The notes beneath the pieces are model-generated. The model was not told the origin of the DNA and made no database searches. It saw only the letters and a list, made by a program, of their open reading frames with translations. From the NCBI GenBank assembly GCA_026712905.1, contig JAPOPM010000098.1, positions 10,234-74,233 on the forward strand: 64,000 bases of DNA. The letters run 5' to 3'. The translations under genes and the position numbers were made by a program. Below are positions 1 to 64,000 of the stretch, one piece after another. Source of the stretch: Deltaproteobacteria bacterium (GTDB taxonomy: Bacteria > Desulfobacterota > Binatia > UBA9968 > JAJDTQ01). The first letter of the stretch is position 1. The number at the start of each line of letters is the position of its first letter.

Positions 1-277
1 CGTCCACGTAGCTCCGCACCTCGCCGAACCAGGGCAGCGCCTCGGCCTTGGTCTTGTTGTTGCCGTACACCAGCGCGAAGGGCTTGCCCTCTCTGGGGAT
101 GAAGCAGATCTCGGGCCGCATCAGGTGGTCGAACTGATAGCTGACGAGTCCGGTGAAGTACCAGAAGTTGTCGCGGCCCGAGGCCACGATGAGGTCCAGC
201 TCGTCGCGCTCCATGAGCCGCTGCAGCTCTTGGTGCCGTGTTTCGTACTCCTCCTGGGGAAACGGTGCTTCGATCAT
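1..277 (-). CDS. Xaa-Pro peptidase/creatinase (M24) family protein, N-terminal part; runs off the window edge
   Basis: Manual translation MIEAPFPQEEYETRHQELQRLMERDELDLIVASGRDNFWYFTG matches the Creatinase_N pattern (EY..R...L...M....LD.......N..Y.TG); GGAG RBS upstream. Confidence 0.75.
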   Translation of the reverse strand, partial: MIEAPFPQEEYETRHQELQRLMERDELDLIVASGRDNFWYFTGLVSYQFDHLMRPEICFIPREGKPFALVYGNNKTKAEALPWFGEVRSYVD

Positions 278-373
278 ACGGGAGCCTCCGGTTCGAGGTT
301 GTGGTGGAAAGCAGCGAGCATACCAAGGGGCCGTGAGCGCCGCAAATCTACGAAGCGTCATTCCCGAGAAAGC

Positions 374-563
374 GGCTGCGTCGGAACTCGTGAGGCAACG
401 GTCCCCCGAAGAGTCATTCCCGCGAAAGCGGGAATCCAGGGGCGGTGGTGGGGCACTACAGCAGCGTTTCTCCGCCTCGCCACCCCTGGATTCCCGCCTT
501 CGCGGGAATGACGTTCCGAGGTGTTGGTGCCGCTACGTGGCCGAGCGCAGTTTTGACACAGCC
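374..563. mobile_element. ~190 bp MITE-like element with imperfect terminal inverted repeats and an internal REP/dRS3-like hairpin (413-512)
   Basis: Ends GGCTGCGTCGGAACTC (374-389) and CAGTTTTGACACAGCC (548-563); internal GTCATTCCCGCGAAAGCGGGAATCCAGGGG...CCCCTGGATTCCCGCCTTCGCGGGAATGAC; homologous inverted copy at 7374-7561. Confidence 0.7.
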
Positions 564-597
564 TGGGAAGCGGGAATCCAGGGGTTGTACCGACGGC

Positions 598-1986
598 TCA
601 GAACTCGGCGAATCCGGGGACACGGGGGAAGGGGATGACGTCGCGGATGTTCCCCATGCCGGTCATGAACTGCACCAGGCGCTCGAATCCCAGTCCGAAA
701 CCCGCGTGGGGCGCCGAGCCGTAGCGCCGCAGCTCCAGGTACCACCAGTACTCCTCTTCGGGCAGGCCGCACTCCCGGATCCGCTGCTGGAGCTGCGCCA
801 GGCGGTGCTCCCGCTGCGAGCCGCCGATGATCTCGCCGATCTTGGGCACGAGCACGTCCATGGCCGCCACGGTGCGCTCGTCGTCGTTGAGGTACATGTA
901 GAACGCCTTGATTTCCTTGGGATAGTCGATGACGATGACCGGCCGGCCCACGTGCTCTTCGACGAGGTAGCGTTCGTGCTCGCTCTGCAGGTTGACGCCC
1001 CACGACACCGGGTACTCGAAATCGCGGTCGGAGCCCTGGAGGATGTCCACCGCCTCGCTGTAGGTCATGCGCTCGAAGGGCTGTTCCACGATGTTCGTGA
1101 GGGTCTCCAGCACCGTGTCGTCGATGCGCTGGTTGAAGAAGGCCATGTCCTCCGGGCAGCTTTCCAGCACGTCCCTGGTGACGTCCTTGAGGAACGCCTC
1201 GGCCAAATCCATGTTTCCCTGGATGTCGCAGAAGGCCATCTCCGGCTCCACCATCCAGAACTCCGCCAAGTGCCGGCTGGTGTTGGAATTCTCGGAGCGG
1301 AAGGTGGGTCCGAAGGTGTAGACGTTGGTCAGGGCCAGGGCGGCGATCTCCGCTTCGAGCTGGCCCGACACCGTGAGCCGCGCCTCCTTGCCGAAGAAGT
1401 CCTGGGAGTAGTCCACGCCGCCCGACTCGGTTCGCGGCGCCTTGTCCGGATCCAACGCCGAGACCCGGAACATCTCGCCGGCGCCCTCGCAGTCCGAAAG
1501 CGTGATGATGGGGGCATGGAGGTGGATGAAGCCGCGATCCTGAAAGGCCCGGTGGATCGCCTGGGCGGCGGCGTTCCGCACCCGCATCACCGCGCCGAAG
1601 GTGTTGGTGCGCATGCGCAGGTGGCCCAGGGTGCGCAGGAACTCGAAGCTGTGGCGCTTCTTCTGAAGCGGATAGTCCTCGTCCGCGTGGCCCACCACCT
1701 CCACCCCTGTCGCCTGGATCTCGTAGCGCTGCCCCTTGCCCGGCGATTCCACCAGCCGTCCGGCGACGCGCACGCAGCTACCGGTGGTGAGTTTGCCGAT
1801 CTCGGACTCGTAGTTGTCCAGCTCCGGCGCGGCCACGGCCTGGATGCCGGCCATGCACGAGCCGTCCGAGACGTCGAGGAACGACACGTTCTTGCTGTGG
1901 CGCACGGTGCGCAGCCACCCCTCCACGGTCACGTCCGAGCCCGCGGAGCGGTGGTCGAGCAGGTCTTTGATACGTTCCTTTGCCAT
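598..1986 (-). CDS. asnS: Asparagine--tRNA ligase
   Basis: OB-fold N-terminus, [56 protein letters not shown] class IIb motifs. Confidence 0.97.
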
Positions 1987-2032
1987 GGCTGTTCAGCGTC
2001 TCCTTTCCGAGTGCGGCCGCGTTGGTCCTGTC

Positions 2033-2746
2033 CTATAGCCCTACGCCCACGATCATCCGTAGCGCCAGCAGCGTGACGACCCACTTGAGGATCTTGCGGA
2101 ACAGGGCCTCGGGGACCCGGGCGCGCCAGCGGGTGCCGACCCAGGAACCCAGGGTCGCGCTCAGGATCATGCCGCCGATCAGGTAAAGGTACGGCGCAAA
2201 GGTGAATCCAAGCAAGAAGAAAGTCGACACCTTGATGATGTGCACCGCCGTCATCTGGGTGGAGTGCGTGATGACCAGACGGTCCCGGGACAGCCCCTCG
2301 CGGATCAGGAAGGGCATGTTCAGGGGGCCGACGACGCCCACGAACAGCGACAGAAAGGTCTGTACCGCGCCGACGATGCCGAACTTGCCGGGTATCCGCG
2401 GCACGGTTCGGACCGCCGGGGCCCACGTAATCAGGAGAATGAAGCAGCCGATGATCAGCGGCAGGTAGTCGGAGCTGATGTCCACCAGCAGCAGCGAGCC
2501 CAGGGACGCCCCCAGCACCGCGCCCACCACAAAGGGCGCGAACAGCGTCCACACCACGTGGCGCAAGCCGAACAGCGTGCGCGTGAGGTTGCTGAAGATC
2601 TGCACCATCCCGTGCACCGGGATGATGGCGAACGTCGGGATCAGCCCGGGCATGACCGAGATGAGCAGGATGCCGCCGCCGAGGCCCACCACCGCGGCGG
2701 TGGTGGAGGCGACGAAGGTCACGAGGATGAGGAAGAGCTCGGGCAT
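2033..2746 (-). CDS. Sulfite exporter TauE/SafE family membrane protein
   Basis: G.GGG.LL N-terminal motif, two-fold repeated TM architecture, 237 aa. Confidence 0.85.
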   Translation of the reverse strand: MPELFLILVTFVASTTAAVVGLGGGILLISVMPGLIPTFAIIPVHGMVQIFSNLTRTLFGLRHVVWTLFAPFVVGAVLGASLGSLLLVDISSDYLPLIIGCFILLITWAPAVRTVPRIPGKFGIVGAVQTFLSLFVGVVGPLNMPFLIREGLSRDRLVITHSTQMTAVHIIKVSTFFLLGFTFAPYLYLIGGMILSATLGSWVGTRWRARVPEALFRKILKWVVTLLALRMIVGVGL

Positions 2747-2806
2747 GGCTTCAGGGGCGCGTCACGCCGGGCGGTCGAGGGCCGCGCCCCTGGTTCAGGT
2801 GGCGTT

Positions 2807-3607
2807 TCAGGAGGCCGCCGGGCCTTTCTCCCGCACCACCGGATTGCGCAGCGTGCCGATGTGGCTGATGTCGACGGCCACCGCGTCGCCGTCCTTCATG
2901 TTCTCGGTGGCCCCGTCCGTGCCCATCCACAGAATGTCTCCGGGCACCAGGGTCAGGTAGCGGCTCATGGCGCTGATGTAGCTGGCCACGCTGAAGATGG
3001 CGTCCTTCACGTCGTACTCACCCACCACCCGGTCGTTCAGGGTGATGGTGACGTGCAGGTCGTCGGGGTCGAGGTCGGTAACGATCCACGGACCCATGGG
3101 CTTGAACGTGTCGGTGTTCTTGGCGCGCCACAGGGTCCGGTCGGACCGTTGCCAGGTGCGTTCGCTCACGTCGTTGCCGATGGTGTAGCCGAACACGTAG
3201 TCCAGCGCCTCGTCCTCGGAAACGTTGCGGCAGGCACGGCCGATGACCGCCACCAGCTCGCCCTCGTACTGCACCTTCTCCGAGGCGTCATGGGGAATGA
3301 CGATGGCGTCTCCGTCAGCCGCCAGCGCGTTGACCGCCCGGTAGCCCACGTCGGGCTTGGGCGGAAACACCGGCTCCTCGTCGCGGACCTGTGCGGCGAA
3401 GGTGACGTGCTCGCGGTAGTTGACGCCGGCGGCGTAGAAGGTCGGCGGCACCACCGGCGCCAGCAACTTGATCTCGCTCAGAGCATGAGTCTCGCCGGTG
3501 ACGGTGTAGTTTTCGAAGGGGCTGCCCCCGATGACGTTGACGGTGTCCGTGTCGTCGATGAAGCCGAACACCGTCTTGTTGTCGTTGTGGAATCTGCACC
3601 ACCTCAT
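2807..3607 (-). CDS. Fumarylacetoacetate hydrolase family protein
   Basis: AGVNYREH, YEGELVAVIG, GYTIGNDVSER, KNTDTFKPMGP, TLVPGDIL..GT motifs; likely start MRWCRF at 3607. Confidence 0.93.
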   Translation of the reverse strand: MRWCRFHNDNKTVFGFIDDTDTVNVIGGSPFENYTVTGETHALSEIKLLAPVVPPTFYAAGVNYREHVTFAAQVRDEEPVFPPKPDVGYRAVNALAADGDAIVIPHDASEKVQYEGELVAVIGRACRNVSEDEALDYVFGYTIGNDVSERTWQRSDRTLWRAKNTDTFKPMGPWIVTDLDPDDLHVTITLNDRVVGEYDVKDAIFSVASYISAMSRYLTLVPGDILWMGTDGATENMKDGDAVAVDISHIGTLRNPVVREKGPAAS

Positions 3608-3621
3608 TCGAACGTCTCCTT

Positions 3622-5076
3622 CTATCGGTCTGTCACCACCCAATGGTCCATGAAGTCACGCACCCGCATCGTTGCCAGGACGTCGCGTGACGCGCACGTC
3701 CGGAGTATCGCGTCGCACTGGGCCGCGGGAAGGTGCGCGGTCAAATGGCGCTCGAACTTCTCTTCCAGTAGCGGCACGGCTTCGCCCCGGCGCCTGCGGT
3801 GGCCGATGGGGTAGGGCACTTCCACCCGCGCCGTGGCGCTGCCGTCCTTGAAGTGCACCTGAACCGCGTTGCCGATGGCGCGCTTGTCGGGGTCCATGTA
3901 GTCGACCGTGAATTGCGGGTTCTCCCGCACCTCCATCTTGTCGCGCAGCGCGTCGATGCGCGGGTCCCGGGCCACTTCGTCCTCGTAGTGCCGCGCGGTG
4001 AGCTCGCCATGGATCAGCGGCACCGCCACCATGTACTGCAGGCAGTGGTCCCGGTCCGCGGGGTTGTCCAGCGGTCCGGTCTTGTCGATGATGCGCGAAC
4101 CCGCTTCCTGGGTCTCGAGGACTACGCGCTCGACGTCGTCGAGGCGGTCCTTGACCGCGCCGTGCAGTTCCAGCGCCGCCTCCACCGCGGTCTGGGCGTG
4201 GAACTCCGCGGGGAAGGAGATCTTGAACAGCACGTTTTCCATGACGTAGCTGCCGTAGGGCTGGCTGAACGTGAACGGCCGGCCGTTGAACAGCACGTCG
4301 TAGTAGCCCCAGCCCTTGGCCGAAAGCGCCGACGGATAGCCCATCTCGCCCTGGCGCGCCATGAGCGCCAGCCGCACCGCCCTGCCGGCGGCGTCGCCGG
4401 CGGCCCAACTCTTGCGCGAGCCGGTGTTGGGCGCGTGCCGGTAGGTGCGCAGCGCGCCGCCGTCGATCCAGGCGTTGGACAGCGCGTTCACCACCTGTTC
4501 TTCGTCGCCGCCGAGCATGGCCGCCGCCACCGCGGTGCTGGCTACCCGCACCAAGAGCACGTGGTCCAGCCCCACGCGGTTGAAGCTGTTCTCCAGCGCC
4601 ATGACGCCCTGGATCTCGTGCGCCTTGATCATGCCTGTCAGCACGTCGCCCATGGTGACGGCGCCGGCCCCGTCGCCCGCGCGGCGGTCGAGGTAGTCCG
4701 CCACCGCGATGATCGCGCCCAGGTTGTCCGAGGGGTGGCCCCATTCCGCTGCCAGGAAGGTGTCGTTGAAGTCGAGCCAGCGGATCATGGCGCCGATGTT
4801 GAAGGCGGCCTGGACCGGGTCCAGCTCCCAGGCCGTGCCCGGCACGCGCACGCCCCCGGGCATGACCGCGCCGGGCACCACCGGTCCCAGGAGCTTGGTG
4901 CATGCTGGAAACTCGAGCGCCGCCAGGGCGCAGCCCAGGCTGTCCATGAGACACAGACGCGCGGTCTCCCGCGCCTCATCGGAGAACGGCCCGGCGGAGA
5001 GGGCGTAGGCGGCCATGTCGGAAAGGACCGCGTCGGGCCGGGGCCGTTGGGCGTCGCGCACGGAAACGTCAGTCAT
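3622..5076 (-). CDS. prpD: 2-methylcitrate dehydratase
   Basis: [63 protein letters not shown] motifs. Confidence 0.96.
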
Positions 5077-5095
5077 GGTGAAAAAGGGTTCGGGG

Positions 5096-5977
5096 CTATT
5101 CCTTGCTGAACAGCGCGTCCAGCTTCTGCTCGTAGGCGTGGTAGCCGAGCACGTCGTAGAGCTGCTCGCGGGTCTGCATCCGCTCGGTCAGGCTGCTCTG
5201 GGTGCCGTCCTGGCGGATGGTGCGGTAGACGTCCATGGCGGTCTGGCTCATGGCGCGGAACGCGGACAGGGGATAGAGCACGAGCCCGACCCCGGCCTCC
5301 CTGAGCTCGTCGACGCCGAACAGGGGCGTCTTGCCGAACTCGGTCAGGTTGGCGAGCACCGGCACCTCCACGTTTTCGCAGAAGGCGCGGTAGTGCCCCA
5401 GCGTGTACACTGCCTCGGGGAAGATCATGTCCGCGCCCGCCTCGACGTACCGCCGCACCCGCTCCAGCGCCGCGTCCAGCCCTTCGCTGGCGAACGCGTC
5501 GGTGCGCGCCATGATCACGAACGGTTCGTCGGTGCGTCCGTCGGCCGCCGCCTTGATGCGGTCCACCATCTCGTCGGTGGAGACGATTTGCTTGTTGGGC
5601 CGGTGGCCGCAGCGCTTGGCCGCGACCTGGTCCTCCATATGGACCGCGGCCGCCCCGGCCCGGATCATTTCGCGTATGGTGCGGGAGATGTTGAAAGCCG
5701 TGCCCCAGCCGGTGTCGATGTCCACCAGCAGCGGCAAGGGGCTCGCCGCGGTGATCCGGCGCACATCCTCGAGCACGTCGTTCAGGGTGGTGATGCCCAG
5801 GTCCGGCTGGGCGAAGGAGGCGTTGGCCACTCCCGCACCGGAAAGATAGAGCGCGCGAAAGCCCTGGCGCTCGGCCAGCAGCGCGCAGTAGGCGTTGATG
5901 GCGCCCACCACCTGCAGCGGGCGTTCTTCCCGCACGGCGCGCCGGAACCTGGCTCCGGGTGATTTCTCGTGTTCCAT
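5096..5977 (-). CDS. prpB: Methylisocitrate lyase
   Basis: [41 protein letters not shown] motifs; start [12 protein letters not shown]; adjacent to prpD. Confidence 0.96.
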
Positions 5978-6009
5978 GTCTGCCTTGTCCCCGCTTGTCC
6001 CGGCGTGGC

Positions 6010-6660
6010 TCAGAAATAGGACAGGTCCAGGGCGCCCACCCGCTGGAGATGGGTGATGTCGCCCCAGGTCTCCAACCCCCAGGTGCCGTCCTGGAACTTG
6101 AAAAGGTTGACGCTGGCGTTCTTGAACGAAAAGCGCCGGGGTGCGTCCAGCGGGATGGACAGGGTGTGCCGGAACAGAGCGCTCAGGACGCCGCCGTGGG
6201 TGACCACCATGATGCTCTTGCCCTCGTGGCGCCGGGCCAACACTTCCAGGCACTCCATGTTGCGCGCGGACTGTTGCCGGAAACTCTCTCCCGACGGCAC
6301 CGCGTGGTCCGCTCCGCCCTTGCGGTGCTCCTCGTACTCCGTCGGGTAACGTTTACGGATCTCGTCGCCGTCGAGCCCCTGAAAGATGCCGAGGTTGCGC
6401 TCGCGCAGGCGCGGGTCGGACACGACCTCATGTCCGGTCTTTTCCGCGATGGTCCTGGCGGTCTCGTAGGCGCGCCCCAGGTCGCTGCTGTAGATGGCGT
6501 TGCAACTGTCCGGAGTGAACCGCTGCGCCAGCGCTTCCGCCTGCGCGCGCCCCTTGGCCGTGAGCGTGCTGTCGAGGTGCCCCTGGCGCCGCCCCTCCGT
6601 GTTCCACTCGGTCTCGCCGTGCCGCACGGCGATGACGTAGGTCGCCTCCATGCCGGACAT
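6010..6660 (-). CDS. Histidine phosphatase (phosphoglycerate mutase) family protein
   Basis: [31 protein letters not shown] motifs. Confidence 0.92.
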
Positions 6661-6758
6661 CCTAGCCAATGGACCTTGAAATTTCTATCGGAATGCGGGA
6701 TAGGCCACTACGGAACCCATCGCGGAGACATCACCAGACATCCCCAAGGAGGAGAACC

Positions 6759-7196
6759 ATGGAAGCTCAGACCTTTTCAGTAAAGACCCCCTGCATCACC
6801 GGCGGCCGCAGCCACATGCCGCTGGTTCGGACCGACGTCCTGATGAGCGGCCTCAACTACTATGCCCCCGGCCGCAAGAACAAGCTCCACACCCACCCCG
6901 GCGAGGACCACATGTTCGTCGTGCTCGACGGCGAGGCCACCTTCTTCGACAAGGACCAGAAGGCTACGGTCCTGGGAAAGGGCGAGGGCATCCTTCTTCC
7001 CGAAGGGGTCTACTACCAGTTCGAGAGCACCGGCGACACCGCGCTCGCGCTGCTGCGCTTCGCCGCCTACAAATCGGACCGAAAAGACATCCGGCGAGTC
7101 GACGCGACAGGGGAGAACGCCCGGACCGAGGACGAGATGGACTACGTCTGCGTCGATGGCGAAGTCGTCGAGGGGGAGGAGTGGACGCTGGGGTGA
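6759..7196 (+). CDS. Cupin domain protein
   Basis: LHTHPGEDHMFVVLDGEATF cupin motif; AAGGAGG RBS before ATG 6759. Confidence 0.85.
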   Translation: MEAQTFSVKTPCITGGRSHMPLVRTDVLMSGLNYYAPGRKNKLHTHPGEDHMFVVLDGEATFFDKDQKATVLGKGEGILLPEGVYYQFESTGDTALALLRFAAYKSDRKDIRRVDATGENARTEDEMDYVCVDGEVVEGEEWTLG

Positions 7197-7224
7197 CACT
7201 GGCGAGCCAGGGAACCCTCGAAAC

Positions 7225-7373
7225 GTCATTCCCGTGAATTGGGGTGTGGCAATACACCGCCAAACCACGACACGGCACCGCCACCCCGAATCGTCGGTCC
7301 CGCGGAAGCAGGCTGTGTCGAAACTCCGTCCGGGAGAGGCAACGACCCCCTGAATCGTCATTGCCGCGGAAGC
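7225..7373. repeat. Degenerate/truncated copies of the REP + MITE-end junction
   Basis: CGTCATTCCCG (~7234), GAATCGTCGGTCCCGCGGAAGCA-GGCTGTGTCGAAACTC (~7288-7326), GAATCGTCATTGCCGCGGAAGC (~7352-7373). Confidence 0.6.
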
Positions 7374-7561
7374 GGCTGTGTCAAAACTGGTGAGGCACCA
7401 CCCCCCGAATCGTCATTCCCGCGGAAGCGGGAATCCAGGGGTGGCCGGGCGGGGAAACGCCCCTGCAGTGCCCCACCACCACCCCTGGATTCCCGCTTCC
7501 GCGGGAATGACGATTCGGGGGGCGGTGCCGGTTTCAATTCAAGTGGCAGTCTAACGCAGCC
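7374..7561. mobile_element. Second copy of the ~190 bp MITE-like element, opposite orientation to 374-563
   Basis: Ends GGCTGTGTCAAAACTG and CAGTCTAACGCAGCC; long internal hairpin GAATCGTCATTCCCGCGGAAGCGGGAATCCAGGGGTGG...CCACCCCTGGATTCCCGCTTCCGCGGGAATGACGATTC; loop closely similar to the reverse complement of copy 1. Confidence 0.7.
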
Positions 7562-7572
7562 TGCCGCGCGCA

Positions 7573-8736
7573 TCAGATGTGATTTTCGATCTCGTCCAGC
7601 GGCGTCACCCAAACGCGGTCCGTGTCGATGGGGTAGGCGCTTCCCTGCGGCACCACGACGAACAGCCTGTCCAGGTCCAGCAGATCGACGGCCGTCCGGC
7701 TTCCCTTGGTGAGGCTGGGGTTCGATGAAGTCTTGAACTCGAACCCGATCCGTTTCCCGTCGCGCTCCACAACCAAATCGATTTCCTCTCCGGTGCGCGT
7801 CCTGAAAAAGCCGTACATCCCTCGCGGCTGAAGCAGAGAAAGAACGTTCTCCAGCGCAAACCCTTCCCAGCACGCACCGTAGACCGGATGGCCGTACAAC
7901 TTGTCGAAGCTGTCCAGTTCCAGCAGGCAGGTCAGCAGCCCGGAATCCCGTACATAGAGCTTGGGCGATTTGACCAACCGCTTCTTTGTGTTGACGGCGA
8001 AGGGCGGTAGCCGGCGCATCATGAACGTGGCTTCGAGGATGTCGATGTGCCTCTTCAGGGTGGGGTGCGTTCGGTCCAGGGATTGCCCGAGGGCCGAGTA
8101 GTTCACGATCTGGCCGTGCAGGTGGCAGCACATGAGCCAGAGCCGCCGCATGTATTGCGGTGTCAGATCGATTCCGAACTGACGCAAGTCGCGCTCGACG
8201 AAGGTCTGTATGTAGCTCTCGCGCCAGCGAAAGCTGCGGCCGTCCGTGGTTGCCAGGTAACTGGAAGGGAACCCGCCGCGCCACAACAACCTACGCCAGT
8301 CCGTGGGTCCCTTCTCCGGCCGTTCCAACTCTTTCTGATGGAACGGGGTGATGTAGACATAGGACAGCCGCCCCGCGAGAGTCTCGGAAGACTGCCGAAG
8401 AAGCTCGGGAGAAGACGAACCGAGGATCAGGAACCGCCCGGCACGACGGTCCTCGTCGACCAACGAACGCAACAGCGGGAACAGGTCGGGCCGCAGTTGC
8501 ACCTCGTCGATGCACACCAACTTGTCACGGTGCAGGGAGAGAAAGGTCTCCGGGTCCTGTAAACGGGACAGGTGGGATGGGCGTTCGAGGTCCAGGTACA
8601 GAGTATTCGGGCGTGACGATATCACCGCCTTGGCAAGAGTGGTCTTCCCTGCCTGCCGCGGTCCGAGGATGGCCACCGCCGGAAACTGTTCCAGATCCGT
8701 GAGGACCGTATGGTGGACTTGCCGTTGGATCTTCAT
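7573..8736 (-). CDS. AAA+ ATP-binding protein (AAA_14 + DUF4143, C-terminal PD-(D/E)xK-like motif)
   Basis: Walker A GPRQAGKT, Walker B IDEVQ, LILGSS, ETLAGR, GGFP, KRLVKSPKLY..DSG, EIDLVVE..GFEFK. Confidence 0.92.
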   Translation of the reverse strand: MKIQRQVHHTVLTDLEQFPAVAILGPRQAGKTTLAKAVISSRPNTLYLDLERPSHLSRLQDPETFLSLHRDKLVCIDEVQLRPDLFPLLRSLVDEDRRAGRFLILGSSSPELLRQSSETLAGRLSYVYITPFHQKELERPEKGPTDWRRLLWRGGFPSSYLATTDGRSFRWRESYIQTFVERDLRQFGIDLTPQYMRRLWLMCCHLHGQIVNYSALGQSLDRTHPTLKRHIDILEATFMMRRLPPFAVNTKKRLVKSPKLYVRDSGLLTCLLELDSFDKLYGHPVYGACWEGFALENVLSLLQPRGMYGFFRTRTGEEIDLVVERDGKRIGFEFKTSSNPSLTKGSRTAVDLLDLDRLFVVVPQGSAYPIDTDRVWVTPLDEIENHI

Positions 8737-8739
8737 ATG

Positions 8740-8766
8740 CAAATTGTAAATGACATTTACAATTTG
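8740..8766. promoter_or_regulatory. Perfect 13-bp-arm palindrome (operator-like) abutting the AAA ATPase start
   Basis: CAAATTGTAAATG-A-CATTTACAATTTG, AT-rich in a GC-rich genome, 3 nt upstream of ATG 8736. Confidence 0.6.
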
Positions 8767-8837
8767 TCAAATTTATCGCTCAGGTTTGTGAGAGGTTGTT
8801 GGTTCCGGCGGTGAAGACTGCCCGGGACGGCAACGGA

Positions 8838-9302
8838 CTAGGGTTCAGTCACACAGGTAACGGGTGTGTCCTTAGCTACGAGTTCCTTCCAGTCGATGCC
8901 CAACAACTCTCTAGCGGACAGGGCCTTATCCCCAGCGGGATCCCCTTCGCGAAACATCTTGACAGTGAAAACCTGATTATGGGTTCCGGCCATGATGGGT
9001 TGGCCCCCGTAAACGTTCACGTTGCCGGATGGCGTGACCTGTGCCGTAATGGGCGTATGCCCGACCTGCCGGTTGGTACTGGAAGAACCACTACCTACGA
9101 TCATGAAACGATCGAATTCCCGTTTGATTGTTTCTATCGAGGCTTGATGCAAGGCCACCCGTTCGGCGCCCTCTTGGCCGCAAGCCGGAGCGGCTCGGGC
9201 TGTGATTTGCACGGCATCCGTTGCCAGTGGGACAGTGCTAACACGGACGCATCCTGTCAGAAGCATGGCCAAGACGAGCAAGGCAACTCTCATCAGTTTC
9301 AC
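8838..9302 (-). CDS. Hypothetical lipoprotein (island cargo)
   Basis: Signal peptide with lipobox LTGC; GGAGG RBS; visibly lower GC than flanks. Confidence 0.75.
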   Translation of the reverse strand: MKLMRVALLVLAMLLTGCVRVSTVPLATDAVQITARAAPACGQEGAERVALHQASIETIKREFDRFMIVGSGSSSTNRQVGHTPITAQVTPSGNVNVYGGQPIMAGTHNQVFTVKMFREGDPAGDKALSARELLGIDWKELVAKDTPVTCVTEP

Positions 9303-9359
9303 CTCCAGACGCCAAACCGATAACCGTCATCGACGCGACCTGTCAAGCCAAGCCGGTGT

Positions 9360-9560
9360 CTCTCCGCCATAGTGGGCGCGACCGATTCGTCGCCATCCCA
9401 CAAGCTGGTGAGAATGACACAGCTGATCGAACTGAAGAAAGACATCCGCACCGCACGGTACAAGGCATGTTGCTGGAAATGGCGCTGCCGGGTTGGAGGG
9501 AGGTCCCGAGAGCATTGCCGCTACGGGACTCTCACCTTCGAGGCTCGCGCCGATGCAGTC
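9360..9560 (+). pseudogene. Frameshifted relic of a phage portal-like gene, paralogous to 9839-10741
   Basis: Segments in different frames FVAIPQAGENDT / LIELKKDIRTARYK / GMLLEMALPGWREVPRALPLRD align with LLAVPQDGGDGDE / LAALKADIRTARGK / ALLVETSAAGWGEGRGAAPARD. Confidence 0.65.
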
Positions 9561-9569
9561 AGACGCCGA

Positions 9570-9623
9570 TGTCAAAGTCAGCTGAAAATGTCCCATTTGT
9601 GTCAATCGAAAAGGTCCCACTTC
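9570..9623 (+). mobile_element. IS21-family-like terminal sequence (isolated end; no istA/istB)
   Basis: Starts TGTCAA and carries two tandem sub-terminal repeats GAAAATGTCCCATTT / GAAAAGGTCCCACTT, the architecture typical of IS21 ends. Confidence 0.55.
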
Positions 9624-9659
9624 TGATGAGGGGGGTGGTGCGGGACAGACGCCCTCCGG

Positions 9660-9848
9660 TTGGATCCGCTCCTGGGTGAGGGGATGGTGGAGTTCAAGGC
9701 CGTCAAGCAGACCTTCACGAACGGCGTTCGGCGCATTCAGGAAGCGGCCCTGATGGGCGTGGGCCTGGTGGACTCGCCCAGCTACGCGGGCAGTCTCGCG
9801 GAAGTGCGACGCCGGGACCGGGCACGGAGGCGGCGCGTATGGCTGTGA
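9660..9848 (+). pseudogene. 3' fragment of an HK97-type prohead protease gene
   Basis: VEFKAVKQTFTNGVRRIQEAALMGVGLVDSPSYAGS matches the HK97 protease C-terminus pattern (S.EF......R.I.EA.L..V.LV..P.Y); N-terminus absent. Confidence 0.6.
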
Positions 9849-10741
9849 CGTTGACCGGGGCCGCCTTGGCCGAAGCCTTGGCCGTGAATCAGGCGCTTGC
9901 GGATCGGCTCTTGCCCGTCGTGACAGCCTTGGTGGATATGCACGTCATTCGGCTGGACGGCACGGGCCGCGTCCGGCTGATTCCCGCGTCAAGCGGGCAC
10001 TGGGAGGGCTCGCACGATCCGGCAAGCTGGACGGTCCGGGCGACGGTTTACGGGCCGAGCACCAGCACGACATGGAATCTCCCGGCGGCGGCCGTGGTGT
10101 TCGTCCGCTGGGGCGGCACGCCGGGGCAACCATACGTCGGCACCGGGCCAACGTCGTGGGCACACACGTCAACGCGCTTGATGGCCGAAGCCGAGCGGTC
10201 CCTGGCGGACGAAGCGGGCGGGCCGCTGGCGAACCTTCTTGCGGTTCCACAGGATGGCGGCGACGGCGACGAAAGCGACCCGCTGGCGGCGCTGAAAGCC
10301 GACATTCGCACGGCTCGCGGCAAGGCGCTTCTCGTGGAGACTTCGGCGGCCGGTTGGGGCGAAGGTCGGGGCGCGGCGCCGGCTCGCGACTGGCAGGCGT
10401 CCAGGTTGGGGCCGATGCCCCCGGACAGCATGGTCAAGGCGGCTGACAGCGCGTTCTCGCGCGTCCTGGCTGCCTGCGGTATGCCCCCGTCCCTGTTCCT
10501 GGACAGCGACGGCACAAGTCAGCGAGAAACCGTCCGGCGCTGGCACTTGAACACGGTGTTGCCGCTGGCCCGGCTGGTCGAGCACGAGTTGACCGAGAAG
10601 CTGGCGGAGCCGGTCCAGCTCCAGTTCGACACCTACGCTATGGACATGGTGAGCCGGGCGCAGGTGGTCAGCAAGTTGACGGCGGCCGGCGTGGCCCTGC
10701 CCGTGGCGCTGGAAGCCGTCGGCCTGGGAGGTGACTTATGA
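9839..10741 (+). CDS. Phage portal-like protein (C-terminal part) with a head-tail-connector-like N-terminus; probable deletion chimera
   Basis: C-terminal VLAACGMPPSLF..SQRETVRRW..TVLPLARLVEHELTEKL..VQLQFD..DMVSRAQVVSKL is portal-like; first ~35 aa (AALAEAL...ADRLLPVVTALV) resemble connector N-termini; 300 aa is short for a portal. Confidence 0.6.
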   Translation: MAVTLTGAALAEALAVNQALADRLLPVVTALVDMHVIRLDGTGRVRLIPASSGHWEGSHDPASWTVRATVYGPSTSTTWNLPAAAVVFVRWGGTPGQPYVGTGPTSWAHTSTRLMAEAERSLADEAGGPLANLLAVPQDGGDGDESDPLAALKADIRTARGKALLVETSAAGWGEGRGAAPARDWQASRLGPMPPDSMVKAADSAFSRVLAACGMPPSLFLDSDGTSQRETVRRWHLNTVLPLARLVEHELTEKLAEPVQLQFDTYAMDMVSRAQVVSKLTAAGVALPVALEAVGLGGDL

Positions 10742-10824
10742 TTTCGCTCTGCGCGGACTGCTGTAGACCGCTGCCCCCGTCCGGCGTGTGTCTGAACTGC
10801 ACGCAACCCCGCCCGGCGAAGTGA
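10738..10824 (+). CDS. 28-aa CxxC...CxxC micro-protein (not in ORF track)
   Basis: MISLCADCCRPLPPSGVCLNCTQPRPAK; ATGA overlap with the portal stop and GTGA overlap with the next ORF; GGAGG upstream. Confidence 0.45.
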   Translation: MISLCADCCRPLPPSGVCLNCTQPRPAK

Positions 10825-11006
10825 AGCCGCGCGGCCTGCCAAGCCCGGAGACCGGCTGGCACACGAGACCGGCGAATGACTGCCCGCGCGACTTCAAGGT
10901 CACGGGCCGAGTTCGCACCGTCCACGGGCGCACCGTCCACCTATGGGAACACCGGAACCCCGACGGCGTTGCCGTCTGGAAAACGAAACAGCCGATCCGT
11001 GAGTGA
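10821..11006 (+). CDS. Small hypothetical phage-like protein (61 aa)
   Basis: GTG start overlapping the previous stop; in frame with track ORF 10788-11006. Confidence 0.4.
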   Translation: MKPRGLPSPETGWHTRPANDCPRDFKVTGRVRTVHGRTVHLWEHRNPDGVAVWKTKQPIRE

Positions 11007-11023
11007 CCCGTCGGCGAACGGAT

Positions 11024-11683
11024 TCAAGGGTTGGAGGATTTCTTGTTTGTGGTGGATGCGTCCTTGGCCAGTTGGACACGTTTGGGAAGCGAGAATGTGT
11101 AAACGAGAAACAAATTTGTAAAGTCGCTTAGTTGAGCCACCTTGGTTTTGTCAAAGTTTTCCCCGTGAACTGCCTCATTGCCATCTAAACGAATACGATC
11201 TGCCAAGCCCCGTAGTTCTGGAGTGATCTTCCCCGCCTTCTCCAGGTAGACGATGCGGTCATAAAGCGTCATGTCTTTCTTGTCCGGGGCGAGGCGCTTT
11301 GTCGCTATGTCGAGGACTCGTCTGAACATTATCCCCGCGCTTGTGAGTTTCGCGTCGCGGAGATTTTCTAATCCCTCTACATAGTCCTTGGCGAGTTTGC
11401 ACGGGACATGGGCAGGTGCCTCCAGTCTGGCTGGAGAAGGGTAAACAGCGTTAATCCGGAAACCATCAGTTCGTGGGTCGCCGATGCAATTTATGGGGTC
11501 TAAGTCGCCGCCGATAACTGCAAAGAATCTTACGACCATGCCCCCGTGACAGTGGCGGCACACGAAAAGGGTGTTCCACTGGGGGATCGCCTCTTCTTCA
11601 TCAGAGAAGTATTGTGAACCGTGGCATGTGAAGGCGGTCCTTGAGGCCGCGCAATGGGGACAGTCGTGGATAAGTTCGGCCAT
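11024..11683 (-). CDS. DUF4145 domain protein with N-terminal Zn-ribbon (island cargo)
   Basis: CPHC..CRHC; SAGIMFRRVLD...L..RI..L...G.I...IRLDGNEAVH signature; lower GC. Confidence 0.85.
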   Translation of the reverse strand: MAELIHDCPHCAASRTAFTCHGSQYFSDEEEAIPQWNTLFVCRHCHGGMVVRFFAVIGGDLDPINCIGDPRTDGFRINAVYPSPARLEAPAHVPCKLAKDYVEGLENLRDAKLTSAGIMFRRVLDIATKRLAPDKKDMTLYDRIVYLEKAGKITPELRGLADRIRLDGNEAVHGENFDKTKVAQLSDFTNLFLVYTFSLPKRVQLAKDASTTNKKSSNP

Positions 11684-11691
11684 TGTATCTG

Positions 11692-11758
11692 TGGTGACCT
11701 ATTGGTGACTTATCGCTTTCTCCGTTCCCGCCGATCCCGCCTAACCCCTTGATTTTGT
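11692..11758. other. att-junction architecture: arm-type direct repeats plus IHF site next to the tRNA 3' end
   Basis: TGGTGAC x2 at 11-bp spacing (11692, 11703); 11742-11754 reverse complement AATCAAGGGGTTA matches the IHF consensus WATCAANNNNTTR exactly. Confidence 0.6.
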
Positions 11759-11834
11759 TGGTGAGCCGTGTCGGGCTCGAACCGACGACCCTCTGCTTAA
11801 AAGGCAGATGCTCTACCTGCTGAGCTAACGGCTC
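11759..11834 (-). tRNA. tRNA-Lys (anticodon TTT)
   Basis: Reverse complement GAGCCGTTAGCTCAGCAGGTAGAGCATCTGCCTTTTAAGCAGAGGGTCGTCGGTTCGAGCCCGACACGGCTCACCA; full cloverleaf with encoded CCA. Confidence 0.97.
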
Positions 11835-12012
11835 GTGGTGGGCGATGCGGCGGTGCCGGACGGGACTCCGGCCGATGCCTTGGTTTTAATGTACCAGAGG
11901 GGCGCCGCGACGGGCAAGGCGGGTATGGCGGGCCATCCTCGTCACAAGTGTTGCGTTCTGGTAGTGAACAACGGAAGAAGATGGGACCGCCGAGCCGAGA
12001 GGAGATATCCTA

Positions 12013-13101
12013 ATGCTTTTGATCGCCGACCCTGACGTGCAACAGGTCCTTCGGGTGGAGGACATCATCGACGACATGGAGCGGGCCTTTGCCGAGGAGG
12101 CGCGGGGGATCGCGGTCAACAAGCCGCGTACGCGCTACAAGGTGCCGCCAGACCCCGATTCCGACGGTTACATGGCAAACATCATTCCGGGTGCGGTGCC
12201 GAGTTCCGGGGTGGCGGCGCTGCGCTACGACTCCATGGTGGTGCGGGAGCGGATGGTGGAGGGGCTCAAGCGCATGGACTATCCGTATCCGGCGCGCCGG
12301 AGCTGGGGCTTCGTTTTGTTGTTCAACCTGGAGGACGCGGAACCACTCGCTATCATTCACGACTTCAGCCTGTCCGCGATCCGGGTGGGCGCCACCACCG
12401 GCGTGGCGACCCGGGCGCTGTCGCGGGAGGACAGCCGGGTGGTGGGGTTGTTCGGCTCGGGCAACGAGGCGGTGCAGAATCTGGCGGCGATCTGCGCGGT
12501 GCGGGACGTGCGCGAGGTGCGCGTATACAGCGTCACCAAGGAGCACCGGGAACGGTTCGCCATGGAGATGACGGGCCGGCTCGATATCCAGGTGCGCCCG
12601 GTGGACAACGCCCGGGCGGTGGTGGAAGGCGCGGACATCGTCATGTGCGCCACCAACGCCAGCACGCCGGTGTTCGATGGCGATTGGCTGGTGCCCGGCC
12701 AGTTGGTCACAACCATCGTCAACACCGACGGAGTGCATCGCCGCACCGAGGCGGATGCCACCACCTTCACGCGGGCGGATCTCGTCGTGCTCAACAACAA
12801 GGAGACCTCCCTGCACAACCAGCAGCGCGAGATGCTCGACCTCATCGACGAGGGCAAGATCGGCTGGGACAAGATCTGCGAGCTGGGGCAGGTTCTCATC
12901 GGCGAGAACCCCGGCCGCAAGAGCGCGGACGACATCATTTATTACAAGAGCAACACCGGGGTCGGCATACAGTTCGCCGCCGCGGGCGCGGTGATCTACG
13001 AGGAGTGCAAGAAGAGGGGGCTCGGCCGCGAGCTGCCCACCGAGTGGTTCGGCGCGGACCTGGGCGAGTGGCTGGACAAGGGCTACTCGCCGTCGCCGTA
13101 G
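12013..13101 (+). CDS. Ornithine cyclodeaminase/mu-crystallin family protein
   Basis: SAIRVGATTGVA, GLFGSGNEA, ADIVMCATNA..PVFDG.WL.PG, YKSNTGVGIQF. Confidence 0.9.
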   Translation: MLLIADPDVQQVLRVEDIIDDMERAFAEEARGIAVNKPRTRYKVPPDPDSDGYMANIIPGAVPSSGVAALRYDSMVVRERMVEGLKRMDYPYPARRSWGFVLLFNLEDAEPLAIIHDFSLSAIRVGATTGVATRALSREDSRVVGLFGSGNEAVQNLAAICAVRDVREVRVYSVTKEHRERFAMEMTGRLDIQVRPVDNARAVVEGADIVMCATNASTPVFDGDWLVPGQLVTTIVNTDGVHRRTEADATTFTRADLVVLNNKETSLHNQQREMLDLIDEGKIGWDKICELGQVLIGENPGRKSADDIIYYKSNTGVGIQFAAAGAVIYEECKKRGLGRELPTEWFGADLGEWLDKGYSPSP

Positions 13102-13124
13102 GCGGGATTGGCAGGAGGATTCGT

Positions 13125-14099
13125 ATGATCGTCGATTTCCAACATCACTACGTACCCAAGGAGATCGCCCAGAAGCACGGGCTCTATTCCGAGACGCCGT
13201 CCTTCGCCAAGCTCGACACCGGCGTGCCGCGGCTGACCATGCACGCGCGGCTCTACGACGCCGAGATGCAGCTCCGGGACATGGACGACGCCGGGGTGGA
13301 CGTGTCGGTGCTCTCCTGTCTCCTGGGTTGGGACGCCACCCTGGAGGACAACCGCGCCATCAACGACAGCCTGGCGGAGTTGCAGCGTCGCTATCCGGAC
13401 CGCTTCGTCGGCTTGGCGCAGGCGCCGCTCCTGGGCGGCGCGCCCGCCATGGCCGAGTTCGACCGGGCCGTCGGCGAACTGGGGCTCCACGGCGTCGCCA
13501 CAACCTCCCAGTTCCGCGGCCTGCCGCTGGACTCCGAGCAGCTATTTCCGTTCTACGAGAAGGTCAGCGCCCTGGACGTGCCCGTCTTCGTCCATCCCGC
13601 CATGGTGCCCGAGGGCTACGGGCTGCTGCTGGACTACGACCTGGCGCGCATCCTGGGCCGGGAGGTGGACCTGGCGGTGGCCGCCACGCGCATCGTCGCC
13701 GGTGGCGTGCTGGAGCGCTTTCCCGACCTCAAGTTCGTCATCGGCCACTTCGGCGGCGGCATCGCCGGCGTGAAGGACCGGCTGGTGGCCAAGGCCTATC
13801 GCTTCGGCACGCTGGACAAGCCCTTCGAGCATTACTTCGACATGCTCTACTTCGACATGGCGGGCTTCGAAGGGGGCACCGTGGCGTTGGGCTGCGCTTT
13901 CCAGGGGATCCGTTCCGACCGGATGGTGTTCGCCACCGACTATCCCCAGGACTTTACCGGTGTCAGTACGGATACGGGCAAGGGCATGACCGCGCTCAGG
14001 GAATACATCGACGCCATCCGGGGCCTGCCGTTGACCGACGCCGAGAAGGACGCGATCATGGGCGGCACGGCGGCGAAGCTGTTGAAGCTGGATTCGTGA
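13125..14099 (+). CDS. Amidohydrolase_2 family metal-dependent hydrolase/decarboxylase
   Basis: VDFQHH, FVHP, HFGGG, FATDYP motifs; GGAGG RBS before ATG 13125. Confidence 0.9.
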   Translation: MIVDFQHHYVPKEIAQKHGLYSETPSFAKLDTGVPRLTMHARLYDAEMQLRDMDDAGVDVSVLSCLLGWDATLEDNRAINDSLAELQRRYPDRFVGLAQAPLLGGAPAMAEFDRAVGELGLHGVATTSQFRGLPLDSEQLFPFYEKVSALDVPVFVHPAMVPEGYGLLLDYDLARILGREVDLAVAATRIVAGGVLERFPDLKFVIGHFGGGIAGVKDRLVAKAYRFGTLDKPFEHYFDMLYFDMAGFEGGTVALGCAFQGIRSDRMVFATDYPQDFTGVSTDTGKGMTALREYIDAIRGLPLTDAEKDAIMGGTAAKLLKLDS

Positions 14100-14139
14100 C
14101 GGCCGGGGGGCAACGCTCCGGCGCACGGACCACGGTATC

Positions 14140-14358
14140 ATGATCGTCGACATCGACCTCGAGAAGTGCACGAGTTGCGGAGACTGTGACCCGGTCTGCC
14201 CCGCGGACATCATCCACATGGAAGAGCAGGGCGGACGGCTCGTGCCCGTGCTCAAGCACGTGGAGCACTGCGTGACCTGCTTCAACTGCGAGATCTTCTG
14301 CCCGGTGCAGTGTATCGACGTCCATCCCATCGTGAGGCGCCGGCCGCTTCCGTGGTAA
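14140..14358 (+). CDS. 2x[4Fe-4S] ferredoxin (AprB-like small subunit)
   Basis: CTSCGDCDPVCP and CVTCFNCEIFCP. Confidence 0.9.
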   Translation: MIVDIDLEKCTSCGDCDPVCPADIIHMEEQGGRLVPVLKHVEHCVTCFNCEIFCPVQCIDVHPIVRRRPLPW

Positions 14359-14431
14359 CTTGGGCTCACCGCGCTGGCCGGACGAATCTCGAAGCCCACC
14401 ACGATGCGCCGCTTCGCTCCCGCACTTGAAG

Positions 14432-16102
14432 ATGCTTGACACGATCGGCAGACTCATCGACACGGACGTGCTCGTCGTCGGCGCGGGCGCCGGCGGGCTC
14501 TGGGCCGCGCTGAGCGCCAAGCGGCACCTTCCCGACGGCCGCGTCACCCTGCTCGACGCCCACATGGTGGGACGCACCGGACACACCGCCTTCTCCAACG
14601 CGTGGATGGTGGTGGTGACCCCCGAGGACGATCTCGACGCCTGCGTGCGCGACATCGTGGAGGGAAACGAGTGGATCGCCGAGCAGGAACTGATCCACGA
14701 GGTCCTGTCCGTCTCTCACTTCCAGTTGCTCGAGATGGAGAAGATGGGGCTCGTGTTCCCCAAGGAGGACGGCGAGTTTGTGCGCCGGCCCACGCGCGGC
14801 CTCAAGATCACCAAGGTACTCAAGCCCGACGGCGGCGGGCTGGAATACTGCTGGCGTCTGCGCAAGGCGCTGGAGGCCGAGGGCGTGGACCTGCTGGAGC
14901 GAGTCTTCGTCACGGATCTCGCCCGGGATGACGACGGGCGCGTGACCGGCGCCTACGGCATCGACGGGCGCACGGGCGAGTTCGTCATCGTGCGCGCCGG
15001 GGCCACCGTGCTGGCCACCAACAGCGTCACGTTCCGCGCCGGCTTTGTCCGGGACCTCACCGGCACCGGCACCCACCTGGCCTACGCCGCGGGCGCGGTG
15101 CTCACCAACGCCGAGTTCGGTTATCTCCGGCCGGGCACCCCCAAGTTCTATTTCGAGGGCATCACCTTCGCCATCCAGGACGGCGCCCGCTTCGTCAACG
15201 CCCAGGGCGAGCCGTTCATGGAACACTACGAACCCGACTGGGCGGACCGGGCCGACGTGCAGGCGCTGAGCAAAGCCATGGTGCAGGAGAAGAAAGAGGG
15301 GAGAAGCCCTCTCTACCTGGACATGTCACTCATCCCGGAAGAGGAGCGCGGCCAATACCTGCAAAGCTCGGTGGCGTGGATGGACTATTTCTTCCGCAAG
15401 CTCGGCGACCGCGCGCGCATCGACATGTTCGGCAGGACGGAGTACTACCCGCTGTTCCAGATGACCAAGATGGGAATCAAGACCGACGCCTCGTGCCGCT
15501 CCTCGGTCCCGGGCCTCCTGGCCGCCGGACTGGCACAGGCAAGCTGCGCGAGCCACTTCGCCGGCTTCCACATCGGCGCCTGCAACGGCACCGGCTGGAT
15601 CGCCGGCAGGAGCGCCGCGGACGACGCCCGCCGATTCGATGGGCCGCGGGTGTCCGAGGGACAGGCCCGTTCGGTCAAGGCGGAAGTCCTGGCGGGTTGG
15701 CGCGGCGGCGACGAGAAGAGCGACGACGACCTGCTGCGCGCGCTCCAGTCCCTCATCTTCCCGTACGAGGTCTCCATTCTGAAGCACGAAACCCGCATGC
15801 GGCAGGCACTGGAAGAGCTGGACGCCATCGCCGAACGCGGCGCCCAAAGCCGCGCCGCCCACGTCCACGGATTCGTGCGCCTGCGCGAGACCCGATGCAT
15901 GGTCGAGACCGCCCGGCTGATGCTGGAAGCGTCGCTGCTGCGGCGCGAGAGCCGCATGAGCCACCTGCGCGAGGACTTTCCCGACCGCGACGACGAGTCT
16001 TGGCTCAAGTGGATCCTGATCGAGAAGGCAGGGAACCAACCCCGCCTGTGGAGCGAACCCATCGCGACACCCCTCGTGCCGCCGCCGACTTCCTCCAATT
16101 AA
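14432..16102 (+). CDS. FAD-dependent oxidoreductase, SdhA/FrdA/AprA/NadB family
   Basis: DVLVVGAGAGG, A.ATVLAT, PGLLAAG, C-terminal SLLRRESRMSHLREDFPDRDD..WLK; start codon uncertain. Confidence 0.88.
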   Translation: MLDTIGRLIDTDVLVVGAGAGGLWAALSAKRHLPDGRVTLLDAHMVGRTGHTAFSNAWMVVVTPEDDLDACVRDIVEGNEWIAEQELIHEVLSVSHFQLLEMEKMGLVFPKEDGEFVRRPTRGLKITKVLKPDGGGLEYCWRLRKALEAEGVDLLERVFVTDLARDDDGRVTGAYGIDGRTGEFVIVRAGATVLATNSVTFRAGFVRDLTGTGTHLAYAAGAVLTNAEFGYLRPGTPKFYFEGITFAIQDGARFVNAQGEPFMEHYEPDWADRADVQALSKAMVQEKKEGRSPLYLDMSLIPEEERGQYLQSSVAWMDYFFRKLGDRARIDMFGRTEYYPLFQMTKMGIKTDASCRSSVPGLLAAGLAQASCASHFAGFHIGACNGTGWIAGRSAADDARRFDGPRVSEGQARSVKAEVLAGWRGGDEKSDDDLLRALQSLIFPYEVSILKHETRMRQALEELDAIAERGAQSRAAHVHGFVRLRETRCMVETARLMLEASLLRRESRMSHLREDFPDRDDESWLKWILIEKAGNQPRLWSEPIATPLVPPPTSSN

Positions 16103-16114
16103 CCAGACACCACA

Positions 16115-17230
16115 CTAAAAGAGGTCCGGGAACAAATCCTCCGGTATCTCTCGCCCTATTCCCTGGCTGACGGCGGCCTCGTAAACCTTGCCGGCGAGGG
16201 CGGCGAACTGCAGGCCGAAGCCGACGCTGTTGTTGAAGCAGGTGATCTGCTCGGAGTCGGTGCGGCCGGGGTGGCGATTGAGGAGGAGGTCGGGCAGGTC
16301 CGGGGTGTGGGCCCAGTCGATGTCCACGGCGTCGCCGGGCGGGTAGCCTTTGTCGATGTCCAGCAGAACCTGCTGGGGCAGGGGGCCCTTGTCGTTCTTG
16401 GCGACGAAGACCGTCGGCCCGAGGTTGTCCCTGGAGTTGACCGCGAGCACGTCGAAGCGGCCGAAGGTGTCCGGCGCGATCTCGCAGTGGCGCACCGAGC
16501 ACACGTACATGCCGGGTTCCAGCCATGCGGTCTGGATCACCGGCGTCAGGGCGTTCGTGGCGATGATGACGATGTCGCTGCCGCGCATGGCTTCCTCGGC
16601 GCTGTGGACGGCCGATACGTCCGGGCAATTCTCCCACCGCGGGTCCTCGACAAAACGCTTCCGGTGCTCCGGGTTGGGACTGAAAACCCGTATCGACTTG
16701 ATCCCGTCGGTAACGTTCAGCATGGCGTCCACGTGCGCCCCAGCCATGAAACCGGTCCCCAACACGCCCACGGTGGCGGCGTCGGGTTTGGCAAGATACC
16801 GAGCCGCGAGACCCGCCGCGGCACCTACCCGGAGATTGCGGATGTGCCCTTCGCTGACCATGGCCAGCAAGTCGCCGTTCTCCAGGCTGAAGAGGAAGAG
16901 CAAGCCGCGCGTGACGCTGTGGGACCGCCGGGTGCCCGGGGTCCGGTCGCGGCGAAAGCTGCCGTCGCGCTCCTGCCAGAAGAGTTTGTCGGTGAGGAAG
17001 CGGATGGCGGCGTACTTCTGCGTGGCCGCGGACATGGTCTTCAGGCTGTGGGCGCCGGGCAACGTGTTGCCGTTGCCGTCCACGTAGGAGTCGGGGGTGA
17101 GCAGGTCGATGCGGGGACTCGTGATGGCGGCTCCCGTGCCCAGGTCCCGATAGACTTCCTCGAGCACCGCCAGACTCGTGGGCATGTCGAGAAGCCGTTC
17201 GGCGTCGTGATGGTCGATTGCGAGTATCAT
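16115..17230 (-). CDS. Ornithine cyclodeaminase/mu-crystallin family protein
   Basis: NLRVGAAAGLAARYLA, VGVLGTGFMA, SDIVIIATNA, FNNSVGFGLQF; start MILAID with GGAG RBS. Confidence 0.88.
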   Translation of the reverse strand: MILAIDHHDAERLLDMPTSLAVLEEVYRDLGTGAAITSPRIDLLTPDSYVDGNGNTLPGAHSLKTMSAATQKYAAIRFLTDKLFWQERDGSFRRDRTPGTRRSHSVTRGLLFLFSLENGDLLAMVSEGHIRNLRVGAAAGLAARYLAKPDAATVGVLGTGFMAGAHVDAMLNVTDGIKSIRVFSPNPEHRKRFVEDPRWENCPDVSAVHSAEEAMRGSDIVIIATNALTPVIQTAWLEPGMYVCSVRHCEIAPDTFGRFDVLAVNSRDNLGPTVFVAKNDKGPLPQQVLLDIDKGYPPGDAVDIDWAHTPDLPDLLLNRHPGRTDSEQITCFNNSVGFGLQFAALAGKVYEAAVSQGIGREIPEDLFPDLF

Positions 17231-17523
17231 TGCCACTCCTCTGACGGAATGCCCGGTATGTCCGGCCGGGCCCCGAAACGCGCCGATGATCCCGGAATGG
17301 TCCGGCGTTGTCAAGGCCGTCGTGCGTCGCGCGGGCTCATGCGTCGGGAAGCGTTCCCTAATCATGCTAAAAACTCAATGACACATAGCCGAAACGATAT
17401 TCATGATTGCCTTCTTGCCCGCGTTTCCTCTATGATTCTCGGGTGCCTTTATGTATAATCGCTCCGCCAATGCCGTTGTGGCTGGCAAGAGGTGTCGTAG
17501 GCACTCACAAGAGGAGGTGTGAA

Positions 17524-18090
17524 ATGGCACTTGATCCGGCAACCACCAGCAGCACGTTCGACCGTTACATCGAGGAACTCCGCGCGCTGTGGAAGGACAG
17601 CAACGACGCGAATCTCCCCTTCAAGGTGCAGGCCGCCATGGAACGGATGCTCGCATCCACCAGTCCCGACGATCCCTGGATTGCGGAGATCATCCGTGAC
17701 GCGCAGCCGTCGCGGGAGCTTTACCGGGATCCGGAGTACGGCTTCGTCCAGATGGGTCACGTGCATCCCCAGGGACACGGTAACCTGCCCCATGACCACG
17801 GCCCGTGCTGGGTGGTCTACGGCGCCTACCAGGGACTCACGGAGATCAGCCTCTACGAGCGCGTCGACGACGGCAAGAACGCGGAGAAGGCGGATATGCA
17901 CACCAAGGAAGTGCACAAGCTGGGACCCGGCGTCGTCTACCCCTATTTGACGGGGCAAATCCATTCGACGCATGCGGCGGAGACGCCCGCGGTGGTCTTC
18001 CGGTTCCTGAGCGCGGATCTGACCAAGATCCTGCGCCGGCGCTACAACCTGGAGAGCGGCGAGGTGTCGCTCATCGAGCCGCAGCCCTAA
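17524..18090 (+). CDS. Cysteine-dioxygenase-like cupin (putative metal-dependent thiol dioxygenase)
   Basis: PHDHGPCWVVYGAYQG.TE and GQIHS resemble the CDO/3-mercaptopropionate dioxygenase 3-His motif; GAGGAGG RBS. Confidence 0.6.
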   Translation: MALDPATTSSTFDRYIEELRALWKDSNDANLPFKVQAAMERMLASTSPDDPWIAEIIRDAQPSRELYRDPEYGFVQMGHVHPQGHGNLPHDHGPCWVVYGAYQGLTEISLYERVDDGKNAEKADMHTKEVHKLGPGVVYPYLTGQIHSTHAAETPAVVFRFLSADLTKILRRRYNLESGEVSLIEPQP

Positions 18091-18218
18091 GCGGTTTTCG
18101 GTCCGAATCCAGCCCTCGCGGCCGCGGGACGCGCTCGGCGGCCACGAGGAACGTGGCACTGATCCACGCGTAAAATCGCAGGCCGGGTCTCCGTCCGAGC
18201 CGGAAGGAGTTGGAACGC

Positions 18219-18566
18219 ATGGACGTCGATGTCAAGTGGGGCAGGAAGGGCGAGATCGTGATCGCCATGCTGGTCGGTCGTTTCAGCAGCGCCAACGCCG
18301 CGCTGTTCGAGCGCCTGTTGGAGAACGGTGTCGATTCGTCCGACGACGCCCTTATCCTGGACTTCGAGAACGTGACCTTCCTCAGCAGCGCCGGACTGAG
18401 AGTCGCTCTGACCATCGCCAAGAAGTTCAACGGGCCGGGGAAGAAGTTCGGCATATGCGCGCTCCGGGAAGGGGTTCGCGGCATTGTCGAAGTCAGCGGC
18501 TTCGACAAGGTCATCCCGGTCTACGATTCGCAGGTTTCGGCGGTGGAGGCGTTCGAAAGCGCCTGA
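18219..18566 (+). CDS. STAS domain anti-sigma-factor antagonist
   Basis: LILDFENVTFLSSAGLR motif containing the phosphoacceptor Ser. Confidence 0.9.
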   Translation: MDVDVKWGRKGEIVIAMLVGRFSSANAALFERLLENGVDSSDDALILDFENVTFLSSAGLRVALTIAKKFNGPGKKFGICALREGVRGIVEVSGFDKVIPVYDSQVSAVEAFESA

Positions 18567-18601
18567 CTCCGACAGGGGTGGCAACCCGCAGGGAGACTAC
18601 G

Positions 18602-18895
18602 ATGGCTCAGGCCGGAAAAGACATTGAAGCCAGGCTCAACAAGATCCGCGGCTCCGCGGATTTCAACGTGATCGGCGACAACATCGCCGACATCGCCGAG
18701 TACACGGTGGAGAAGTACGAGTACAGGAACGATACAAGCCTTGCCCGTGAGACCCGCGAGCAAGCCTTGGCCGAGATCACGGATGTGCTGTGTGACCGGG
18801 TTGAGCGGTTGAAGGCGCGGCGCCAGGAGATTCTGGCCGACATGTTCAACGCGGCCGAGGCAACGCTGAACGAGGTCGTTTCACAAAGCAAGTAG
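18602..18895 (+). CDS. Hypothetical helical protein (97 aa)
   Basis: GGGAG RBS, host-like codon use, co-oriented directly after the STAS gene. Confidence 0.7.
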   Translation: MAQAGKDIEARLNKIRGSADFNVIGDNIADIAEYTVEKYEYRNDTSLARETREQALAEITDVLCDRVERLKARRQEILADMFNAAEATLNEVVSQSK

Positions 18896-18984
18896 CGAAT
18901 CGTCAGGGTTCTCGTGAAGGCGCAATCTCCTTTTCAGTCGTTCGCGTCGTACCGGACCAAGTCGGCGTTTTCACGGGGCTGTGC

Positions 18985-20328
18985 ATGACGGCCGCGAGTT
19001 CACCGTATCCCGGCGCACCCGAAAGCCGGGAGATCGAGAACGCGCCGCCGGAACTCATCCGGAAACTCCAGGGAGAGCGCCTGGCCGCCCTGGTACAGCG
19101 CTCCTGGGACCACATCCCGTTCTACCGCGAGCGCTGGAAGGCGGCGGGCATCGAGCCCGGCGACATCCGCACGGCCGGCGACATTCACAAGCTCCCGGTC
19201 ATCCGCAAGAGCGACTTCGAGGACAGCCTCAGATTCCATCCGCCGTTCGGCGACTACCAGGGCGACTTCCCCGCCGTGCGGGTCCAGGCCAGCTCCGGCA
19301 CCTCGGGCAATCCCAAACCTTTCTTCTTCACGCGCAACGACTGGGACATCATCGCCCGGCTGTGGAGCCGGCGCTTCCATGCCCAGGGGGTGAGGGAAGG
19401 GGACATCCTCCAGATCGTGTTTGCCTATACGCTCTTCATCGTGGGGTTCACCGCCTCCGAGGGCGCCATGCACCTGGGCGCGCTGGTGGTGCCCACGGGC
19501 AGCGGCAGCGTCACCCCGAGCGAGCGGCAGGTGAAGATCGCCCGGGACTGGGGCGTCACCGTGCTCGCGGGAACCCCGTCCTACGTGCTCCATCTGGCCG
19601 ACGTGGCCGAAGGGCAGGGCTTCGACCTCCGGAAGGACTTCAACCTGCGGCGCACGATCCATACCTCCGAGACCATGACCGAGGCCGCGCGGCGGGCCAT
19701 CGAGAGCCGCTGGGGCGTGTCCGCCTACGACAACTTCGGCAGCGTGGAGACCGGCTCCCCCACCTTCGAGTGCGAGGAACGGAACGGTTACCACGTCAAC
19801 GAGGACGCCTACATCTTCGAGGTGCTGGACCCGGCCACCCACGAGCCGGTGCCGCCGGGCCGGGAGGGCGTGCTGGTGGTCACCTGCCTCTTCAAGGAGG
19901 CGGCGCCGGTGATCCGCTACAACATCGAGGACCTGTGCACCTTCATCGAGGACGACTGCGGCTGCGGGCGCACCTTCCGGCGCATCTCGAAGCTTCAGGG
20001 CCGGCTGAGCGACATGGTCAAGGTGAGCGGCATCCCGTTCTATCCCACCTCGGTGGAGACCGCCCTGGAGCGGCTGCCGCAGCTCACCCGCGAGTACCGG
20101 GTCACCGTGGACCGGGTGGGACAGCGGGACACGCTGACGGTGGAAGTGGAGATGCGTCCCGGCGCGGAGGCCGGCGACGGGATCAAGCGGCAACTGGAGC
20201 GGGAGCTCAAGGTGGCGACGAACCTCAGCATGGAAGCCATGCTCCTGTCGCCGGGCGAGCTTGGCCGTTCCCTCGGGGTCGAGAACCGCATCAAGGTGCG
20301 CCGGATTCGGGACCGGAGACCGGCCTGA
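18985..20328 (+). CDS. Phenylacetate--CoA ligase (PaaK-like) family
   Basis: SSGTSGNPK, YDNFGSVE, PVIRYNIED, GRLSDMVKVSG motifs. Confidence 0.9.
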   Translation: MTAASSPYPGAPESREIENAPPELIRKLQGERLAALVQRSWDHIPFYRERWKAAGIEPGDIRTAGDIHKLPVIRKSDFEDSLRFHPPFGDYQGDFPAVRVQASSGTSGNPKPFFFTRNDWDIIARLWSRRFHAQGVREGDILQIVFAYTLFIVGFTASEGAMHLGALVVPTGSGSVTPSERQVKIARDWGVTVLAGTPSYVLHLADVAEGQGFDLRKDFNLRRTIHTSETMTEAARRAIESRWGVSAYDNFGSVETGSPTFECEERNGYHVNEDAYIFEVLDPATHEPVPPGREGVLVVTCLFKEAAPVIRYNIEDLCTFIEDDCGCGRTFRRISKLQGRLSDMVKVSGIPFYPTSVETALERLPQLTREYRVTVDRVGQRDTLTVEVEMRPGAEAGDGIKRQLERELKVATNLSMEAMLLSPGELGRSLGVENRIKVRRIRDRRPA

Positions 20329-20361
20329 CGCCCGTGGGCGGCGTGAAGTGTTGCGGGCCTG

Positions 20362-21519
20362 ATGTTTTCCGGTACGTTTCTAGTTGTGGAAGACATCGAA
20401 ACCGCCGCCGCAGCTCTATCCCTGGACGCCAAATGGCTCCAGGAGTTCGACGTCGTCGATCCCTTTAACGACGTCGCCTTGCGCGGCTTCCTCTCCCGCA
20501 GGCCGGACCACCGCTACGGGGCGCTGGCCGTCACTCACGTGAACGAGGCGCCCGCGCCGCAGGTGGTCTTCGCCACGCCCAAGCTGCACTACCCGTTCGA
20601 CCGCCAGGGCAAGTTCAACTTTCCGCCGATCCGGGAGATCGAGATCTTCGAAAAGTACGATGGCACCAACGTGCTGGCCTATGGCTACCGCGACTCGCAA
20701 GGGCGCCGTTACCGCACCTACAAGCTGCGCCTGTCCCCGGTCCTGCGCAACGGCCGCTTCGGTGACTTCCTGGACCTGTGGCGGGAGATGCTGGCGCGCT
20801 ATCCGGTCATTCCCGAGTTGGTGGACATCAATGGCTGCTCTCTGAGTTTCGAGCTCTACGGCAGCCGCAACACGCATCTCATACTCTACCAGGAGCCCTT
20901 GGACTGCGTATTGCTCTTCGGCGTCAGCGAGGATGGCACTCCCCGGTCGCCTTCCGGGCTGGATAGCCGGGGCGTTCCGCTGGCAACCCTCCACGGCACG
21001 CTGGCGGCGGGCAACGAGCCGGTGGCGGAGTACGGCGCGATCCGCGAACGGCTGGAGCGCGGCAACCGCCCGGTGGAAGACGGCAAGATCGCCGGGGTCG
21101 AGGGCGCGGTGTGGTACGTGCGCACGCGCGCCGGCGCCACCGTGCTGTTCAAGTGCAAGCCCGAGTCCGTCGAGGAGGTGCACTGGGTAGGCGGTATCAA
21201 CAAGCCCGCGGTCATCGCCACCTGCTGGAACCTGTTCGAGAGCCAGGACGTGCTGACCTATGAGACGCTGTATCCGCTCTTGGCGGAGGAGTATGGGGAC
21301 GACCAGATCGAAGGTTTCAGAACCTGCATCGACGAGTGCATTACCACGGTGCGCGAGGAGATGGAGTTCAAGAGCCGGGTGATGGACGAATACCGGCAGT
21401 TGGGGATCAAGTTGTCCGAGAACAAGGGGGACGTCATGCGCCGCCTGTCAACCCGGTTCAAGAAGCAGGAGATGAAGAAGGTCTTCACCCTGATCGCGCT
21501 CAACGAAAGTCGCCGTTAG
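20362..21519 (+). CDS. ATP-dependent RNA-ligase-like nucleotidyltransferase
   Basis: Motif I EKYDGTN, motif III FELYG, motif IV EGAVW, motif V LFKCK, followed by a helical C-terminal domain. Confidence 0.65.
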   Translation: MFSGTFLVVEDIETAAAALSLDAKWLQEFDVVDPFNDVALRGFLSRRPDHRYGALAVTHVNEAPAPQVVFATPKLHYPFDRQGKFNFPPIREIEIFEKYDGTNVLAYGYRDSQGRRYRTYKLRLSPVLRNGRFGDFLDLWREMLARYPVIPELVDINGCSLSFELYGSRNTHLILYQEPLDCVLLFGVSEDGTPRSPSGLDSRGVPLATLHGTLAAGNEPVAEYGAIRERLERGNRPVEDGKIAGVEGAVWYVRTRAGATVLFKCKPESVEEVHWVGGINKPAVIATCWNLFESQDVLTYETLYPLLAEEYGDDQIEGFRTCIDECITTVREEMEFKSRVMDEYRQLGIKLSENKGDVMRRLSTRFKKQEMKKVFTLIALNESRR

Positions 21520-21587
21520 CATGAAGCGCGCGGGAGTGTTTGCTCACGGCCACGGCCGTCCCTGGGACATGCGTTGGCCCGAAACCG

Positions 21588-21628
21588 GAAGCGTTTCATT
21601 CACTTGCGAAGGCGTTTCATTCACTTGC
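21588..21628. promoter_or_regulatory. Tandem ~20-bp direct repeat upstream of the ubiD-like gene
   Basis: GAAGCGTTTCATTCACTTGC-GAAGGCGTTTCATTCACTTGC, ~30 nt before ATG 21661. Confidence 0.5.
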
Positions 21629-21660
21629 AATCATCACTTCGGCCCCTTACGTTTGAGCGC

Positions 21661-23094
21661 ATGATTTTCGACGACAATCGCGCCTTCGTGGAGGCACTGC
21701 GGCGGTCCGGCGACCTGGTGGAAGTGGAGAAGGAAGTGAGCTGGGACCTGGAACTCGGCGCCATCAGCCGCCTGGCGTGTGAGAAGGACGGCCCGGCGGT
21801 TTGGTTCAAGCGCGTCACGGACTACGTGGACGACGTCTCGGTTTTCGTCAATCCGGTGGCCACGTGGCGGCGCATCGCCATCGCCCTGGGGCTCCCGCCC
21901 ACCGCCACGGTCCGGGAAATCTACGAAGCCTACGAGAAGGGGGAGGGCAACCCCATCGATCCGGTGGAGGTCGAGGAAGCCCCGTGCAAGCAGGTGGTCC
22001 GCAAGGGGCCGGACGCCAACCTGTTCGATCTGCCCACTCCCATGCTGCACGAGGGCGACGGCGGGCGTTACCTGGGCACCTGGGATCTGGTCATCTCCAA
22101 GGACGTGGACAGCGGCTGGGTCAACTGGGGCATGTACCGGTTCATGGTCTACGACGCACACCATCTGACCGGCTTCCCGCGCCCCACGAGCCACCTGGGC
22201 AAGGTGTTCCAGGAACACTACGCGGCCAAGGGAAAGCCCATGCCCTTGGCCATCGCCATCGGCACCGACCCTTTGTCGCACTTCGCCGCGGCCGCCACCT
22301 ATGCCCTGGGGGGCGACGAGGCCAGCCTGGCAGGCGGCTTGCGCGGGCGTCCGGTGGAGATGATCCGCTGCGAAACCAGTGACTTGCTGGTGCCGGCCCA
22401 TTCCGAGATCGTCATCGAGGGTGAGGTGCTGCCCGACCGGGTGGGGTTGGAAGGTCCCTATGGCGAGTACCCGGGCTACCGCACCGGCGAGATGGGCAAC
22501 GGCATCCTGTTTCGCACCACCGCCATCACCCACCGGGAGAAGCCCGTGCTCACGGTGGACGCCACCGGCTACAAGGACGACAGCTCCACGGTGACCGCCT
22601 TGTCCGGCGCCCTGGCCATCAAGCGCCGGCTGGAGCGCCACGGCGTGCCGGTGCGGGACGTTTACGTGCCGCCGGAGGGGGCCGTGCATCTGGCGGTGAT
22701 GAGCGTGGACTACGGCGGCCAGGAGGTGGCCCGGAAGGTGCTCCAGGTGCTGACTTCGCGCCGGGCGCTGCTGTCGAAACTCTTCCTGGTGGACACCGAC
22801 ACCGACGTGTACGATATCGGCAAGGTGCTGCATGCCTTCTCCACCAAGTGCCACCCGGCCAACGGCATCCACGTGATCCACTACGAAGGCCGGGCCAACA
22901 CGCTGACGCCGTGCTACAGCCAGGCGGAGCGGGCGGCCCAGAAGGGGGCCACGGTACTTTACGACTGCACCTGGCCCGGCGAGTGGTCGCGGGAGTGGGA
23001 GACGCCGGTGAAGGCCACCCTGGATTCGATCTTCTCGGAAGAGGTGCGGGAGAAGGTGCTGAAGAACTGGAGCGACTATGGCTTCAAGCAGTGA
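21661..23094 (+). CDS. UbiD-family prFMN-dependent (de)carboxylase
   Basis: EKEVSWDLELGAI, DGGRYLG, NWGMYRFM, IAIGTDP, EGPYGEYPGY motifs; C-terminal W.DYG. Confidence 0.93.
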   Translation: MIFDDNRAFVEALRRSGDLVEVEKEVSWDLELGAISRLACEKDGPAVWFKRVTDYVDDVSVFVNPVATWRRIAIALGLPPTATVREIYEAYEKGEGNPIDPVEVEEAPCKQVVRKGPDANLFDLPTPMLHEGDGGRYLGTWDLVISKDVDSGWVNWGMYRFMVYDAHHLTGFPRPTSHLGKVFQEHYAAKGKPMPLAIAIGTDPLSHFAAAATYALGGDEASLAGGLRGRPVEMIRCETSDLLVPAHSEIVIEGEVLPDRVGLEGPYGEYPGYRTGEMGNGILFRTTAITHREKPVLTVDATGYKDDSSTVTALSGALAIKRRLERHGVPVRDVYVPPEGAVHLAVMSVDYGGQEVARKVLQVLTSRRALLSKLFLVDTDTDVYDIGKVLHAFSTKCHPANGIHVIHYEGRANTLTPCYSQAERAAQKGATVLYDCTWPGEWSREWETPVKATLDSIFSEEVREKVLKNWSDYGFKQ

Positions 23095-23389
23095 GGCGCC
23101 GGCGTGGGACACCTTCGTGCGCCGGCCGGGAGACGTGCGCTGCGGCGTGGAGACGCCGCTGGTTCTCAGGGACCTGACGCCGGGGCGGGCAAAGTACGGG
23201 CTGAGGCACGTGCTGGGCGTCGTTCATGAGAATGGCGGTCCGGGCGACCCGCTCACGGTGCGCACGGTGGTCGGGATCGCGCTGCCCGTTGCCTATACCG
23301 TGGAGATCGTCCGCGACCTGCCGCAAGAGATCGCAGGGACTCCGTACCAGGACTTCTATGCGGCACTGCAGCGGGCGGCGGAGCTGTAG
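23078..23389 (+). CDS. Phenylphosphate carboxylase gamma-subunit-like small protein
   Basis: WDTFV....V..G.E..L.LRDLTPG..KY..RHV resembles the recalled Thauera PpcG pattern (WEVFV...LPEG.EL.L.VRTLNPG.KKY); overlaps the ubiD-like stop. Confidence 0.6.
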   Translation: MASSSEAPAWDTFVRRPGDVRCGVETPLVLRDLTPGRAKYGLRHVLGVVHENGGPGDPLTVRTVVGIALPVAYTVEIVRDLPQEIAGTPYQDFYAALQRAAEL

Positions 23390-23419
23390 CGACCCGACAC
23401 CAGAGGAGGGGATGGCGAG

Positions 23420-25345
23420 ATGATAACGGTATTGGCGTCTCTCATGGGTTCCCATCGGCGGCGCACGCTGCCCTCGGCTTCGACGGCGTGGGTGCTGGCT
23501 GGCCTGATGGTCGCGGCGGGGTTGTCCAACCCTCGGTTCGCCGCCGCGCTGGCGCTGCCGGCCAACGAGAGCGGCGTCACCGGGTACTTCGACACCACCG
23601 TTTCCATGGGCGCGGCCATGCGGGCGTCCGGGCGCGATGACCGCCTGTTCAGCCTGGCCAGCGGCGGCAAGGCATACACCTTCAACGGTGATGACGGCAA
23701 CCTCAACTTCGACCGCGGGGATCTCGTCTCCCTCAACACCAAGGTCAATCACGAGTTGCAGCTCAACATGGAGAATCCGGGCGCGGAGTTGAGCCTGTTC
23801 GGGCGAGTGCTGTATTTCTACGATCACGCGGTGGCGGATGGCGACACCGAGCGCACGGCCTTGTCCGCCGCCGCCAAGGGGCACGCCGGACGAGACTTCC
23901 AGTTGCTCGACGCCTATGTGGCCGGCGACTTCGATGCCGGCGCCGTGCCGGTCTCGCTTCGATTGGGCAACCAGGTCATGAGCTGGGGCGAAAGCGTCTT
24001 CCTTCGCGGCGGCATCAACTCCATCAACCCGGCCGATGTCGCGAAGCTCCGAGTCGCCGGTGCCGAGTTGCGGGACGTGCTCGTGCCGGTCCCCGCGGCC
24101 AACGTCAAGGTGGGCATCGGCGACAGCTTCTCCCTGGAAGGCTTCTACCAGTTCCGTTGGGAGCACTCCGAAATCGAGGCTAAGGGTACGTTCTTCTCCG
24201 CCAGCGACATCGTGGGCCCCGGGGGGGATACGGTCCATCTCGGGCTCGGCCGGCCCGGACGAGGGGACGACCGAGACGGCGCACCCGACCCGGCTTGTCC
24301 CAGCCGCGCCAATCCCGCGGGGCTCTGCTCTCGCGTGGCCCGCGCCGCCGACCGCGATGCCGGCCATGAGGGCCAGTTCGGTGTGGCGCTGCGCTACTTC
24401 GCGGCGGCGTTGAACGATTCGGAGTTCGGACTGTATTACGCGCGCATCCACAGCCGTCTGCCGCTGGTGTCCGTTACCGCGGGCGACCTGGCGAGACGGA
24501 CGGCTCCCGGGGGCTTTGTCGGCTCCATCCGGTATCTCCGGGAGTTCCCGGAGGACATCGACCTCATGGGCGCGAGTTTCAACGGCGAACTGGGTGGCAG
24601 CGGAGTCACCTTGCAGGCCGAGGTCGCCTATCGCCGGAACCAGCCGCTCCAGGTCGACAACGCAGAGCTCATATACTCCGCGTTGAGTCCGCTGCGGAGG
24701 CTCGCCGCGCAGGCGGCCATGGCGCAAGGCCCCGCGCGACAACTGTTGGCGGGCCTCGCGCGCGCCGGGCAGTTGTTCAGCATGAGCCAGACCGGTCCGG
24801 CGGACCCGGGGCAGGAGATTCCGGGCTTTCGCCGCAAGGACGTGGTGCAGGGTTCTGTAGCCGTGTCCAAGGCGTTGGCGCCCATGCTGGGGGCCGACGG
24901 ATGGATCGTGCTGGCCGAGGCCGGATTTACCCAGATCCAGGACATGGAGGACAAGTCGGAGCTCCGTTACGACGGCACGGGCACATGGACCAGTGGCAAT
25001 CCCGCCTTCACGGCCGGCGGAGTCCAGCCGGTAACCCAAGTGACCGGCTTCGCCGATCCGTTCTCATGGGGTTACCGGGCCGTGCTGCGGGGCGCCTACA
25101 GCAACGCCCTCGGACCGGTGAACCTTGCGCCGCAGGTCGCCTTCGCCCACGACGTCAACGGCACGACACCGAGGCCCATCGGCAACTTCGTGGAAGGACG
25201 CCAGACGGTGACGCTGTCGGTGGGGGCAAGCTACCTGCTGTCTTGGCGGGCGCAACTGGCGTACACGCAGTTCTTCGGCGCGGGCCAGCACAACATGCTG
25301 GCCGATCGTGACTTCGTGTCGTTCACGGTGAGCTATTCCTTCTGA
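23420..25345 (+). CDS. DUF1302 family outer-membrane protein
   Basis: GYFDTTVSMG..R, NGDDGNLNFD.GD, LLDAY, RLGNQV.SWGES.F..GIN, C-terminal DRDFVSFTVSYSF. Confidence 0.93.
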   Translation: MITVLASLMGSHRRRTLPSASTAWVLAGLMVAAGLSNPRFAAALALPANESGVTGYFDTTVSMGAAMRASGRDDRLFSLASGGKAYTFNGDDGNLNFDRGDLVSLNTKVNHELQLNMENPGAELSLFGRVLYFYDHAVADGDTERTALSAAAKGHAGRDFQLLDAYVAGDFDAGAVPVSLRLGNQVMSWGESVFLRGGINSINPADVAKLRVAGAELRDVLVPVPAANVKVGIGDSFSLEGFYQFRWEHSEIEAKGTFFSASDIVGPGGDTVHLGLGRPGRGDDRDGAPDPACPSRANPAGLCSRVARAADRDAGHEGQFGVALRYFAAALNDSEFGLYYARIHSRLPLVSVTAGDLARRTAPGGFVGSIRYLREFPEDIDLMGASFNGELGGSGVTLQAEVAYRRNQPLQVDNAELIYSALSPLRRLAAQAAMAQGPARQLLAGLARAGQLFSMSQTGPADPGQEIPGFRRKDVVQGSVAVSKALAPMLGADGWIVLAEAGFTQIQDMEDKSELRYDGTGTWTSGNPAFTAGGVQPVTQVTGFADPFSWGYRAVLRGAYSNALGPVNLAPQVAFAHDVNGTTPRPIGNFVEGRQTVTLSVGASYLLSWRAQLAYTQFFGAGQHNMLADRDFVSFTVSYSF

Positions 25346-25384
25346 CGGAGCGGGATTGGATCACATGAAGCGGGTTTGGATCAC

Positions 25385-26749
25385 ATGAATACGCGACGGA
25401 GCATCTGGGCGGCCGCGTTGGTATGGGCGCTGATCGCGGCGGTACCGGCGGCGGCGAAGGTCACGGCCGAAGAAGCGGGCCGGCTGGGAGCGGAGTTGAC
25501 GCCCTTGGGCGCCGAAAAGGCGGGCAACGAGGCCGGCACCATTCCCGCATGGGAGGGCGGCATCACGAAACCGCCGGCCGGCTATCGTGCGGGAAAGCGC
25601 CTCGTCGATCCGTTCCCGGACGACAAGCCGCTCTTCACCATCACCGCGGAGAATTACAAACGATACGAGGCGAACCTTACGCCGGGTCAGATCGCGGTGC
25701 TCCGGCGCTACCCCGAGACCTACCGGATGCCGGTGTACCGGGCGCGGCGCACGGCGTCGCTGCCACCGCGCATCTACGAGCGCACCATCGGCAACGCCGT
25801 CACCGCGATGCTCACTGACGATGGCAACGGCGTGGTGAACGCCGCCGAGGGCATCCCGTTCCCGATCCCCAAGAACGGGCTTGAGGCCATCTGGAACCAC
25901 TTGCTGCGCTACCGCGGCAAGTCCGTGCGCGTCACCAGCGGTCAGGCCGCGCCCACGGCCGACGGCTCCTACGTGGTGGTGCAAATCCGCGAGCAGGTGT
26001 TGTGGGGTTACCAGCAGCCCGGCGCAACCACGGAGAACATCGACAACAAGCTCGCCTACTTCCTCCAGGAGGTGCTGTCCCCGGCAAGGTTGGCGGGTTC
26101 GCTGATCCTGGTCCACGACACCCTGAACCAGGCGGCGGAGCCGCGCAAGGCGTGGGTCTACAATCCCGGGCAGCGTCGCGTCCGGCGCGCGGCCAACGTC
26201 GGCTATGACAATCCCGGCACGGGCTCCGACGGCCAGCGCACCAACGATCAGGCCGACATGTACAACGGCGCGCCGGACCGTTACGACTGGACGCTGGTGG
26301 GGAAACGGGAGATCTACATCCCTTACAACAGCTACAAGCTCGCGAGCGGTGGCCATGGCTTCGACGACGTCCTGAAGCCGGGCCACATCAACCCGGACCT
26401 GACCCGCTACGAGCGCCACCGGGTGTGGGTGGTGGAGGCGCGGTTGAAGCAAGGCACCCGGCACATCTTTCCCCGGCGCACGTTCTATCTCGACGAGGAC
26501 AGTTGGCAGATCGCGGTGGTGGACCAGTACGATGCCCGCGGCGAGATGTGGCGGCTGAGCCAGGCCTATATCATCAACCACTACCAGGTGCCGGTGCTGT
26601 GGAGCACCGGCATGTCGATCTACGACCTCCAGAACGGACGCTATCTCGTCAAGGGTCTGACTAACGAATACGAGCCGCCGCGTTTCGACCTGGAGCTGAA
26701 CCCGAACCAGTTCACGCCGCGGGCGCTGCGGCGCCGGGGCCGCCGTTGA
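25385..26749 (+). CDS. DUF1329 family periplasmic protein
   Basis: LTPLGAEKAGN..GTIPAW.GG, PFPIPKNG.E..WNH..RYRG, AW.YNPGQRRVRRA, F.P.ALRRRG. Confidence 0.95.
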   Translation: MNTRRSIWAAALVWALIAAVPAAAKVTAEEAGRLGAELTPLGAEKAGNEAGTIPAWEGGITKPPAGYRAGKRLVDPFPDDKPLFTITAENYKRYEANLTPGQIAVLRRYPETYRMPVYRARRTASLPPRIYERTIGNAVTAMLTDDGNGVVNAAEGIPFPIPKNGLEAIWNHLLRYRGKSVRVTSGQAAPTADGSYVVVQIREQVLWGYQQPGATTENIDNKLAYFLQEVLSPARLAGSLILVHDTLNQAAEPRKAWVYNPGQRRVRRAANVGYDNPGTGSDGQRTNDQADMYNGAPDRYDWTLVGKREIYIPYNSYKLASGGHGFDDVLKPGHINPDLTRYERHRVWVVEARLKQGTRHIFPRRTFYLDEDSWQIAVVDQYDARGEMWRLSQAYIINHYQVPVLWSTGMSIYDLQNGRYLVKGLTNEYEPPRFDLELNPNQFTPRALRRRGRR

Positions 26750-26841
26750 CCGGGCGGTAGCGCCGCCTCATCGCACCTTGGCGACGACAAGTAATCCTGC
26801 GCAACCGATCAGAGGTATTTGCCGGACGCGGCACCAGCGTC

Positions 26842-27999
26842 TCATTGCTGGACCCCGTGGGGGTCGAGCGCGTCTCGAAGTCCATCGCCGATGTAGTTGA
26901 ACGCCATCACCGTGACGAATATCAGGACGCCGGGGATCAGCACCCACGGGTGGAAACGGATCTGCGCGATGTCCATGGCCAGGGCCAGCATGTTGCCCCA
27001 GGACGCCTCAGGGTCCTGGATGCCCAGGCCGATGAGGCTCAGGCCGGATTCCCCGAGGATGTAACCCGGGATGGACATGGTGGCGGCGACGATGGCGTAG
27101 GAGAACGTGTTGGGGAGCACGTGGCGGACGATGATGCGCGCGTGGGGCAAGCCCATGGCCCGTGCGCTGGTGACGTAGTCCATTTCCTTGATGGACAACA
27201 CGAGGCCGCGGATGATGCGCGCAAGGCTGGCCCAACCGATGAAGCTCAGGATGACGACGATGGCCATGTAGGTCTGGAACGACGTCCAGTCCGCGGGAAT
27301 CGCCGCGCGCAGGGCCAGCAGCAGATAAAAGCCCGGCACCATCATCAGCATCTCGCACAGCCGCTGAATCAGCATGTCCGTGCGGCCGCCGAAATAACCG
27401 GAGGCGCCGCCGATGAGCATTCCCAGGACGAACGTGATGGTCACCCCCACCAGTCCCACCGACAGTGAGATGCGGCCGCCGTGCAGCAGGCGGGAAAGGA
27501 CGTCACGGCCGAAATTGTCGGAGCCGAGCAGGAACAGCATGGGGCGGTTGGGGTCGGTGTGGGAAATGTCCTCCACGCCGCGCAGACCGAACAGGTGGAT
27601 TCGCGTTTCGATCAGTCCCAGGAAACGGTAGGGGTCCCCGGTGACGAAAATCCCGATGGGGTAGGCGGTGCCCGGCACCTCGCGATAGACCTTGCGCTGG
27701 TTCTCGTCGAACTCGAACGTGCTGTTGCGCACGTACGGCCACGTCAGTCCGTTCTCGTCGAAGATATGGACCCAGGTAATCATGGGCGGATGGTAGGCTT
27801 TCTTGCGAGCGCTGGCGGCATAGTGATGGGGCGAGAGGAAATCCGCGAAGATGGCGCTGCCGTAGAGAAGCACGAGGATCCAGAATCCCAGCATGGCCAG
27901 GCGGTTGTGCCGCAGGCGTGACAGGGCGCGGCGGACCGGAGAGCGGGAACCGGGTACGCCGCGCGGTTCGCGGCTCGTGTTGTCGGGTTCGGGCGGCAT
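26842..27999 (-). CDS. Peptide/nickel ABC transporter permease (OppC/DppC-like)
   Basis: LLGSDNFGRDVLSRL..GGRISL, EAA-like loop DYVTSARAMG, SLIGLG..P..SWG; start MPPEPD. Confidence 0.93.
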   Translation of the reverse strand: MPPEPDNTSREPRGVPGSRSPVRRALSRLRHNRLAMLGFWILVLLYGSAIFADFLSPHHYAASARKKAYHPPMITWVHIFDENGLTWPYVRNSTFEFDENQRKVYREVPGTAYPIGIFVTGDPYRFLGLIETRIHLFGLRGVEDISHTDPNRPMLFLLGSDNFGRDVLSRLLHGGRISLSVGLVGVTITFVLGMLIGGASGYFGGRTDMLIQRLCEMLMMVPGFYLLLALRAAIPADWTSFQTYMAIVVILSFIGWASLARIIRGLVLSIKEMDYVTSARAMGLPHARIIVRHVLPNTFSYAIVAATMSIPGYILGESGLSLIGLGIQDPEASWGNMLALAMDIAQIRFHPWVLIPGVLIFVTVMAFNYIGDGLRDALDPHGVQQ

Positions 28000-28004
28000 G
28001 GACG

Positions 28005-29873
28005 CTATCGGTAGCTGATGCGGGGGTCGACCCATGCCAGCAGGATGTCGGCGAGAAGGTTGCCGATGATCAGCAGCAATCCTCCCGCAAGCGAGCTGGC
28101 CATGACCACGTAGATGTCGTAGGAGCGCACGGCGGTCAGCATCAACTGCCCGATCCCCGGGTAGCCGAAAACGATCTCCACCAGGGCCGAGCCGCCGATG
28201 AGGGTGGGCAGCAGGGAGCCGAAGCCCGCCACGAACGGGGTCACGGCGTTTCTCAGGATGTGCTTGTAGTTCACCATGGTGTTGGACAGGCCCTTGGCTC
28301 GTGCCGTGACCACGAACTGCATGTGGCTCTTGTCGAGGAACTCCGCCCGCAGCACCCGCACCAGCGCCGCCATGGCGCCGGTTCCCAGAACGAGCACCGG
28401 CAGAACCAAGTGACGCGCCAGGTCCGTCATTCGGCCCCACGTGCCGAGGTCGTGATAGTTCGCGGAGGTGAGCCCGCCGATGGGAAGAAGTTCGTAGAAC
28501 GGATTGGCCGGGTCGAGATCATAGGTCAAGGATGCGCCGTAGAGCAGCAACAGCGCCAGGAAGAACGAAGGGACGGCCATGCCCATGTAGGCCATGAAGC
28601 CGAAGGCCTTGTCGCTCCAGGAGTAGGGATGGGTGGCGGAGTAGATGCCGATGGGCAGCGACAGCAGCCAGGTGAAGAGAATGGCCAGCACGTTCAACAG
28701 CATGGTGTTCTTGAGGAACGGCCACATGGTGGTCCAGACGGGCTGGCGGTTGGCGATGGACTTGCCGAAGTCCGGCGCGCCGACATGGAAACCGCTGCCG
28801 GCCTTCTCGAGGCGGATCTCGTCTACGAAGAGCGAACCGGCGACGTCGCCCTGGAACGAGATCGGCCCCATGCGCGTGGTTTCCAGACCCGCCGCGTGAA
28901 GTTCCGTGAAGTCCACCGAGAGTGACGTGGTGACGCCGGGGGGCAGGCGCACGTCCGTCGCGTAGGTGTTGGCGTCCAGGTCCCGGAACGTCACGGTCGC
29001 CGTCATGGGCGGCGCCGGTGCCGCGATGATCCTGAAGCCCAAGCCGTCACAGCGGCTCAGGTCCCCGAGCCCCACCGGCAGGGTGTTGCGGATCAGCGCC
29101 AGGCGGCGCATCGGGTCCAGCGCATGGCCCATTGCGGCCAACGCCGTGTCTCCCGCCCGGCAGGAGACCTCCAGCATCGCGGGCCGGCCGCCGCGCTGCC
29201 GCGCGAACAGGAACAGTCCCTTGAGCTTGCTCCGGTCCACGCCGAAACGGGCGTAATCGGCGTCGGTCAGCGTGATGGACGCGGGCTCGTCCGCATCGAT
29301 GGAGCGGCGCTCCTGAAAGGCCTTCCCGTTGCCGTCCTGGATGCGCAGGAAAACGTCCGCGCCGCCCACCCGGTCGTTGCGGAGTTCCATCTCGACGGAC
29401 TGGAAGTCATCGCCGGACCAGTGATTGCCGGGCCGTTGACTGGCCGCGTTGGGGTTGTCCGTCTTTCCCAGCACGCCGATCTCTCCGGGCGCGTCGAAGT
29501 TGAAGCCGAGGCCGAAGGTGCCGTCTTCGGACAGCGGGACCAGGATGGGCGTGGCGTTGCCCGAAATTTCGTAGGCCCTCCGGTTGGCGGGGAGGTCGGC
29601 GTATTCGAAGTCGGCGATGCGCACGCGTTCGCTCGCGAAACGAATGTCGAACAACACGCCGCGCAGCCAACGCAGGTACTGAGTGCCCCAGCCCTTGTCC
29701 GCGCCGAACTCGCGTTTCCACTGGCGCAGTTGCCGCTGGTCGAGGTCGGGTTGGAGGGCCCACTGGTGGAAGTAATCCCCGGGAGCGATCTGGATGATCA
29801 TGAAGATCACGAAGGTCAGGGCGAACAGTGACGGAATCGTGATCAGCAGCCGCCGTGCGATGTATGCGGTCAT
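28005..29873 (-). CDS. Peptide/nickel ABC transporter permease (OppB/DppB-like) with a ~290 aa extracytoplasmic insertion
   Basis: Normal N-terminus (YIARRLL..PGD..QYLRWL) and C-terminus (DFGKS, TARAKGLS, VEIVFGYPGIG, DPRI); 622 aa versus the ~320 aa typical. Confidence 0.92.
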   Translation of the reverse strand: MTAYIARRLLITIPSLFALTFVIFMIIQIAPGDYFHQWALQPDLDQRQLRQWKREFGADKGWGTQYLRWLRGVLFDIRFASERVRIADFEYADLPANRRAYEISGNATPILVPLSEDGTFGLGFNFDAPGEIGVLGKTDNPNAASQRPGNHWSGDDFQSVEMELRNDRVGGADVFLRIQDGNGKAFQERRSIDADEPASITLTDADYARFGVDRSKLKGLFLFARQRGGRPAMLEVSCRAGDTALAAMGHALDPMRRLALIRNTLPVGLGDLSRCDGLGFRIIAAPAPPMTATVTFRDLDANTYATDVRLPPGVTTSLSVDFTELHAAGLETTRMGPISFQGDVAGSLFVDEIRLEKAGSGFHVGAPDFGKSIANRQPVWTTMWPFLKNTMLLNVLAILFTWLLSLPIGIYSATHPYSWSDKAFGFMAYMGMAVPSFFLALLLLYGASLTYDLDPANPFYELLPIGGLTSANYHDLGTWGRMTDLARHLVLPVLVLGTGAMAALVRVLRAEFLDKSHMQFVVTARAKGLSNTMVNYKHILRNAVTPFVAGFGSLLPTLIGGSALVEIVFGYPGIGQLMLTAVRSYDIYVVMASSLAGGLLLIIGNLLADILLAWVDPRISYR

Positions 29874-29928
29874 GTTGGGATCGCCGGGTTCTCCGTGACG
29901 CTGTCCCGAACCGGAGGCGGGACACCCG

Positions 29929-31740
29929 TCATTGCAGGTGAAGTCTGCGTGGGTCGAACAGGTCGAAGAGGGTCGGCGTCACATTGCCGAAGCGGTTCCG
30001 GAGTGCCGTGATGCGCTCGGCGAGCGCCGTATAGACCACGGGGACGTGATCGGAAGCGATCTGCTGGAACTCCCTGTAGAGCGCGACCCGCTTGTGATGC
30101 TCCAGCTCGCGGCTGCCCTGGACGAAGAGTTCGTCGATCTGTTTCTCCCATTCCGTGGCCGGTTCTTCCTGGTTCGGGAACCACAGGTGCAGCCGTTCGC
30201 TGGAATGCCAGAAGTTGATGCCGTGGTGAGGCTCCACGCCCCCCGTGAAGCCGATGACGATGGCTTCCCAATCGTAGGTGCTGGTGAGCTGGGACACCAG
30301 CTTGTTGAATTCCAGGAACCTGAGATTGACCCGTATGCCGATTCTCTCCAGGTCCTGCTTCATGAGCGTGCATACCCGTTCCCGCACGGTGTTTCCGGAG
30401 TTGGTGGCGAGGTTGAAGACAAGGCTGTTGCCTTCGGCGTCTTCGCGGATGCCGTCGCCGTCCACGTCGAACCAACCCAGGCCGTCGAGCAGCGCATTGG
30501 CCGTGGGGATGTCGTACGGGTAGCGGGTCACGCTGGGATTGTGGAAGTCGCCGGCCGCGGGGCTCACCGCCGCCCACTGCGGATAGCCGAGTCCGTTCAT
30601 GACGTTGTCGATGATACTGTCCTTGTCGATGCTGTGTGCCAACGCCTTGCGGAAGGCCAGCGTCCGGAACCACTTGAGCTTGACGGGATCGACGAATGGA
30701 GCGTCGTTGTTGGGATTCTTGCCGGCGTTCATGTTCAGGGCCAGAAAGGTCGTGCCGAAGTTCGGTCCGCGCTTGTACAGGGTGAAGTTCTTCGCCGCTT
30801 CCTGGGGTTTCAGGATCGGGAAATGCTCGCCGGCTACCTCCAGGAAGTCGGTTTCACCGGCCTGAAACTTCAACAGCGCGGTGGCCAGGTTGGGCACCAC
30901 CAGGTAAACGATGCGGTCCAGGTACGGCAAGGCGTTTCCCGCCGCGTCCCGCTGCCGGTACCGTGGGTTCCTCTTGAGGACGATGCGCTCCCCGGCGTCG
31001 TAGCGCTCGATGACGAAGGGTCCGGTGCCGACGATGTCGCCCGGCTCCGTGCCGACGTCCCATGTGGACGTGAACGTTCCGTCGTCCACGTGCTTCGCCA
31101 GGATGTGTCGGGGATAGATGGACGTAGCCATGGCCCGCAGGAAGGGCGCGAACGGCGCCGGCAGGGTGAAGCGCACCGTGTGCGCGTCGACCTTCTCGAC
31201 CTTGGCCTGGCTTTTTCTCCACGCCTGCGTGGTGTCATCGCGGTAGCGGATGGTGAGGCCCGGCCGAGCCGACGCGGGGATGGCGTCGTTGTAGATGATC
31301 CTGGAGAACGTGAAGACCACGTCGTCCGCGGAAAAGGGGTTCCCGTCGGCCCATTGCACGTCCCTGCGCAGGAAAAAGGTCCACACGAGCCCGTCTTCCG
31401 ATGATTCCCAGCGTTCGGCCAGGGCCGGCTCCACCTCGGCGGTGAGCCAGGAGGTCTCGACGAGTCCCTCGAACAGGTATTCGAGGATCTGGGTCGAGGA
31501 CGTCTCGGTCGAGATGGCGAGATTGAACGTCTTCGGCCCGGAGATCGTCGACAGGGTCAAGGTCCCACCAGGTTTGCCTGAGGAGTACTCGAACCGGGCG
31601 GCGTTCTCCTTGAGTTGCGCGATCAGGTCAGCGTCCCGCGGGGCGTTGTTCTGGGCCGCCGCGTTACCGGCGGGGAAGAGAAGGGTGCAGAGAACCCAGA
31701 GAATGGCGGCGATCGTTGCGCGAAGACCCGTATGTTTCAA
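29929..31740 (-). CDS. ABC transporter substrate-binding protein (SBP family 5)
   Basis: Signal peptide; GPKTFN, EPALAERWE.SEDGL.WTF.LR..V.W.DG.PFSADDV.F, GTGPF. Confidence 0.95.
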   Translation of the reverse strand: MKHTGLRATIAAILWVLCTLLFPAGNAAAQNNAPRDADLIAQLKENAARFEYSSGKPGGTLTLSTISGPKTFNLAISTETSSTQILEYLFEGLVETSWLTAEVEPALAERWESSEDGLVWTFFLRRDVQWADGNPFSADDVVFTFSRIIYNDAIPASARPGLTIRYRDDTTQAWRKSQAKVEKVDAHTVRFTLPAPFAPFLRAMATSIYPRHILAKHVDDGTFTSTWDVGTEPGDIVGTGPFVIERYDAGERIVLKRNPRYRQRDAAGNALPYLDRIVYLVVPNLATALLKFQAGETDFLEVAGEHFPILKPQEAAKNFTLYKRGPNFGTTFLALNMNAGKNPNNDAPFVDPVKLKWFRTLAFRKALAHSIDKDSIIDNVMNGLGYPQWAAVSPAAGDFHNPSVTRYPYDIPTANALLDGLGWFDVDGDGIREDAEGNSLVFNLATNSGNTVRERVCTLMKQDLERIGIRVNLRFLEFNKLVSQLTSTYDWEAIVIGFTGGVEPHHGINFWHSSERLHLWFPNQEEPATEWEKQIDELFVQGSRELEHHKRVALYREFQQIASDHVPVVYTALAERITALRNRFGNVTPTLFDLFDPRRLHLQ

Positions 31741-31768
31741 GATCCTTGTCCTTTCAGGTCATGAACCC

Positions 31769-31820
31769 GTGGTGTCGGATGAACCCTCGCGTATTATAAT
31801 GCGAAATCACCCGACACCGC
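31769..31820. promoter_or_regulatory. Long imperfect palindrome centred on ATTATAAT in the divergent oppA/OCD intergenic region
   Basis: GGTGTCGG..TGA..TCGC..ATTATAAT.GCGA..TCA.CCGACACC; TATAAT is readable on both strands. Confidence 0.45.
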
Positions 31821-32051
31821 ACTAGCCGGAATGTCCTTTGTTCTCGATGCCGGGAATGTTCGGTTCGTAATGAGTCTTGACGCATTCATGCCGATCCGGC
31901 GGGTGTTGCATGGCCGGCGCAGGTTGACGGTTCGTCGCCGGCCGGTCTACGTTGAGCACGATGGCGCGCGGCCGTCGCAAGGGGGCGCGGACCGCGCAAT
32001 GGAAGAACCGAATCGAGGGACGGCAACCGGCTGTCCCTGGGGAACCGCATC

Positions 32052-33131
32052 ATGCCGGACGACGACGTAAGGGTCCTGACCAACGACGACATGGAGGGTC
32101 TCCTCGAAATGGGGGAGATCGTCGAGGCCGTGGAAACGGCCTACGTCGAGCTGGGCCGGAAGATCGCGGAGGGGATGCCGCGGCGCCGGCTGCACATGCC
32201 GCTGGAGGGGCTGGAACGAACCTGGTACTGGCTGAACGTCATTCCCGGCGCCGTGCCTGCGTTCGATACGGCGGCGGTGCGTCTGGACTCGTCGCAGATC
32301 CGCTTCCGCAACGTCGGCGGCGGCAGCCGCATGGAGTTCCCCGGTGATTTCTCGGGCTTCGTCCTGCTCTTCAGCATCAAGGAGCGCGCGCTCAAGGGCA
32401 TCGTCCACGACCACTACCTGTCGGCGCTGCGCGTGGGCGCCACCACGGGCGTGGCGGCGAAGTACCTGGCGCGGCCCGATGCGTCCGTGCTGGGCATCTT
32501 CGGCAGCGGCACCCAGGCCCATGGGCAGGTGTCGGCGCTGTGCGCCGTGCGGGACATCCAGGAGGTCAAGGTGTTCTCCCTCCGCGAAGAGAACCGCAAA
32601 CGCTTCGCCAAGGAAGTGACCGAGCGCTACGGCGTGAAGGCGCGGGCGGTGCGGCGAGCGGAGGACGTGGTGCACGACTCGGACATCGTGGTCACGGCCA
32701 CCAACTCCGGCGATCCGGTGTTCGACGGTGACTTGCTGGAGCCGGGCACCCATCTGGTGTCCATGATCGGCCCGGACTGGTTCGACAAGCGCCGGGAGCT
32801 GGACGACGCGGCCATCGAGAACTGCGACCTCATCGTGGTGAACTCCAAGGAGCAGGTGGAGATCGACGAGCAGCCGGAGCTGATGTCGCCCATCCGCAAG
32901 GGCATCATCGGCTGGGAGCAGATCCACGAGCTGGGCGACCTCGTCATCGGCACCATCGCCGGCCGGACCACAGCCTCCGAGATCACCCATCACAACAACA
33001 ACTGCGGCATGGGCGTTCAGTTCGCCGCCATCGGCCACCTGGTGCTGGAAGAGGCGAAGAAGCGCAACCTCGGCACGCGGCTGCCGGCGGACCTGTTCAT
33101 GACCCGGCGCACCGACGTGTCCTCTCCCTGA
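32052..33131 (+). CDS. Ornithine cyclodeaminase/mu-crystallin family protein
   Basis: SALRVGATTGVAAKYLA, GIFGSGTQA, SDIVVTATN; paralog of 12013-13101. Confidence 0.9.
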   Translation: MPDDDVRVLTNDDMEGLLEMGEIVEAVETAYVELGRKIAEGMPRRRLHMPLEGLERTWYWLNVIPGAVPAFDTAAVRLDSSQIRFRNVGGGSRMEFPGDFSGFVLLFSIKERALKGIVHDHYLSALRVGATTGVAAKYLARPDASVLGIFGSGTQAHGQVSALCAVRDIQEVKVFSLREENRKRFAKEVTERYGVKARAVRRAEDVVHDSDIVVTATNSGDPVFDGDLLEPGTHLVSMIGPDWFDKRRELDDAAIENCDLIVVNSKEQVEIDEQPELMSPIRKGIIGWEQIHELGDLVIGTIAGRTTASEITHHNNNCGMGVQFAAIGHLVLEEAKKRNLGTRLPADLFMTRRTDVSSP

Positions 33132-33164
33132 ACCCTGAAGGCAATTGAAACCGGAGACTGTTTC

Positions 33165-33797
33165 ATGGCGACGACTCTCGGCATCGATCCCCAACACCTC
33201 AAGGGACGGCACGTGGACCGCGCCGTCGAGGTCCTCAAGCGCGACGGCGTCATCGTCTATCCCACGGACACGATCTACGGCCTGGGCTGCGACGTCACCA
33301 GCAAGGCTGCGGTCGAGCGCATCCGCCGCATCAAGGGCCGCGACGCCGACAAGCCGATGTCGTTCGTGTGCTCCGACCTGGTGCAGGTGAGCCGCTACGG
33401 CCACGTGTCCAACTTCGTGCACCGGATTCTGAAGCGGTTCCTCCCGGGGCCCTATACCTTCGTGCTCACCGCCACCAAGGAGACCCCCAAGGTGCTCCAG
33501 TCCAAGCAGAAGACCGTGGGCATCCGCATCCCCGACCACCCCGTACCCCTGGCGCTGGTGGAACAGCTCGGCAACCCCGTGGTGAGCACCAGCGCCAACG
33601 AGAGCAACGAGGAGGTGGTGACGAATCCCGCCGACCTGGAGGCCATCTTCGGGCATCGGGTGGATCTCATCATGGAATGCGGCACTCTTCCGGTGCTGGC
33701 GTCCAGCGTGATCTCGCTGGTGGATGACCGCATCGCCATCCTGCGTGAAGGGCAGGGGGACCTGAGCTACTTCAAGAACGAGTTGGCCGCCGGTTGA
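33165..33797 (+). CDS. Sua5/YciO/YrdC family (L-threonylcarbamoyladenylate synthase-like)
   Basis: YPTDTIYGLGC, KGR...KP, PGPYTF, VGIRIP, STSAN motifs. Confidence 0.93.
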   Translation: MATTLGIDPQHLKGRHVDRAVEVLKRDGVIVYPTDTIYGLGCDVTSKAAVERIRRIKGRDADKPMSFVCSDLVQVSRYGHVSNFVHRILKRFLPGPYTFVLTATKETPKVLQSKQKTVGIRIPDHPVPLALVEQLGNPVVSTSANESNEEVVTNPADLEAIFGHRVDLIMECGTLPVLASSVISLVDDRIAILREGQGDLSYFKNELAAG

Positions 33798-33847
33798 GCA
33801 CCGCGGCGCGCCGTGTTCCCCGGACACTCTTGTTTCCGGCCATCGCA

Positions 33848-33877
33848 TTGACAGGCAAAAGAGGCTTGTGTTAGGCA
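33848..33877 (+). promoter_or_regulatory. Candidate sigma70 promoter for the tctC-like gene
   Basis: Perfect TTGACA at 33848-33853; only a weak -10 (TAGGCA). Confidence 0.3.
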
Positions 33878-33974
33878 TCCGCCCCAATGCCGCCTGATCC
33901 CTACCGGACGAAATCCGGAGTGGACCCCGGCGGCAGCGGACACGAAGGCAACGCATTACCCAAGGAGGACACTC

Positions 33975-34958
33975 ATGTTGCGTAAACTGATCGGATGGGC
34001 TCTGCTGTCGGCTGTTTTGTGGATTGCCGCGCCGGCGGACGTGGTGCTGGCGCAGGACAAGTACCCGAACAAGACCATCACCTGGTTGATCCCGTATGGT
34101 CCGGGCGGCGGTTTCGATCTTCACAGCCGCGCCATGGTCCCGGGCCTGAGGAAGGCCCTGGGCGTCAACATCATCATCCGCAACCAGCCGGGCGCGGGCG
34201 GCAACATCGCCTGGAACCTCACCTGGGCATCCAAGCCCGACGGCTACACCATCTCCACGGTCAACATCCCCGGAGCCATCGTCTCCGAATTGTTCAACGA
34301 GCCGAAGCCGCACTACAGCCTGAAGAAGTTCTCCTGGATCGGCCAGATCTCGGCAGGACCTTACGTCTTCGCCGTGGGCGCCAAGACCCCGTTCCACAAA
34401 CCGGAGGACCTGCGCAACGCCAAGGAGGTGCTGGTGACCGGCACGGGAGTCGGCGGGACGGCATGGGTGACGGAGGTGCTCACCGCCGCGGTCATGAAAT
34501 TCAACCACCGTTTCGTCCTGGGCTACCCCAGCGCGCCCGCGTCCAACATGGGGATCGTGCGCGGCGAGGGCGACGGCCGTGCGCTGGGCCTGGATTCTCC
34601 GGGTCAGATGCGCTTCGTCCGCGAAGGCGACATGAGGGCCTTGTGGGTGTACCTGGACGAGCGTTCTCCGGAATTCCCCAACGTGCCCACCGTGGGCGAG
34701 CTGGGGCACCCGGAACTCACGGTGCTGGCATCGCACCGGGTGGTCACGGCGCCTCCGAACATGCCCAAGGACCGGCTGGAAATCCTCCAGAACGCGTTCA
34801 ACGCGGCCACCAAGGACCCCGACGTCCTGGCACGATTCGCCCAGATGAAGGCCAAGATCGAGCCGGTGGTAGGCCAGGATTGGGTGGATATGCTCAACGG
34901 CTTCTACGGCCTGATCCAGGACAACGCCGAGATCGTCAAGAAGTCATTGAAGAACTAG
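33975..34958 (+). CDS. Tripartite tricarboxylate transporter substrate-binding protein (TctC/Bug)
   Basis: YPNKTITWLIPYGPGGGFD, NQPGAGG, PDGYTI, PNVPTV.ELG. Confidence 0.93.
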   Translation: MLRKLIGWALLSAVLWIAAPADVVLAQDKYPNKTITWLIPYGPGGGFDLHSRAMVPGLRKALGVNIIIRNQPGAGGNIAWNLTWASKPDGYTISTVNIPGAIVSELFNEPKPHYSLKKFSWIGQISAGPYVFAVGAKTPFHKPEDLRNAKEVLVTGTGVGGTAWVTEVLTAAVMKFNHRFVLGYPSAPASNMGIVRGEGDGRALGLDSPGQMRFVREGDMRALWVYLDERSPEFPNVPTVGELGHPELTVLASHRVVTAPPNMPKDRLEILQNAFNAATKDPDVLARFAQMKAKIEPVVGQDWVDMLNGFYGLIQDNAEIVKKSLKN

Positions 34959-35001
34959 CGCGCTGCCGCGCGCCCGCGCCAGACGGGAAAGGGAAAGTCG
35001 C

Positions 35002-35352
35002 ATGCAGACTTTGAGACTCTACACCGGAGACGACGGCGAATCCCATTTCGAGGACATCGACCTGAAGTTCGAGCCGGACCGGCAGATGGAAAGCGTCGTC
35101 CTGGGCGCGGCCAAGAGCGTCAACGTCCGCCGGGTTCCGCCGGGCGTGCTGCTCGACTGGCACCCGGCCCCCCGGCGGCAGTACCTGTTCACTCTCTCGG
35201 GAGCGTGGGACATCGAGTGCGGCGGGGGAGAGGTGCGGCGTTTCCAGGCCGGCGATATCATGCTTGCGGACGACCTCACCGGCCGCGGCCATCGGAGCCG
35301 CGTTGTCGGCGATGAGCCGCACGTGTTCGCGGTGGTGCCGTTGGCCGACTGA
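35002..35352 (+). CDS. Cupin-like protein
   Basis: LYTGDDGESHFED, WHPAPRRQY...G..EI, LADDLTGRGH. Confidence 0.85.
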   Translation: MQTLRLYTGDDGESHFEDIDLKFEPDRQMESVVLGAAKSVNVRRVPPGVLLDWHPAPRRQYLFTLSGAWDIECGGGEVRRFQAGDIMLADDLTGRGHRSRVVGDEPHVFAVVPLAD

Positions 35353-35375
35353 GAGTAAGCGGAGAAGTTCTCGCA

Positions 35376-35426
35376 GCGTCCTTCGACTTCGGTTCACGGG
35401 TTGGAACGAACGAAGTCGAAGGGCGC
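35376..35426. terminator. Inverted repeat between convergent genes (bidirectional terminator or REP-like element)
   Basis: GCGTCCTTCGACTTCG ... CGAAGTCGAAGGGCGC, 12-bp perfect core. Confidence 0.5.
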
Positions 35427-35459
35427 CGACTCTTGCGCCGAGCAAGAGAAGGGGATTCC

Positions 35460-36239
35460 TTACGCGCTGGCGGCGGACGCGCCGCCGTCCACCACCAGGG
35501 TCGTGCCGGTGACGAATGACGATTCGTCGGAGGCCAGGAACAGGATCGTGCTGGCCACCTCCCGCGGCTCACCCCAGCGCTTCATGAGCGTGTGCTGCGC
35601 GCCCGTTCGGCGCAACTCCTCCTCGCTGATCCCGCGTGCCTCGGCGCGCGCGATGTGAAAAGGTGTGATGGTTGGGCCGGGACAGACGGTGTTCACGCGA
35701 ATGCCGTGTCCCACCTCCTCGATGGCCAGGGTGCGGCCGAGGCTCACCACCGCGGCCTTGGTGACGTCGTACTGTCCCATTCCCGCGCGCCCGGTCACCC
35801 CGAATACCGAAGAGACGTTGACGATGCTGCCGCCGCTCCGGGCGCGCAGCAGGGGCACGGCCGTCTTGCAGCAGTGGACCGTGGCCATGAGGTTGACCGC
35901 CAGGATGGAATCCCAAGAGTCCTCCTCGGCGTCGGCCAAGGGCCCGTATACCCGGATGCCGGCGACGTTCACGAGAACGTCCAGGCCGCTGAAGTGCGCG
36001 CTCGCGGCGGCCATCGTCCTGCGCGCCTCGGCCTCGTCGCTCAGGTCGGCCGCCAGAGGAAGGACGTCCGCCGAAGGCACCCGCTCGCGGATCTCCGCGG
36101 CCTTGGCCTCGGCGGCGGCGCCGTCGCGGTCGACGACGGTCAATCCGGCGCCTTCCTCGGCGAACAGCATGGCGGTGGCGCCGCCGATGCCCCCGCCGCC
36201 GCCGGTGATGAACGCGACCTTGTCCTGGAGACGGCCCAC
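35460..36239 (-). CDS. SDR family oxidoreductase
   Basis: TGGGGGIG, VNVAG, SIVNVSS, YDVTK (YxxxK), RVNTVCPG. Confidence 0.93.
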   Translation of the reverse strand: MGRLQDKVAFITGGGGGIGGATAMLFAEEGAGLTVVDRDGAAAEAKAAEIRERVPSADVLPLAADLSDEAEARRTMAAASAHFSGLDVLVNVAGIRVYGPLADAEEDSWDSILAVNLMATVHCCKTAVPLLRARSGGSIVNVSSVFGVTGRAGMGQYDVTKAAVVSLGRTLAIEEVGHGIRVNTVCPGPTITPFHIARAEARGISEEELRRTGAQHTLMKRWGEPREVASTILFLASDESSFVTGTTLVVDGGASAASA

Positions 36240-36246
36240 GCGCCGC

Positions 36247-36705
36247 CTACCGTGAATGGCCCAGCGCCGAGCGCATGGCCACGTCCGCCGCCGGGAACGA
36301 GAAGCCTTCCGCCTCGAGCGCAGCGGCGGCCACTTCCTCGTCTTCGTGGGGCGCGGCGCCGCTCACGCCGATGCCGCCCACCAGCTCGTCGCCCATCCAG
36401 ACGGGCAAGCCGCCCTGGCCGATGGCCATGCGGCCGTCGTGTATGATCTGGACGCCGGCGTAGAACACCGGTTTGGGGTTGGCCTTCTCTTCCAGACCGC
36501 CGGTGCTCTGCCGGAAGGCCGCGGCCGCGAAGGCCTTGCCCCGGGCGATGTCCGGCGCCACGAATTTGGTCCCGTCCATGCGCCCGGCCCACATGAAGTT
36601 GCCGCTGGCATCCACCACGGTCACCGTTACCAGGTAGCCCTTTTCCTCTGCCGCGCGGATGCCGGCATCCACCAGCGCCCGCGCCTGTTTCATTCCAAAG
36701 CTCAA
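36247..36705 (-). CDS. Heme-binding GlcG/HbpS family protein
   Basis: VTVVDASG...RMDG....IARGKA.AA, GGLPV...E.VGGIGVSGA..EDE..A. Confidence 0.92.
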   Translation of the reverse strand: MSFGMKQARALVDAGIRAAEEKGYLVTVTVVDASGNFMWAGRMDGTKFVAPDIARGKAFAAAAFRQSTGGLEEKANPKPVFYAGVQIIHDGRMAIGQGGLPVWMGDELVGGIGVSGAAPHEDEEVAAAALEAEGFSFPAADVAMRSALGHSR

Positions 36706-36801
36706 AGCAAGTCTCCTCTCTCCATCTTGTCAACGTCTCGCAACGTCGTTACCGCGGAACAGGGTGCGTCAAGATTCGCCGCGCGGAGACGTAATGAGTA
36801 A

Positions 36802-36832
36802 GTCATTCCCGCTTTCCAGGCTGTGTCAAAAC
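36802..36832. repeat. Solo REP-half plus MITE-end junction
   Basis: GTCATTCCCGCTTTCCA-GGCTGTGTCAAAAC, the same junction as at 7357-7387. Confidence 0.55.
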
Positions 36833-36881
36833 GAAGCCCGGACAAGAATTGGCGGTGGCGTTTCGTGGCCAAGTGGCGTCA

Positions 36882-37145
36882 TCACACACTCTGTTTCCCG
36901 GCCCTCATGAGCCTCTCCAGCGGGCGGCGAGGCACCGGGATGTCCGCGCCCGCGGCGAGAAGCTCCCGCACGATGCGCTCGCGGTTGCGGTCGAGGTCGT
37001 CCAGGGCTTCTTCGGGCGAAAGCCCCTCGCCGAAGCAACCCGGGAACTCCGGATACTCGGCCCGGCGCAGCCACCGGCCGTCGGGTCCCCGAACCGCGGC
37101 CACGCGCAACACGTAGGGCACGGCCATGTACTCTTCAAACGTCAC
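36882..37145 (-). CDS. HicB-like antitoxin-domain protein (orphan)
   Basis: AEYPEFPGCFGEGLSPEEALDDL......ADIPVP is the HicB N-terminal signature. Confidence 0.75.
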   Translation of the reverse strand: MTFEEYMAVPYVLRVAAVRGPDGRWLRRAEYPEFPGCFGEGLSPEEALDDLDRNRERIVRELLAAGADIPVPRRPLERLMRAGKQSV

Positions 37146-37221
37146 GGTCGAACGTTCCTGTCGTCACTGTTTCCCGGCGGCCGACTGGCTCCGTGGCAAC
37201 CTTGGCAACGAATGCGGCGGC

Positions 37222-38526
37222 CTACGAGGCGATGTTCACGCGGTCCTGCACCGCCTCGACCCACGCGGCATCGTTGGGCAGCCGCACCGAGGTGGCGCGG
37301 ACGTGGTGCAGCTTCGGGTCCAGTCCCGGCGGGTCGGCCTGTCCCTCCCGCAGCATCCTGGCGGAGTCGATGAGACACTTGCGCACCTTGATGATGGCGG
37401 TGTCGCTGGTGCCCAGGCGTTCCCGGGTGCGGTCGAAGATGGGGCCCTGGCTCTCGGTCATGGCGCGGTCCTGCATGCCGAAACCGGGAATGCCGCAGAA
37501 CATGCGCGTGCGGTGTGCCTCCCAGTCCATGCCGTAGTCGTCGTCGGGGGTCGCCTCGGGGCGGACGTCGCCGTAGGGGCCGTTGATGGGCGGCCCGAAG
37601 CGCGTGATGTGGGAGCTGAAGCCGTCGGCCAGGGACGCCAGCTCTTCTTCCCGCAGCGGGCGCGTGGGGTGCCAGGTGATGGTCCAGTTGATGAGGTGCT
37701 CGTCGTCCGCCGGCACCCACGCGTGCGAGTGCAGGATCGGATCCTCGTCCTGGGGCGGCGGCATGGTGTAGAAGGGCATGAGGAACTGCGTGATGCGCCA
37801 GTAGTAATGGTCGTCGGGTGCATTCCGCCGGGCTCCGATCATGACCCCGTAGTCCGTGTCCACGACCTCGAAGCGCGGGCTCCGGTCCGTGGTCCCCACG
37901 GCGGTGTCCACGCCGAAGCCGGCCTTCTCGAGGCTCTCCAGGGATGTGCGGTCGGTGGCATCCAGCGGCGCGTGCAGGAACGAGATGTGGCTGGAGTCGA
38001 TGCCGCCTTCCAGCGCCTGAAAGTAGTTGTTGCTCTGGTAGTACTTCGAGATGAAGCGCTGGTTGTCCGCCAGCCCCAGCCACTCGAAGTCCGGCAGGTC
38101 CGTCATGTGCGCGGGATCGCCCATGAACGCCCACACCACGCCGCCGCGCTCGCGGCAGGGATAGGCGGGATGCCGCACGGCGTGCTTGAAGTCCGTTTCC
38201 GGGGACTCGTTGGGCATCTCCAGACAGCGCCCGTCGAGCCCGTACTTCCAGCCGTGGTAGCAGCAGCGCAACCCGTCCGGCTCCACGCGCCCGTAGTAGA
38301 GCGACACGCGCCGGTGCGAGCACGTCTCGCCCAGCAATCCGGCCTCGCCGCGAGTGGTGCGAAACGCCACCATGCTCTCGCCCAGTATGCGGACCCTCTT
38401 GGTCCGGCCGCCGGCCTCCAGCTCGCTCGAAAGGACCACCGGCACCCAATAGCGCCGCATCAGCGCGCCCATGGGGGTGCCTGGGCCGACTTGTGTCAGG
38501 ATGTCGTTGTCTTCTCTGGTCAGCAT
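37222..38526 (-). CDS. Rieske non-heme iron oxygenase alpha subunit (phthalate 4,5-dioxygenase/LigX-like)
   Basis: VGPGTPMGALMRRYW, CSHR..SL..CCYHGWK (Rieske), DSSHISFLH (mononuclear Fe), QDRAMTESQG. Confidence 0.93.
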   Translation of the reverse strand: MLTREDNDILTQVGPGTPMGALMRRYWVPVVLSSELEAGGRTKRVRILGESMVAFRTTRGEAGLLGETCSHRRVSLYYGRVEPDGLRCCYHGWKYGLDGRCLEMPNESPETDFKHAVRHPAYPCRERGGVVWAFMGDPAHMTDLPDFEWLGLADNQRFISKYYQSNNYFQALEGGIDSSHISFLHAPLDATDRTSLESLEKAGFGVDTAVGTTDRSPRFEVVDTDYGVMIGARRNAPDDHYYWRITQFLMPFYTMPPPQDEDPILHSHAWVPADDEHLINWTITWHPTRPLREEELASLADGFSSHITRFGPPINGPYGDVRPEATPDDDYGMDWEAHRTRMFCGIPGFGMQDRAMTESQGPIFDRTRERLGTSDTAIIKVRKCLIDSARMLREGQADPPGLDPKLHHVRATSVRLPNDAAWVEAVQDRVNIAS

Positions 38527-39115
38527 GCTCGTCCTCGATGCCAGTGTAGTGCGCGGAGCCTAAAGAACTACAATCGGTATTACGTTTGTGTCAAGTCTGC
38601 CGTTCGTCGCGCTGATAGGGCACGACAAAGGGTGGCGTAACGGTCAATCGGGTGTCGAGATCTTGGGTCGGAGGCGCTTGCTGAGCCCCCTGCGTTCGGT
38701 GAACGCTACCTCGGTCCAGAAAACTCGGGTGCTGAAGGTGATGTGCATCAAGGCGAATACACCGTCGACGACCGAGCGCCCACGGTCGAGGCAGTAATGC
38801 AATTGTCCCAGGTCGAACCAGGCGACGCGTAGCATCCGAGATCGACCGGGACCGTCCGAGTGGAGCGCGAGCTTGGCGATATCGTTCATGCCGGGGCGCT
38901 TGGTCATTCTGGGGACGGGGTCGGTTCAACATCGAGGACGTTTCGGCTGGGGAGAATCTCCTACGCAAGGAAAATCAAGTCGTTTCATCGGCCACGAAAT
39001 CCCGTTATCATCCACCTGTGGTTTTAATAGGAGAGGCTTGTCAGTGCACCAGGCGGGGTGATTGCTGTGCTTCAAGCCTGACGGCGGCGGCCGGGCCAAC
39101 GGCAGGGATGCGCGC

Positions 39116-40528
39116 ATGACCCCTGAGCAGATTTCGGCGCTCGTTGCATCCGGCGAATCCGAGACGCTGGAGTTGAAGGCCACGACGAGAACGCGACGCG
39201 AGGCGGCAGCGACCGTGTGCGCCATGCTCAATCGGCGCGGTGGATACGTGTTGTTCGGCGTCACGCCAGAAGGCAGCATCGTGGGCCAGCAGGTGAGCGA
39301 ACGGACGCTGGAGGAGGTAAGCGCCGAGATCCAACGGATAGATCCGCCGGCGTTTCCAGAGATCGAGAGAGTCCGAGTGTCCAGGAACTTGGAGGTGGTC
39401 GCGATCCGCGTGAGTCGGGGCGCTTCGCCGCCGTATCAATACCGTGGAGCCTCCTATCGGCGCGTGGGGAACACGACACGGACCATGTCGGTCGACGAAT
39501 ACAACCGGATGCTCTTCGAGCGCATGCACAACGAGCGACGCTGGGAAAACCAGCCCGCCACCGGATGGACTGTCGACGACCTGGACACGGTGGAAATCCG
39601 CAATACTGTGGCGGAGGCAGTGCGGATTGGTCGGTTGAACGAACCCGGCAGTCGGGAACCCGAGGAGTTGCTGCGCGGTTTGGGTCTGATTCGCGAAGGC
39701 GTCCTCTTTCGGGCGGCAGCAGCGCTCTTCGGGAATGCCGAGCGGCTGGAAAGCGAGATGCCGCAGTGCCTGCTCCGTGTGGCTCGTTTCCGAGGGCTCG
39801 ATCGATCGGAGTTCCTGGACAATCGCCAGTTCAATGGCAACGCCTTCACGCTCCTGGCAAGCGCGGAACGCTTTCTGCGTGATACCCTCCCCATCGCTAG
39901 CCGGTTCGAGTCAGGCCGCATCCAGCGCATCGACGAACCTCTTTACCCGCCTTTGGCTACACGGGAAGCGCTCGCGAACGCGCTGTGTCATTGCGACTAC
40001 GCGATGGGCGGCGGCTCCCTTGGTCTCGCAGTGTACGACGACCGCCTGGAGGTGACGTCGACGGGTCCGCTGCACTTCGGGCTGACTCCCGATAATCTGT
40101 TCGGGCCGCACGAGTCGAGGCCTTGGAATCCGCTCATCGCTCGCACGTTCTATCGGCGCGGTATCATCGAGGAGTGGGGCCGCGGTACGCTCAGGATGGC
40201 TGATTTGGCTACGGCCGCTGGCTTGCCCCGACCCGAGATCGAGGAACATGGCGATTGCGTGACGGTGCGCTTCCGGCGTTCCGGCTATGTGCCGCTCAGA
40301 CGCAGCGGGGACGACCTGATCAGGCGGCGAGAGGCGATTTTGGCACTGCTGGATGACGCGGAGGATGGCTTGGCGTTGCGCGACATTGCTGCCGGTTTGG
40401 TATCTGATGCCACCGAACGGCAGGTTAAGCGAGCCTTGGCGGGGTTGCGTGATCGTGGTTTGGCGAGGTCAAATGGGCGTGGACTGGCGGCCCGGTGGAG
40501 GCGAATTCGGTCTGGAGAAAGCGAATAG
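39116..40528 (+). CDS. AlbA_2 (Schlafen-like) + HATPase_c_4 + C-terminal HTH ATP-binding protein
   Basis: GESETLELK, CAMLN..GG.VLFGV, ATREALANALCHCDY, RLEV.S.G, PWNPLIA..F...G..EEWGRG. Confidence 0.9.
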   Translation: MTPEQISALVASGESETLELKATTRTRREAAATVCAMLNRRGGYVLFGVTPEGSIVGQQVSERTLEEVSAEIQRIDPPAFPEIERVRVSRNLEVVAIRVSRGASPPYQYRGASYRRVGNTTRTMSVDEYNRMLFERMHNERRWENQPATGWTVDDLDTVEIRNTVAEAVRIGRLNEPGSREPEELLRGLGLIREGVLFRAAAALFGNAERLESEMPQCLLRVARFRGLDRSEFLDNRQFNGNAFTLLASAERFLRDTLPIASRFESGRIQRIDEPLYPPLATREALANALCHCDYAMGGGSLGLAVYDDRLEVTSTGPLHFGLTPDNLFGPHESRPWNPLIARTFYRRGIIEEWGRGTLRMADLATAAGLPRPEIEEHGDCVTVRFRRSGYVPLRRSGDDLIRRREAILALLDDAEDGLALRDIAAGLVSDATERQVKRALAGLRDRGLARSNGRGLAARWRRIRSGESE

Positions 40529-40542
40529 GCTCCTTGCGACCC

Positions 40543-40593
40543 TTGGGGTTTTATTAGGGGTTCATGGGGGTCCAATAGGGGGCTTATTGGGGG
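40543..40593. repeat. Five spaced G-tracts (integrase arm-type repeats or G-quadruplex-prone)
   Basis: TTGGGG-TTTTAT-TAGGGG-TTCA-TGGGGG-TCCAA-TAGGGGG-CTTAT-TGGGGG. Confidence 0.5.
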
Positions 40594-40683
40594 CAGGTCG
40601 GTTGAGCTGATCGGCGGTTTCGAGGTCCGGAAGACATGCAACGCGTTCGCAGAAGAAAGCGCGGTTTGGCAGGGAGGCTCGGT

Positions 40684-41202
40684 ATGGACGGCGGCTTTTG
40701 GTTCATGTTCGGGGCCAGCATCGTCGTCGGCGTGTTCGTGCTCTATTCCTACGGCGCGCACAGGGCGCTGGAAGGCCTGTCGAGCGGGGGCCAGCTTCTC
40801 ATGGCCACGCTTCCCAAGATGATCTTCGCCTTCACCGTGGCGGGCCTGATCCAGGTCATCCTCCCTACCGACCTGATCTCGGAGTGGATCGGCGAGGGCT
40901 CCGGACTCAAAGGGCTCCTGATCGGCACGGTGGCGGGCACCCTCACCCCCGGCGGGCCGATGATGCACTTTCCCATCGTCGCGTCGCTGCTGCACTCCGG
41001 CGCCGGCTCCGGTCCCATCATCGCCTACCTGACCGCGTGGTCCCTGCTCGGGCTCCATCGCGTCGTGATATGGGAGATACCCATCCTGGGCTTCGAGATA
41101 TCGGCGGTGCGTTTCGTGGCGAGCCTGGCGCTGCCGCCGCTGGTGGGTTTCGTGGGATCGTATCTCTTCCACAGCCTGCCGACCCGGCTTCCCGGACCGT
41201 GA
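40684..41202 (+). CDS. Predicted permease (DUF318/ArsP-like, half-size)
   Basis: AGLIQVILP...EWIG, GTLTPGGP...FPIVASL..G...IIAYLTAWS. Confidence 0.8.
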   Translation: MDGGFWFMFGASIVVGVFVLYSYGAHRALEGLSSGGQLLMATLPKMIFAFTVAGLIQVILPTDLISEWIGEGSGLKGLLIGTVAGTLTPGGPMMHFPIVASLLHSGAGSGPIIAYLTAWSLLGLHRVVIWEIPILGFEISAVRFVASLALPPLVGFVGSYLFHSLPTRLPGP

Positions 41203-41214
41203 CCGACCCGCGCG

Positions 41215-42825
41215 TTACGAAGGCGAATCCGCCGGATCGTCCTTGACGAGATCGATCTCCCACGACAGGTAGCGTTCCATGTCCTCACGGGACTTGCCCA
41301 GGGCACCGGTCCACACGCTGTGACCGAAGTCGGCCTGCGCGTCCTCGGTGGACACGCCCGTGCCTTCCAGACCGTCTTCGAGGTTGCGGCCCGTGCTCTC
41401 CCACGCCCGAGTCCCGCCTTCGAGCACCTGGACCCTGGCATACCCGAGTTCCCGCAGAGTCCCCGCCGCCAGCGTGGAACGGATCGCGTTGTCGCACACC
41501 ATCACCAGCGCCGCGTCCTTGTCCGGCGCGGTGGCCTCGATGTCGAGTTCCAGGCGTCCGCGGGGAAGCCAGCGCGTTCCGGGAATATGGGCGAATCCGT
41601 ATTCGCCGATGCTGCGTACGTCGAGGGCGAGACCGGATGCGTCCAGGTGCGCCTGGAGACCGGCGGCGTCGGTGAAGCGGGTCCGGGCGTGCGCTTCATC
41701 GAGTCCGAAGACGGCAAGCTCCGGCACGCCCTGTTCAAGGGGCAGGCCGGCGTCCCGCCACCGCTGCAGGCCGCCCTCCAGGACCGACACGTCGCGGAAG
41801 CCGAGCTGCTGCAGCAGCGACGCCGCCCACACCGGCCGCAGGTCGTCGTCGGAGATCAGGAACACCGGGGCGGCGCGCACGGCGAGGAAGTTCTCATGGG
41901 CCAGGGCCATCTGCCCCAGCGGGAGCGAGATGGCGCGGGGAACGTGGCCGGCCTGGAACTCTTCCGGCAAGCGCACGTCCAGGAGATAGAAGGCTTGGTC
42001 GGAGTCGTAGACGCCGCGAAACGTTTCCAGCGTGCTCCGGCGCACCGCCGCGGTCGAGGCGAGGGCGTCGGTTGCCCGTTGGATGCGCGCGACACGTGTT
42101 GCCGAGGCCGGCGCGGGCACCTCCCGGCCCGGACCCTCGGCGATGTCGTGCCCGGACAGGAACCAGCCCATGACGCCGTTCTCCAAGGCGTAGACATTGT
42201 CGAAGCCGTTGTCGTGCAGCAGTTTGGCACCGAGGATGCCGCGGGTGCGGCCGGCGCAACTCACCACCAGCGTGGTGCCGTCCCTGAGCGGCAGACGCGG
42301 CGCGTCCACCAGCAGATTGCCGCCGGGAATGTGGTAGGTGTCGGGAACGTGGCCGCGCAGGTACTCTTCGCGCGAGCGCACGTCCACCACCACCAAGTCG
42401 TCCCCGGCCGCGCGCCGGCGGGCCAGTTCCGGCGCGTTCATGTGGGTGACGTCGCCGCCGTGCGCCACGCGCTCGCCGTACTCCTTGCCGTGCACGCCCC
42501 ATCCCGAACGCACCGGCAGCCCTTGCCGTTGCCACGCCTCGACCCCGCCGGCCAGTACCCTGACGTCGCCGTAGCCCATGCGTTCCAGGGTCTCGGCGGC
42601 TAGCGCGCTACGGTTCCCGTCGTCGCACAACACCACCACCGGAACACGTGTGTCCGGCACCATCACGGGCAGCCGCAGCTCCAGTGTACCCCGGTTTACG
42701 GGACTGGTCCCGGCGATCTGCGCGCGGGCGAACTCGCCGCGTTCGCGTACGTCGATGCAGGCGTAGGGTTCATCCGAAGCGAGCAAAGCCTGCAAAATCG
42801 AGGGGTCGATAGTGGAATGGCTCAA
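41215..42825 (-). CDS. Four-domain rhodanese/sulfurtransferase
   Basis: Four IDVRE/VDVRS/LDVRL/LDVRS..G.HI repeats with active-site loops CDDGNRS, CAGRTRG, SDDDLRP, CDNAIRS; TTG start. Confidence 0.9.
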   Translation of the reverse strand: MSHSTIDPSILQALLASDEPYACIDVRERGEFARAQIAGTSPVNRGTLELRLPVMVPDTRVPVVVLCDDGNRSALAAETLERMGYGDVRVLAGGVEAWQRQGLPVRSGWGVHGKEYGERVAHGGDVTHMNAPELARRRAAGDDLVVVDVRSREEYLRGHVPDTYHIPGGNLLVDAPRLPLRDGTTLVVSCAGRTRGILGAKLLHDNGFDNVYALENGVMGWFLSGHDIAEGPGREVPAPASATRVARIQRATDALASTAAVRRSTLETFRGVYDSDQAFYLLDVRLPEEFQAGHVPRAISLPLGQMALAHENFLAVRAAPVFLISDDDLRPVWAASLLQQLGFRDVSVLEGGLQRWRDAGLPLEQGVPELAVFGLDEAHARTRFTDAAGLQAHLDASGLALDVRSIGEYGFAHIPGTRWLPRGRLELDIEATAPDKDAALVMVCDNAIRSTLAAGTLRELGYARVQVLEGGTRAWESTGRNLEDGLEGTGVSTEDAQADFGHSVWTGALGKSREDMERYLSWEIDLVKDDPADSPS

Positions 42826-42843
42826 GGGTCTCCTCCCGTTTGG

Positions 42844-44025
42844 TCACGCCACGTGCGCGGGCCGCTCCGCGTACACGATGGCGCCGGACGTGGTGGCAAC
42901 GCACGCGGCTTTCTCGTGATCGCGGATGATCCCCTTGGGATCCTTCCCGGCCTTGACGTCGTCGATGGCGGTCTTGAGGATCTTCCGGAACAGCAGCACC
43001 CCTTCGTCCGAGCTGACGTGGCGTTCCATGGCGTGCAACACGATCTCGCCCTGGCTCTCCTGGGCCTCCTTGTCGTCGGGATAGCGCTGGCTGTACTCGT
43101 AGTTACGGGGACCGCGGCCCGCCGGGGCGAGCTTCTCGCGGCCGGACAGCTCCCAGGTGTCGGTCCCGTCCGGCACCCAGCGGATGCTGGCGCCGAGTTG
43201 ATGGGTGTCGTCCACGGGGACGCAGAAGGACACCCGGTCCACCTTCTCCGTCACCGGCTCGTCCGTGTAGGTCAGGTGAACGTTGAGCGGCATGATGTTT
43301 TCCCAGATGACGTCGGCCCAGCGTCCGTCTTCCATCCTGCGGGTCATGACGAAGCGGATGCCCAGGTCGGTCTCCTCGTAAACCAGCCGCTCCGGCAAGG
43401 TGGAATGGGCCTGGGTGGGGAACTGGGCGCCGCTGTGCACCGTGTGCAGCCACACCGCATGGAGCGCGTCCATGAGGTTCTCCTCGCTTTGGAGCCAGTT
43501 GCAGTCCTGGGCTCCGCCCACCCGGGGGCCGAAGCGCGCCTTCAGCGTGCCTCCCTCCGCCTCCAGCACGTCGTAGCGGGGCAGCAGCGGCATCTTCTCC
43601 AGCGGCCCCATATAGGCGAACAGCAGCCCGCCGTACTCCTGCACCGGGTAGGCGGGGTGCCAGATGTGGTCCTTGACCGTGCTGTCGGGCGGCTCCAGCG
43701 GCATGTCAAGGATGCGGCCCTCCACGTCGTAGAGCCAGCCGTGGTAGCAGCAGCGCAGCCCGTCCCGTTCCACCCGCCCGTACTCCAGCGAGGTGCCCCT
43801 GTGGCTGCAGCGGAAGAAGAGCAGCCCCGGGCGCCCTTGTCCGTCCCGGAACGCCACCAGGTCTTCGCCCAGGATGCGGATGCGTTTGGGCAGGTCGCCG
43901 AGGTCGGCGGACTGGCACACCGGTTGCCAGTAACGTCGCATCAACTCGCCGCAGGGCGTACCCGGTCCCACGCGGGTGAGTTCGGGGTCTATGTCGGGAA
44001 TCTTGAGACCGTAGGCGCTGCGCAT
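42844..44025 (-). CDS. Rieske non-heme iron oxygenase alpha subunit (phthalate/LigX-like)
   Basis: VGPGTPCGELMRRYWQP, CSHRGTSL..CCYHGW, DALHAVWLH, DKEAQESQG. Confidence 0.93.
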   Translation of the reverse strand: MRSAYGLKIPDIDPELTRVGPGTPCGELMRRYWQPVCQSADLGDLPKRIRILGEDLVAFRDGQGRPGLLFFRCSHRGTSLEYGRVERDGLRCCYHGWLYDVEGRILDMPLEPPDSTVKDHIWHPAYPVQEYGGLLFAYMGPLEKMPLLPRYDVLEAEGGTLKARFGPRVGGAQDCNWLQSEENLMDALHAVWLHTVHSGAQFPTQAHSTLPERLVYEETDLGIRFVMTRRMEDGRWADVIWENIMPLNVHLTYTDEPVTEKVDRVSFCVPVDDTHQLGASIRWVPDGTDTWELSGREKLAPAGRGPRNYEYSQRYPDDKEAQESQGEIVLHAMERHVSSDEGVLLFRKILKTAIDDVKAGKDPKGIIRDHEKAACVATTSGAIVYAERPAHVA

Positions 44026-44396
44026 GACGTTCCTCCTGGCCCGTGTGGGCGGCCTGGCATCCGGCTAGTGTCGTGTCCCGTAAATTCCTGGCATAAGTTG
44101 CGCAGGATTTTTCGTCGTCGGCACGTGAGCTATCACGCCGGCTCCGGAAGGCGGTTTGGCAGCGGATATATCAACAGCCGCGGGGTGAGTAAAGCGGGCG
44201 AGGGACGAAATCCGCGGCGGACCAGGAGAAGACCAAGGGTACTTCGCCTTGTTTGACAGGGATGGCGTAATCGGACTAATATCGGCTCGCCTGTCTCGAA
44301 TTGTCAGGCTGGCGGAGTTTTCATCGCTGATGCGATGCTCCATACGCGGTTTCATGAAGCCGCGGAGAAACGGATCGAACCCGGAGATTCTCATTT

Positions 44397-45263
44397 ATGG
44401 CGAAACAGGAGGATTTGGCGCTGGGGACAGGGGGGGTGGCCACACCAGACGCGGACCCGTCCCAGGGGCCGCGGAAAACCTCCTCCGTCTTTAGCGAGGC
44501 GGGTTGGGACGTCGCTCTCCGCGTAGGCTCCATCTTCGCGCTCATCATTGCATGGTGGGCGATGGGCCTCTTCTTCCCGCCCGCGCTGATACCGAGGCCG
44601 TGGGAAACCTTCGGCGAGGTAGGCGTCATCATCAAGACGGGCGAGTTCTATCACCACATGGGCAACACGCTTTGGCGCGTGTTCGTCGGCTTCGGCCTTG
44701 CCATGGTGGTGAGCACGCCCCTCGGGATCATCATGGGGAGCTTTCGCAATCAGGAGAGCTTCTTCGAGCCTCCGGTGATCCTCGGCCTCACCATGCCGGG
44801 CCTTATCTGGGCGCTGCTGATGCTCATGGTCTTCGGCATCAAGGAGATCAGCGCCTACCTCGCGGTGGCCGTGACCATCTCTCCCATGCTCACCATCAGC
44901 ATCTGGCAGGGGACCAAGTCCATCGACAAGGATTTGATCGACATGAGCACGGCGTTCCGCGCCAGCGTGTATTCCAAGCTGGTGGACGTGATCCTGCCGC
45001 AGTTGGTGTCGCATATCCTCGCCGCCATCCGGTACGGTCTGGGGCTGGCGTGGAAGGTGATCGTGCTGGTCGAAGGGTTCGGCTTCAGCAACGGTGTCGG
45101 CTATCAGGTCATGCACCAATTCGACCTCTTCTCGGTGAAGGGGGTGCTGGCCTGGGCCATCACGTTCCTGATCGTGATGATCTTCCTTGAGTTCGGTGTG
45201 GTGGGTGTGCTGGAGCGCAGCGTCACCCGCTGGCGGCCGCGCGTCGAGGCTTGGAGGCGGTAG
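44397..45263 (+). CDS. ABC transporter permease (nitrate/sulfonate/taurine class)
   Basis: H...TLWRV..G, EAA-like loop IDMSTAFRAS..V.LP, AWKVIV..E. Confidence 0.9.
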   Translation: MAKQEDLALGTGGVATPDADPSQGPRKTSSVFSEAGWDVALRVGSIFALIIAWWAMGLFFPPALIPRPWETFGEVGVIIKTGEFYHHMGNTLWRVFVGFGLAMVVSTPLGIIMGSFRNQESFFEPPVILGLTMPGLIWALLMLMVFGIKEISAYLAVAVTISPMLTISIWQGTKSIDKDLIDMSTAFRASVYSKLVDVILPQLVSHILAAIRYGLGLAWKVIVLVEGFGFSNGVGYQVMHQFDLFSVKGVLAWAITFLIVMIFLEFGVVGVLERSVTRWRPRVEAWRR

Positions 45264-45264
45264 G

Positions 45265-46038
45265 TTGGCGTACGTACGGATTGACCAAGCTGTCAAATTC
45301 TTCTCCCGCGAGGACGGCTCGCCGCTGAAGGTGCTGGACGGTATCTCCTTCGACACCAAAGAGTACGGCATCACGGCGCTTCTCGGGCCATCGGGCTGCG
45401 GCAAGTCGACGCTGTTGAACATCATCACCGGCCTTGAGCGCCTCGACCACGGCCAGGTGGAGATCATCTCCAGCGGCGAGGACGAAAAGCGGGCACACCC
45501 GCAGTTGGGCTACGTGTTCCAGGATCCGAGGCTGCTCAACTGGAAACGCGTGGACGACAATCTGCGGTTCGCCCTCAAGGGCATGGAGGTGCCGAACAAG
45601 GAGTGGGACGAGCGGCTCGACAAGTACCTGTCGCTGGTGGGCCTTACGGACTTTCGTAAGCAGTATCCCCTCTACCTGTCCGGCGGTATGCGGCAACGGG
45701 TGGGTCTTGCCCGCGGGCTCGTGATCGAGCCGCAGGTGCTGTTGATGGACGAGCCCTACAGCAAGCTCGACCAGCTCACGGCGCGGCAGTTGCGGGAGGA
45801 CACCCTCCAGATCTGTTCCCGGTTGAAGCAGACCGCCTTGCTGGTCACCCACGACGTGGAGGAATCCGCCTACATGGGGGACCGGATCGTGATTTTCTCC
45901 GCCCGACCTGCGCGCATCGCCGCGGTTTACGAGAACCCCCTCCGCTCCGCGGAGCGGGACACCGACGACATGCGGTTCATCGAGTTCAAGAAGGAAGTGC
46001 TGGAAACCATACTCAATCTAGTCAAGGAGGGAGCATGA
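45265..46038 (+). CDS. ABC transporter ATP-binding protein (nitrate/sulfonate class)
   Basis: GPSGCGKST, VFQDPRLLNW, YPLYLSGGMRQRV, LLMDEP, VTHD; TTG start. Confidence 0.93.
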   Translation: MAYVRIDQAVKFFSREDGSPLKVLDGISFDTKEYGITALLGPSGCGKSTLLNIITGLERLDHGQVEIISSGEDEKRAHPQLGYVFQDPRLLNWKRVDDNLRFALKGMEVPNKEWDERLDKYLSLVGLTDFRKQYPLYLSGGMRQRVGLARGLVIEPQVLLMDEPYSKLDQLTARQLREDTLQICSRLKQTALLVTHDVEESAYMGDRIVIFSARPARIAAVYENPLRSAERDTDDMRFIEFKKEVLETILNLVKEGA

Positions 46039-47039
46039 TGATTGCAAGAATGAAGCGGTTTCGTCTACTGGTCTTGGCCGCGGGGTTGTTCCTGTTCGCT
46101 CCGGGTCTGTCGGTTCCGGCCCTCGGCGCGGACCTGCCCGAGGTGGATTTCGGTCTGCCCTCCGGCGGCGTGTTCGGCTTGGGGGGCCAGTACATGATCG
46201 ACAAGAAGCTGGACCGCAAGCACGGCTTCATCGCCAAGCCCCGTTGGGGCGGAGTGGCCAACGTCGAGCGTCTCATCGCCATCGGCGCCATCCCGGTGGG
46301 TCTGGCCACCGTGGAGTCCGCGCTGCGCGCGAACATGAAGGGCATCCCCCTCAAGCTGGTGCAGCCCTACATGAGGACGATGCACAACTACATCCTGGTG
46401 CGCAAGGATTCCCCGTACAAGTCCATCAACGACCTCAAGGGGAAGTCCATCGCGGTGCCACGGGAAGTCACGTCGGCTTATAACCTGTTCGACTTCATGA
46501 TGAGGAAGCAGGGCGTCTCCATCGAGAAGGACTTCCAGCTCAAGAAGCTCGGCGCCGCGGGCATCATCGCGGTGATGGAAAAGGGTGAGGTGGAGGCCGC
46601 GCTCCATTGGGAAGCGCACGTGACCCGGATGCTCGCCACGGGGAAATACCGCTCCATCGCCAAGCTGGGCGACGTGATCACCGAGGTCCTGAACAAGGAT
46701 ATCCACATGTTCGGCTGGGTGGGAGCTCAGGAGGCCTGGGCGAAGAAGAACCCCGGAGTTGTGGGCAAGATACGCGCCGCGTGGCAGGAGATGATCGCCG
46801 GCGTTCAGAACGACCCCGAGCACTTCCGGAAGTACGCCAAGAAGATTTTCGGGCTGGAGGGGAAGGAAGTGGTCGATCTCGGCTACGAGCGGGTCAGGCC
46901 TTTTCTGCTTCCCGCCGACTTCAAGTGGCCAAACCCGAAGAGTCTGGCGAATCAGAAACAGTATCTGAAGGACGGCATCGCGCTGGGTATTTTCCCCAAG
47001 GAGGCCGAGGCACAGATCGACGGTCTGTTCGTGCCCTAG
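46035..47039 (+). CDS. ABC transporter substrate-binding protein (NMT1/SsuA-like)
   Basis: Signal peptide; SPYKSINDLKGKSIAV; operonic with the permease and ATPase. Confidence 0.88.
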   Translation: MMIARMKRFRLLVLAAGLFLFAPGLSVPALGADLPEVDFGLPSGGVFGLGGQYMIDKKLDRKHGFIAKPRWGGVANVERLIAIGAIPVGLATVESALRANMKGIPLKLVQPYMRTMHNYILVRKDSPYKSINDLKGKSIAVPREVTSAYNLFDFMMRKQGVSIEKDFQLKKLGAAGIIAVMEKGEVEAALHWEAHVTRMLATGKYRSIAKLGDVITEVLNKDIHMFGWVGAQEAWAKKNPGVVGKIRAAWQEMIAGVQNDPEHFRKYAKKIFGLEGKEVVDLGYERVRPFLLPADFKWPNPKSLANQKQYLKDGIALGIFPKEAEAQIDGLFVP

Positions 47040-47112
47040 CGTCGTAGGCACAACAGCCGCGCGGGACCGACGCTCAGCCTGGGAGGTTCGCTCCGGCGCG
47101 GCGGTGGTTGGT

Positions 47113-47153
47113 GAAAGGCCGGGGAAGGGTACTCTTTCCCCGGCCTTTCTTTG
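47113..47153 (+). terminator. Rho-independent terminator of the ABC operon
   Basis: GAAAGGCCGGGGAA-GGGTACTCT-TTCCCCGGCCTTTC followed by TTTG. Confidence 0.8.
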
Positions 47154-47360
47154 TGGTGCCGCCCACAGGCACAGGTCCCTGACCCGGCGGTGGCTCGTGG
47201 GGTACGAGTCGTCGGTGTTTTTCGATTGACAGGACCAGCGACCTTGGCGCTAGACTTCGTATGGCTCCACGTGAATGTGGACATGAGCGGCTTCTCCGCT
47301 GGCGGGTTCGCCGCATGGTCGAGAAGCCGGTGAAACCGTCGCACGGCAAAGGAGGCAACG

Positions 47361-48449
47361 ATGAACTATCGCCTGGTGTCGGTCGCTGTTTGGGCGTGTC
47401 TTGTGCTGTTGGTTTCCGGTTCGCCACGCGCGGAGGCGGAGACGCCGTACAGCAAGGGAACGCGAATCCGTCTGATCATCCCGTTTTCCCCCGGAGGCGG
47501 CACGGACGTGTATGGCCGGGTGGTGGCGCGGCATCTTAGCCGCCACATTGCGGGCAACCCCGCCATCATCGTCCAGAACATGCCCGGAGCCGGCGGCACC
47601 ATCGCCTTCAACTTCCTCCACCACTCCGCCAAGCCGGACGGGCGGACCCTGGGGGTGTCGTCCAGCGGCACCCTGACCCGACAGCAGCTCGGCTACAAGG
47701 GCGCCCGCTACGACCTCGCGAAGATGCCGATCATCTCGGTAGCCGGGTTCGGCCTCATCACTTATGTCGGGGCACATGTGGGAGCACGCAGCCTGGGAGA
47801 ACTGCTCAAGCTGAACCTGGGCAGGCCCCTGGTGATGGCGGATACCTCCCGGGAGTCGTCCACCGCGATCAGGCGTACCGTCGTTTTCAAGGCCATCCTG
47901 AAGGATGTTGCCAGCAAGCAGGTCTACGGCTATCCGGGGTATTCAGATGTCGCGGCGGCCATACAGCGTGGCGAGGCCGACATCTCCGGCATGACCGCGC
48001 CGGGCTTCAACGCGACGGTGCGGCCCGCCGTGGAGGAGGGCAAAGCGTTCGTCCTGTACCATTCCGGTTTGCTGGACGCTCAGGGGAACATCATTCGCGA
48101 CCCTGCCGCGGCGGAGTTCCCCACGTTTGAGGAGGAGTACCGCAAGGTCTTCGGCAAATCGCCTTCGGGCATCGCATGGGAGGCGTTCAAGTCCCTGGTG
48201 GTCGCGGGGGGCAACTTCGAAAAGGGTCTGTTCGCACCTCCCGGGACTCCCAAGGCAACGATAGATTTGTTGGCCGATGCCGCCGGAAAAATGCTGCAGG
48301 ATCCGAAGTACATCGCGGACGCAAAGAAGATATTCGGCGCACGCATCAAGACCTTCGTCGGCGCGGATGCCGCGAAGATACTCGCCGGCGCCATGAACGC
48401 ATCTCCGGAAGTACAGTCCTTCCTCAAGGAACTGCTGAAGAAGAGTTAG
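47361..48449 (+). CDS. TctC/Bug family substrate-binding protein
   Basis: IIPFSPGGGTDVYGR..ARHL, IVQNMPGAGG, A..RGEAD. Confidence 0.9.
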   Translation: MNYRLVSVAVWACLVLLVSGSPRAEAETPYSKGTRIRLIIPFSPGGGTDVYGRVVARHLSRHIAGNPAIIVQNMPGAGGTIAFNFLHHSAKPDGRTLGVSSSGTLTRQQLGYKGARYDLAKMPIISVAGFGLITYVGAHVGARSLGELLKLNLGRPLVMADTSRESSTAIRRTVVFKAILKDVASKQVYGYPGYSDVAAAIQRGEADISGMTAPGFNATVRPAVEEGKAFVLYHSGLLDAQGNIIRDPAAAEFPTFEEEYRKVFGKSPSGIAWEAFKSLVVAGGNFEKGLFAPPGTPKATIDLLADAAGKMLQDPKYIADAKKIFGARIKTFVGADAAKILAGAMNASPEVQSFLKELLKKS

Positions 48450-48467
48450 CCAACAGGGCCTTCTCAG

Positions 48468-48516
48468 CGGACGCGAGTTCCGTTCGCGCCGATACGAACG
48501 ATGGAACTCGCGTCCG
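48468..48516. terminator. Long hairpin downstream of the tctC-like gene
   Basis: CGGACGCGAGTTCC / GGAACTCGCGTCCG 14-bp stem plus inner CGTTCG/CGAACG; no U-tract. Confidence 0.45.
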
Positions 48517-48696
48517 TCCACTCCAGGTGGGCTTTTCGTCCCGCTCGCCGCATTCCGCGGGAGCCTCGCCGACGCTTCCCGCCGCGGTCACCGTACTCTA
48601 CCGCTACATACGGTTCGGGGAACCGGCGTTGACTTTCGCGGGAACATCCTCCTAACTTAGCGTGATGTATCACACCGGTACCAAGGAGTCCTGAAG

Positions 48697-49689
48697 ATGG
48701 TGGCAGGCACTACGCTGACGCGACATCTCATCGAGGAAGGGGGATGGCGCAACGACGGAGCCGACGAACTGCGCGCGCTCCTGGAACCCATCGCTTTGGC
48801 GGGAAAGATCCTTGCCCGGGAGGTCGATCAGGCCGCCCTGGCGGGGACGCTGGGTATGGCCGGCGACCAGAACGCCACCGGCGACATGCAGAAGAAGCTC
48901 GATGTCATCGGCAACGACATCGTGATGGATGCGTTCGCGAGTTGCAGCGTGGTAGCGGGCATCGCGTCGGAGGAACTGGACGAGCCGGTGGTGATGAGCA
49001 CGTCGGACGACGCGCGTTATCTTGTGTGCACCGATCCCCTGGACGGCTCCTCCAACACCGACGTCAACGCGCCCCTGGGCACCATCTTCGGCATCCTGCG
49101 GCGCCCCCGGCAGGGCGAGCTGTCCGGCGAGGAGTTCCTTCAGCCGGGTTCGGAACTGGTGTGCGCCGGCTACGTGCTCTACGGCACCAGCACGTTGCTG
49201 GTGTACACGGTGGGCGCCGGGGTGCACGGCTTCACCCTGGACCGGAGCGTGGGAGAGTTCGTCCTGTCCCACCACGACATCCGCTGCCCGGAGGCGGGCA
49301 AGATATACAGCGCCAATGTCGGACGCCACAAGGAGTGGGGCGCGGGGGTGCGGAAGTACCTGGACTACGTCACGGACAAGGACAAGCCCACCGGCAGGCC
49401 CCACTCGCTGCGCTACACGGGAGCGCTGGTGGCCGACCTGCACCGCTGCCTGCTGGATGGAGGGATGTATCTCTATCCCGGCGATCCGGGCAGCCCCAAC
49501 GGCAAGCTGCGCCTGCTTTACGAGTGCGCGCCGCTGGCGTGCGTGGCGGAGCAGGCGGGGGGCGCTGCCAGCACCGGCCTCGGGCGCGTGCTGGAGGTGG
49601 TGCCGGAAGCCGTCCATCAGCGCACGCCCATCGCCATCGGCAGCGCCGAGAACGTGGCCCTATATGAACGATTCATGGCGGAGGAATGA
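48697..49689 (+). CDS. fbp: Fructose-1,6-bisphosphatase class 1
   Basis: QKKLDVI, SEE, DPLDGSSN.DVN..GTIFGI, LRYTG.LVAD.HR, GKLRLLYE..P. Confidence 0.96.
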   Translation: MVAGTTLTRHLIEEGGWRNDGADELRALLEPIALAGKILAREVDQAALAGTLGMAGDQNATGDMQKKLDVIGNDIVMDAFASCSVVAGIASEELDEPVVMSTSDDARYLVCTDPLDGSSNTDVNAPLGTIFGILRRPRQGELSGEEFLQPGSELVCAGYVLYGTSTLLVYTVGAGVHGFTLDRSVGEFVLSHHDIRCPEAGKIYSANVGRHKEWGAGVRKYLDYVTDKDKPTGRPHSLRYTGALVADLHRCLLDGGMYLYPGDPGSPNGKLRLLYECAPLACVAEQAGGAASTGLGRVLEVVPEAVHQRTPIAIGSAENVALYERFMAEE

Positions 49690-49711
49690 GTCCGCTTGAG
49701 GAGACTGAGCG

Positions 49712-50635
49712 ATGACGGAGAGAGTAAGAGAGGTTCTGAGCTGGTACGGAAGCGACAATCCCGGGACCTTGACCAATCTGGCCCGGATGCTGAACCACGG
49801 CCGCCTCGGCGGCACCGGCAAGTTCGTAATCCTGCCCGTGGACCAGGGCTTCGAGCACGGGCCGGCGCGGAGCTTCGCCCCGAATCCGGCGGGTTATGAC
49901 CCGCGCTACCACTTTGAGCTGGCGCTGGACGCGGGCTGCAACGCGTACGCGGCGCCGCTGGGCTTTCTCGAGGCCGGCGCACGCGAGTTCGCCGGCGAGG
50001 TCCCGCTCATCCTCAAGGTAAACAACCACGACCTGCTGAACGACGAACGGGACCCGACGCAGGCGGTCACCTCCAGCGTGGAGGACGCCTTGCGCCTGGG
50101 CTGCGTGGCCGTGGGCTTCACGGTCTATCCCGGCTCCGAGCACCGCTTCGGGATGTACGAGCAGATCCGCGAAATCGCTCGGGAGGCCAAGCGCAACGGC
50201 CTGGCGGTGGTGATCTGGTCCTATCCGCGGGGTTCCGGGCTCAGCAAGGCGGGCGAGGCAGCCTTGGACGTATGCGCCTACGCGGCGCAGATCGCCGCCC
50301 AGCTCGGTGCCCACATCATCAAGGTGAAGTTCCCCGGTGAGAACGTCGAGCAGGACGCGGCGCGCAAGGTCTACGAGAAGGAAGGCGTGCCCATCGCCGA
50401 TCCCGCGGACCGGATCCGCCACGTGGTCCAGTCCGCCTTCGATGGCCGCCGTATCGTCATCTTCTCCGGCGGCCCCGCCACCACCGACGAGGCGCTGCTG
50501 GCGGAGATCCGCGCCATCCACCAGGGCGGCGGTTTCGGCTCCATCATCGGCCGGAACTCGTTCCAACGGCGCAAGCCGGACGCCCTCGCACTGCTCGACA
50601 AGGTCATGCGCATCTATGCCGGAGAGTCGGTCTGA
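49712..50635 (+). CDS. fbaB: Class I fructose-bisphosphate aldolase (DhnA/FbaB type)
   Basis: ILPVDQGFEHGPARSF, AAPLGF, WSYPRG, AHIIKVK, IIGRNSFQR. Confidence 0.93.
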   Translation: MTERVREVLSWYGSDNPGTLTNLARMLNHGRLGGTGKFVILPVDQGFEHGPARSFAPNPAGYDPRYHFELALDAGCNAYAAPLGFLEAGAREFAGEVPLILKVNNHDLLNDERDPTQAVTSSVEDALRLGCVAVGFTVYPGSEHRFGMYEQIREIAREAKRNGLAVVIWSYPRGSGLSKAGEAALDVCAYAAQIAAQLGAHIIKVKFPGENVEQDAARKVYEKEGVPIADPADRIRHVVQSAFDGRRIVIFSGGPATTDEALLAEIRAIHQGGGFGSIIGRNSFQRRKPDALALLDKVMRIYAGESV

Positions 50636-50764
50636 ACAGCCAACTCCCGGCGCTCCCGCGCGCGCCAGCCACGGCCTCGCGAAATTGGGGGCGGGACGGT
50701 TTCAAAGGGGGCAGGGGAGGCCGGTGTTTGCGGTTCGCCCTCTCCTGTGTTAACCGTAACCGCC

Positions 50765-50923
50765 ATGCCTCTCCAGAGAATAGCGGAAATCAAGCGCCGG
50801 CGCAGGCGCCGCAAGAGTCTGGCAAAGCTGCGTGTGAAGTTTCAGGCGGCTCGGACGGATCAGGCGCGCGCCAAGGTGCTGGACAAAGCCTTCAAGATCT
50901 CACCCACGGCAGTCCTGGAGTAA
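50765..50923 (+). CDS. 52-aa basic protein, DUF6800-like (not in ORF track)
   Basis: MPLQRIAEIKRRRRRRKSLAKLRVKFQAARTDQARAKVLDKAFKISPTAVLE; R..EI.RRR.R..KL and K..ISP pattern. Confidence 0.7.
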   Translation: MPLQRIAEIKRRRRRRKSLAKLRVKFQAARTDQARAKVLDKAFKISPTAVLE

Positions 50924-50990
50924 TCCGGGCTCATCGCGCCGTACGGGTCGGCGGCCGGACGGCCGCAACCCCGCGAGTTGGAAACGCCGC

Positions 50991-51992
50991 TTACAGCGGT
51001 TTCCGTCCGATGGCCAGGGATGACGTGAACGGCGGCGGCAACTCTATCCGCCCTGCGTCCGTCAGGCCGCCGCGCTCGAACCAGCCCGTGACATCCTCCC
51101 GCGTGTAGCAACGTCCACCCTCGGTTGTCAGCAGCATCAACAGGCTGAACACCGTTCCCGCGTCGGTCTCCGCGCGGCTTCCACCCAGAATGTGGTCCTT
51201 GATGACCAAGCGTCCGCCCGGAACCAGCGCGCCGGACAGTTTCTCCACCAAGGCTTGATTCGTGGCGTGGTCCTCACCGTGGATGATGTTCGACAGGAAG
51301 ATGACGTCGTGGCCCCCGGGAACGGCGTCCCTGCGGTAGTCGCCGGCCACGCATTCCATGCGTGCGGCGACTTCGGACCCGGCAACGTAGCGTTCGGTAA
51401 CGCGCAGGGTGCCGGGCAGATCGTACAGGGTCGCGTGCAGCTCCGGATAGCGGCGGCACAGGGCGATGGGATAGGTGGCGGGGCCGGGTCCGATGTCCAG
51501 CAGGCGCCGCGCCTGGCTGAGTTCCAGGAGATCGGCGACGGCCTCGGCATCGCCCCGCGCCTTCACCAGTGAGTCCATGGCGTTGATGAAGATCGCGGTT
51601 TCGGCTTCGTCCTGCTGGTACATGTCCGGCACGCGCGCGGGCCGCCCGTCGCGCACGGCGTCTTCCAGCTTGCCCCACGCATCCCAGGACAGTGCATCGA
51701 AGCGGACCATGCCGCTGAAGTCCCTGGACGACGCACTCGCCAGGTAGGTGGCCGACAGGTCGTTCAGGCGGTAGCCGGCGCCGTCCCGGTCGAGGAGGCC
51801 GAGGACCACGAGTGCTTCAAGCAGCAGGCCCATGGCTCGGGCATCGGCGCCCACGTCCGCGGCCAGTGCCGCCGCGTCCGCGGTATGGTGCTGCAGCGCG
51901 TCGAACACGCCGAGGCGCACCGCCGCCTGGAGGATGCGTGCCTCCACGTAGCCGCCCGCGATGCCCGCCACCCTTGCGAAGCCCCCGCTCAA
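50991..51992 (-). CDS. SAM-dependent O-methyltransferase (dimerisation + Methyltransf_2 domains)
   Basis: AAVRLGVFD.L, LLDIGPGP, YDLP, GDY..D, FLSNIIH; TTG start overlaps the upstream stop. Confidence 0.9.
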   Translation of the reverse strand: MSGGFARVAGIAGGYVEARILQAAVRLGVFDALQHHTADAAALAADVGADARAMGLLLEALVVLGLLDRDGAGYRLNDLSATYLASASSRDFSGMVRFDALSWDAWGKLEDAVRDGRPARVPDMYQQDEAETAIFINAMDSLVKARGDAEAVADLLELSQARRLLDIGPGPATYPIALCRRYPELHATLYDLPGTLRVTERYVAGSEVAARMECVAGDYRRDAVPGGHDVIFLSNIIHGEDHATNQALVEKLSGALVPGGRLVIKDHILGGSRAETDAGTVFSLLMLLTTEGGRCYTREDVTGWFERGGLTDAGRIELPPPFTSSLAIGRKPL

Positions 51993-53437
51993 AACGGCTC
52001 CACCACCCGGTAACTTCGGCTCTTGGGCTTGATGGGGGCGAGGATGCCCATCTTGACCAGGCCGCGGATGTCGCGGTAGGCGGTGTCGCGGTCCACTTCG
52101 GCGATCCTCTGGTAGTCGGCGGTGGACAGGGCCTTTCCGTGGGACAGGGCGTATACCAGCAGCCTTTGTTGGCGCGGACCGAGCCGCGAGCGGTTGAAGC
52201 GGTTCAGCCATGTGAGGGTTTCGTCGTCGTAGATGGGGGTGTTGCGCAGGGTCACGGTGAAGAAGAAACCCTCGGTGTCGAGGTCCGGCGGATGCAGGGC
52301 GTTCTGCTCCATTTGCTGGAACATGCGCGGCACCCCTTCACCGATCTCGCGCATGTAGCCCAGATCGGAGAGCACGCGCACCAGCAACGGGTTGCGCGAG
52401 AAGTGCACGCGCTCCTGCCGCTTCAGGTGGTTCAGGGTGACCGGCGCGGGCAGGGAGCCGGGGCTGCGCACCTCCAGGCGGTCGTCGAACATCCACACCT
52501 CGATCTCCGCGCCGGTGATGGCATAGTCCCGGTGCGCCACGGCGTTCACCAGGGCCTCCTGCCAGGCGAATGAGGGGTATTCCAGGCGTTCCTTGAAGAA
52601 GAGATCGTGCAGCACCATGCGCTCGCGAATGTGTTCCTTGATCCGGCCTACCGCCTCGTCGATGAGCACCCACAGCGGTTGCTCGATGCGCACACGCTTG
52701 ACCACGTTCAAGGACTCGCCGTAGCGCCGCTCGGTACCTTCGTACTTGACGAAATCGACACCGCAGCGCGGGTGCCACCGTACGGGCTCCTTGGCGAACA
52801 GCAGCAGGGCGGCCATGGAGATCTGGGGTTGCTCCGCCGGCCCGCTCACGAGGTGGTACGGGCGCGCCAGCGCCGCTCGCGGGTCCGCGCCCACGCCGAT
52901 CCGTTCGCTAAAGGACTCCAGCGCCACCAGGTCCAGATCGTCCCATGTGGCATTATGGATATGCTGGCGTTCGAAAGAGTACGACAACTTGGCTTCCTGC
53001 AGCCGCCGTATCTGTTCGGGAGGGACCGCGGGATTCTCCGAGGCCACACGGTAGAAGGTACGGCCGCTGGCCACGCGGCGCACTTCGAGACCCGGCGTCA
53101 CTTCGAACCGGAGAAGCAGCAGGTTGCCGATGTCGATGCGCTCGTACAGGGGATGGAGAGGTGGGTTGAGCAGTCTCCGTGGGACTTCGCCGAGCTCGTG
53201 GATTTCATCCTCGGAATAGGGCACGCCGGTGAGACTCTTGTCGGGCTCGACCCCCACCAGCAGGACGCCCCCGTCGGCGTTCGCCATGCCGTCGAGAAGG
53301 CGCGCGATCTCTCTCGCGAGGTCGCGCGGCCGTTTGGTCTGGATCCCGCGCTTCTTCTGGTCGTAGGCGCTGATGAACTCGAGGAACTGGCCCCGGTCCT
53401 CCTTCAGCAGCGTTTCTAGTTCACGTCCAGGCATCAT
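51989..53437 (-). CDS. AlbA_2-like + HATPase_c_4 + HTH ATP-binding protein (divergent N-domain)
   Basis: MANADGGVLLVGV, WQEALVNAVAHRDY, FDDRLEVRSPG, SRNPLL, GEGVPRM, C-terminal HTH. Confidence 0.9.
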   Translation of the reverse strand: MMPGRELETLLKEDRGQFLEFISAYDQKKRGIQTKRPRDLAREIARLLDGMANADGGVLLVGVEPDKSLTGVPYSEDEIHELGEVPRRLLNPPLHPLYERIDIGNLLLLRFEVTPGLEVRRVASGRTFYRVASENPAVPPEQIRRLQEAKLSYSFERQHIHNATWDDLDLVALESFSERIGVGADPRAALARPYHLVSGPAEQPQISMAALLLFAKEPVRWHPRCGVDFVKYEGTERRYGESLNVVKRVRIEQPLWVLIDEAVGRIKEHIRERMVLHDLFFKERLEYPSFAWQEALVNAVAHRDYAITGAEIEVWMFDDRLEVRSPGSLPAPVTLNHLKRQERVHFSRNPLLVRVLSDLGYMREIGEGVPRMFQQMEQNALHPPDLDTEGFFFTVTLRNTPIYDDETLTWLNRFNRSRLGPRQQRLLVYALSHGKALSTADYQRIAEVDRDTAYRDIRGLVKMGILAPIKPKSRSYRVVEPF

Positions 53438-53473
53438 CGTCGATAGGGTCGGGCCCGTGCCCGCCGGCCCGAT

Positions 53474-54640
53474 TCACCGGGCGTGGTCGCCTTCGAGTCG
53501 CAGCACCTCGTGGATGATTCGCGCCGCGGACACGAGGTCGTTGACGTCCAGCCATTCGTGCACCGTGTGGATGTCGCGCATCCCGCTGGCCAGGTTGGCG
53601 ACCTGGAGTCCTCTCTTGTTCAAGACGTTGGCGTCGCAGCCGCCGCCCTTGGCCACGGTGTCCACGGCGAATCCCAGGTTGCGCGCGGCCTCGTGCACGC
53701 GCCGGACGATGGCGGTGTCGTGGGGAACGTCCATGCGGTCGTATTCCCGCACGATGCGGGCTTCCACGCGCGCCTCGTGAACGCGGCCGTCCAGTTCCAC
53801 CGCGGCGCCGGCGGCGGCCTGTCGGAGACACTCCTGCATCGTTTGCGTCTGCCGTTCGAGCTTTTCCTCGTCGTGGCTGCGCACCTCACCCGTGAGCACC
53901 ACGCGGTTGGGCACGATGTTCACCGCGGTGCCGCCGCTCACCAAGCCGAGGTTGGCGGTGGTCTCGTCGTCGATGCGTCCCAGCGGCATGGCGGCGATCC
54001 CCTGGGCCGCCACCTGAATTGCGCTGATGCCGCGTTCGGGGCAGATTCCAGCGTGGGCCTCCAGGCCGTGGACCTCGAACTCCAGGTGGTTCACCGCCGG
54101 CGCCTTGGTGATCAGGAACCCGATGGAGTCGCTGTCGAGCACGAGGCCGGTCTTCGCGCGCACGAGGCCGAGGTCCAGATGCTTGGCTCCCAGGAGCCCC
54201 ACCTCCTCGCATATCGTGAACACGACGTCGATGTCGCCGTGGGCAACGCCGTCCTCGGCCAGGGCCTCGATCACCTCCAGGATGATGGCGATGCCACTCT
54301 TGTCGTCGCCGCCGAGAACGGTCCGTCCGTCGCTCCGGATAACGTCGCCCTCCACCACGGGCACCACGCCCTCTCCGGGCGCTACCGTGTCCATGTGCGC
54401 GGAAAGAAGCATGGGTTCCGCTCCGGCGGTGGCCCCATCGAAGTGGGCAACCAGATTCCCCACCTCGCCGCCCACCGCGGACCCCGCATCGTCCATGAAT
54501 ACCGTGGCCCCCAAGGACTCGAGGAGCTCCCGCAGGCGCGCCGCGATGGCGCCCTCCCGGCGCGACAGGCTATCGATCCGAACCAACTCCAGAACGCGTT
54601 CCGTGAGGCGCGTCTTGTCGATCAAGGAAAACTCCTCCAA
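53474..54640 (-). CDS. M20/M25/M40 family metallopeptidase (peptidase T-like)
   Basis: SAHMDTV.PG, LGGDDKSG, CEEVGLLGA, AHAG..PERG.SAI, GGGCDAN, IHTVHE. Confidence 0.93.
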   Translation of the reverse strand: MEEFSLIDKTRLTERVLELVRIDSLSRREGAIAARLRELLESLGATVFMDDAGSAVGGEVGNLVAHFDGATAGAEPMLLSAHMDTVAPGEGVVPVVEGDVIRSDGRTVLGGDDKSGIAIILEVIEALAEDGVAHGDIDVVFTICEEVGLLGAKHLDLGLVRAKTGLVLDSDSIGFLITKAPAVNHLEFEVHGLEAHAGICPERGISAIQVAAQGIAAMPLGRIDDETTANLGLVSGGTAVNIVPNRVVLTGEVRSHDEEKLERQTQTMQECLRQAAAGAAVELDGRVHEARVEARIVREYDRMDVPHDTAIVRRVHEAARNLGFAVDTVAKGGGCDANVLNKRGLQVANLASGMRDIHTVHEWLDVNDLVSAARIIHEVLRLEGDHAR

Positions 54641-54766
54641 ACCGATTTCGCCTTGGGCGGCGTGGATGTATGCAGTGAACGGTCAGGCCACGCGCCCGCG
54701 CAATGTTGCGCGTGGGCTCGGGCGGCACGCAGTGTACTACAAAGCACGCGGGTAGGTCCATGTGGC

Positions 54767-54783
54767 GCAACAAATTTCGTTGC
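54767..54783. promoter_or_regulatory. Short palindrome in an AT-rich divergent promoter region
   Basis: GCAAC-AAATTTC-GTTGC followed by ATTATTTTAAT. Confidence 0.35.
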
Positions 54784-55007
54784 ATTATTTTAATGAGTGA
54801 GTCATTTCAGATCAAGGATCCCTGGCTCAGCTCACTTTTTCGCAAGGAACATTCGCGAATCGTATAGCGAAAGAGGCGGTCGCGGCCGTCTGGGACGGCT
54901 CGCCAGTTGGATAGCTCGATGCCCTCTGGTATCATTCGCGCGGCCAGATGGCTCACCGAACCGACGAATCGCGGATGCCCAGGACCCGACATCTTGAGGA
55001 GGGTAAC

Positions 55008-56777
55008 ATGCAACACCCCGGAACCCGCGGCCGTGCGGACATTCGCTACCAACCCGATGAAAAACCACCCTTGATGTTGACGGCCGGCCTTGGCCTTCAG
55101 CTTGCGATTCTCTGCATCTCCGGGATCGTTCTGACCCCCGCCATCGTCATCCGGGCGGCGGGCGGGAGCGAAGGGTTTCTTTCCTGGGCGGTGTTCGCGG
55201 CCGTTGCCATAAGCGGCCTCACCACGGTGCTCCAGGCTGTGCGGCTTGGTCGCTTCGGCACCGGCCACGTGCTGCTGATGGGCACTTCAGGCGCGTTCAT
55301 CGCGGTCTGTGTGACGGCGTTGGTTCAGGGGGGACCGGCGATGCTCGCCACCCTGGTCCTGGCCTCGTCTTTCTTTCAGTTCATCCTGTCTTCGCGGCTG
55401 GCGCTGCTTCGGCGCATCCTCACTCCGGCGGTAGCGGGGACCGTAATCATGCTGATCCCGGTCACGGTCATGCCCATCATCTTCGACATGCTCGACGACG
55501 TGCCGAAGGGGTTCCCCGTGTCCGCGGCGCCGCTGAGCGCCCTCGTGACCGTGGCGGGGATTCTTTGCATCGCGCTCAAGGCCACCGGATCGCTGCGTCT
55601 GTGGGCCCCGGTCATCGGCGTCGTCGTGGGCTCCGTCGTGGCCGGAGGGTTCGGCCTTTATGACACGGGTCTCGTGGCCAGTTCCGCGTGGGTGGGGCTT
55701 CCGCACGGGGACTGGCCGGGTCTGGATTTGGGTTTTGGCGCGACCTTTTGGGCGCTCCTGCCCGCGTTCGTGTTCGTGACCCTGGTAGGAGCCATCGAGA
55801 CCATCGGTGACGGCGTGGCCATCCAGCGGGTCTCCTGGCGCGGCGCCCGGGCGGTGGATTTCAGGGTGGTGGAGGGTGCGGTGGCGGCCGACGGTGTCGG
55901 CAACCTGCTTTCAGGTCTCGCCGGAACGGTGCCGAACACGACCTACTCCACGAGCATTGCCGTGACCGAGTTGACGGGAGTCGGCTCACGCAACGTCGGC
56001 GTCGCCATCGGGATCATCTTCATGTTCCTGGCCTTTCTTCCCAAGGCGCTGGCGCTCATCCTGGCGATTCCGGCGCCCGTGGTGGCCGCCTATGCCACGG
56101 TGCTGCTGGCCCTGCTGTTCGTCGTTGGCATGAAGGTGGTGCTCCAGGAAGAGATCGACTACCGCACCGGCCTCATCGTCGGGGTTTCGTTCTGGGCCGG
56201 AGTCGGCTTCCAGAACGGGGTGATCTTCCCCGAGTACTTCGGCGGTTTCGCCAGCGGGCTGTTGCAGAACGGCATGACCGCGGGCGGGCTGGTGGCCATC
56301 CTCATGACCGTGTTCGTGGAGTTGACCGCGCCGCGCCCGAGCCGCATCGAGGTGGAATTCGGCGTGGAGGCGTTGCCGAAGATCCGCGAGTTTCTCGCAG
56401 GCTTCGCTTCACGCGGGGGTTGGAACAAGGCGACGGCGGATCGCCTCGACGCGGTGGCCGAGGAAACGCTGCTGACCCTTATGGGACAAGATGTGGCGGG
56501 CGAGGGTAGGCGGCGGCGCTTGCGCTTGACGGCGCGCAAGGAGAGCGGCGGCGCGCTCCTGGAATTCGTCGCCGCCGTGGAGACCGAGAACATCGAGGAC
56601 AGCATGGCCCTGCTGGGAACCGGGCCGGTGGAGGCGCCGGATGAGCACGAGATATCTCTCCGGCTGTTGCGTCACCTCGCCTCCAGGGTGCACCATCAGC
56701 AGTATCACGGTACGGACATCGTGACCGTGCACGTCGACGCCGTGGAAACGGGCAACCCGCGATCGAACGATTCGTGA
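55008..56777 (+). CDS. NCS2 (xanthine/uracil/ascorbate) permease fused to a C-terminal HATPase_c_2-like domain
   Basis: L.GLQ, LMGTSGAF, ETIGD, ADG.GN..SGL.G..PNTTYSTS NCS2 signature; ~145 aa soluble C-terminal extension. Confidence 0.88.
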   Translation: MQHPGTRGRADIRYQPDEKPPLMLTAGLGLQLAILCISGIVLTPAIVIRAAGGSEGFLSWAVFAAVAISGLTTVLQAVRLGRFGTGHVLLMGTSGAFIAVCVTALVQGGPAMLATLVLASSFFQFILSSRLALLRRILTPAVAGTVIMLIPVTVMPIIFDMLDDVPKGFPVSAAPLSALVTVAGILCIALKATGSLRLWAPVIGVVVGSVVAGGFGLYDTGLVASSAWVGLPHGDWPGLDLGFGATFWALLPAFVFVTLVGAIETIGDGVAIQRVSWRGARAVDFRVVEGAVAADGVGNLLSGLAGTVPNTTYSTSIAVTELTGVGSRNVGVAIGIIFMFLAFLPKALALILAIPAPVVAAYATVLLALLFVVGMKVVLQEEIDYRTGLIVGVSFWAGVGFQNGVIFPEYFGGFASGLLQNGMTAGGLVAILMTVFVELTAPRPSRIEVEFGVEALPKIREFLAGFASRGGWNKATADRLDAVAEETLLTLMGQDVAGEGRRRRLRLTARKESGGALLEFVAAVETENIEDSMALLGTGPVEAPDEHEISLRLLRHLASRVHHQQYHGTDIVTVHVDAVETGNPRSNDS

Positions 56778-56795
56778 CGGAAGAGGTGTGGAAAA

Positions 56796-56872
56796 TGGTG
56801 GCGGTGGCTGGACTTGAACCAGCGACGCCGCGGATATGAGCCGCGTGCTCTGACCAACTGAGCTACACCGCC
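56796..56872 (-). tRNA. tRNA-Met (anticodon CAT, elongator type)
   Basis: Reverse complement GGCGGTGTAGCTCAGTTGGTCAGAGCACGCGGCTCATATCCGCGGCGTCGCTGGTTCAAGTCCAGCCACCGCCACCA; paired G1-C72. Confidence 0.95.
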
Positions 56873-57147
56873 ATGTGGGAAAAGAACGCTCGCGAGGGAC
56901 TGACGCCCGAGGCCTCCATCATAGAACGCGCCCCGCGAACATGCAAGCCGGGACCCTCCGGGCCGCGCGTCACGTGCGCCTTGACTTGCAAAACTCCCGC
57001 GCCTTCACTATTAGACAGCGAAAGCAGCCGTTCTTTGTATGGATGGCTGCGTTGCCCCGAATCCGACACGACCTCCGCGATCCATGCCGGACGCACCGGT
57101 TCCTCCATGGACGATGAGCGTCGCGTCTTCCAAGGGAGGGTATCGTC

Positions 57148-58185
57148 ATGCGGGGTTGGGTCACACATGCTTTCAAGGACATGCGCCTGGAGGAGTTGGC
57201 GGAACCGGAGGGGCGGCCGGGCTGGGCGCTGCTGAAGACCTTGGTGGTGCAGCCTTCGGTGACGGAAGTTCAGCTCTTCTACGGGGAGCGCTCCAACAGC
57301 TACGAAAAGGTCAAGAAGAAGCTGGCCAAAGGACCGGAGCCCCTGTTCGGGCACGAGTTCTGCGCCGAGGTCGTTGAGATCGACAAGGACAACGGGTATG
57401 GCCTGGCCGTGGGTGACCGGGTGGGCGCCACGCACACGGAGATCGGCACCATCGGGCGGGACTTTCCCGGGCTCTTCTCCGAGTACGCGGCGGTGCCGCT
57501 GGACGCGCTCGCCAAGATTCCCGAGGGTATCAGCGACTGGGAGGTGTCGGCGCTCCAGCCCCTGACCAGTTGCGTGCACAACATCCAGGTGCTCGGCGTG
57601 ACCCTCGGGGACACGGTGCTGGTGCTGGGCCAGGGCGTCATGGGCCTCAACTCGGCCCAGGCGGCCAAGGCCGCGGGCGCGGACACGGTCATCGGCACCG
57701 ACATGCGGCCGGAGGTCCTGGAGTTGGCCAAGGAGCTCGGAGTGGACGTCACCATCGACGCCTCCAAGGAGAACGTGGTGGAGGCGGTGATGGACCTGAG
57801 CGGCGGCAAGGGCATTCCCTTCGTCATCGAGGCGGCGAGCGGCAGCCCGCAGATGGGACTGTCCGGCGGCGCCACGGTGTCGGAGGCGGTGGCGTGCGTG
57901 GCGACCGGCGGCAAGGTGCTCAGCATTCCGCACTTCCACGAACCCGTGACCCTGGACTTCAACTACCTGCGCGCCAAGCGGGTGACCTACATGTTCCCGC
58001 CGGAGCTGGCCCATCCCGCGGAGATGACCCTGGCAGCGCGGCTCGTGGCGCAGAAGCGTATCAACATCGATCCCATGATCACCCACAAGCTGGAAGGCAT
58101 CGAGAAGATGCCCGAGGCGCTGGAGATCACCGCCAACAAGTCCAAGTACGGCGCGCTGAATCCGGCGCAGGTGCGGTTCTCCTAG
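57148..58185 (+). CDS. MDR/zinc-binding dehydrogenase superfamily protein with atypical Zn ligands
   Basis: GHE, GDRV, SEY, GQGVMGL Rossmann motif; the canonical GICGxD and 4-Cys lobe are absent. Confidence 0.85.
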   Translation: MRGWVTHAFKDMRLEELAEPEGRPGWALLKTLVVQPSVTEVQLFYGERSNSYEKVKKKLAKGPEPLFGHEFCAEVVEIDKDNGYGLAVGDRVGATHTEIGTIGRDFPGLFSEYAAVPLDALAKIPEGISDWEVSALQPLTSCVHNIQVLGVTLGDTVLVLGQGVMGLNSAQAAKAAGADTVIGTDMRPEVLELAKELGVDVTIDASKENVVEAVMDLSGGKGIPFVIEAASGSPQMGLSGGATVSEAVACVATGGKVLSIPHFHEPVTLDFNYLRAKRVTYMFPPELAHPAEMTLAARLVAQKRINIDPMITHKLEGIEKMPEALEITANKSKYGALNPAQVRFS

Positions 58186-58266
58186 TCGGGACCCCGTGGT
58201 AGACTCGCGCTCGACGATTCCCGATATGAAATCGGACGCAATCAAGTAACCCTGAAGGAGGCAACC

Positions 58267-59274
58267 ATGGACGCCAAGATCATTGACGCTGACGGGCACG
58301 TCAGGGACCGGGACGCGGACATCCGCGCCCATATGGAAGATCCCTGGAACAAGCGCGAGGGCTCGCTGCTGCCGTCGGACGAGTGGGATTCGAGCATGTT
58401 CGGCACCCTGGGCATGAACATCACCGACGTGCCCACGCGCCTCCGCGACATGGACACCGAGGGCATCGAGATGTCGGTGCTGTTTCCCACCGGAGCGTTC
58501 CACGTGAACCGCATGCCGGAGAAGGCCTACGCGGGAGCGTTTTCCCGCGCCTACAACAACTGGATCTCGAGCATGTGCAGCGAGGCGCCGGAGCGGCTCA
58601 AGGGCGTCGGCGTGGCGCCTTTCCAGGACGTGCCCGCCGCGGTGGCGGAGATCAACCGCGCAGTCACAAAGCTCGGCGTGGCCGGTATCACCGTGGGCAC
58701 CTTCGGCATGAAGGACCACTTGGGACAGGAGCTCTTCTGGCCCATCTACGAAGAGCTCGAGCGGCTCAACGTGCCGCTGCTGATCCATAACTCGCGGTCG
58801 GGTCCGGCGGGGGACAACCGTTTCGACACCTTTTTGTTCAAACACACCATCGGCCGTCCCTTCGAGACCTTGCTCGACTGCGCCGCACTGATGTACGGCG
58901 GCGTGCCGGAGCGGTTCCCGAAGCTGCGCATCGCGTTCCTGGAGTGCGGTGTCGGCTGGGTGCCCTACTGGATGGACCGGATGGACGAAGAGTACGAGCA
59001 CCGGCAGTCCGAAGCGCCGCTGCTCAAGGCCATGCCCAGCGAGTACATGAAAGCAGGGAACTGGTACTACGCGGCCGAGCCGGAGGAAGAAAGCCTGCCC
59101 TACGGCATCGAGCGCATCGGGGACAAGAACATCGTGTTCGCGTCCGACTATCCCCACTGGGATGGCATGTTCCCCAACGTGACCAAGACCATCAAGGAAC
59201 GGACGGACATCTCCGAGGACTTCAAGGCCAAGTTCCTGGGCGACAACGCCAAGGCGCTTTACGGCTGGAACTAG
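58267..59274 (+). CDS. Amidohydrolase_2 family protein
   Basis: IDADGH, D.EGI..SVLFPT, IHN, AFLECGVGW, FASDYPHWD. Confidence 0.92.
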   Translation: MDAKIIDADGHVRDRDADIRAHMEDPWNKREGSLLPSDEWDSSMFGTLGMNITDVPTRLRDMDTEGIEMSVLFPTGAFHVNRMPEKAYAGAFSRAYNNWISSMCSEAPERLKGVGVAPFQDVPAAVAEINRAVTKLGVAGITVGTFGMKDHLGQELFWPIYEELERLNVPLLIHNSRSGPAGDNRFDTFLFKHTIGRPFETLLDCAALMYGGVPERFPKLRIAFLECGVGWVPYWMDRMDEEYEHRQSEAPLLKAMPSEYMKAGNWYYAAEPEEESLPYGIERIGDKNIVFASDYPHWDGMFPNVTKTIKERTDISEDFKAKFLGDNAKALYGWN

Positions 59275-59296
59275 CCGTCGGCGGGGGGCTCTTCAC

Positions 59297-59800
59297 GTGC
59301 GACTGACAGCCAGGACCGGTTTCAGCATTCTGGTCCTTGTCTTCTTTTGCTACATGGTCTGGGGGGCTGCGGAGTGGCGCCTGCAGGCACGCCTCTTCCC
59401 CTGGGCCATCGGTATCCCCATGATATTCCTGGCGATTCTCAATCTCGTGCAGGAGTGGTGGGGACCGAAGGCAGGCGAGGAGGGGGAGGAAGGGAGCGCT
59501 CAGGCCACGCCTTCCGATTTCCAGTTCACGCAGGCCATGGACACGGGTGTGGCGGTGCGGCGCACCATTACGATCCTGTCTTGGATCACTGGGTTTATGG
59601 CCGGCATCTGGCTCGTCGGGTTCTCCATCACCGTCGCCTGCATGACCTTCGGTTATCTGAAGATTCAGTCAAAGGAAGGCTGGCCCATGTCGCTGATCCT
59701 TACGGCGTCGGCGTGGCTGGTCTATTACGTGCTGTTCGAACGCACACTGCTACTGCCGTTTCCCGAGGGCCAGGTCTTTCGCTGGCTGGGCTTCGAGTAG
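59297..59800 (+). CDS. tctB: Tripartite tricarboxylate transporter TctB
   Basis: FPWAIG motif, 4 TM, YVLFERTLLLPFP.G end; adjacent to tctC and tctA. Confidence 0.8.
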   Translation: MRLTARTGFSILVLVFFCYMVWGAAEWRLQARLFPWAIGIPMIFLAILNLVQEWWGPKAGEEGEEGSAQATPSDFQFTQAMDTGVAVRRTITILSWITGFMAGIWLVGFSITVACMTFGYLKIQSKEGWPMSLILTASAWLVYYVLFERTLLLPFPEGQVFRWLGFE

Positions 59801-59854
59801 AGGGGCGCGCGCCGTGTGTCGTAATCGTTGGGCTCCAACCAGGGGAGGTAGGCA

Positions 59855-60913
59855 ATGACGAAACGAGCGATTGGCCGAACATTGATCGTGCTGTTGCTGG
59901 CCGGGTTCTTCTTCATGAGCTTCTCGGGCCAAGCGACCGCCAAGGACTTCTACGAGGGCAAGGTTCTCCGCATCCTGGTGTGCTGCTCGCCGGGCGGGTT
60001 CTATGATCGTTGGGCCAGGCTGTTCGCGCGGCATCTGGGCAAGCACATCCCGGGCAAGCCCGACATCATCGTCCAGAACATGCCCGGGGCCGGCTCCCTC
60101 ATCGCCGCCAACTATGTCTACAACATCGCCAAGCAGGACGGCACAGCCATCGTGATGCCGTTGGCGGGCCTTTACCTGGATCAGGTCGTGGGGCGCAAGG
60201 AGGTGCGCTTCGACATCGCGAAGTTCCAGTGGATCGGTACGCAGGAAGTGAGCCAGACCGTGCTCTTCTGTCGCAGCGACTCCAAATACACGAATATCGA
60301 CGCGCTGATCAAGAACAAGAAGGAGCCGGCAAGAATCGGCAACACGGGCACCGCAGGCAACAGCTTTCTCATCGGCAAGGTCCTGGAACAGGGCGTGGGA
60401 GCGAACTTCAATTTCGTCATGGGTTACGCCGGCGGCAGCGAGGTCGATCTGGCGGTGGAGCGAGGCGAGGTCCTGTGCCGCGGCATGAGCAGCGCTCCGT
60501 TTTTCGGCCGGGAGCCGTTCCTGACCTGGCGCAAGAACAAGTTCGTTACGGAGATCGCACAGAGCGGGTCGGAGCGGGACCCGAGGATCAAGGACACGCC
60601 GACCCTCAGTGAGTTGATGGAGAAGCACAATGCCCCGGAACTGGTCCGGTCCATGTCCAAGGTGATCTTCGCCAGCGGCCAGTTCGGACGCCCCTTCGCC
60701 GTCGCGCCGGGCGTGCCGGCGGACCGTGTGAAGATATTGCGCGACGCCTACGCCGCGGCCTTGAACGACCCGGATTTGGCGGCCGAGGCGAAGAAGGGAC
60801 GAATGGTGCCCTTCAAGCTGACGCGGGGCGAGGATCTGCAAGAGTTGGCCAAGAGCGTCGTAAGCCAGCCCAAGGAGGTGGTGGACGGCGTGAAGGCGCT
60901 GCTTGGGAGGTAG
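59855..60913 (+). CDS. tctC: Tripartite tricarboxylate transporter substrate-binding protein TctC
   Basis: FYEGK..RILV..SPGG.YD.WARL.ARHLGKHIPG.P.IIVQNMPGAGS. Confidence 0.9.
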   Translation: MTKRAIGRTLIVLLLAGFFFMSFSGQATAKDFYEGKVLRILVCCSPGGFYDRWARLFARHLGKHIPGKPDIIVQNMPGAGSLIAANYVYNIAKQDGTAIVMPLAGLYLDQVVGRKEVRFDIAKFQWIGTQEVSQTVLFCRSDSKYTNIDALIKNKKEPARIGNTGTAGNSFLIGKVLEQGVGANFNFVMGYAGGSEVDLAVERGEVLCRGMSSAPFFGREPFLTWRKNKFVTEIAQSGSERDPRIKDTPTLSELMEKHNAPELVRSMSKVIFASGQFGRPFAVAPGVPADRVKILRDAYAAALNDPDLAAEAKKGRMVPFKLTRGEDLQELAKSVVSQPKEVVDGVKALLGR

Positions 60914-60923
60914 TCGTTAGGCC

Positions 60924-62447
60924 ATGATGTTCGACGCCTTCATATCGGGACTGATTCACGTCCTTTCGTGGCCGGCCTTCGGGTTCCTGCTGCTGGGTGC
61001 GTTCGTGGGTTTCGTCGTGGGAATTCTTCCCGGCCTGGGTGGCTTGGCCACCCTGGCGCTGATGTTGCCCTTCGCCTACAAGATTCAGGAGCCGATTTCG
61101 GCCTTTGCCTTTCTCCTGGGGATGCATGCCATCACCGGCACCACCGGTGACCTCACCTCGATTCTCTTCGGCATCCCGGGGGAGGGCACGGCCGCGGCCA
61201 CGATCATGGACGGGTACCCGATGACCAAGAACGGTGAGGCCGGCCGGGCCATGGGCGCCGCGCTCATGAGCTCACTGGTGGCCGGCCTCGAAGGCGCCCT
61301 CATCCTGGCCCTCGCGATTCCCATCATGCGCCCGCTAGTGCTTTTCTTCGGCTCTCCCGAGCTGTTCATGCTGGCGATTTTGGGAATCACGTTCATTGCT
61401 TCGCTGAGCGGATCGTCGCTCACCAAAGGCCTCCTGTGCGGAGGCATCGGTTTGATGCTGGCGTCCATCGGGGTCGATCCCCAGACCGGGACGTTGCGCT
61501 ACACGTTGGGTACGCTCTATCTTTGGGATGGCCTGAGCCTGGGACCCGTGGTGGTCGGGCTCTTCGCCATCCCGGAGATCATCGATCTCGCGGTGCGCGG
61601 CACCAGCATCGCCCAGGCCAAGGTCGAGAAGATCACCGGAGTGATGGAAGGGGTCAAGGATACCTTCCGCCACTTCGGGCTGACCATGCGCTGCGGCTTC
61701 ATCGGCGCGTTCATCGGGGCGTTGCCGGGCCTGGGCGGCGGCGTGTCGCAGTGGCTGGCTTACGGCCACGCGGTGCAGTCGTCCAAGGACAAGAGCCGCT
61801 TCGGCAAAGGCGCGGTGGAAGGGGTGCTGGGACCCGGCGCCGCCAACAACTCCCGCGAGGGTGGCAACCTCATTCCCACGGTGGCCTTCGGCATTCCCGG
61901 AAGCAGCGCCATGGCGATTCTCCTGGGCGCGTTCCTCATCGTCGGCCTCAATCCCGGCCCGGAGATGCTGACCAAGCACCTGGACGTGACCTTCGCCATG
62001 GTGTGGATCCTGGTGATAGCCAACATCATCACCGCGGGCGCGTGCTTCCTGTTCCTGAACCAGCTCGTGAAGCTCACGTTCGTGCGCGGACACCTGTTGA
62101 TTCCGTTCCTGCTCATGTTCGTGTTCCTGGGCGCCTTCGCGGCTCACAACAACTTTAGCGATATCGTCGTCACGGTGATATTCGGACTCGTGGGATACGT
62201 GATGGTGCTGTTCCAGTGGCCGAGGCCGCCTTTCGTGCTAGGGCTGGTGCTGGGGACCATCGTCGAGAACAATCTGTTTATTTCCACGAGCGCCTACGGT
62301 GCCGGTTGGCTCGTACAGCCCACGGTCGTCGGCATCGCCCTCATGATCATCGGGACGCTGGTCTACTCGGCCATTCAGGCGTACAGGGGCCGTTCGCTGG
62401 AGGCAGATCTCGAGAAGAGGATGGGGGTCGGGAGCACGCACGAGTAG
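60924..62447 (+). CDS. tctA: Tripartite tricarboxylate transporter TctA
   Basis: GILPGLGG, IPGEGTAAAT..DGYPM.K.G.A.RA, E..AANNS..GG..IPT..FGIPGS. Confidence 0.93.
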   Translation: MMFDAFISGLIHVLSWPAFGFLLLGAFVGFVVGILPGLGGLATLALMLPFAYKIQEPISAFAFLLGMHAITGTTGDLTSILFGIPGEGTAAATIMDGYPMTKNGEAGRAMGAALMSSLVAGLEGALILALAIPIMRPLVLFFGSPELFMLAILGITFIASLSGSSLTKGLLCGGIGLMLASIGVDPQTGTLRYTLGTLYLWDGLSLGPVVVGLFAIPEIIDLAVRGTSIAQAKVEKITGVMEGVKDTFRHFGLTMRCGFIGAFIGALPGLGGGVSQWLAYGHAVQSSKDKSRFGKGAVEGVLGPGAANNSREGGNLIPTVAFGIPGSSAMAILLGAFLIVGLNPGPEMLTKHLDVTFAMVWILVIANIITAGACFLFLNQLVKLTFVRGHLLIPFLLMFVFLGAFAAHNNFSDIVVTVIFGLVGYVMVLFQWPRPPFVLGLVLGTIVENNLFISTSAYGAGWLVQPTVVGIALMIIGTLVYSAIQAYRGRSLEADLEKRMGVGSTHE

Positions 62448-62528
62448 GCCCGGGTTGCGCCACGCCGAGGGCAACACACGGGCAGGGCGGTCTTCAAGGC
62501 CGCCGCTCCTGCGCGTTCCCCGCAAGAC

Positions 62529-63401
62529 ATGCTAGCCGTTGCCTTGGGACTGTTGGCGTCCCTAGCATTCGCCTGCACGGCCACGCTCGTTCAACGGGGT
62601 GTCCGCTACCTGGATCCCTTCAGCGGATTGCTGATCGACCTTTTCTGCAACGGGGCGTTGCTTTGGCTCTTCGTATTCGCCTTCCACGATGCGGCCGAAC
62701 TCTGGGCCGGCGCCAACCTGATCTTCGTCGCCTCGGGACTCATCGTTCCGGGCCTGTTCCGCTTGGTGGCGTTCAAGGGCATCGAGCGGCTGGGAGCGTC
62801 GGTTGCCACCGCCGTCCTCAACGCTGCTCCGCTCTTTGCCGTGCTCCTGGCCATGCTGCTGCTCGACGAACAGCCCGGCCCGGCCAACCTGTTCGGCGCC
62901 GTGGCCGTCGTTTCCGGCCTCGTCTTTCTGTCGTGGAAGGGTGAGACCCGCTCCTGGCACCTCCGGGATCTACTGTTCCCGGTGTCCGGGGCCCTGTTCG
63001 CGGCGCTTCGCGACAACGTGGTCCGGTTGGGACTCCTTGCCGGTCCGGCGCCCATGGTCGGCGCCAGCATCACGGTGACCACCTCTTTCCTGACCATGTC
63101 CGCGGCGTATTTGCCGTTCCACGGCCTCACCCGGTTGAGGACCTGCGGGGGGCGCGCCATCGGCAGCTTCGTGCTGATAGGCTTCGTGCATTTTCTTGCC
63201 TATCTTCTGATGTTCTCGGCACTGGACATCGCGGCCGTTTCGGTGGTGTCGCCGCTGATTCACTGCTTCTCCCTCTTTACCCTGGCCCTTTCGCCGCTTA
63301 TTCTGGGTGACTCGGACCCCGTCACGCGGCGCAAGGTCGGCGCCACGTCCATGGTCGTGTTGGGCGTGCTGCTGATCGCGTGGTCGCGCTGGTCCGCGTA
63401 A
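62529..63401 (+). CDS. EamA/DMT family transporter
   Basis: Two-repeat 10-TM architecture; GIERLGAS...P.FAV.LA..LLDE. Confidence 0.88.
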   Translation: MLAVALGLLASLAFACTATLVQRGVRYLDPFSGLLIDLFCNGALLWLFVFAFHDAAELWAGANLIFVASGLIVPGLFRLVAFKGIERLGASVATAVLNAAPLFAVLLAMLLLDEQPGPANLFGAVAVVSGLVFLSWKGETRSWHLRDLLFPVSGALFAALRDNVVRLGLLAGPAPMVGASITVTTSFLTMSAAYLPFHGLTRLRTCGGRAIGSFVLIGFVHFLAYLLMFSALDIAAVSVVSPLIHCFSLFTLALSPLILGDSDPVTRRKVGATSMVVLGVLLIAWSRWSA

Positions 63402-63415
63402 AGGCCGTCACCGTC

Positions 63416-64000
63416 ATGTGGACACTACCGAACCTGTTGAGCCTGTTCCGTATTCTCTTGGTCCCGTTCCTGGCGTGGCTGCTCGCGTCCACCGATCCGT
63501 TGTCATGTGCGCTGGCGGCTCTCGTTTTCATTATCGCCTCGTTGACCGACATGCTGGACGGCTACCTGGCGCGCCGCAACAAGAGCGTGTCCGACTTCGG
63601 CAAGATCCTGGACCCCTTGGCGGACAAGCTGCTGGTGGTGACCGCGCTCATCATGCTGGTGGCCATCGATCGCCCCGGAGATGCGTATGTCCCGGTGTGG
63701 CTCGTGGTGATCATCGTCGCGCGGGAGGTGGCCGTGACCGTGCTGCGCGGCATTGCCTTGTCCGAGGGCATCATCATTCCGGCCGATACGGTGGGCAAGT
63801 ACAAGCTCCTGGTCCAGACCTTCGCCCTGGTGGCCTTGATGATCCACTACCGTTATTTCGGGATCGACTTCTTCGTCGGCGGGATGTACTTCCTGGTGCT
63901 TTCCACCGTGTTGGCGCTGTGGTCGGGGGTCGAGTACCACGTCCGATTTCTTCGTTCCCTGCGTGTCGGTTCCCGGCTTTCCGGGTCCTCACGGCGGCAA
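63416..64000 (+). CDS. pgsA: CDP-diacylglycerol--glycerol-3-phosphate 3-phosphatidyltransferase (no stop before the window edge)
   Basis: Manual translation MWTLPNLLSLFRI...ASLTDMLDGYLARR..SDFGKILDPLADKLLV...REVAVT.LR..GKYK; missing from the ORF track. Confidence 0.93.
   Translation, partial: MWTLPNLLSLFRILLVPFLAWLLASTDPLSCALAALVFIIASLTDMLDGYLARRNKSVSDFGKILDPLADKLLVVTALIMLVAIDRPGDAYVPVWLVVIIVAREVAVTVLRGIALSEGIIIPADTVGKYKLLVQTFALVALMIHYRYFGIDFFVGGMYFLVLSTVLALWSGVEYHVRFLRSLRVGSRLSGSSRRQ

Follow-up and report, generated by a model that had tools for sequence, protein, structure and literature searches.

In the att sites of lambda/P4-type tyrosine integrases, arm-type and IHF sites flank a core that lies within a tRNA 3' end. 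Cryptic prophage or satellite remnants at tRNA or tmRNA genes, such as CP4-57 at ssrA of E. coli, are immobile and partly deleted, with retained accessory or defence genes. Among phage satellites, which are elements that parasitize viruses, the capsid-forming PICIs (cfPICI; prototype EcCIEDL933; SatelliteFinder model, PMC10085698) are small, tRNA-integrating elements without tail or lysis genes, described from Proteobacteria and Firmicutes. RAZR (PD-T7-4) of E. coli is a ring-activated zinc-finger RNase with a HEPN domain that senses portal rings, its known trigger (PMC13017515). Here we describe a locus that touches on all four, in a stretch of 64,000 nucleotides that was analysed as a whole (the window). 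With a probability of about 0.85, it holds the immobile fossil of serially integrated, capsid-forming, tail-less, cfPICI-like satellites of ~10.5 kb at the 3' end of a single-copy tRNA-Lys(UUU) gene.

Anatomy of the island and its att arm

The island occupies ~8743–11758, with an ancestral AAA_14/DUF4143 ATPase gene on its left and, on its right, the 3' end of tRNA-Lys(UUU), the sole copy of this gene in the 4.8-Mb assembly. From left to right it comprises a lipoprotein gene, a portal scrap, an IS21 end, a protease 3' end, an adaptor'-portal fusion, a post-portal gene, a DUF4145 gene and an att arm (Table 1). All the features listed in an earlier, sequence-only reading of this DNA were found in place, as was the lower GC content of the cargo genes (0.52–0.58 across the DUF4145 and lipoprotein genes, versus ~0.65 in the flanks). 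The identical 300-aa fusion protein is encoded on 13 contigs from independent samples, and the five of these retrieved for comparison match the window at 100% over the entire island, so the structure is not an assembly artefact. Synteny around the site is genus-wide (PrpD-PrpB-HisPhos-cupin-(ATPase)-tRNA-Lys-OCD), with ~117 bp from tRNA-Lys to the ATPase start in same-genus genomes that lack the island. Five same-genus genomes have an empty tRNA-Lys site, and hence the block is not conserved core synteny.

Table 1. Positions of the island's features and flanking genes in the window
Feature	Position	Strand	Basis or remark
Ancestral AAA_14/DUF4143 ATPase gene	7573–8742	-	left flank of island
Left border of island	8743–8837	.	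spacer, ATPase gene start to first island gene
Lipoprotein gene, 154 aa	8838–9302	-	lipobox LLTGC; low GC
Portal relic 2, decayed, frameshifted, portal residues ~185–245	9383–9569	+	similarity to L003 portal
IS21-family solo right-end remnant, 118 bp	9570–9687	+	identity to same-genome IS ends
S78 (HK97-type) prohead protease gene 3' end, ~53 codons	9688–9848	+	amino-acid identity to L006 protease
Head-tail adaptor-like gene (p104), first 33 codons, in-frame fusion to portal	9839–9937	+	
Portal relic 1, portal codons 87–352	9938–10741	+	similarity to L003 portal
Post-portal small gene homologue, 72-aa ORF	10788–11006	+	similarity to L070
Intact cargo gene, 219 aa, ZnF-DUF4145	11024–11683	-	PF13643, PHROG 1305
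Two TGGTGAC direct repeats, 7 bp, 11-bp periodicity	11692–11709	+	putative arm-type integrase-binding sites
IHF consensus site AATCAAGGGGTTA	11742–11754	-	exact match; 5 nt from att core
tRNA-Lys(ttt) = tRNA-Lys(UUU)	11759–11834	-	right flank of island

The 3'-terminal 45 nt of the tRNA gene form the att core used by these elements, the same 45 nt being duplicated at the element bounds in the related loci G009 and L070. Next to it, WATCAANNNNTTR is matched exactly, 5 nt from the tRNA 3' end and only once in the 64 kb (0.23 expected). An IHF-like motif with 0–1 mismatch holds the same position at most other occupied sites examined, that of G009 diverging more, and is absent from the empty tRNA-Lys sites examined. 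The two TGGTGAC copies are likely to be arm-type sites for integrase binding in the att arm on the tRNA side, judging from their distribution: the pair recurs at the same distance from the tRNA at all occupied tRNA-Lys sites examined (OZ220712, G001, G013, L009, G009 and L070) bar G004, a minimal scar that has kept one copy, and at none of the empty ones, and L009 and L070 have the heptamer in their integrase-side arm too. For the window island, neither a second copy of the core nor an arm on the integrase side was found. At its left border, where a sigma-70-like promoter (11/12) for the ATPase gene lies at 8770–8743, exact-repeat and Smith–Waterman searches for a tRNA 3' fragment scored no better than in shuffled sequence. 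The att architecture, which the sequence-only reading had called intact, is therefore so on the tRNA side, where the arm is one that recurs only at occupied sites, and has lost its second core and integrase-side arm. A fragment-mapping similarity search likewise recovered no trace of Int, TerL or capsid in the window, in keeping with the loss of integrase, terminase and major capsid that had been proposed. Excision and packaging are both beyond the island, which has no integrase, second att core, terminase or capsid gene.

The head genes nearest the tRNA lie in two coupled ORFs (9660–9848 and 9839–10741) that overlap by 10 nt, the start of the first falling within the IS21 end. Positions 9687–9806 encode a protease fragment with 72.5% amino-acid identity to residues 120–159 of the S78 protease of the intact relative L006 (E=5e-15), and the native overlap of the protease and adaptor genes is kept (9825–9936 versus 9329–9443 of L003, 83%). 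The p104 piece is 82% identical to residues 4–36 of L003 p104, the p104 family having weak matches to the PHROG head-tail adaptor Ad1. Relic 1 shows 79.6% nucleotide and 84% amino-acid identity to the L003 portal. The fusion ORF scores only 35.7 bits against PF04860, under the 39.1 cut-off, but its portal nature is borne out by over 100 full-length (~352 aa) portal-family proteins with which it shares 74–84% identity. Compared with intact elements, an internal deletion of ~815 bp has removed the rest of p104, all of p93 and portal codons 1–86. Further right, 10739–10800 matches the sequence directly 3' of the L070 portal, and the 72-aa ORF, which has an in-frame stop upstream, is 36% identical to the 107-aa post-portal protein of L070 (E=5e-9).

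The DUF4145 cargo gene

The cargo protein combines an N-terminal zinc finger (two CxxC) with a C-terminal DUF4145/HEPN domain that carries R165-x7-H173; C42, C45, R165, G168, N169 and H173 are invariant. It matches PF13643 (E=4e-11), PHROG 1305 (E=6e-36) and, over nearly its full length, the PADLOC PD-T7-4 model (E=8.5e-6), and a profile search links it to PDB 9y9c, a 24-chain DUF4145 protein (E=1.4e-6). A single-sequence PDB search with the protein gave no match. In Foldseek searches with the protein model no match reached E<=0.001 and the RAZR entry was not returned, the C-terminal domain being weakly HEPN-like (1o3u, E=0.26, probability 0.98). These scores, weak at E ~1e-6, suggest distant homology of the protein to RAZR (PD-T7-4), a defence character that had gone unnoticed when the DUF4145 cargo was recognised from the sequence. 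Homology predicts an abortive-infection RNase that is switched on by assembling around ring-shaped phage proteins such as portals. The gene is retained in eight related loci, the neighbouring portal being trimmed to varying extents, and is likely the sole part of the island that is active today. It is convergent with the fusion ORF and shares no operon with it.

Intact relatives, probable tandem integration and erosion

At least 1309 homologues of the portal ORF were found, in a family hosted by Binatia, Rhodospirillaceae, Acidimicrobiia and others. At E<=1e-40 they occur in two of the 301 sampled genomes of the phylum, and close homologues (>=75% identity) in only three of the 25 same-genus genomes searched. 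Intact relatives are tail-less elements of 10–10.5 kb, bounded on both sides by tRNA repeats (in five of them, L006 included, repeats of 15–21 bp of a tRNA 3' end, 10.0–10.5 kb apart), with the gene order Int-AlpA-TerL-HNH-capsid-protease-adaptor-portal-cargo. The Int of L006 is P4-type with an arm-binding domain, and the element further encodes AlpA, TerL, HNH, an HK97-type MCP and the S78 protease; L003 has, in order, capsid, a 99-aa gene, S78 protease, an adaptor-like gene, a 93-aa gene and portal. Neither L006 nor the other intact relatives carry tail or lysis genes, and no pri-rep or TerS gene was recognised in the family. Elements with these genes would be expected to make small capsids of their own and to depend on a helper phage for tails, and gene content points to a satellite lifestyle, with helper dependence and tail hijacking. 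A near-complete element resides at the same tRNA-Lys, in the same orientation, in the same-genus genome G009, where the 45-nt core is repeated and the TerL reading frame is split in two.

The left part of the island holds a second set of remains. Relic 2 is 72% identical at the nucleotide level to portal codons 196–238 of L003 (L003 10588–10712; tblastn E=0.006) and has no detectable similarity to relic 1; we attribute it to an older element, farther from the tRNA. The adjoining IS21 end begins with the terminus TGTCAA at 9570, and its interior, which would extend rightwards, is cut off after 118 bp. It is 93–94% identical to IS ends on two contigs of the same genome (C5 and C172), both followed by the istB 3' end (IstB C-terminus), and a related copy lies on C4 (IstB_IS21, PF01695, E=8e-13). 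Although the erosion had been ascribed to IS21-mediated deletion, the IS is itself cut short, which excludes a deletion of the canonical IS-adjacent type.

Two portal pieces need not mean two elements, and it is conceivable, if unlikely, that a single element integrated once and that the second scrap dates from an old duplication within it or from a rearrangement driven by IS21. The IS21 end is located exactly between the pieces, where no att core copy or integrase remnant is found. Against this, the lack of similarity between the relics, together with the identity of relic 2 to the L003 portal, indicates a different, older source, and the geometry is that expected for a tandem, with the older copy farther from the tRNA. 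Moreover, L070 displays the tandem state directly (ATPase, RAZR-like gene, arm, 45-nt tRNA fragment, int, ... portal of 343 aa, full tRNA-Lys), and unrelated family members occupy the same site in G009 and G001.

Under serial integration, which upholds the earlier proposal of at least two related HK97-type elements in tandem, the older element would have integrated first, leaving the portal scrap and perhaps the lipoprotein gene. A younger element would then have entered between it and the tRNA, and an IS21-family element would have inserted into the older portal. A single deletion may have taken most of the IS, the junction of the two elements and the younger Int, regulators, TerL, HNH, capsid and most of the protease, before a second one, of ~815 bp, placed portal codon 87 in frame behind the first 33 adaptor codons. 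Of the younger element, the end next to the tRNA has survived intact, with the portal 3' part, post-portal gene, cargo gene and att arm. The lipoprotein gene (GC 0.55–0.58), which may have been cargo of the older element, has no Pfam match and no tblastn counterpart in related loci, and is strain-specific. Its position is unexplained by the tandem model.

Related genomes display a nested deletion series at this locus. The portal residues kept beside the RAZR-like gene are 87–352 in the window, ~60–351 in L007 (with a TGG-to-TAG stop), 224–351 in L077 and L078, 262–338 in L065, 276–328 in L067 and none in L070; decay is heavy in the L065, L067 and L078 copies. The window fragment does not resemble an old pseudogene. 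Its frame is open and identical in 13 of 13 contigs carrying the fusion, and one of 69 family-invariant columns is altered (W to G). Compared with the L007 counterpart, its dS of 0.58 matches that of flanking core genes (0.59 and 0.62) and its dN/dS is 0.195, three-point estimates being ~0.2 on both terminal branches. The low dN/dS, core-like dS and open frame leave three readings: the truncations are recent and independent, incoming elements have repeatedly refreshed the sequence, or the fragment is under selection.

In the last case the fusion, a portal without its N-terminus, might be an exapted gene that hampers incoming satellites or phages in building their capsids, or modulates the neighbouring portal-sensing RAZR-like protein. 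The window-branch dN/dS is the same as in intact family members, the fusion is in frame and keeps its native translational coupling to the upstream ORF, and portal 3' parts adjoin RAZR-like genes in seven related loci, portal rings being what triggers RAZR (PMC13017515). We nevertheless consider exaptation improbable. The truncation point differs from lineage to lineage (87, ~60, 224, 262, 276), which fits nested random deletions and not a selected form; an invariant Trp is lost in the window copy, and the nonsense codon of L007 falls at an invariant Trp. In addition, the RAZR-like gene of L070 persists without an adjacent portal piece, and the fusion, convergent with the RAZR-like gene, has no promoter-like site upstream. 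Least credible is an ordinary tailed HK97-like prophage that lost its tail and lysis genes along with the rest: although portal, S78 protease and adaptor are all generic HK97-type head genes, the nearest intact relatives (portal <=84% identity) are att-closed elements devoid of tail and lysis genes, their non-canonical capsid-protease-adaptor-portal order is reflected in the native protease/adaptor junction kept by the window, and no tailed phage with such an order was seen among the loci examined.

Comparison with described systems

Taken as the remains of serially integrated satellites, the island is well accounted for as a genomic fossil, of a fairly ordinary kind, in which only a probable anti-phage RNase gene still looks functional. 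The parent family, aptly called cf-PICI-like and tail-less by the sequence-only reading, resembles the cfPICI in its small size, tRNA integration and absence of tail and lysis genes, and in carrying Int, AlpA, TerL, HNH, an HK97-type capsid, a serine prohead protease, a portal and a head-tail adaptor. As in satellites generally, a variable cargo slot can hold defence genes. It differs from the cfPICI in its order (TerL-HNH-capsid-protease-adaptor-portal, with the portal last), in having no recognised pri-rep or TerS, and in its range, the 10–10.5-kb parent elements occurring in Binatia, Rhodospirillaceae, Acidimicrobiia and others. The window itself is a non-mobile wreck, and the likeness of its parent family is one of gene content.

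The att region follows the lambda/P4 pattern: the integrases of intact relatives have an Arm-DNA-bind_3 domain, both of the relatives' arms carry the 11-bp-spaced heptamers, and an IHF-like site adjoins the 45-nt tRNA-derived core. Unlike complete att sites, the window keeps only the integrase-distal arm, and its sites are predicted ones. RAZR and the cargo protein are both 219 aa long, share the domain layout, the R-x7-H spacing (R146/H154 in RAZR) and a variable N-terminal half, and are linked by the PD-T7-4 HMM and, via profile, the 9y9c sequence; the similarity is, however, very distant, and a satellite cargo gene adjoining a portal gene is a setting not found in the RAZR paper (PMC13017515). 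With CP4-57-type remnants the island shares immobility, partial deletion, a retained defence-type gene, and an IS insertion with internal deletions. It differs from them in that its source was a capsid-forming, satellite-like family of uncultured soil lineages, and in that its decay can be followed through graded deletion states in related genomes.

The island between the ATPase gene and tRNA-Lys

The stretch between the AAA_14/DUF4143 ATPase gene and the 3′ end of tRNA-Lys(UUU) is what remains of cfPICI-like satellites that integrated one after another and can no longer move; they come from a family of tail-less, capsid-encoding, tRNA-integrating elements of about 10 kb (hereafter the parent family). 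All the ORFs named in the sequence-only reading were found in the window, and GC content does fall, as it had noticed, to 0.52–0.58 in the DUF4145 and lipoprotein genes compared with ~0.65 in the surroundings. One attachment arm and one gene that is probably a RAZR-like defence gene are what the island retains intact. The tRNA-Lys(UUU) gene is the single copy in the whole assembly (4.8 Mb, 280 contigs). Thirteen contigs from independent samples encode the 300-aa product of the fusion ORF, in which an adaptor-like stub is joined to a truncated portal; the five that were retrieved match the window at 100% identity across up to 7.3 kb. This agreement rules out an assembly artefact at either the IS21/protease or the adaptor/portal junction. 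Samples containing this strain are JGI 3300027386, 3300027328 and 3300027391 and SRR6214543.

Features of the island and its borders (window coordinates; L003 and L006 are related loci)
Feature	Position	Strand	Match
AAA_14/DUF4143 ATPase gene	7573-8770 (promoter included)		PDC-S01 (PADLOC), E=2e-87
Lipoprotein ORF	8838-9302	-	
Portal relic 2	9383-9569		
Aligned part of relic 2 (second, weaker portal piece)	9406-9530		72% identity to L003
IS21 end	9570-9687		93-94% identity to ends of contigs C5 and C172
First of two overlapping ORFs	9660-9848	+	
Protease fragment	9687-9806		L006 protease residues 120-159, 72.5% identity, E=5e-15
Protease stop and first 33 codons of 104-aa gene	9825-9936		83% identity to L003
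Second of two overlapping ORFs (fusion ORF)	9839-10741	+	
Portal codons 87-350	9938-10728		79.6% nucleotide, 84% amino-acid identity to L003
DUF4145 ORF (cargo gene)	11024-11683	-	PF13643, E=4e-11
TGGTGAC pair	11692-11709		
IHF site	11742-11754		WATCAANNNNTTR
tRNA-Lys(ttt)	11759-11834	-	ARAGORN

Synteny in 16 genomes of the same genus follows the order PrpD-PrpB-HisPhos-cupin-(AAA_14/DUF4143 ATPase)-tRNA-Lys-OCD. The cupin gene lies 150–700 bp from the tRNA in three of these genomes (G005, G014 and G006) and the ATPase start ~117 bp from it in two others (G015 and G012), whereas in the window ~3 kb separates the ATPase start (8742) from the tRNA 3′ end (11759). From this difference it follows that the island was inserted at the tRNA 3′ end; the left limit first proposed, 8770, was about right. 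The alternative that relatives carry this block as conserved core synteny is ruled out by the empty sites in same-genus genomes. In G004 (locus L057, 14300–14400) the ATPase and tRNA are laid out as in G015 and G012, but an att scar of ~80 bp stands directly before the full tRNA. The scar combines one arm repeat and an IHF-like site with a degenerate piece of the tRNA 3′ end; a past element has been deleted almost completely from this otherwise empty site.

Several features of the neighbourhood lie outside the island. The ATPase gene, just beyond its edge, is the ancestral neighbour of tRNA-Lys in the genus and strongly matches a PADLOC candidate defence family; an 11/12 sigma-70-like promoter overlapping a palindrome is found at its start. 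C-terminal remnants of it persist in G003, G007, G008 and G011, and it is absent from G005, G006 and G014. In G009 (locus L050, 1548–9630), the OCD gene and the 5′ side of tRNA-Lys are ~8 kb apart, compared with ~180 bp in the window, which marks a distinct insertion on the opposite flank of the tRNA. The cupin-ATPase interval (7240–7560) contains REP/MITE-like repeats, with translations containing FPRKRESR and LDSRFRGNDD, which recur at 80–90% identity in related metagenomic contigs (loci L003, L066 and L067); in L003, ARAGORN annotates four 92-nt copies of a repeat as tRNA-Arg(tct).

The IHF consensus matches once in the 64-kb window (0.23 matches expected), five bases off the tRNA 3′ end, and the two TGGTGAC heptamers are 11 bp apart. 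We aligned the 130 bp adjoining the tRNA 3′ end from 18 loci. Occupied sites carry a heptamer pair ((T/C)GGTGA(C/T), TGCTGAC or TGCTTAC) with 11-bp spacing, ~50–67 bp from the core, and an IHF-like motif directly at the core, as seen in the window, OZ220712 (L007), G001, G013, L009, G009 and L070; as exceptions, the G004 scar has one heptamer only and the IHF-like motif of G009 is further from consensus. Empty tRNA-Lys sites in the same alignment have neither the heptamer pair nor the IHF-like motif. In L009 and L070 the integrase-side arm, just upstream of int, also contains two or three copies of the heptamer, and the integrases of relatives carry an Arm-DNA-bind_3 domain. The comparison of occupied and empty sites thus upholds the arm-type and IHF reading, but the att architecture, described earlier as intact, comprises one arm and no detectable second core. 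Exact repeats (≥11 nt) of the tRNA 3′ end were sought over 24 kb, and the island and tRNA gene were compared with the whole genome by blastn (E≤1e-3); neither search found a second copy. A degenerate core candidate at ~8809 scored below shuffled sequence and was dropped.

Head-gene fragments and a proposed tandem origin

The 300-aa ORF scores 35.7 bits against PF04860, just below the Pfam gathering cut-off of 39.1. It has at least 1309 homologues, some on chromosomes up to 10 Mb; the best 120 are 68–84% identical and typically ~352 aa in length. Full-length portal relatives, 74–84% identical to the window ORF, do match PF04860, and hence the homology to portals is secure despite the sub-cut-off score of the fragment itself. 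In L003 the gene order is capsid (403 aa), a 99-aa gene, S78 protease (219 aa), a 104-aa gene with weak head-tail adaptor matches, a 93-aa gene and portal (352 aa). Alignment of the window to this locus indicates that a deletion of ~815 bp created an in-frame junction between the adaptor stub and portal codon 87.

The protease fragment that had been proposed is recovered by similarity to L006, a locus on a complete Binatia chromosome (G004) from the same genus. Moreover, the integrase, terminase and capsid genes are indeed gone: tblastn with the Int, AlpA, TerL, HNH and capsid proteins of relatives gave no match in window 7197–11760. Portal relic 2 is frameshifted and still matches L003, but has no detectable similarity to the other portal copy of the window. 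The lipoprotein was considered as a homologue of the secreted-protein cargo adjoining the tRNA in G001 and G007; no similarity was found.

The ends of own-genome contigs C5 and C172 that resemble the IS21 end of the island start with TGTCAA and run on into the 3′ end of istB, and a related IS end on contig C4 encodes the IstB C-terminus (PF01695, E=8e-13). The terminus, read from the sequence, is TGTCAA with repeated TGTCA/TGTCC blocks. The assembly has no full-length copy of this IS, since contigs C5 and C172 end within it, and for that reason IstA was not seen. The copy in the window ends after 118 bp and abuts the protease fragment directly. An IS21 end is therefore present as described, but since the IS itself is truncated, the deletion attributed to it is not demonstrated to be IS21-mediated. 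Solo IS21-family right ends also occur elsewhere: one on C4 (39150–39490) follows an mgtE-like gene and keeps only the last ~50 istB codons, and another, 81% identical, is found in L066.

The proposal that at least two related elements integrated in tandem is supported by a tandem at the same locus in L070, where the order is ATPase, DUF4145 gene, arm with IHF-like site, 45-nt tRNA-Lys 3′ fragment and int, and then TerL, HNH, capsid, protease, portal (343 aa) and the full tRNA-Lys. This is exactly the tandem state needed to explain the window. According to the history that we propose, a newer element would enter between the older element and the tRNA; the older copy in the window would be the strongly decayed relic 2, further from the tRNA, in which the IS21 end sits, and one deletion, from inside the IS to codon ~165 of the newer element's protease, would have removed all between. 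A second relic in the same genome (locus L002, C188:1–2525) starts with a tyrosine integrase C-terminus, continues with a C-terminal portal piece (residues ~231–348, 36–38% identical) and then has a DNA methyltransferase-HNH fusion gene that is intact. It thus repeats the pattern of the window, with retained ends and a deleted middle.

A RAZR-like cargo gene beside an eroding portal

The cargo gene encodes a 219-aa protein with two N-terminal CxxC pairs (C8xxC11 and C42xxC45); the second pair (C42, C45) does not vary among 15 homologues, the first can be aligned with PDB 9y9c, and the C-terminal motif R165-x2-GN-x-A-x-H173 is invariant. The protein matches PHROG 1305 (E=6e-36) and, over nearly its full length, the PADLOC PD-T7-4 model (E=8.5e-6, 23 bits). 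PD-T7-4 has been renamed RAZR, a zinc-finger/HEPN RNase that is active as a 24-mer around phage ring proteins including portals, mediates abortive infection and has R146 and H154 as catalytic residues (PMC13017515). Likewise, the cargo protein has an N-terminal zinc finger and a C-terminal DUF4145 (HEPN) domain, in which R165-x7-H173 reproduces the R146/H154 spacing. A profile of the 15 sequences retrieved 9y9c (E=1.4e-6), a 219-aa 'DUF4145 domain-containing protein' with 24 chains; the single sequence found no match in PDB with phmmer, which suggests a distant member of the family. In the AlphaFold model (mean pLDDT 85.6), the C-terminal domain shows weak, non-significant HEPN similarity by Foldseek (best 1o3u, E=0.26, probability 0.98); a Foldseek search with the model returned nothing at E≤0.001, and the RAZR entry was not among its matches. 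Overall, the motifs and profile matches indicate that this is probably a RAZR-like defence gene, with a predicted activity to match. Eight further loci of this satellite family have a RAZR-like gene at the end nearest the tRNA, and one of them, at tRNA-Gly (L066), indicates that the gene travels with the element. A relative of a portal-ring sensor beside a satellite portal raises the question of how a portal-building element would carry a portal-ring-triggered suicide RNase without self-activation.

At the tRNA-Lys/OCD locus, a portal piece neighbouring the RAZR-like gene is preserved to differing extents. Portal residues 87–352 are retained in the window, ~60–351 in L007 (where a supposed frameshift is actually a TGG-to-TAG nonsense change at an invariant Trp), 224–351 in L077 and L078 (joined to a capsid N-terminal stub), 262–338 in L065, 276–328 in L067 and none beside the RAZR-like gene of L070. 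The RAZR-like gene is open in all these loci, with a single apparent frameshift in L070 that we discount because the assembly is from long reads and the site is a short run of G. A nested series of this kind would be expected from erosion that proceeds from the integrase side and is halted only where the convergent cargo gene or the essential tRNA would suffer. As the truncation points differ, the truncations are independent. Loss driven by autoimmunity, such that an intact RAZR excludes an intact portal, is unsupported, since L070 has both if its frameshift is a sequencing error. The portal relics of L007 (~9990), L051 (G007, ~9146) and L066 (~2782), independent of one another, all start within a few codons of residue 58–65, at different attachment sites (tRNA-Lys, tmRNA and tRNA-Gly, respectively) and with unrelated upstream sequences; this shared start may reflect a deletion hotspot, a domain boundary or chance. 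Many database portal entries start at the internal Met87.

The window portal fragment shows no relaxed constraint. Compared with L007, its dS is 0.58 (flanking OCD 0.59, cupin 0.62) and its dN/dS 0.195; three-point estimates with four outgroups are mostly ~0.2 per terminal branch (range 0.13–0.42), and one of 69 invariant residues is changed (W to G). We read this as recent truncation of copies formerly under element-level selection, and, because tandem arrays exist at the site, these copies may also have been refreshed by recombination with incoming elements. The same low dN/dS would be expected if the portal-adaptor fusion were kept by selection as the working partner of the adjacent RAZR-like sensor, forming a domesticated two-gene defence module in which a portal that does not form rings could act as a decoy or poison subunit tuning the RNase, or could block head assembly by incoming satellites or phages. 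We regard such a module as very improbable: breakpoints vary among lineages, the L007 portal contains a nonsense codon, the RAZR-like gene of L070 persists without any portal piece beside it, the fusion and the cargo gene are convergent, and a promoter scan in front of the fusion ORF found no promoter-like site.

The locus alone is a fossil that changes little, and its value is comparative. The window and eight related loci make up a natural series running from intact element through tandem array and nested deletions to cargo gene alone, in which the satellite is worn away while the defence cargo is retained. The main appeal lies in this series together with the pairing of a portal-ring sensor and a satellite portal.

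The parent family compared with cfPICIs

The MAGs with related loci carry the labels Binatia, Thermodesulfobacteriota, Rhodospirillaceae and Acidimicrobiia, and two more are labelled simply 'bacterium'. The distribution of the parent family is patchy: of 25 genomes of the genus that were searched, 3 have close portal homologues (≥75% identity), and of 301 genomes sampled from the phylum, 2 have homologues at E≤1e-40. Each of L005, L006, L008, L009 and L010 has, 10.0–10.5 kb beyond a tRNA gene (Glu, Arg, Asn, Lys and Glu, respectively), a 15–21-bp repeat of its 3′ end. The repeats of L006 enclose a P4-type integrase with arm-binding domain, AlpA, TerL, HNH, HK97-type capsid, S78 protease, adaptor-like gene and portal. 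At the same tRNA-Lys, G009, another genome of the genus, carries a near-complete element oriented as in the window, with a 45-nt repeat of the tRNA 3′ end at both borders; it is distant (30–39% amino-acid identity) and its TerL frame is split in two. Across the family, a P4-type integrase (PF00589, PF13356) adjoins the tRNA, and the tRNA 3′ repeats, 15–45 nt long, are 10.0–10.5 kb apart.

The AlpA-type regulator (L006 3535–3729, PF05930, E=8e-18) is kept in L008 and L010. Packaging genes comprise TerL (PHROG 9, E=2e-34) and HNH (PF21431, E=1e-7; PHROG 589), with no TerS recognised in these relatives, and the head genes match PF05065 (capsid), PF04586 (protease), PF04860 (portal) and, weakly, PHROG 477/442 (adaptor). 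Neither Pfam nor PHROGs yielded a primase or replicase match for the ORFs that separate int from TerL in L006 and L009. Among the ORFs scanned in the att-bounded 10.5 kb of L006 and from int to capsid in L009, no tail or holin/lysin family was matched; one ORF of L006 has a weak neck-protein match. The TerL-HNH pair moves within the family, lying after the portal in L005 (8704–10406) and inverted in L010 (4770–6487), and the capsid-protease-adaptor-portal block is constant.

The parent family appears to be undescribed in the searchable literature. It represents widespread tail-less, capsid-encoding integrative elements in little-studied soil phyla, in which the head genes are unusually ordered and the att arm follows a conserved plan. 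HK97-type head genes usually run portal, protease, capsid. In the parent family the portal is last, a contrast drawn with that usual HK97-type order.

With its own capsid, prohead protease, portal and adaptor, Int and att repeats, AlpA and no tail or lysis genes, the parent family has the gene set of cfPICIs as defined previously (PMC10085698). It differs in its hosts, in its terminal portal and in lacking a recognised pri-rep or TerS; the tail-less gene set of the relatives favours the cf-PICI-like origin first proposed. The observation is borne out overall, and its interpretation was essentially correct. The window itself keeps only fragments of head genes and has lost the integrase and the second core. 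The relic is a decayed new member of an already known kind of element.

Follow-up and report, generated by a model that had tools for sequence, protein, structure and literature searches.

To our knowledge, the proposed carboxylases of benzene and naphthalene have so far resisted purification. A putative anaerobic benzene carboxylase cluster, abcD-abcA-bzlA-ubiX, is described from Peptococcaceae clone BF and its relatives, with AbcD listed under the gene ppcC (PMC5852087), and the naphthalene cluster includes a PpcA-like protein, N47_K27540, and a gamma-like one, N47_K27530 (PMC6849830). VdcD is an integral small subunit (PMC10865409), and the gene of IPCL, a PaaK-family ligase, has a UbiD decarboxylase gene and that of a small hypothetical protein as its neighbours (PMC9516798).

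We analysed a window of 64,000 nucleotides, meaning the whole stretch of DNA examined, from a Candidatus Binatia genome. Its forward strand encodes a PaaK-family aryl-acid CoA ligase of 447 aa (18985..20328), a predicted PpcA-like, UbiD-family prFMN-dependent (de)carboxylase of 477 aa (21661..23094) and a long-form gamma-type small subunit of 103 aa (23078..23389). Likened to AbcA, AbcD and BzlA by their described arrangement, these genes would form a module of the same kind: both combine one PpcA-like UbiD with a small PpcC/gamma-type protein and, next to them, an aryl-acid CoA ligase, and both are without a second UbiD, a delta subunit and phenylphosphate synthase. They differ in the ligase, which is PaaK-type here and a benzoate-CoA ligase in the description of BzlA; in UbiX, whose gene is here on another contig and not in the cluster; in the gamma protein, here a long form that carries a C-terminal helix; and in the host, which is probably an aerobic member of the Binatia without class I benzoyl-CoA reductase. 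The profile-search matches included no proteins named AbcA or AbcD. Comparable with the abcD-abcA-bzlA-ubiX order is a relative found in this analysis, on one further contig beyond the Binatia locus set, with the order MarR-UbiD-gamma-ligase.

The naphthalene clusters of N47 and NaphS2 likewise start with a PpcA-like UbiD gene followed by a gamma-like gene, and have an acid product that passes to a CoA ligase (PMC6849830, PMC12016498), but in N47 the cluster extends to four UbiD-like genes in all, to MRP/ParA ATPases and to more subunits in a ~750 kDa complex, none of which is found here. A preliminary description of the window had put forward a "minimal" enzyme of one UbiD plus gamma; this design has precedents in the proposed benzene carboxylase AbcA/AbcD, accompanied by BzlA, and in the two leading genes of the naphthalene carboxylase cluster (PMC5852087, PMC6849830). 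The isophthalate cluster of Syntrophorhabdus aromaticivorans shares a PaaK-family ligase, a UbiD enzyme and a small protein with our locus (PMC9516798), although its decarboxylase, IPCD, is reported as kin of phenolic acid decarboxylase subunit C, not of PpcA (PMC8269228).

The UbiD protein and its relation to phenylphosphate carboxylase

The UbiD protein carries the UbiD_N, UbiD and UbiD_C domains (PF20695, PF01977 and PF20696, all over cut-off) and scores 266 bits on TIGR00148 (cut-off 245). Its best NCBIfam model is phenyl_P_alpha (TIGR02723), at 369.7 bits against an equivalog cut-off of 564.6, whereas a true PpcA from locus L058 reaches 749.7 bits; judged by these profile scores, the window protein classifies as PpcA-like and not as PpcA. 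The closest structures are Fdc1 and HudA (~240 bits), with phthaloyl-CoA decarboxylase at 60 bits. In the alignment, N168, R173, H191, E233, E277 and E282 of Fdc1 correspond to N155, R160, H178, E220, E264 and E269, the numbering of the Fdc1 catalytic Glu-Arg-Glu and Mn/prFMN residues being, we take it, that of Payne et al. 2015. The catalytic and metal/prFMN-binding residues are intact, and 40-42 of the 42 clade members conserve them.

UbiD proteins whose genes are followed directly by a gamma gene group in one clade (SH-aLRT 100) with bona fide PpcA inside, and single-UbiD-plus-gamma units make up a subclade (SH-aLRT 99), three of them with an adjacent ligase. The phylogeny places the window UbiD in this gamma-partnered clade together with true PpcA; none of the host's 31 other full-length UbiD paralogues falls inside it. 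The host genome encodes 33 UbiD paralogues and a single UbiX (C200:43959-44504; TIGR00421, 236 bits). UbiX is thus outside the window, as first noted, but it is not missing from the organism. Our literature searches turned up no account of this very large expansion of UbiD, of which Binatia genomes carry 16-69 copies each while the host genome has a single UbiX.

With Thauera aromatica and Aromatoleum PpcABCD, the locus shares PpcA as its best model, a clade with true PpcA and a homologous gamma protein. It differs in having one UbiD, a gamma protein of 103 aa instead of ~84 aa, and a host genome without the delta phosphatase and phenylphosphate synthase. As first described, the window holds only one UbiD, and a second was not found in 36 of the 37 related loci, the remaining one (L050) having an unrelated paralogue upstream. 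Searching the whole genome for the delta subunit gave at best a TIGR02726 match of 154 bits (cut-off 282), located on contig C129; this protein is probably a housekeeping KdsC-type HAD phosphatase. A genome-wide search for the synthase PpsAB returned only one PPDK_N protein, a 970-aa ORF on contig C25 that lies 20 kb from the nearest UbiD. The preliminary description had allowed that the genome might hold a complete ppc/pps cluster; it is absent, the genome having one gamma-like gene, one PPDK-type protein and no delta subunit over cut-off. Since the second UbiD, the delta subunit and the synthase are lacking and the TIGR02723 cut-off is not reached, phenylphosphate carboxylase was ruled out.

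The gamma-type partner

Counted from its ATG, the gamma ORF overlaps the end of UbiD, stop codon included, by 17 nt. This overlap is kept in 28 of the 28 loci examined, with GGAG (25 loci) or GGAA (3) close upstream of the ATG. The ORF has 56 homologues at 54-88% identity, and changes among 21 orthologues fall mostly on third codon positions (5217, vs 2571 on first and 1971 on second). The homologues, the third-position bias and the kept overlap with its GGAG/GGAA show that the small ORF is a real gene. The motifs quoted for it earlier (WDTFV, LRDLTPG, KY and RHV) do occur in its translation and coincide with the best-conserved positions of the gamma superfamily, at which Y40 and G66 never vary and L33, G36, K39, L59 and R62 hardly do.

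Taken alone, the protein has no Pfam match and scores only 14 bits on TIGR02725 (E=0.034; cut-off 135.6). PF09662 is nevertheless matched by 12 of 20 close homologues. Searching 1.84 billion proteins with a profile of the family yielded 67 cluster representatives. An alignment of 51 of these matches and the window protein comprised 52 sequences, of which 44 match PF09662, and hhalign relates the profile to canonical 84-aa gamma proteins with a probability of 98.8% (E=1.2e-16). The proposed homology to the PpcG-type gamma subunit is therefore borne out at the family level by the PF09662 matches and the hhalign result, and the window protein classifies, by profile comparison, as a divergent member of the Phenyl_P_gamma superfamily, not an equivalog. 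The gene is single-copy in the host and, across the genus, in every one of the 17 genomes with a completeness of at least 90%. Its AlphaFold model (pLDDT 84) has five strands and an extra C-terminal helix. A fold search of the PDB gave no match for it, LpdD included, and sequence and fold searches found no solved gamma structure.

We know of no role assigned to gamma, even in Thauera, which leaves room for the idea that it acts as a maturation factor or prFMN chaperone for its UbiD rather than as a subunit of a complex. LpdD sets a precedent for small UbiD-linked prFMNH2 chaperones (PMC10865409), and 33 UbiD paralogues compete for the product of one UbiX in this host. Against such a role, the gamma model resembles neither LpdD nor any other PDB entry in fold, and a strict 1:1 translational coupling suits a stoichiometric subunit. 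In addition, Schuehle and Fuchs are said to have found in 2004 that the 10-kDa gamma is needed, along with alpha and beta, for CO2 exchange by the phenylphosphate carboxylase core. We regard the chaperone role as improbable. In the subunit reading that we prefer, UbiX, encoded elsewhere, would make the prenylated FMN that is loaded into UbiD, gamma would be translationally coupled to UbiD, and the two would most likely assemble into a heteromeric enzyme.

The conserved trio and its optional neighbours

The PaaK-like ligase had been placed 1.3 kb upstream, and its stop indeed lies 1333 nt before the UbiD start. It has the Pfam AMP-binding and AMP-binding_C_2 domains but scores only 289-307 bits on NCBIfam PaaK models, far under their cut-offs of 646-700; its closest solved structure is phenylacetate-CoA ligase 4R1L (256 bits). 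It is 45-49% identical to the ligases of two modules on contigs outside the Binatia locus set (L056 and L059b) and 36% identical to the host's second PaaK paralogue. UbiD and gamma are adjacent in the 37 related Binatia loci, wherever upstream DNA is covered, and a PaaK-like ligase stands upstream of UbiD in 34 of the 36 loci with upstream DNA covered. The trio also occurs beyond this set, in L056 as UbiD, gamma, PaaK-like ligase and an OYE/FadH-type reductase, and L059 holds two modules. The proposed tie between one UbiD plus gamma and a CoA ligase thus extends across the Binatia loci and to unrelated metagenome contigs. The conserved unit is an aryl-acid CoA ligase, a PpcA-like UbiD and a gamma-type partner, and the trio forms a core set of genes in a Binatia genus.

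A biosynthetic role like that in bagremycin and ferroverdin formation, where the UbiD decarboxylase BagN/FevL works with the PaaK-like synthetase BagE/FevW, is suggested by matches to the corresponding NCBIfam "exception" models (BagN_FevL, 273 bits; BagE_FevW, 152 bits). These scores, however, are far under the cut-offs of 1000 and 800 and lower than those on the PpcA and PaaK models, the surroundings show no conservation of further biosynthetic genes, and the neighbours are transporters and catabolic enzymes, so that we give this role almost no credence.

Between ligase and UbiD lies a gene for a 385-aa protein with a KYDG nucleotidyltransferase/ligase-like motif (20362..21519, forward strand), which had no match in Pfam, NCBIfam or PDB searches. 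It is single-copy within the genome and a variable insertion outside the core: it occupies this position in 14 of the 37 related loci and, mapped on the UbiD tree, was gained or lost at least 5 times. In the intergenic DNA upstream of UbiD, a 21-bp unit is tandemly duplicated (21593..21628, forward strand); its 15-mer GTTTCATTCACTTGC is present in two exact copies against a chance expectation of 0.06, in one copy in the closest relative (L014) and in none of 56 other loci.

Downstream, and in a single run with UbiD and the 103-aa ORF as the preliminary description had it, come genes for a DUF1302 outer-membrane beta-barrel protein (23420..25345, forward strand; PF06980, 525 bits) and a DUF1329 LolA-like periplasmic protein (25376..26749, forward strand, with a probable start at the ATG at 25385; PF07044, 511 bits, plus LolA_like). 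Both N-termini look signal-peptide-like by eye, and OppC/OppB permeases on the opposite strand follow DUF1329. The same two families, with signal-peptide-like N-termini, occur in AmeABCD of Castellaniella defragrans and in PP_0765/0766 with PP_2018/2019 of Pseudomonas putida, but the window pair is an orphan: neither a YCF48/BNR protein nor an RND transporter adjoins it. Such partners do exist in the genome, on contig C172, where a second DUF1302/DUF1329 pair is followed by PSII_BNR (84 bits) and MMPL (103 bits) in a canonical four-gene cassette.

The pair had been read as an importer feeding the enzyme, which would make the locus a six-gene pathway with a dedicated outer-membrane importer. 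Gaps of 30 nt on either side of DUF1302, the shared strand and the position of the pair, directly after gamma in all 10 loci that have it, speak for this reading, as do its relatives: AmeAB is implicated in the handling of hydrophobic substrates, namely monoterpenes (PMC6394551), and PP_0765/0766 with Tween 20 and fatty esters (bioRxiv 10.1101/2020.07.04.188060; PMC10866462). DUF1329 is always found together with DUF1302 in the related loci. Yet the pair is missing from 27 of 37 loci, including all those outside the genus-level clade of the UbiD tree, along which it was gained or lost at least 4 times; a Haem_oxygenas_2/TENA-like gene fills the same slot in 9 other loci; and the YCF48/RND partners are on C172. 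A dedicated importer is therefore unlikely. The pair is an optional neighbour and no conserved feeder of the module, and both it and the KYDG protein are lineage-specific additions dispensable to the module.

Substrate, direction and host context

Two Rieske oxygenases are encoded inside the window, a genome search for class I benzoyl-CoA reductase components (HGD-D/BcrBC-type) found none, and the host has only a BoxB-like and a PaaA/C-like protein. The host looks aerobic, which argues against carboxylation of an unactivated arene. The window contains TctC and TctA genes, and 47 TctC receptors are encoded in the genome as a whole. In distant Binatia loci the module has as neighbours a TAXI/TRAP carboxylate transporter, together with Amidohydro_2 proteins and enzymes of the thiamine-diphosphate type; in locus L042 such a transporter is directly upstream. 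The neighbours in the distant loci and the 47 TctC receptors point to acid uptake and decarboxylation.

We consider it reasonably probable that the three genes encode a UbiD-gamma aromatic (de)carboxylase and its CoA ligase, acting on a substrate other than phenylphosphate. UbiD-gamma would reversibly add or remove a ring carboxyl on an aromatic or heteroaromatic compound, and the ligase would turn the aromatic acid into a CoA thioester for further breakdown. As to direction, we lean tentatively to carboxylation followed by ATP-driven CoA ligation that would pull the equilibrium, because the only studied relatives are the phenylphosphate, benzene and naphthalene carboxylases. The reverse course, in which acid uptake and ligation precede decarboxylation, is nearly as likely.

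One form of that course would be a ligase-first aryl-CoA decarboxylase, in which an aromatic di- or tricarboxylate, once imported, is activated by the PaaK-like ligase and the resulting aryl-CoA loses a carboxyl group to UbiD-gamma. We know of no gamma-family subunit described for isophthalyl-CoA or phthaloyl-CoA decarboxylases, which counts against it, as do the position of the window UbiD inside the PpcA clade, its great distance from phthaloyl-CoA decarboxylase and the kinship of IPCD with phenolic acid decarboxylase subunit C (PMC8269228). Still, the gene order of ligase, UbiD and gamma, the transporter directly upstream in L042, the TctC/TctA genes with their paralogues and the aerobic context would all suit it, and it follows the logic of isophthalate-CoA ligase/isophthalyl-CoA decarboxylase and phthaloyl-CoA decarboxylase, with IPCL encoded beside a UbiD and a small protein (PMC9516798). 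On balance we find it somewhat unlikely.

Returning to carboxylation, a bolder version can be imagined for this probably aerobic or facultative member of the Binatia, in which UbiD-gamma carboxylates an unactivated hydrophobic (hetero)arene, an orphan DUF1302/DUF1329 channel of the outer membrane delivers it in this genus by borrowing the YCF48/RND proteins of C172, ATP-dependent CoA ligation provides the pull and a Box/Paa-like, oxygen-dependent epoxidase route follows. We think this quite improbable; if true, it would take benzene- and naphthalene-type carboxylation beyond strict anaerobes.

Our analysis corrects the notion of DUF1302/DUF1329 as a pathway member and defines a compact subfamily, in which one PpcA-like UbiD is combined with a long-form gamma and with a PaaK-type ligase, and which is also present on metagenome contigs outside the Binatia set. 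Coming from a host that is probably oxygen-tolerant, such an enzyme of two proteins could serve as a tractable model of gamma function, and could also model how PpcA-type UbiD enzymes work and reversible aromatic carboxylation in biocatalysis.

A three-gene unit conserved in Binatia loci

The locus lies on contig C49 (10234-74233) of a 4.8 Mb genome that is 98.9% complete. On the forward strand, a PaaK-family AMP-binding ligase (18985-20328) is followed by a 385-aa protein with a KYDG motif (20362-21519), a UbiD with three UbiD domains (21661-23094), a 103-aa ORF that overlaps the UbiD stop by 17 nt (gamma, 23078-23389) and, by family match as for the ligase, DUF1302 (23420-25345) and DUF1329 (25376-26749); OppC, OppB and SBP_bac_5 genes lie downstream on the opposite strand. 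The coordinates, motifs and 1.3-kb ligase distance of the preliminary description were all correct on re-examination. The KYDG protein is single-copy in the genome and had no match in Pfam, NCBIfam or PDB, its KYDG resembling motif I of ligases and nucleotidyltransferases. A tandem repeat with a 21-bp unit (15-mer GTTTCATTCACTTGC, two exact copies) occupies 21593-21628, inside the 141-nt intergenic stretch that precedes UbiD; the unit occurs once in the closest relative (L014) and is absent from the other loci compared, and its duplication is possibly an operator or a recent slip.

Scanning species-representative genomes recovered 37 related loci, all Binatia-type, including some whose records are labelled Deltaproteobacteria or Syntrophobacterales; by these loci the host, too, is a Candidatus Binatia. 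Their genes were called with a crude GC3-based caller, and counts of accessory genes are phmmer matches. UbiD adjoins gamma in each locus with upstream DNA present; of these 36 loci, 34 have a PaaK-like ligase immediately upstream of the pair. The KYDG gene sits between ligase and UbiD in 14/37 loci and DUF1302/DUF1329 follow gamma in only 10/37; on the UbiD-orthologue tree, the KYDG gene requires at least five state changes and the DUF pair, limited to a genus-level clade, at least four. Directly after gamma, nine loci (8327-9076 in L020, and eight others) carry a Haem_oxygenas_2/TENA-PqqC-like gene, which never occurs together with the DUF pair in one locus, indicating that the slot downstream of the module is variable. 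Gamma is single-copy in the window's genome. Of the genomes of the genus with a completeness of at least 90%, all 17 have it once, whereas elsewhere in the order its occurrence is scattered (3/12 genomes). Locus counts, trees and the single-copy distribution of gamma thus define the conserved unit as ligase, UbiD and gamma. A supposed deletion scar of DUF1302 in another related locus (L027) gave an unconvincing alignment, and we make no claim on it.

In published systems DUF1302 is an outer-membrane barrel and DUF1329 a LolA-like periplasmic protein, and hydrophobic substrates are handled by the two together with a YCF48/BNR protein and an RND transporter (PMC6394551; bioRxiv 10.1101/2020.07.04.188060; PMC10866462). 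Both proteins in the window have N-termini that, judged by eye, look like signal peptides. Since a complete cassette (DUF1302, DUF1329, PSII_BNR, MMPL/RND) is found on contig C172 (11253-18406), adjoining GlmU-like, GlmS-like and FtsJ genes taken to be housekeeping, the window pair is an additional, orphan copy, which may dock in trans to the YCF48/RND machinery of C172 and may be co-transcribed with UbiD-gamma. Because the pair is so patchily distributed, the UbiD-gamma enzyme is independent of it, and the earlier view of the pair as an importer feeding the enzyme is not sustained.

A divergent gamma-family protein

Searched by itself, the 103-aa protein reached only E = 0.034 against TIGR02725 and had no Pfam match, so the assignment could be settled only with family profiles. 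Among 56 homologues (54-88% identity), the more distant ones bear PF09662 and the name phenylphosphate carboxylase subunit gamma; PF09662 was matched by 12 of 20 aligned homologues. Searched against 1.84 billion proteins, a profile built solely from the Binatia family recovered 67 cluster representatives, and 44 of 52 aligned sequences (51 of these representatives plus the window protein) matched PF09662 at E ≤ 1e-3. Compared profile to profile with 13 canonical gamma proteins, mostly of 84 aa, the family scored 98.8% probability (E = 1.2e-16, 74 columns). AbcD was not found by name among the profile matches. This family-level evidence is strong and marks the ORF as a genuine but divergent member of the gamma family, in agreement with the preliminary description. 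That gamma is coding is further indicated by an excess of third-position codon changes (5217 vs 2571 and 1971), by the 17-nt overlap, kept in 28/28 loci examined, and by the GGAG (25 loci) or GGAA (three) just 5' of its ATG.

The predicted fold (pLDDT 84) consists of five strands and, after them, a C-terminal helix. Foldseek returned no PDB match at E ≤ 0.001, suggesting that gamma is unlike LpdD or any other solved chain, and a sequence search of the PDB gave chance matches only (E > 0.5). The helix motif PG-PY-D----AL is common to the single-UbiD modules (the window, the L052 contig and the L056 and both L059 modules from outside the Binatia set) and is missing from the canonical 84-aa gamma. 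A VdcD-type small subunit was rejected as an identity, gamma having no Cys motif. Given its translational coupling to UbiD and what is known of the Thauera enzyme, we infer that gamma is a stoichiometric subunit; a chaperone role like that of LpdD (PMC10865409) is possible.

A PpcA-like UbiD outside any canonical ppc/pps cluster

The best NCBIfam model for the window UbiD is phenyl_P_alpha, at 369.7 bits and below the 564.6 cut-off. In the alignment to Aspergillus niger Fdc1, residues N168, R173, H191, E233, E277 and E282 correspond to N155, R160, H178, E220, E264 and E269, and each of the six is conserved in 40-42 of the 42 members of the clade. We placed the window UbiD in a tree with 30 paralogues from its genome (>400 aa) and outside UbiDs, using, as for the orthologue tree, a quick method with SH-aLRT as the only support. 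The UbiDs directly upstream of gamma form one clade (SH-aLRT 100), which includes the bona fide PpcA of L058 (749.7 bits) and none of the genome's 30 other paralogues in the tree. Within it, a subclade (SH-aLRT 99) groups the single-UbiD-plus-gamma sequences, the window UbiD among them; its members with an adjoining ligase are L056, L059 and the Binatia loci, the L052 contig being too short to show one.

Several neighbourhoods of more distant gamma-family proteins, outside the Binatia locus set, repeat this arrangement. L056 (874-6047) encodes UbiD, gamma and a PaaK-like ligase, then a 655-aa OYE/FadH-type Fe-S flavoenzyme with the same domain architecture as 2-naphthoyl-CoA reductases. The metagenome contig L059 (3774-10187) carries two neighbouring modules whose gene orders are opposed, namely a LysR gene, UbiD, gamma and PaaK-like ligase, then PaaK-like ligase, UbiD and gamma in the Binatia order, together with an MFS transporter. 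A further contig has MarR, UbiD, gamma, an AMP-binding ligase and a CoA transferase, and L054 and L058 show the classical arrangement of an 84-aa gamma flanked by two UbiDs. At 45-49% identity, the window ligase is nearer to its counterparts in L056 and the second L059 module than to the second PaaK paralogue of its own genome (36%). This greater closeness of the module ligases to one another suggests that the three genes travel together.

A delta subunit is absent: the genome's best match, probably to a HAD phosphatase with a housekeeping role, reached 154 bits where the cut-off is 282. No second gamma was found in the genome, and a single PPDK-type protein means that there is no phenylphosphate synthase pair. 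With these gaps, the window enzyme is not a phenylphosphate carboxylase; nor does its UbiD belong to a complete ppc/pps cluster, as a search for a canonical one elsewhere in the genome found none. UbiX, described earlier as missing from the 64-kb window, is indeed absent there and present in one genomic copy, on contig C200 (43959-44504). This single UbiX stands against 33-34 UbiD paralogues, and 30 related genomes from its genus and order have 16-69 UbiD matches each, a very large expansion. We found no literature report linking Binatota/Binatia to UbiD enzymes or to an aromatic decarboxylase.

The nearest studied systems are the phenylphosphate, benzene and naphthalene carboxylases, in which a PpcA-type UbiD works with a gamma-type protein to make an aromatic acid that is then captured by a CoA ligase. 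The proposed benzene carboxylase comprises AbcA/AbcD with BzlA and UbiX, AbcD being listed under the gene ppcC (PMC5852087), and the naphthalene carboxylase cluster begins with PpcA-like and then gamma-like genes (PMC6849830, PMC12016498). By gene arrangement, the window module is of this known AbcAD/BzlA design. No enzyme of the subclade that combines one UbiD with a long-form gamma and a PaaK-like ligase is known to have been characterised.

Reaction direction and aromatic catabolism

Rieske oxygenases are encoded in the window at 37222-38559 and 42844-44064, one with a LigXa-type C-terminal domain and the second adjoining a four-domain rhodanese (41215-42843), and TctC and TctA genes are also present. 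The window also has three ornithine-cyclodeaminase (OCD) genes (11968-13101, 16115-17365, 31956-33131), which share synteny with the module in the close relatives. UbiD and OCD were rejected as a recurrent pair: only 4/33 UbiDs lie <6 kb from an OCD gene, no link beyond chance (~8% of the genome expected), and OCD (32 OCD_Mu_crystall paralogues) and TctC (47) are simply abundant. Elsewhere, a BoxB-like protein (contig C135, 831-1775) scores 187 bits, short of the 499 cut-off, and a PaaA/PaaC-like di-iron protein is encoded on C153 (3770-4483).

That ligase, UbiD and gamma form a functional module is, in our judgement, reasonably probable, and we commit at this level because homology favours carboxylation first and ecology favours ligation first. 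Within the module, the PpcA-type UbiD and gamma would form an aromatic acid that the CoA ligase then traps, an order for which we would claim slightly less than even probability; membership of the gamma-partnered PpcA clade, the presence of gamma and a score of only 60 bits to phthaloyl-CoA decarboxylase, rejected as an identity for this UbiD, all favour it. The same three observations speak against the opposite order, in which an acid would be taken up, ligated and then decarboxylated by UbiD. This order, which we hold to be almost as probable as the first, has a precedent in isophthalate degradation, where a PaaK-family ligase precedes a UbiD aryl-CoA decarboxylase (PMC9516798), and it is consistent with the two Rieske oxygenases, the 47 TctC receptors and the BoxB-like and PaaA/C-like proteins, as well as with the absence of a class I benzoyl-CoA reductase from the genome. 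In distant Binatia loci, moreover, a TAXI/TRAP transporter, Amidohydro_2 proteins and thiamine-diphosphate enzymes adjoin the module.

For the host, the Rieske oxygenases and TctC/TctA suggest that aromatic compounds, possibly aromatic acids from lignin, are catabolised aerobically. The BoxB-like and PaaA/PaaC-like proteins are candidate aryl-CoA epoxidases, which could act on the product of the module ligase.

Follow-up and report, generated by a model that had tools for sequence, protein, structure and literature searches.

What does a domain of the RsbW type do at the end of a membrane transporter, and in which direction would a signal pass between the two? The question is raised by a 589-aa protein encoded in the 64,000-nt stretch of DNA analysed here (the window), in which an NCS2-type permease is followed by a cytoplasmic domain that resembles RsbW and SpoIIAB in its predicted structure. 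Partner switching is a textbook mode of sigma-factor control, with few non-sigma outputs known, and RsbW-type proteins normally bind a STAS partner. The first-pass annotation had proposed that the protein is a transporter-sensor that relays purine or uracil uptake to a partner-switching system.

The gene and its surroundings

The gene extends from 55008 to 56777 (stop codon counted; plus strand, as for all features below unless stated otherwise), as taken from the list of open reading frames and their translations. This reading lies within a longer ORF, 54948-56777. Position 55008 is the better start, because a Shine-Dalgarno motif, GGAGG (54998..55002), was read in the sequence 5 nt before its ATG, and because the orthologs of the fusion have lengths of 581-589 aa. 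Every string quoted in the first-pass annotation was found in the translation. The reported proximity to a tRNA gene was also confirmed: ARAGORN predicted a tRNA-Met (CAT) gene on the minus strand (56796..56872), convergent with the permease gene, with 19 nt between the permease stop codon and the tRNA 3′ end. The “AT-rich promoter” was only weakly borne out, by an intergenic GC content of 53-55% at 54700-54900 versus 63-74% for genes, and by a single sigma-70-like site (TGGATA, 16 nt, TATCAT; 54908..54935) that is a consensus match only. Gene calls in high-GC loci were based on codon-position GC scoring and six-frame HMM searches; an antisense ORF at 56863-59157 was thereby dropped.

The transporter domain and its substrate site

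Residues 28-400 (55089..56207) match the Pfam family Xan_ur_permease (PF00860; NCS2/NAT) with 153.6 bits, well above the curated cut-off of 27 bits, and the membrane part runs on to about residue 440, past the Pfam match. UapA, SLC23A1, and UraA were retrieved with the permease part by phmmer, and an AF2 model of the whole protein had a pLDDT of 82. The cut-offs of the NCBIfam models were not reached, i.e. neither that of pbuX (TIGR03173; score 188, cut-off 414.15 bits) nor that of NCS2_1 (NF037981; score 32.9, cut-off 40 bits), and likewise not that of NCS2.

In UapA and XanQ, the substrate site is characterized by the NAT signature in TM10, [Q/E/P]-N-x-G-x-x-x-x-T-[R/K/G], and by a Q-H pair in TM1. 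We compared these positions, together with the acidic pair in TM8, in an alignment with UapA. The TM8 motif ETIGD (residues 264-268, 55797..55811) aligns with ECIGD of UapA, so that the E...D pair is kept in the clade of the window protein; in other clades of the family the motif differs (QTISA, RTVSG, and QTISG). At the TM10 position (residues 313-324, 55944..55979), YSTSIAVTELTG aligns with FAQNNVVIALTR of UapA. The signature Q-N is replaced by T-S, and the window protein departs from the signature (QNNV...TR in UapA versus TSIA...TG here), with the terminal T-G retained. The TM1 pair is QH in UapA and QL in the window protein.

The encoded protein is a 14-helix NCS2-type secondary transporter with a non-canonical binding site. 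The replaced TM1 His and TM10 Q-N, and the differences in the substrate site from clade to clade, cast doubt on the proposal that purines or uracil are its substrates, even with the E...D pair of TM8 preserved. The substrate of the family is probably not a nucleobase.

An RsbW-type domain without ATP-binding boxes

The tail of about 145 aa behind the membrane part was compared with sequence and structure collections. The window's own tail had no Pfam match, neither to PF13581 (gathering score 27.4 bits) nor to STAS, and its sole NCBIfam match was RsbA_anti_sig, with an E-value of 0.02. Of 24 orthologous tails, 14 matched PF13581 (HATPase_c_2) below the threshold, with a best E-value of 7.7e-5. 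Sequence matches in the PDB, obtained with phmmer and with the family profile, were at chance level (trichohyalin-plectin and Notch ankyrin) and were discarded. The relationship of the tail became visible only by structure comparison and by Pfam scans performed ortholog by ortholog.

The AF2 model of the tail had a pLDDT of 78 and matched UsfX, RsbW, and SpoIIAB in Foldseek with an E-value of 6.6e-6 and a probability of 1.0. The best match in VIA-align was RsbW, with a Z-score of 15.6 and an rmsd of 2.3 Å over 111 residues. The ten best chains of the RsbW/UsfX/SpoIIAB type (Rv1364c included) had Z-scores of 15.6-12.9, SiaB had 11.5, and histidine-kinase CA domains reached values of at most 8. 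All structure neighbours in the ESM Atlas were HATPase_c_2 proteins. The assignment of the tail to an RsbW-like GHKL fold in the first-pass annotation was thus upheld by the AlphaFold and Foldseek comparison that it had suggested; the tail is of the RsbW/SpoIIAB subtype, and histidine kinases score clearly lower. According to these models, the tail keeps the RsbW fold; we refer to residues 444-577 (56337..56738) as the W domain.

UsfX, RsbW, and SpoIIAB, the nearest relatives in structure, act as anti-sigma factors, and the W domain might by analogy hold a SigB/SigF-type sigma factor at the membrane until its release. We regard such a membrane-tethered anti-sigma factor as very improbable, as no sigma factor gene was present in any neighbourhood examined.

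A profile alignment (hhalign) of the tail with genuine neighbouring RsbW agreed with the earlier reading that the N-box Asn and the GxG box are replaced. At the N-box position (EETLLTL, residues 485-491, 56460..56480), EELITN of true RsbW aligns with EETLLT of the tail, so that the Mg-binding Asn is exchanged for Thr/Ser. Across 38 family members this column contains T, S, A, C, or V, and the two preceding glutamates, E485 and E486, are invariant. True RsbW proteins, neighbouring or from the same genome, have DNGPAF or DDSGIAF as G1 and GGLGI or GGLGV as G2. The tail has nothing that corresponds to DNGPAF or GGLGI; in their places are xGEENLQD and E(V/I)SLRLL. The G2-box position of the window protein, EISLRLL (residues 549-555, 56652..56672), contains no glycine, and the conservation counts showed that its R552 is invariant in the family. 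Judged from these replacements, the tail should be unable to bind ATP in the usual way.

The conservation counts also revealed that HQQYHGTDIVTV (residues 563-574, 56694..56729), which forms the last beta-hairpin, is almost invariant among phyla and paralogs; further invariant polar residues are N528, D531, H563, and Y566. While the substrate site changes by clade, the motifs of the tail are fixed, a pattern more in keeping with a regulatory handle than with a substrate sensor.

The invariant polar residues also allow a reading in which the tail has no part in partner switching. It could be a module for dimerisation or stabilisation (both RsbW-type proteins and NCS2 transporters form dimers), or the former ATP pocket could bind a cytoplasmic metabolite and thereby exert feedback on transport. 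The residues map to the N-box, to G1 and G2, and to the last hairpin, which line the nucleotide pocket in true GHKL proteins, so that they presumably lie in the former pocket, and E485, E486, R552, and H563 could equally line a pocket for a small molecule. A pocket that senses the substrate should, however, vary with the substrate site, and the tail is fixed. Further evidence on both sides of this reading comes from the genomic distribution described below.

Extent and distribution of the family

The fusion family comprises 2665 clusters at 90% identity, which are patchily distributed across many phyla and so far all stem from metagenome-assembled genomes (MAGs). The bin names of many carrier MAGs resemble those that we take to be typical of sponge-microbiome studies. 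The family seems common among uncultured bacteria of several phyla. The fusion is a conserved family with an unannotated domain; the roughly 2,700 clusters currently carry no annotation beyond “purine/pyrimidine permease” or “hypothetical”. Up to five fusion paralogs with differing binding sites are found per genome.

A profile search for other architectures in 1.84 billion representatives yielded 704 clusters. In the best 150 of these, the domain is C-terminal in a protein of about 580 aa or is contained in shorter pieces. Seven short or odd matches were inspected. Four of them start within the last membrane helix and are fragments, one looks misassembled or aberrant, P0148 is either stand-alone or cut, and P0165, whose first residue is L, is probably truncated. 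Neither a convincing stand-alone form nor a different fusion was found among the best 150 of the 704 clusters and the seven inspected matches.

Partner-switching genes in the genomic neighbourhoods

No genes for STAS, PP2C, or RsbW proteins lie next to the permease gene in the window. The same genome contains a complete cassette on a separate contig (C69), encoding RsbW, STAS (YISSAGLR), REC-PP2C, a periplasmic binding protein (Peripla_BP_6), and a histidine kinase (HK); the boxes of the kinase are intact and the STAS serine is present. Other STAS proteins of this genome are encoded on contig C227 and at 18210-18566 of the window.

Homologous cassette genes directly adjoin the fusion gene elsewhere. 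In 13-14 Nitrospirales loci the order is NCS2-W, RsbW, STAS, REC-PP2C, Peripla_BP_6, and HK. At two alphaproteobacterial loci (L010 and L005), the homologous HK and binding protein adjoin the fusion gene, and L010 also contains the REC-PP2C. In a second Binatia clade, a STAS gene is located 90 nt downstream of the fusion gene (L037). This last adjacency may be an accident of insertion, because the same STAS-GPP34 pair follows UbiD in the window's own genome, with no permease in between. The cassette-adjacent fusions form three separate clades on the protein tree (Nitrospirales, Alphaproteobacteria, and the second Binatia clade), and the arrangement of the cassette differs among them.

The fusion gene lacks an adjacent partner-switching gene in about 25 of 45 contexts. 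This includes the contexts of six additional copies of the fusion, one in the same genome and five in three others, whose surroundings were free of partner-switching genes to a distance of about 9 kb. The cassette neighbourhoods examined contained no gene for a sigma factor, a DNA-binding protein, a cyclase, or another output.

Co-occurrence of the fusion with the cassette

Co-occurrence was scored as the presence of the fusion and of an ortholog of the cassette's REC-PP2C in the same genome. In the window's own phylum, both were found in the same two of 121 genomes, and in a gammaproteobacterial order in the same one of 61 genomes. An alphaproteobacterial order gave a richer sample: 12 genomes contain both, seven the fusion only, four the cassette only, and 26 neither, corresponding to an odds ratio of 11. 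Among 15 further carriers from other phyla, 13 have the REC-PP2C ortholog. The association was perfect in two samples, and the idea of an obligate pair was abandoned after the alphaproteobacterial sample. Seven of 19 carriers in that order without the ortholog, together with four genomes that have the ortholog and no fusion, show that the link is not obligate. Co-occurrence is thus strong in three taxon samples without being obligate.

Shared habitat and horizontal transfer could yield such a pattern in the absence of functional coupling, which is what a tail independent of partner switching would imply: its association with the cassette would reflect a common habitat or gene pool. The lack of adjacency at most loci and the missing phosphatase ortholog in seven of 19 carriers of one order speak for this reading. 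On the other hand, homologous cassette genes adjoin the fusion in three separate clades with differing arrangements, and three taxon samples show strong co-occurrence. Taken together with the pocket argument above, we consider an independent tail unlikely.

The earlier claim of a link to partner switching therefore stands in part: STAS or PP2C genes are neighbours in three clades and the REC-PP2C co-occurs, but none of these genes is adjacent in the window.

A cassette that may gate the permease

The tail is probably the connection of the cassette to the transporter. The direction in which this connection operates distinguishes the two remaining readings. If the protein were a transceptor, as first suggested, the permease cycle would alter the hold of the tail on STAS or on true RsbW, and uptake would be reported to the switch, which would act on another target. 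The same neighbourhood and co-occurrence evidence applies to this reading as to the one that we favour, and the replacement of key residues in the substrate site would fit a sensor without efficient transport. However, the cassette already has a dedicated input, i.e. the periplasmic binding protein and the histidine kinase, and no other output is encoded nearby, so that a permease serving as input would leave the system without one. The presence of several paralogs with differing binding sites in one genome is also explained more simply by multiple regulated targets. The relay from uptake to the switch was thus not borne out, as the sensor input of the cassette and the absent output are in better agreement with the reverse direction, and we regard a transceptor as distinctly unlikely.

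The favoured explanation is that the cassette regulates the permease through docking of STAS on the dead RsbW tail. This direction is preferred because a sensor input is part of the cassette and no other output is apparent; we give the explanation slightly less than an even chance. The tail, with its kept fold and lost ATP boxes, would allow docking of a single-domain STAS protein from the five-gene cassette (true RsbW, STAS, REC-PP2C, LivK-like periplasmic binding protein, and HAMP histidine kinase). An external compound would be sensed by the binding protein and the histidine kinase, which would in turn control the REC-PP2C phosphatase. Whether the STAS serine (YISSAGL) is phosphorylated would depend on the phosphatase and true RsbW, and unphosphorylated STAS on the permease tail would switch transport on or off. 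Several permeases may be under the control of one cassette via the common tail, given that conservation is much higher in the tail than in the substrate site and that up to five paralogs are present. The combined proposal, in which the dead RsbW domain is the output of a sigma-less five-gene cassette that gates paralogous permeases by docking of unphosphorylated STAS, is possible, with the balance leaning against it.

If the proposal is true, a kinase-side fold on a transporter would be a direct membrane output of partner switching, a widespread cassette without visible output would gain a concrete target, and a new post-translational way to control secondary transporters would be added. About 2,700 clusters would then be recognized as having an unannotated regulatory domain. 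Should the MAGs indeed originate from sponges, the uptake of compounds from the host may be under the control of this system.

Comparison with known systems

In the literature searched, we found no description of a fusion of a permease with an RsbW-type domain, or of such a permease as an output. The window protein has the Xan_ur_permease match and the TM8 E...D pair in common with canonical NCS2/NAT transporters (UapA, 5i6c; UraA, 3qe7; XanQ). It differs from them by QL in TM1, by T-S-I-A instead of Q-N-N-G in TM10, and by the additional tail of 145 aa.

With RsbW, SpoIIAB, and UsfX (HATPase_c_2; PDB 6m37, 1th8, and 8ih8), the tail shares the fold and the order of secondary structures over the whole domain, as well as co-occurrence with STAS and PP2C genes. 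In contrast to these proteins, it is a C-terminal extension of a 14-helix transporter, has Thr/Ser in place of the N-box Asn, lacks DxGxG and GxGxG, and has its own invariant HQQYHGTDIV, with no sigma factor nearby.

The SLC26/SulP transporters represent a parallel in architecture. To our knowledge, no clear RsbW-like partner has ever been assigned to their fused STAS domain. In both cases a transporter carries a cytoplasmic C-terminal domain from the partner-switching toolkit, but the tail described here belongs to the GHKL kinase/anti-sigma side, complementary to the STAS antagonist side; if the proposal holds, the two families would be symmetrical, each bearing one half of the same pair. 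SLC26 and SLC23/NCS2 have the 7+7 inverted-repeat architecture in common (PMC6497670), and the STAS domain of SLC26/SulP is cytoplasmic and C-terminal (PMC8256260).

Partner switching with a non-sigma output has been described for the HenR/STAS/glycosyltransferase module of Anabaena (PMC13555669). This module and SiaB-SiaC of Pseudomonas (PDB 6kko) resemble the cassette in combining PP2C, an RsbW-type kinase, and a STAS protein with a non-sigma target, whereas the target proposed here is a membrane permease that bears a dead copy of the kinase fold. Lastly, according to the abstract of the report on MlaB, this STAS protein binds and regulates the MlaFEDB ABC transporter (bioRxiv 10.1101/2020.04.27.064196; PMC7367683); neither an RsbW-like domain nor a phosphorylation switch is mentioned there. 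MlaB is a precedent for the regulation of a transporter by a STAS-domain protein, albeit in another transporter class and with STAS bound to the ATPase subunit.

The permease gene and its flanks

The fusion gene (window 55008-56777, plus strand) is contained in the plus-strand ORF 54948-56777 of the ORF list. The start at 55008 is preferred because a Shine-Dalgarno motif, read from the sequence as GGAGG, lies 5 nt upstream on the same strand, and because the orthologs comprise 581-589 aa. The translated product, P0001, has 589 aa; residues 28-400 match the Pfam family Xan_ur_permease (153.6 bits), and sequence comparison also gave matches to the solved structures UapA, SLC23A1, and UraA. In the full-length AF2 model (pLDDT 82, pTM 0.78), the helical membrane domain ends near residue 440, and a distinct alpha/beta domain comes after it.

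A convergent tRNA-Met gene (CAT, 56796-56872) lies 19 nt past the stop codon, so that the adjacency to a tRNA-Met 3′ end reported in the first-pass annotation is correct. The AT-rich promoter reported with it holds in part: the intergenic region upstream is relatively AT-rich and has one sigma-70-like match, but its GC content is still 53-55%. A minus-strand pair upstream, i.e. a putative AlbA_2/HATPase_c_4 regulator (51989-53437) and an M20 peptidase (53474-54640), is syntenic with a Binatia locus (L001:3554-6514); the downstream sides differ, with tRNA-Met in the window versus a giant Calx-beta protein of >2455 aa in L001. ORFs 57148-58185 and 58267-59274 presumably encode an alcohol dehydrogenase and an amidohydrolase, and a further ORF near the permease a Tct-type transporter, by the look of the sequence alone. 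A 764-aa ORF antisense to the former two (56863-59157, minus strand) is a high-GC shadow rather than a gene and misleads longest-ORF gene calling.

Predicted fold and degeneracy of the tail

The tail of the window's protein has no Pfam match, only a weak NCBIfam match (RsbA_anti_sig, E 0.02), and only chance-level matches in a sequence search of the PDB. Of the tails of 24 orthologs, collected from genome loci, 14 match HATPase_c_2 (PF13581), all below threshold (best E 7.7e-5). When the tail was modelled with AF2 from the alignment of these 24 (pLDDT 78, pTM 0.75), UsfX, RsbW, and SpoIIAB were the top Foldseek matches (E 6.6e-6, probability 1.0). VIA-align superimposed the model on B. subtilis RsbW with Z 15.6 and an rmsd of 2.3 Å over 111 residues. 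RsbW, UsfX, SpoIIAB, the RsbW domain of Rv1364c, and SiaB account for all of the top eleven entries, followed by the Leptospira response regulator LvrC (Z 10.7) and then by histidine-kinase CA domains (Z ≤8). The neighbours of the ESM Atlas model are all HATPase_c_2, plus one permease cluster, mainly of Chloroflexota, with the same tail. Because of the ortholog matches and these structural matches, the GHKL fold claimed in the first-pass annotation stands, and the tail is predicted to be of the RsbW type.

Genuine RsbW genes adjoin the Nitrospirales orthologs, and another one is present in the window's own genome. Their boxes read EELITN/DELATN (N-box), DNGPAF/DDSGIAF (G1), and GGLGI/GGLGV (G2). 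A profile-profile alignment (hhalign) of the tails with the Nitrospirales RsbW neighbours is collinear over 124 columns and places EETLLT under EELITN, so that the Mg-binding Asn of the N-box corresponds to Thr/Ser in the tail. Where G1 and G2 would lie, the tail has xGEENLQD and E(V/I)SLRLL, and the glycine boxes are absent. The hhalign probability is low (8.6%), and the residue equivalences therefore draw their support from the fit of the alignment to the modelled secondary structure. Read in this way, the tail appears to be degenerate in both respects, and the early observation that the N-box Asn and the GxG box are replaced was borne out. Residues E485, E486, R552, and H563 of the tail are invariant in the family, and its last hairpin, HQQYHGTDIVTV, is nearly so.

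A conserved family and its gene neighbourhoods

A search with the tail retrieved 2665 clusters at 90% identity, and Xan_ur_permease is present in 120 of the 120 matches listed. Only 704 clusters were recovered when 1.84 billion representatives were searched with a profile; the best 150 of these are either ~580-aa proteins that end in the domain or shorter pieces. Seven short or odd matches were inspected: four are fragments, as they start within the last membrane helix, and one or two may be either stand-alone or truncated. Neither the best 150 of the 704 clusters nor these seven matches contain a clear bridge to ordinary RsbW or another fusion partner. The named sources label the proteins “hypothetical” or “purine/pyrimidine permease”; the fusion is thus a conserved, unannotated family. 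Its carriers are MAGs of Binatia, Nitrospirales, Alpha- and Gammaproteobacteria, Acidobacteriota, Nitrospinota, Spirochaetia, and Gemmatimonadota, and the protein tree does not track taxonomy. The fusion is rare and patchy in samples of the window's own phylum (2 of 121 genomes) and of a gammaproteobacterial order (1 of 61), and common in one alphaproteobacterial order (19 of 49). Carrier genomes have one to five copies. The second paralog of the window's genome (contig C22, L068:8334-10121), which differs at the TM8/TM10 site (RTISS/YTTA), has no partner-switching neighbours.

Genes were mapped in 39 loci and the neighbours clustered, followed by a six-frame HMM search for recurrent neighbours. 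The Nitrospirales order is mreBCD-PBP2-rodA, permease, RsbW (convergent), STAS, REC-PP2C, Peripla_BP_6, and a HAMP-HisKA-HATPase_c kinase (Pfam); the stretch from STAS to the kinase is found in 13 loci and the RsbW gene in 14. The five genes from RsbW to the kinase are called the cassette. Divergently upstream of the permease, the alphaproteobacterial locus L010 has homologs of the kinase, binding protein, and REC-PP2C genes as well as a GPP34-family gene, and L005 has kept the kinase and binding proteins nearby. In a second Binatia genome (L037), the permease belongs to a different paralog clade, and a STAS gene (YISSAGLR) starts 90 nt past its stop codon, followed by GPP34. These loci represent three separate clades of the protein tree. 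In all other contexts of the 39 loci and around six further copies (one in the window's genome, five in three other genomes), no partner-switching genes adjoin. The partner-switching link of the first-pass annotation is backed by adjacency in three clades, and the remaining contexts count against it. A second point against it is that the L037 neighbourhood may be the product of an insertion, because the window's genome has the orthologous UbiD-STAS-GPP34 stretch without a permease (contig C227; STAS-GPP34 pair at L055:6862-7940), whereas in L037 the permease lies between UbiD and the pair (8517-9580).

GPP34 (GOLPH3-like), located in L010 between REC-PP2C and the permease (5023-5676), might also belong to the switch or be one of its targets. 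Between it and the permease, L010 has 124 aa of a second SpoIIE/PP2C domain (L010:5673-6044, minus strand), apparently left over from a phosphatase gene that was duplicated or broken. The window has an orphan single-domain STAS gene (18210-18566, plus strand; Pfam STAS, E 6e-14), one of five small STAS genes of the genome, 37 kb upstream of the permease and among unrelated neighbours (OCD/mu-crystallin, AMP-binding ligase, UbiD). In alphaproteobacterial loci, a very large type I polyketide synthase gene (KS-AT-DH..., >2600 aa) directly follows the permease, and in one Gemmatimonadota locus it precedes it (seven loci: L010:8544-16397, L005:8526-12422, L011:8524-16398, L022 and L027:8553-16415, L017:851-2695, L031:55-6669). 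In a clade from Nitrospinota, Gammaproteobacteria, and Spirochaetia (L020, L021, L023, L026, L029, L030), whose TM10 motif (RPNGA) differs strongly, conserved TRAP transporter genes (DctP, DctM) precede the permease, which is immediately followed by a YCII-family gene.

Co-occurrence with the cassette

The window's genome contains a complete five-gene cassette on contig C69, homologous to that of Nitrospirales. As cassette marker we used a full-length REC-PP2C ortholog with more than about 440 bits. In the sample of the window's own phylum, 2 genomes have both fusion and marker, none has only one of them, and 119 have neither; all remaining PP2C matches are ≤281 bits. The respective values for the gammaproteobacterial order are 1, 0, and 60. 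In the alphaproteobacterial order, 12 genomes have both, 7 only the fusion, 4 only the cassette, and 26 neither (odds ratio 11, Fisher p 5e-4, uncorrected for kinship). Among further carriers from other phyla, REC-PP2C is matched at E ≤1e-90 in 13 of 15, over its full length in 11 and over the first ~245 positions only in two. Fusion and cassette are strongly, though not obligately, associated; the association could be inflated by kinship and by shared habitat, which we presume from the bin names.

Possible mechanism and substrate

In this family, a permease domain is joined to a cytoplasmic tail that has the RsbW fold but no ATP boxes, and the gene is repeatedly linked to a STAS/RsbW/REC-PP2C cassette equipped with a sensor of its own, i.e. 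binding protein and kinase. Because RsbW-type domains bind STAS proteins, the tail would be a docking site for the unphosphorylated STAS protein, the phosphorylation state of which would be set by the true RsbW and PP2C; the permease would be the output of the cassette. The tail motifs are fixed across clades while the substrate-site motifs differ, an additional argument that the tail may serve as a generic handle. A transceptor, as first proposed, is a possible alternative, with signalling in the reverse direction. A tail acting independently of partners, in dimerisation or as a metabolite pocket, is also possible, but the adjacency to the cassette in three clades argues against it. A third possibility is a tethered anti-sigma role; no sigma factor was found near the cassette in the neighbourhoods examined.

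The purine/uracil substrate of the first-pass annotation is doubtful. Compared with UapA, the TM8 E...D pair is kept, but QH in TM1 is changed to QL and Q-N-N-G in TM10 to T-S-I-A, and the scores against the xanthine, uracil, and generic NCS2 models of NCBIfam stay below their cut-offs; a nucleobase is therefore not assured. Between clades, the motifs vary from ETIGD to QTISA, RTVSG, or QTISG (TM8) and from YSTS to YSTT, TTVG, or RPNG (TM10). The neighbours in the window (M20 peptidase, AlbA_2/HATPase_c_4 regulator, adjoining ORFs) offer no clue to the substrate.

Comparison with known systems

In the open-access literature, including a review on STAS proteins, we found neither an NCS2-RsbW fusion nor a comparable partner switch that acts on a transporter. 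Non-sigma partner switches such as SiaB-SiaC and HenR are known, and MlaB-MlaF is a further precedent. SLC26/SulP transporters have a fused STAS domain, whereas the window's permease has the kinase-side fold instead. The new feature is this fusion of a kinase-side fold, predicted to be catalytically dead, to a transporter.
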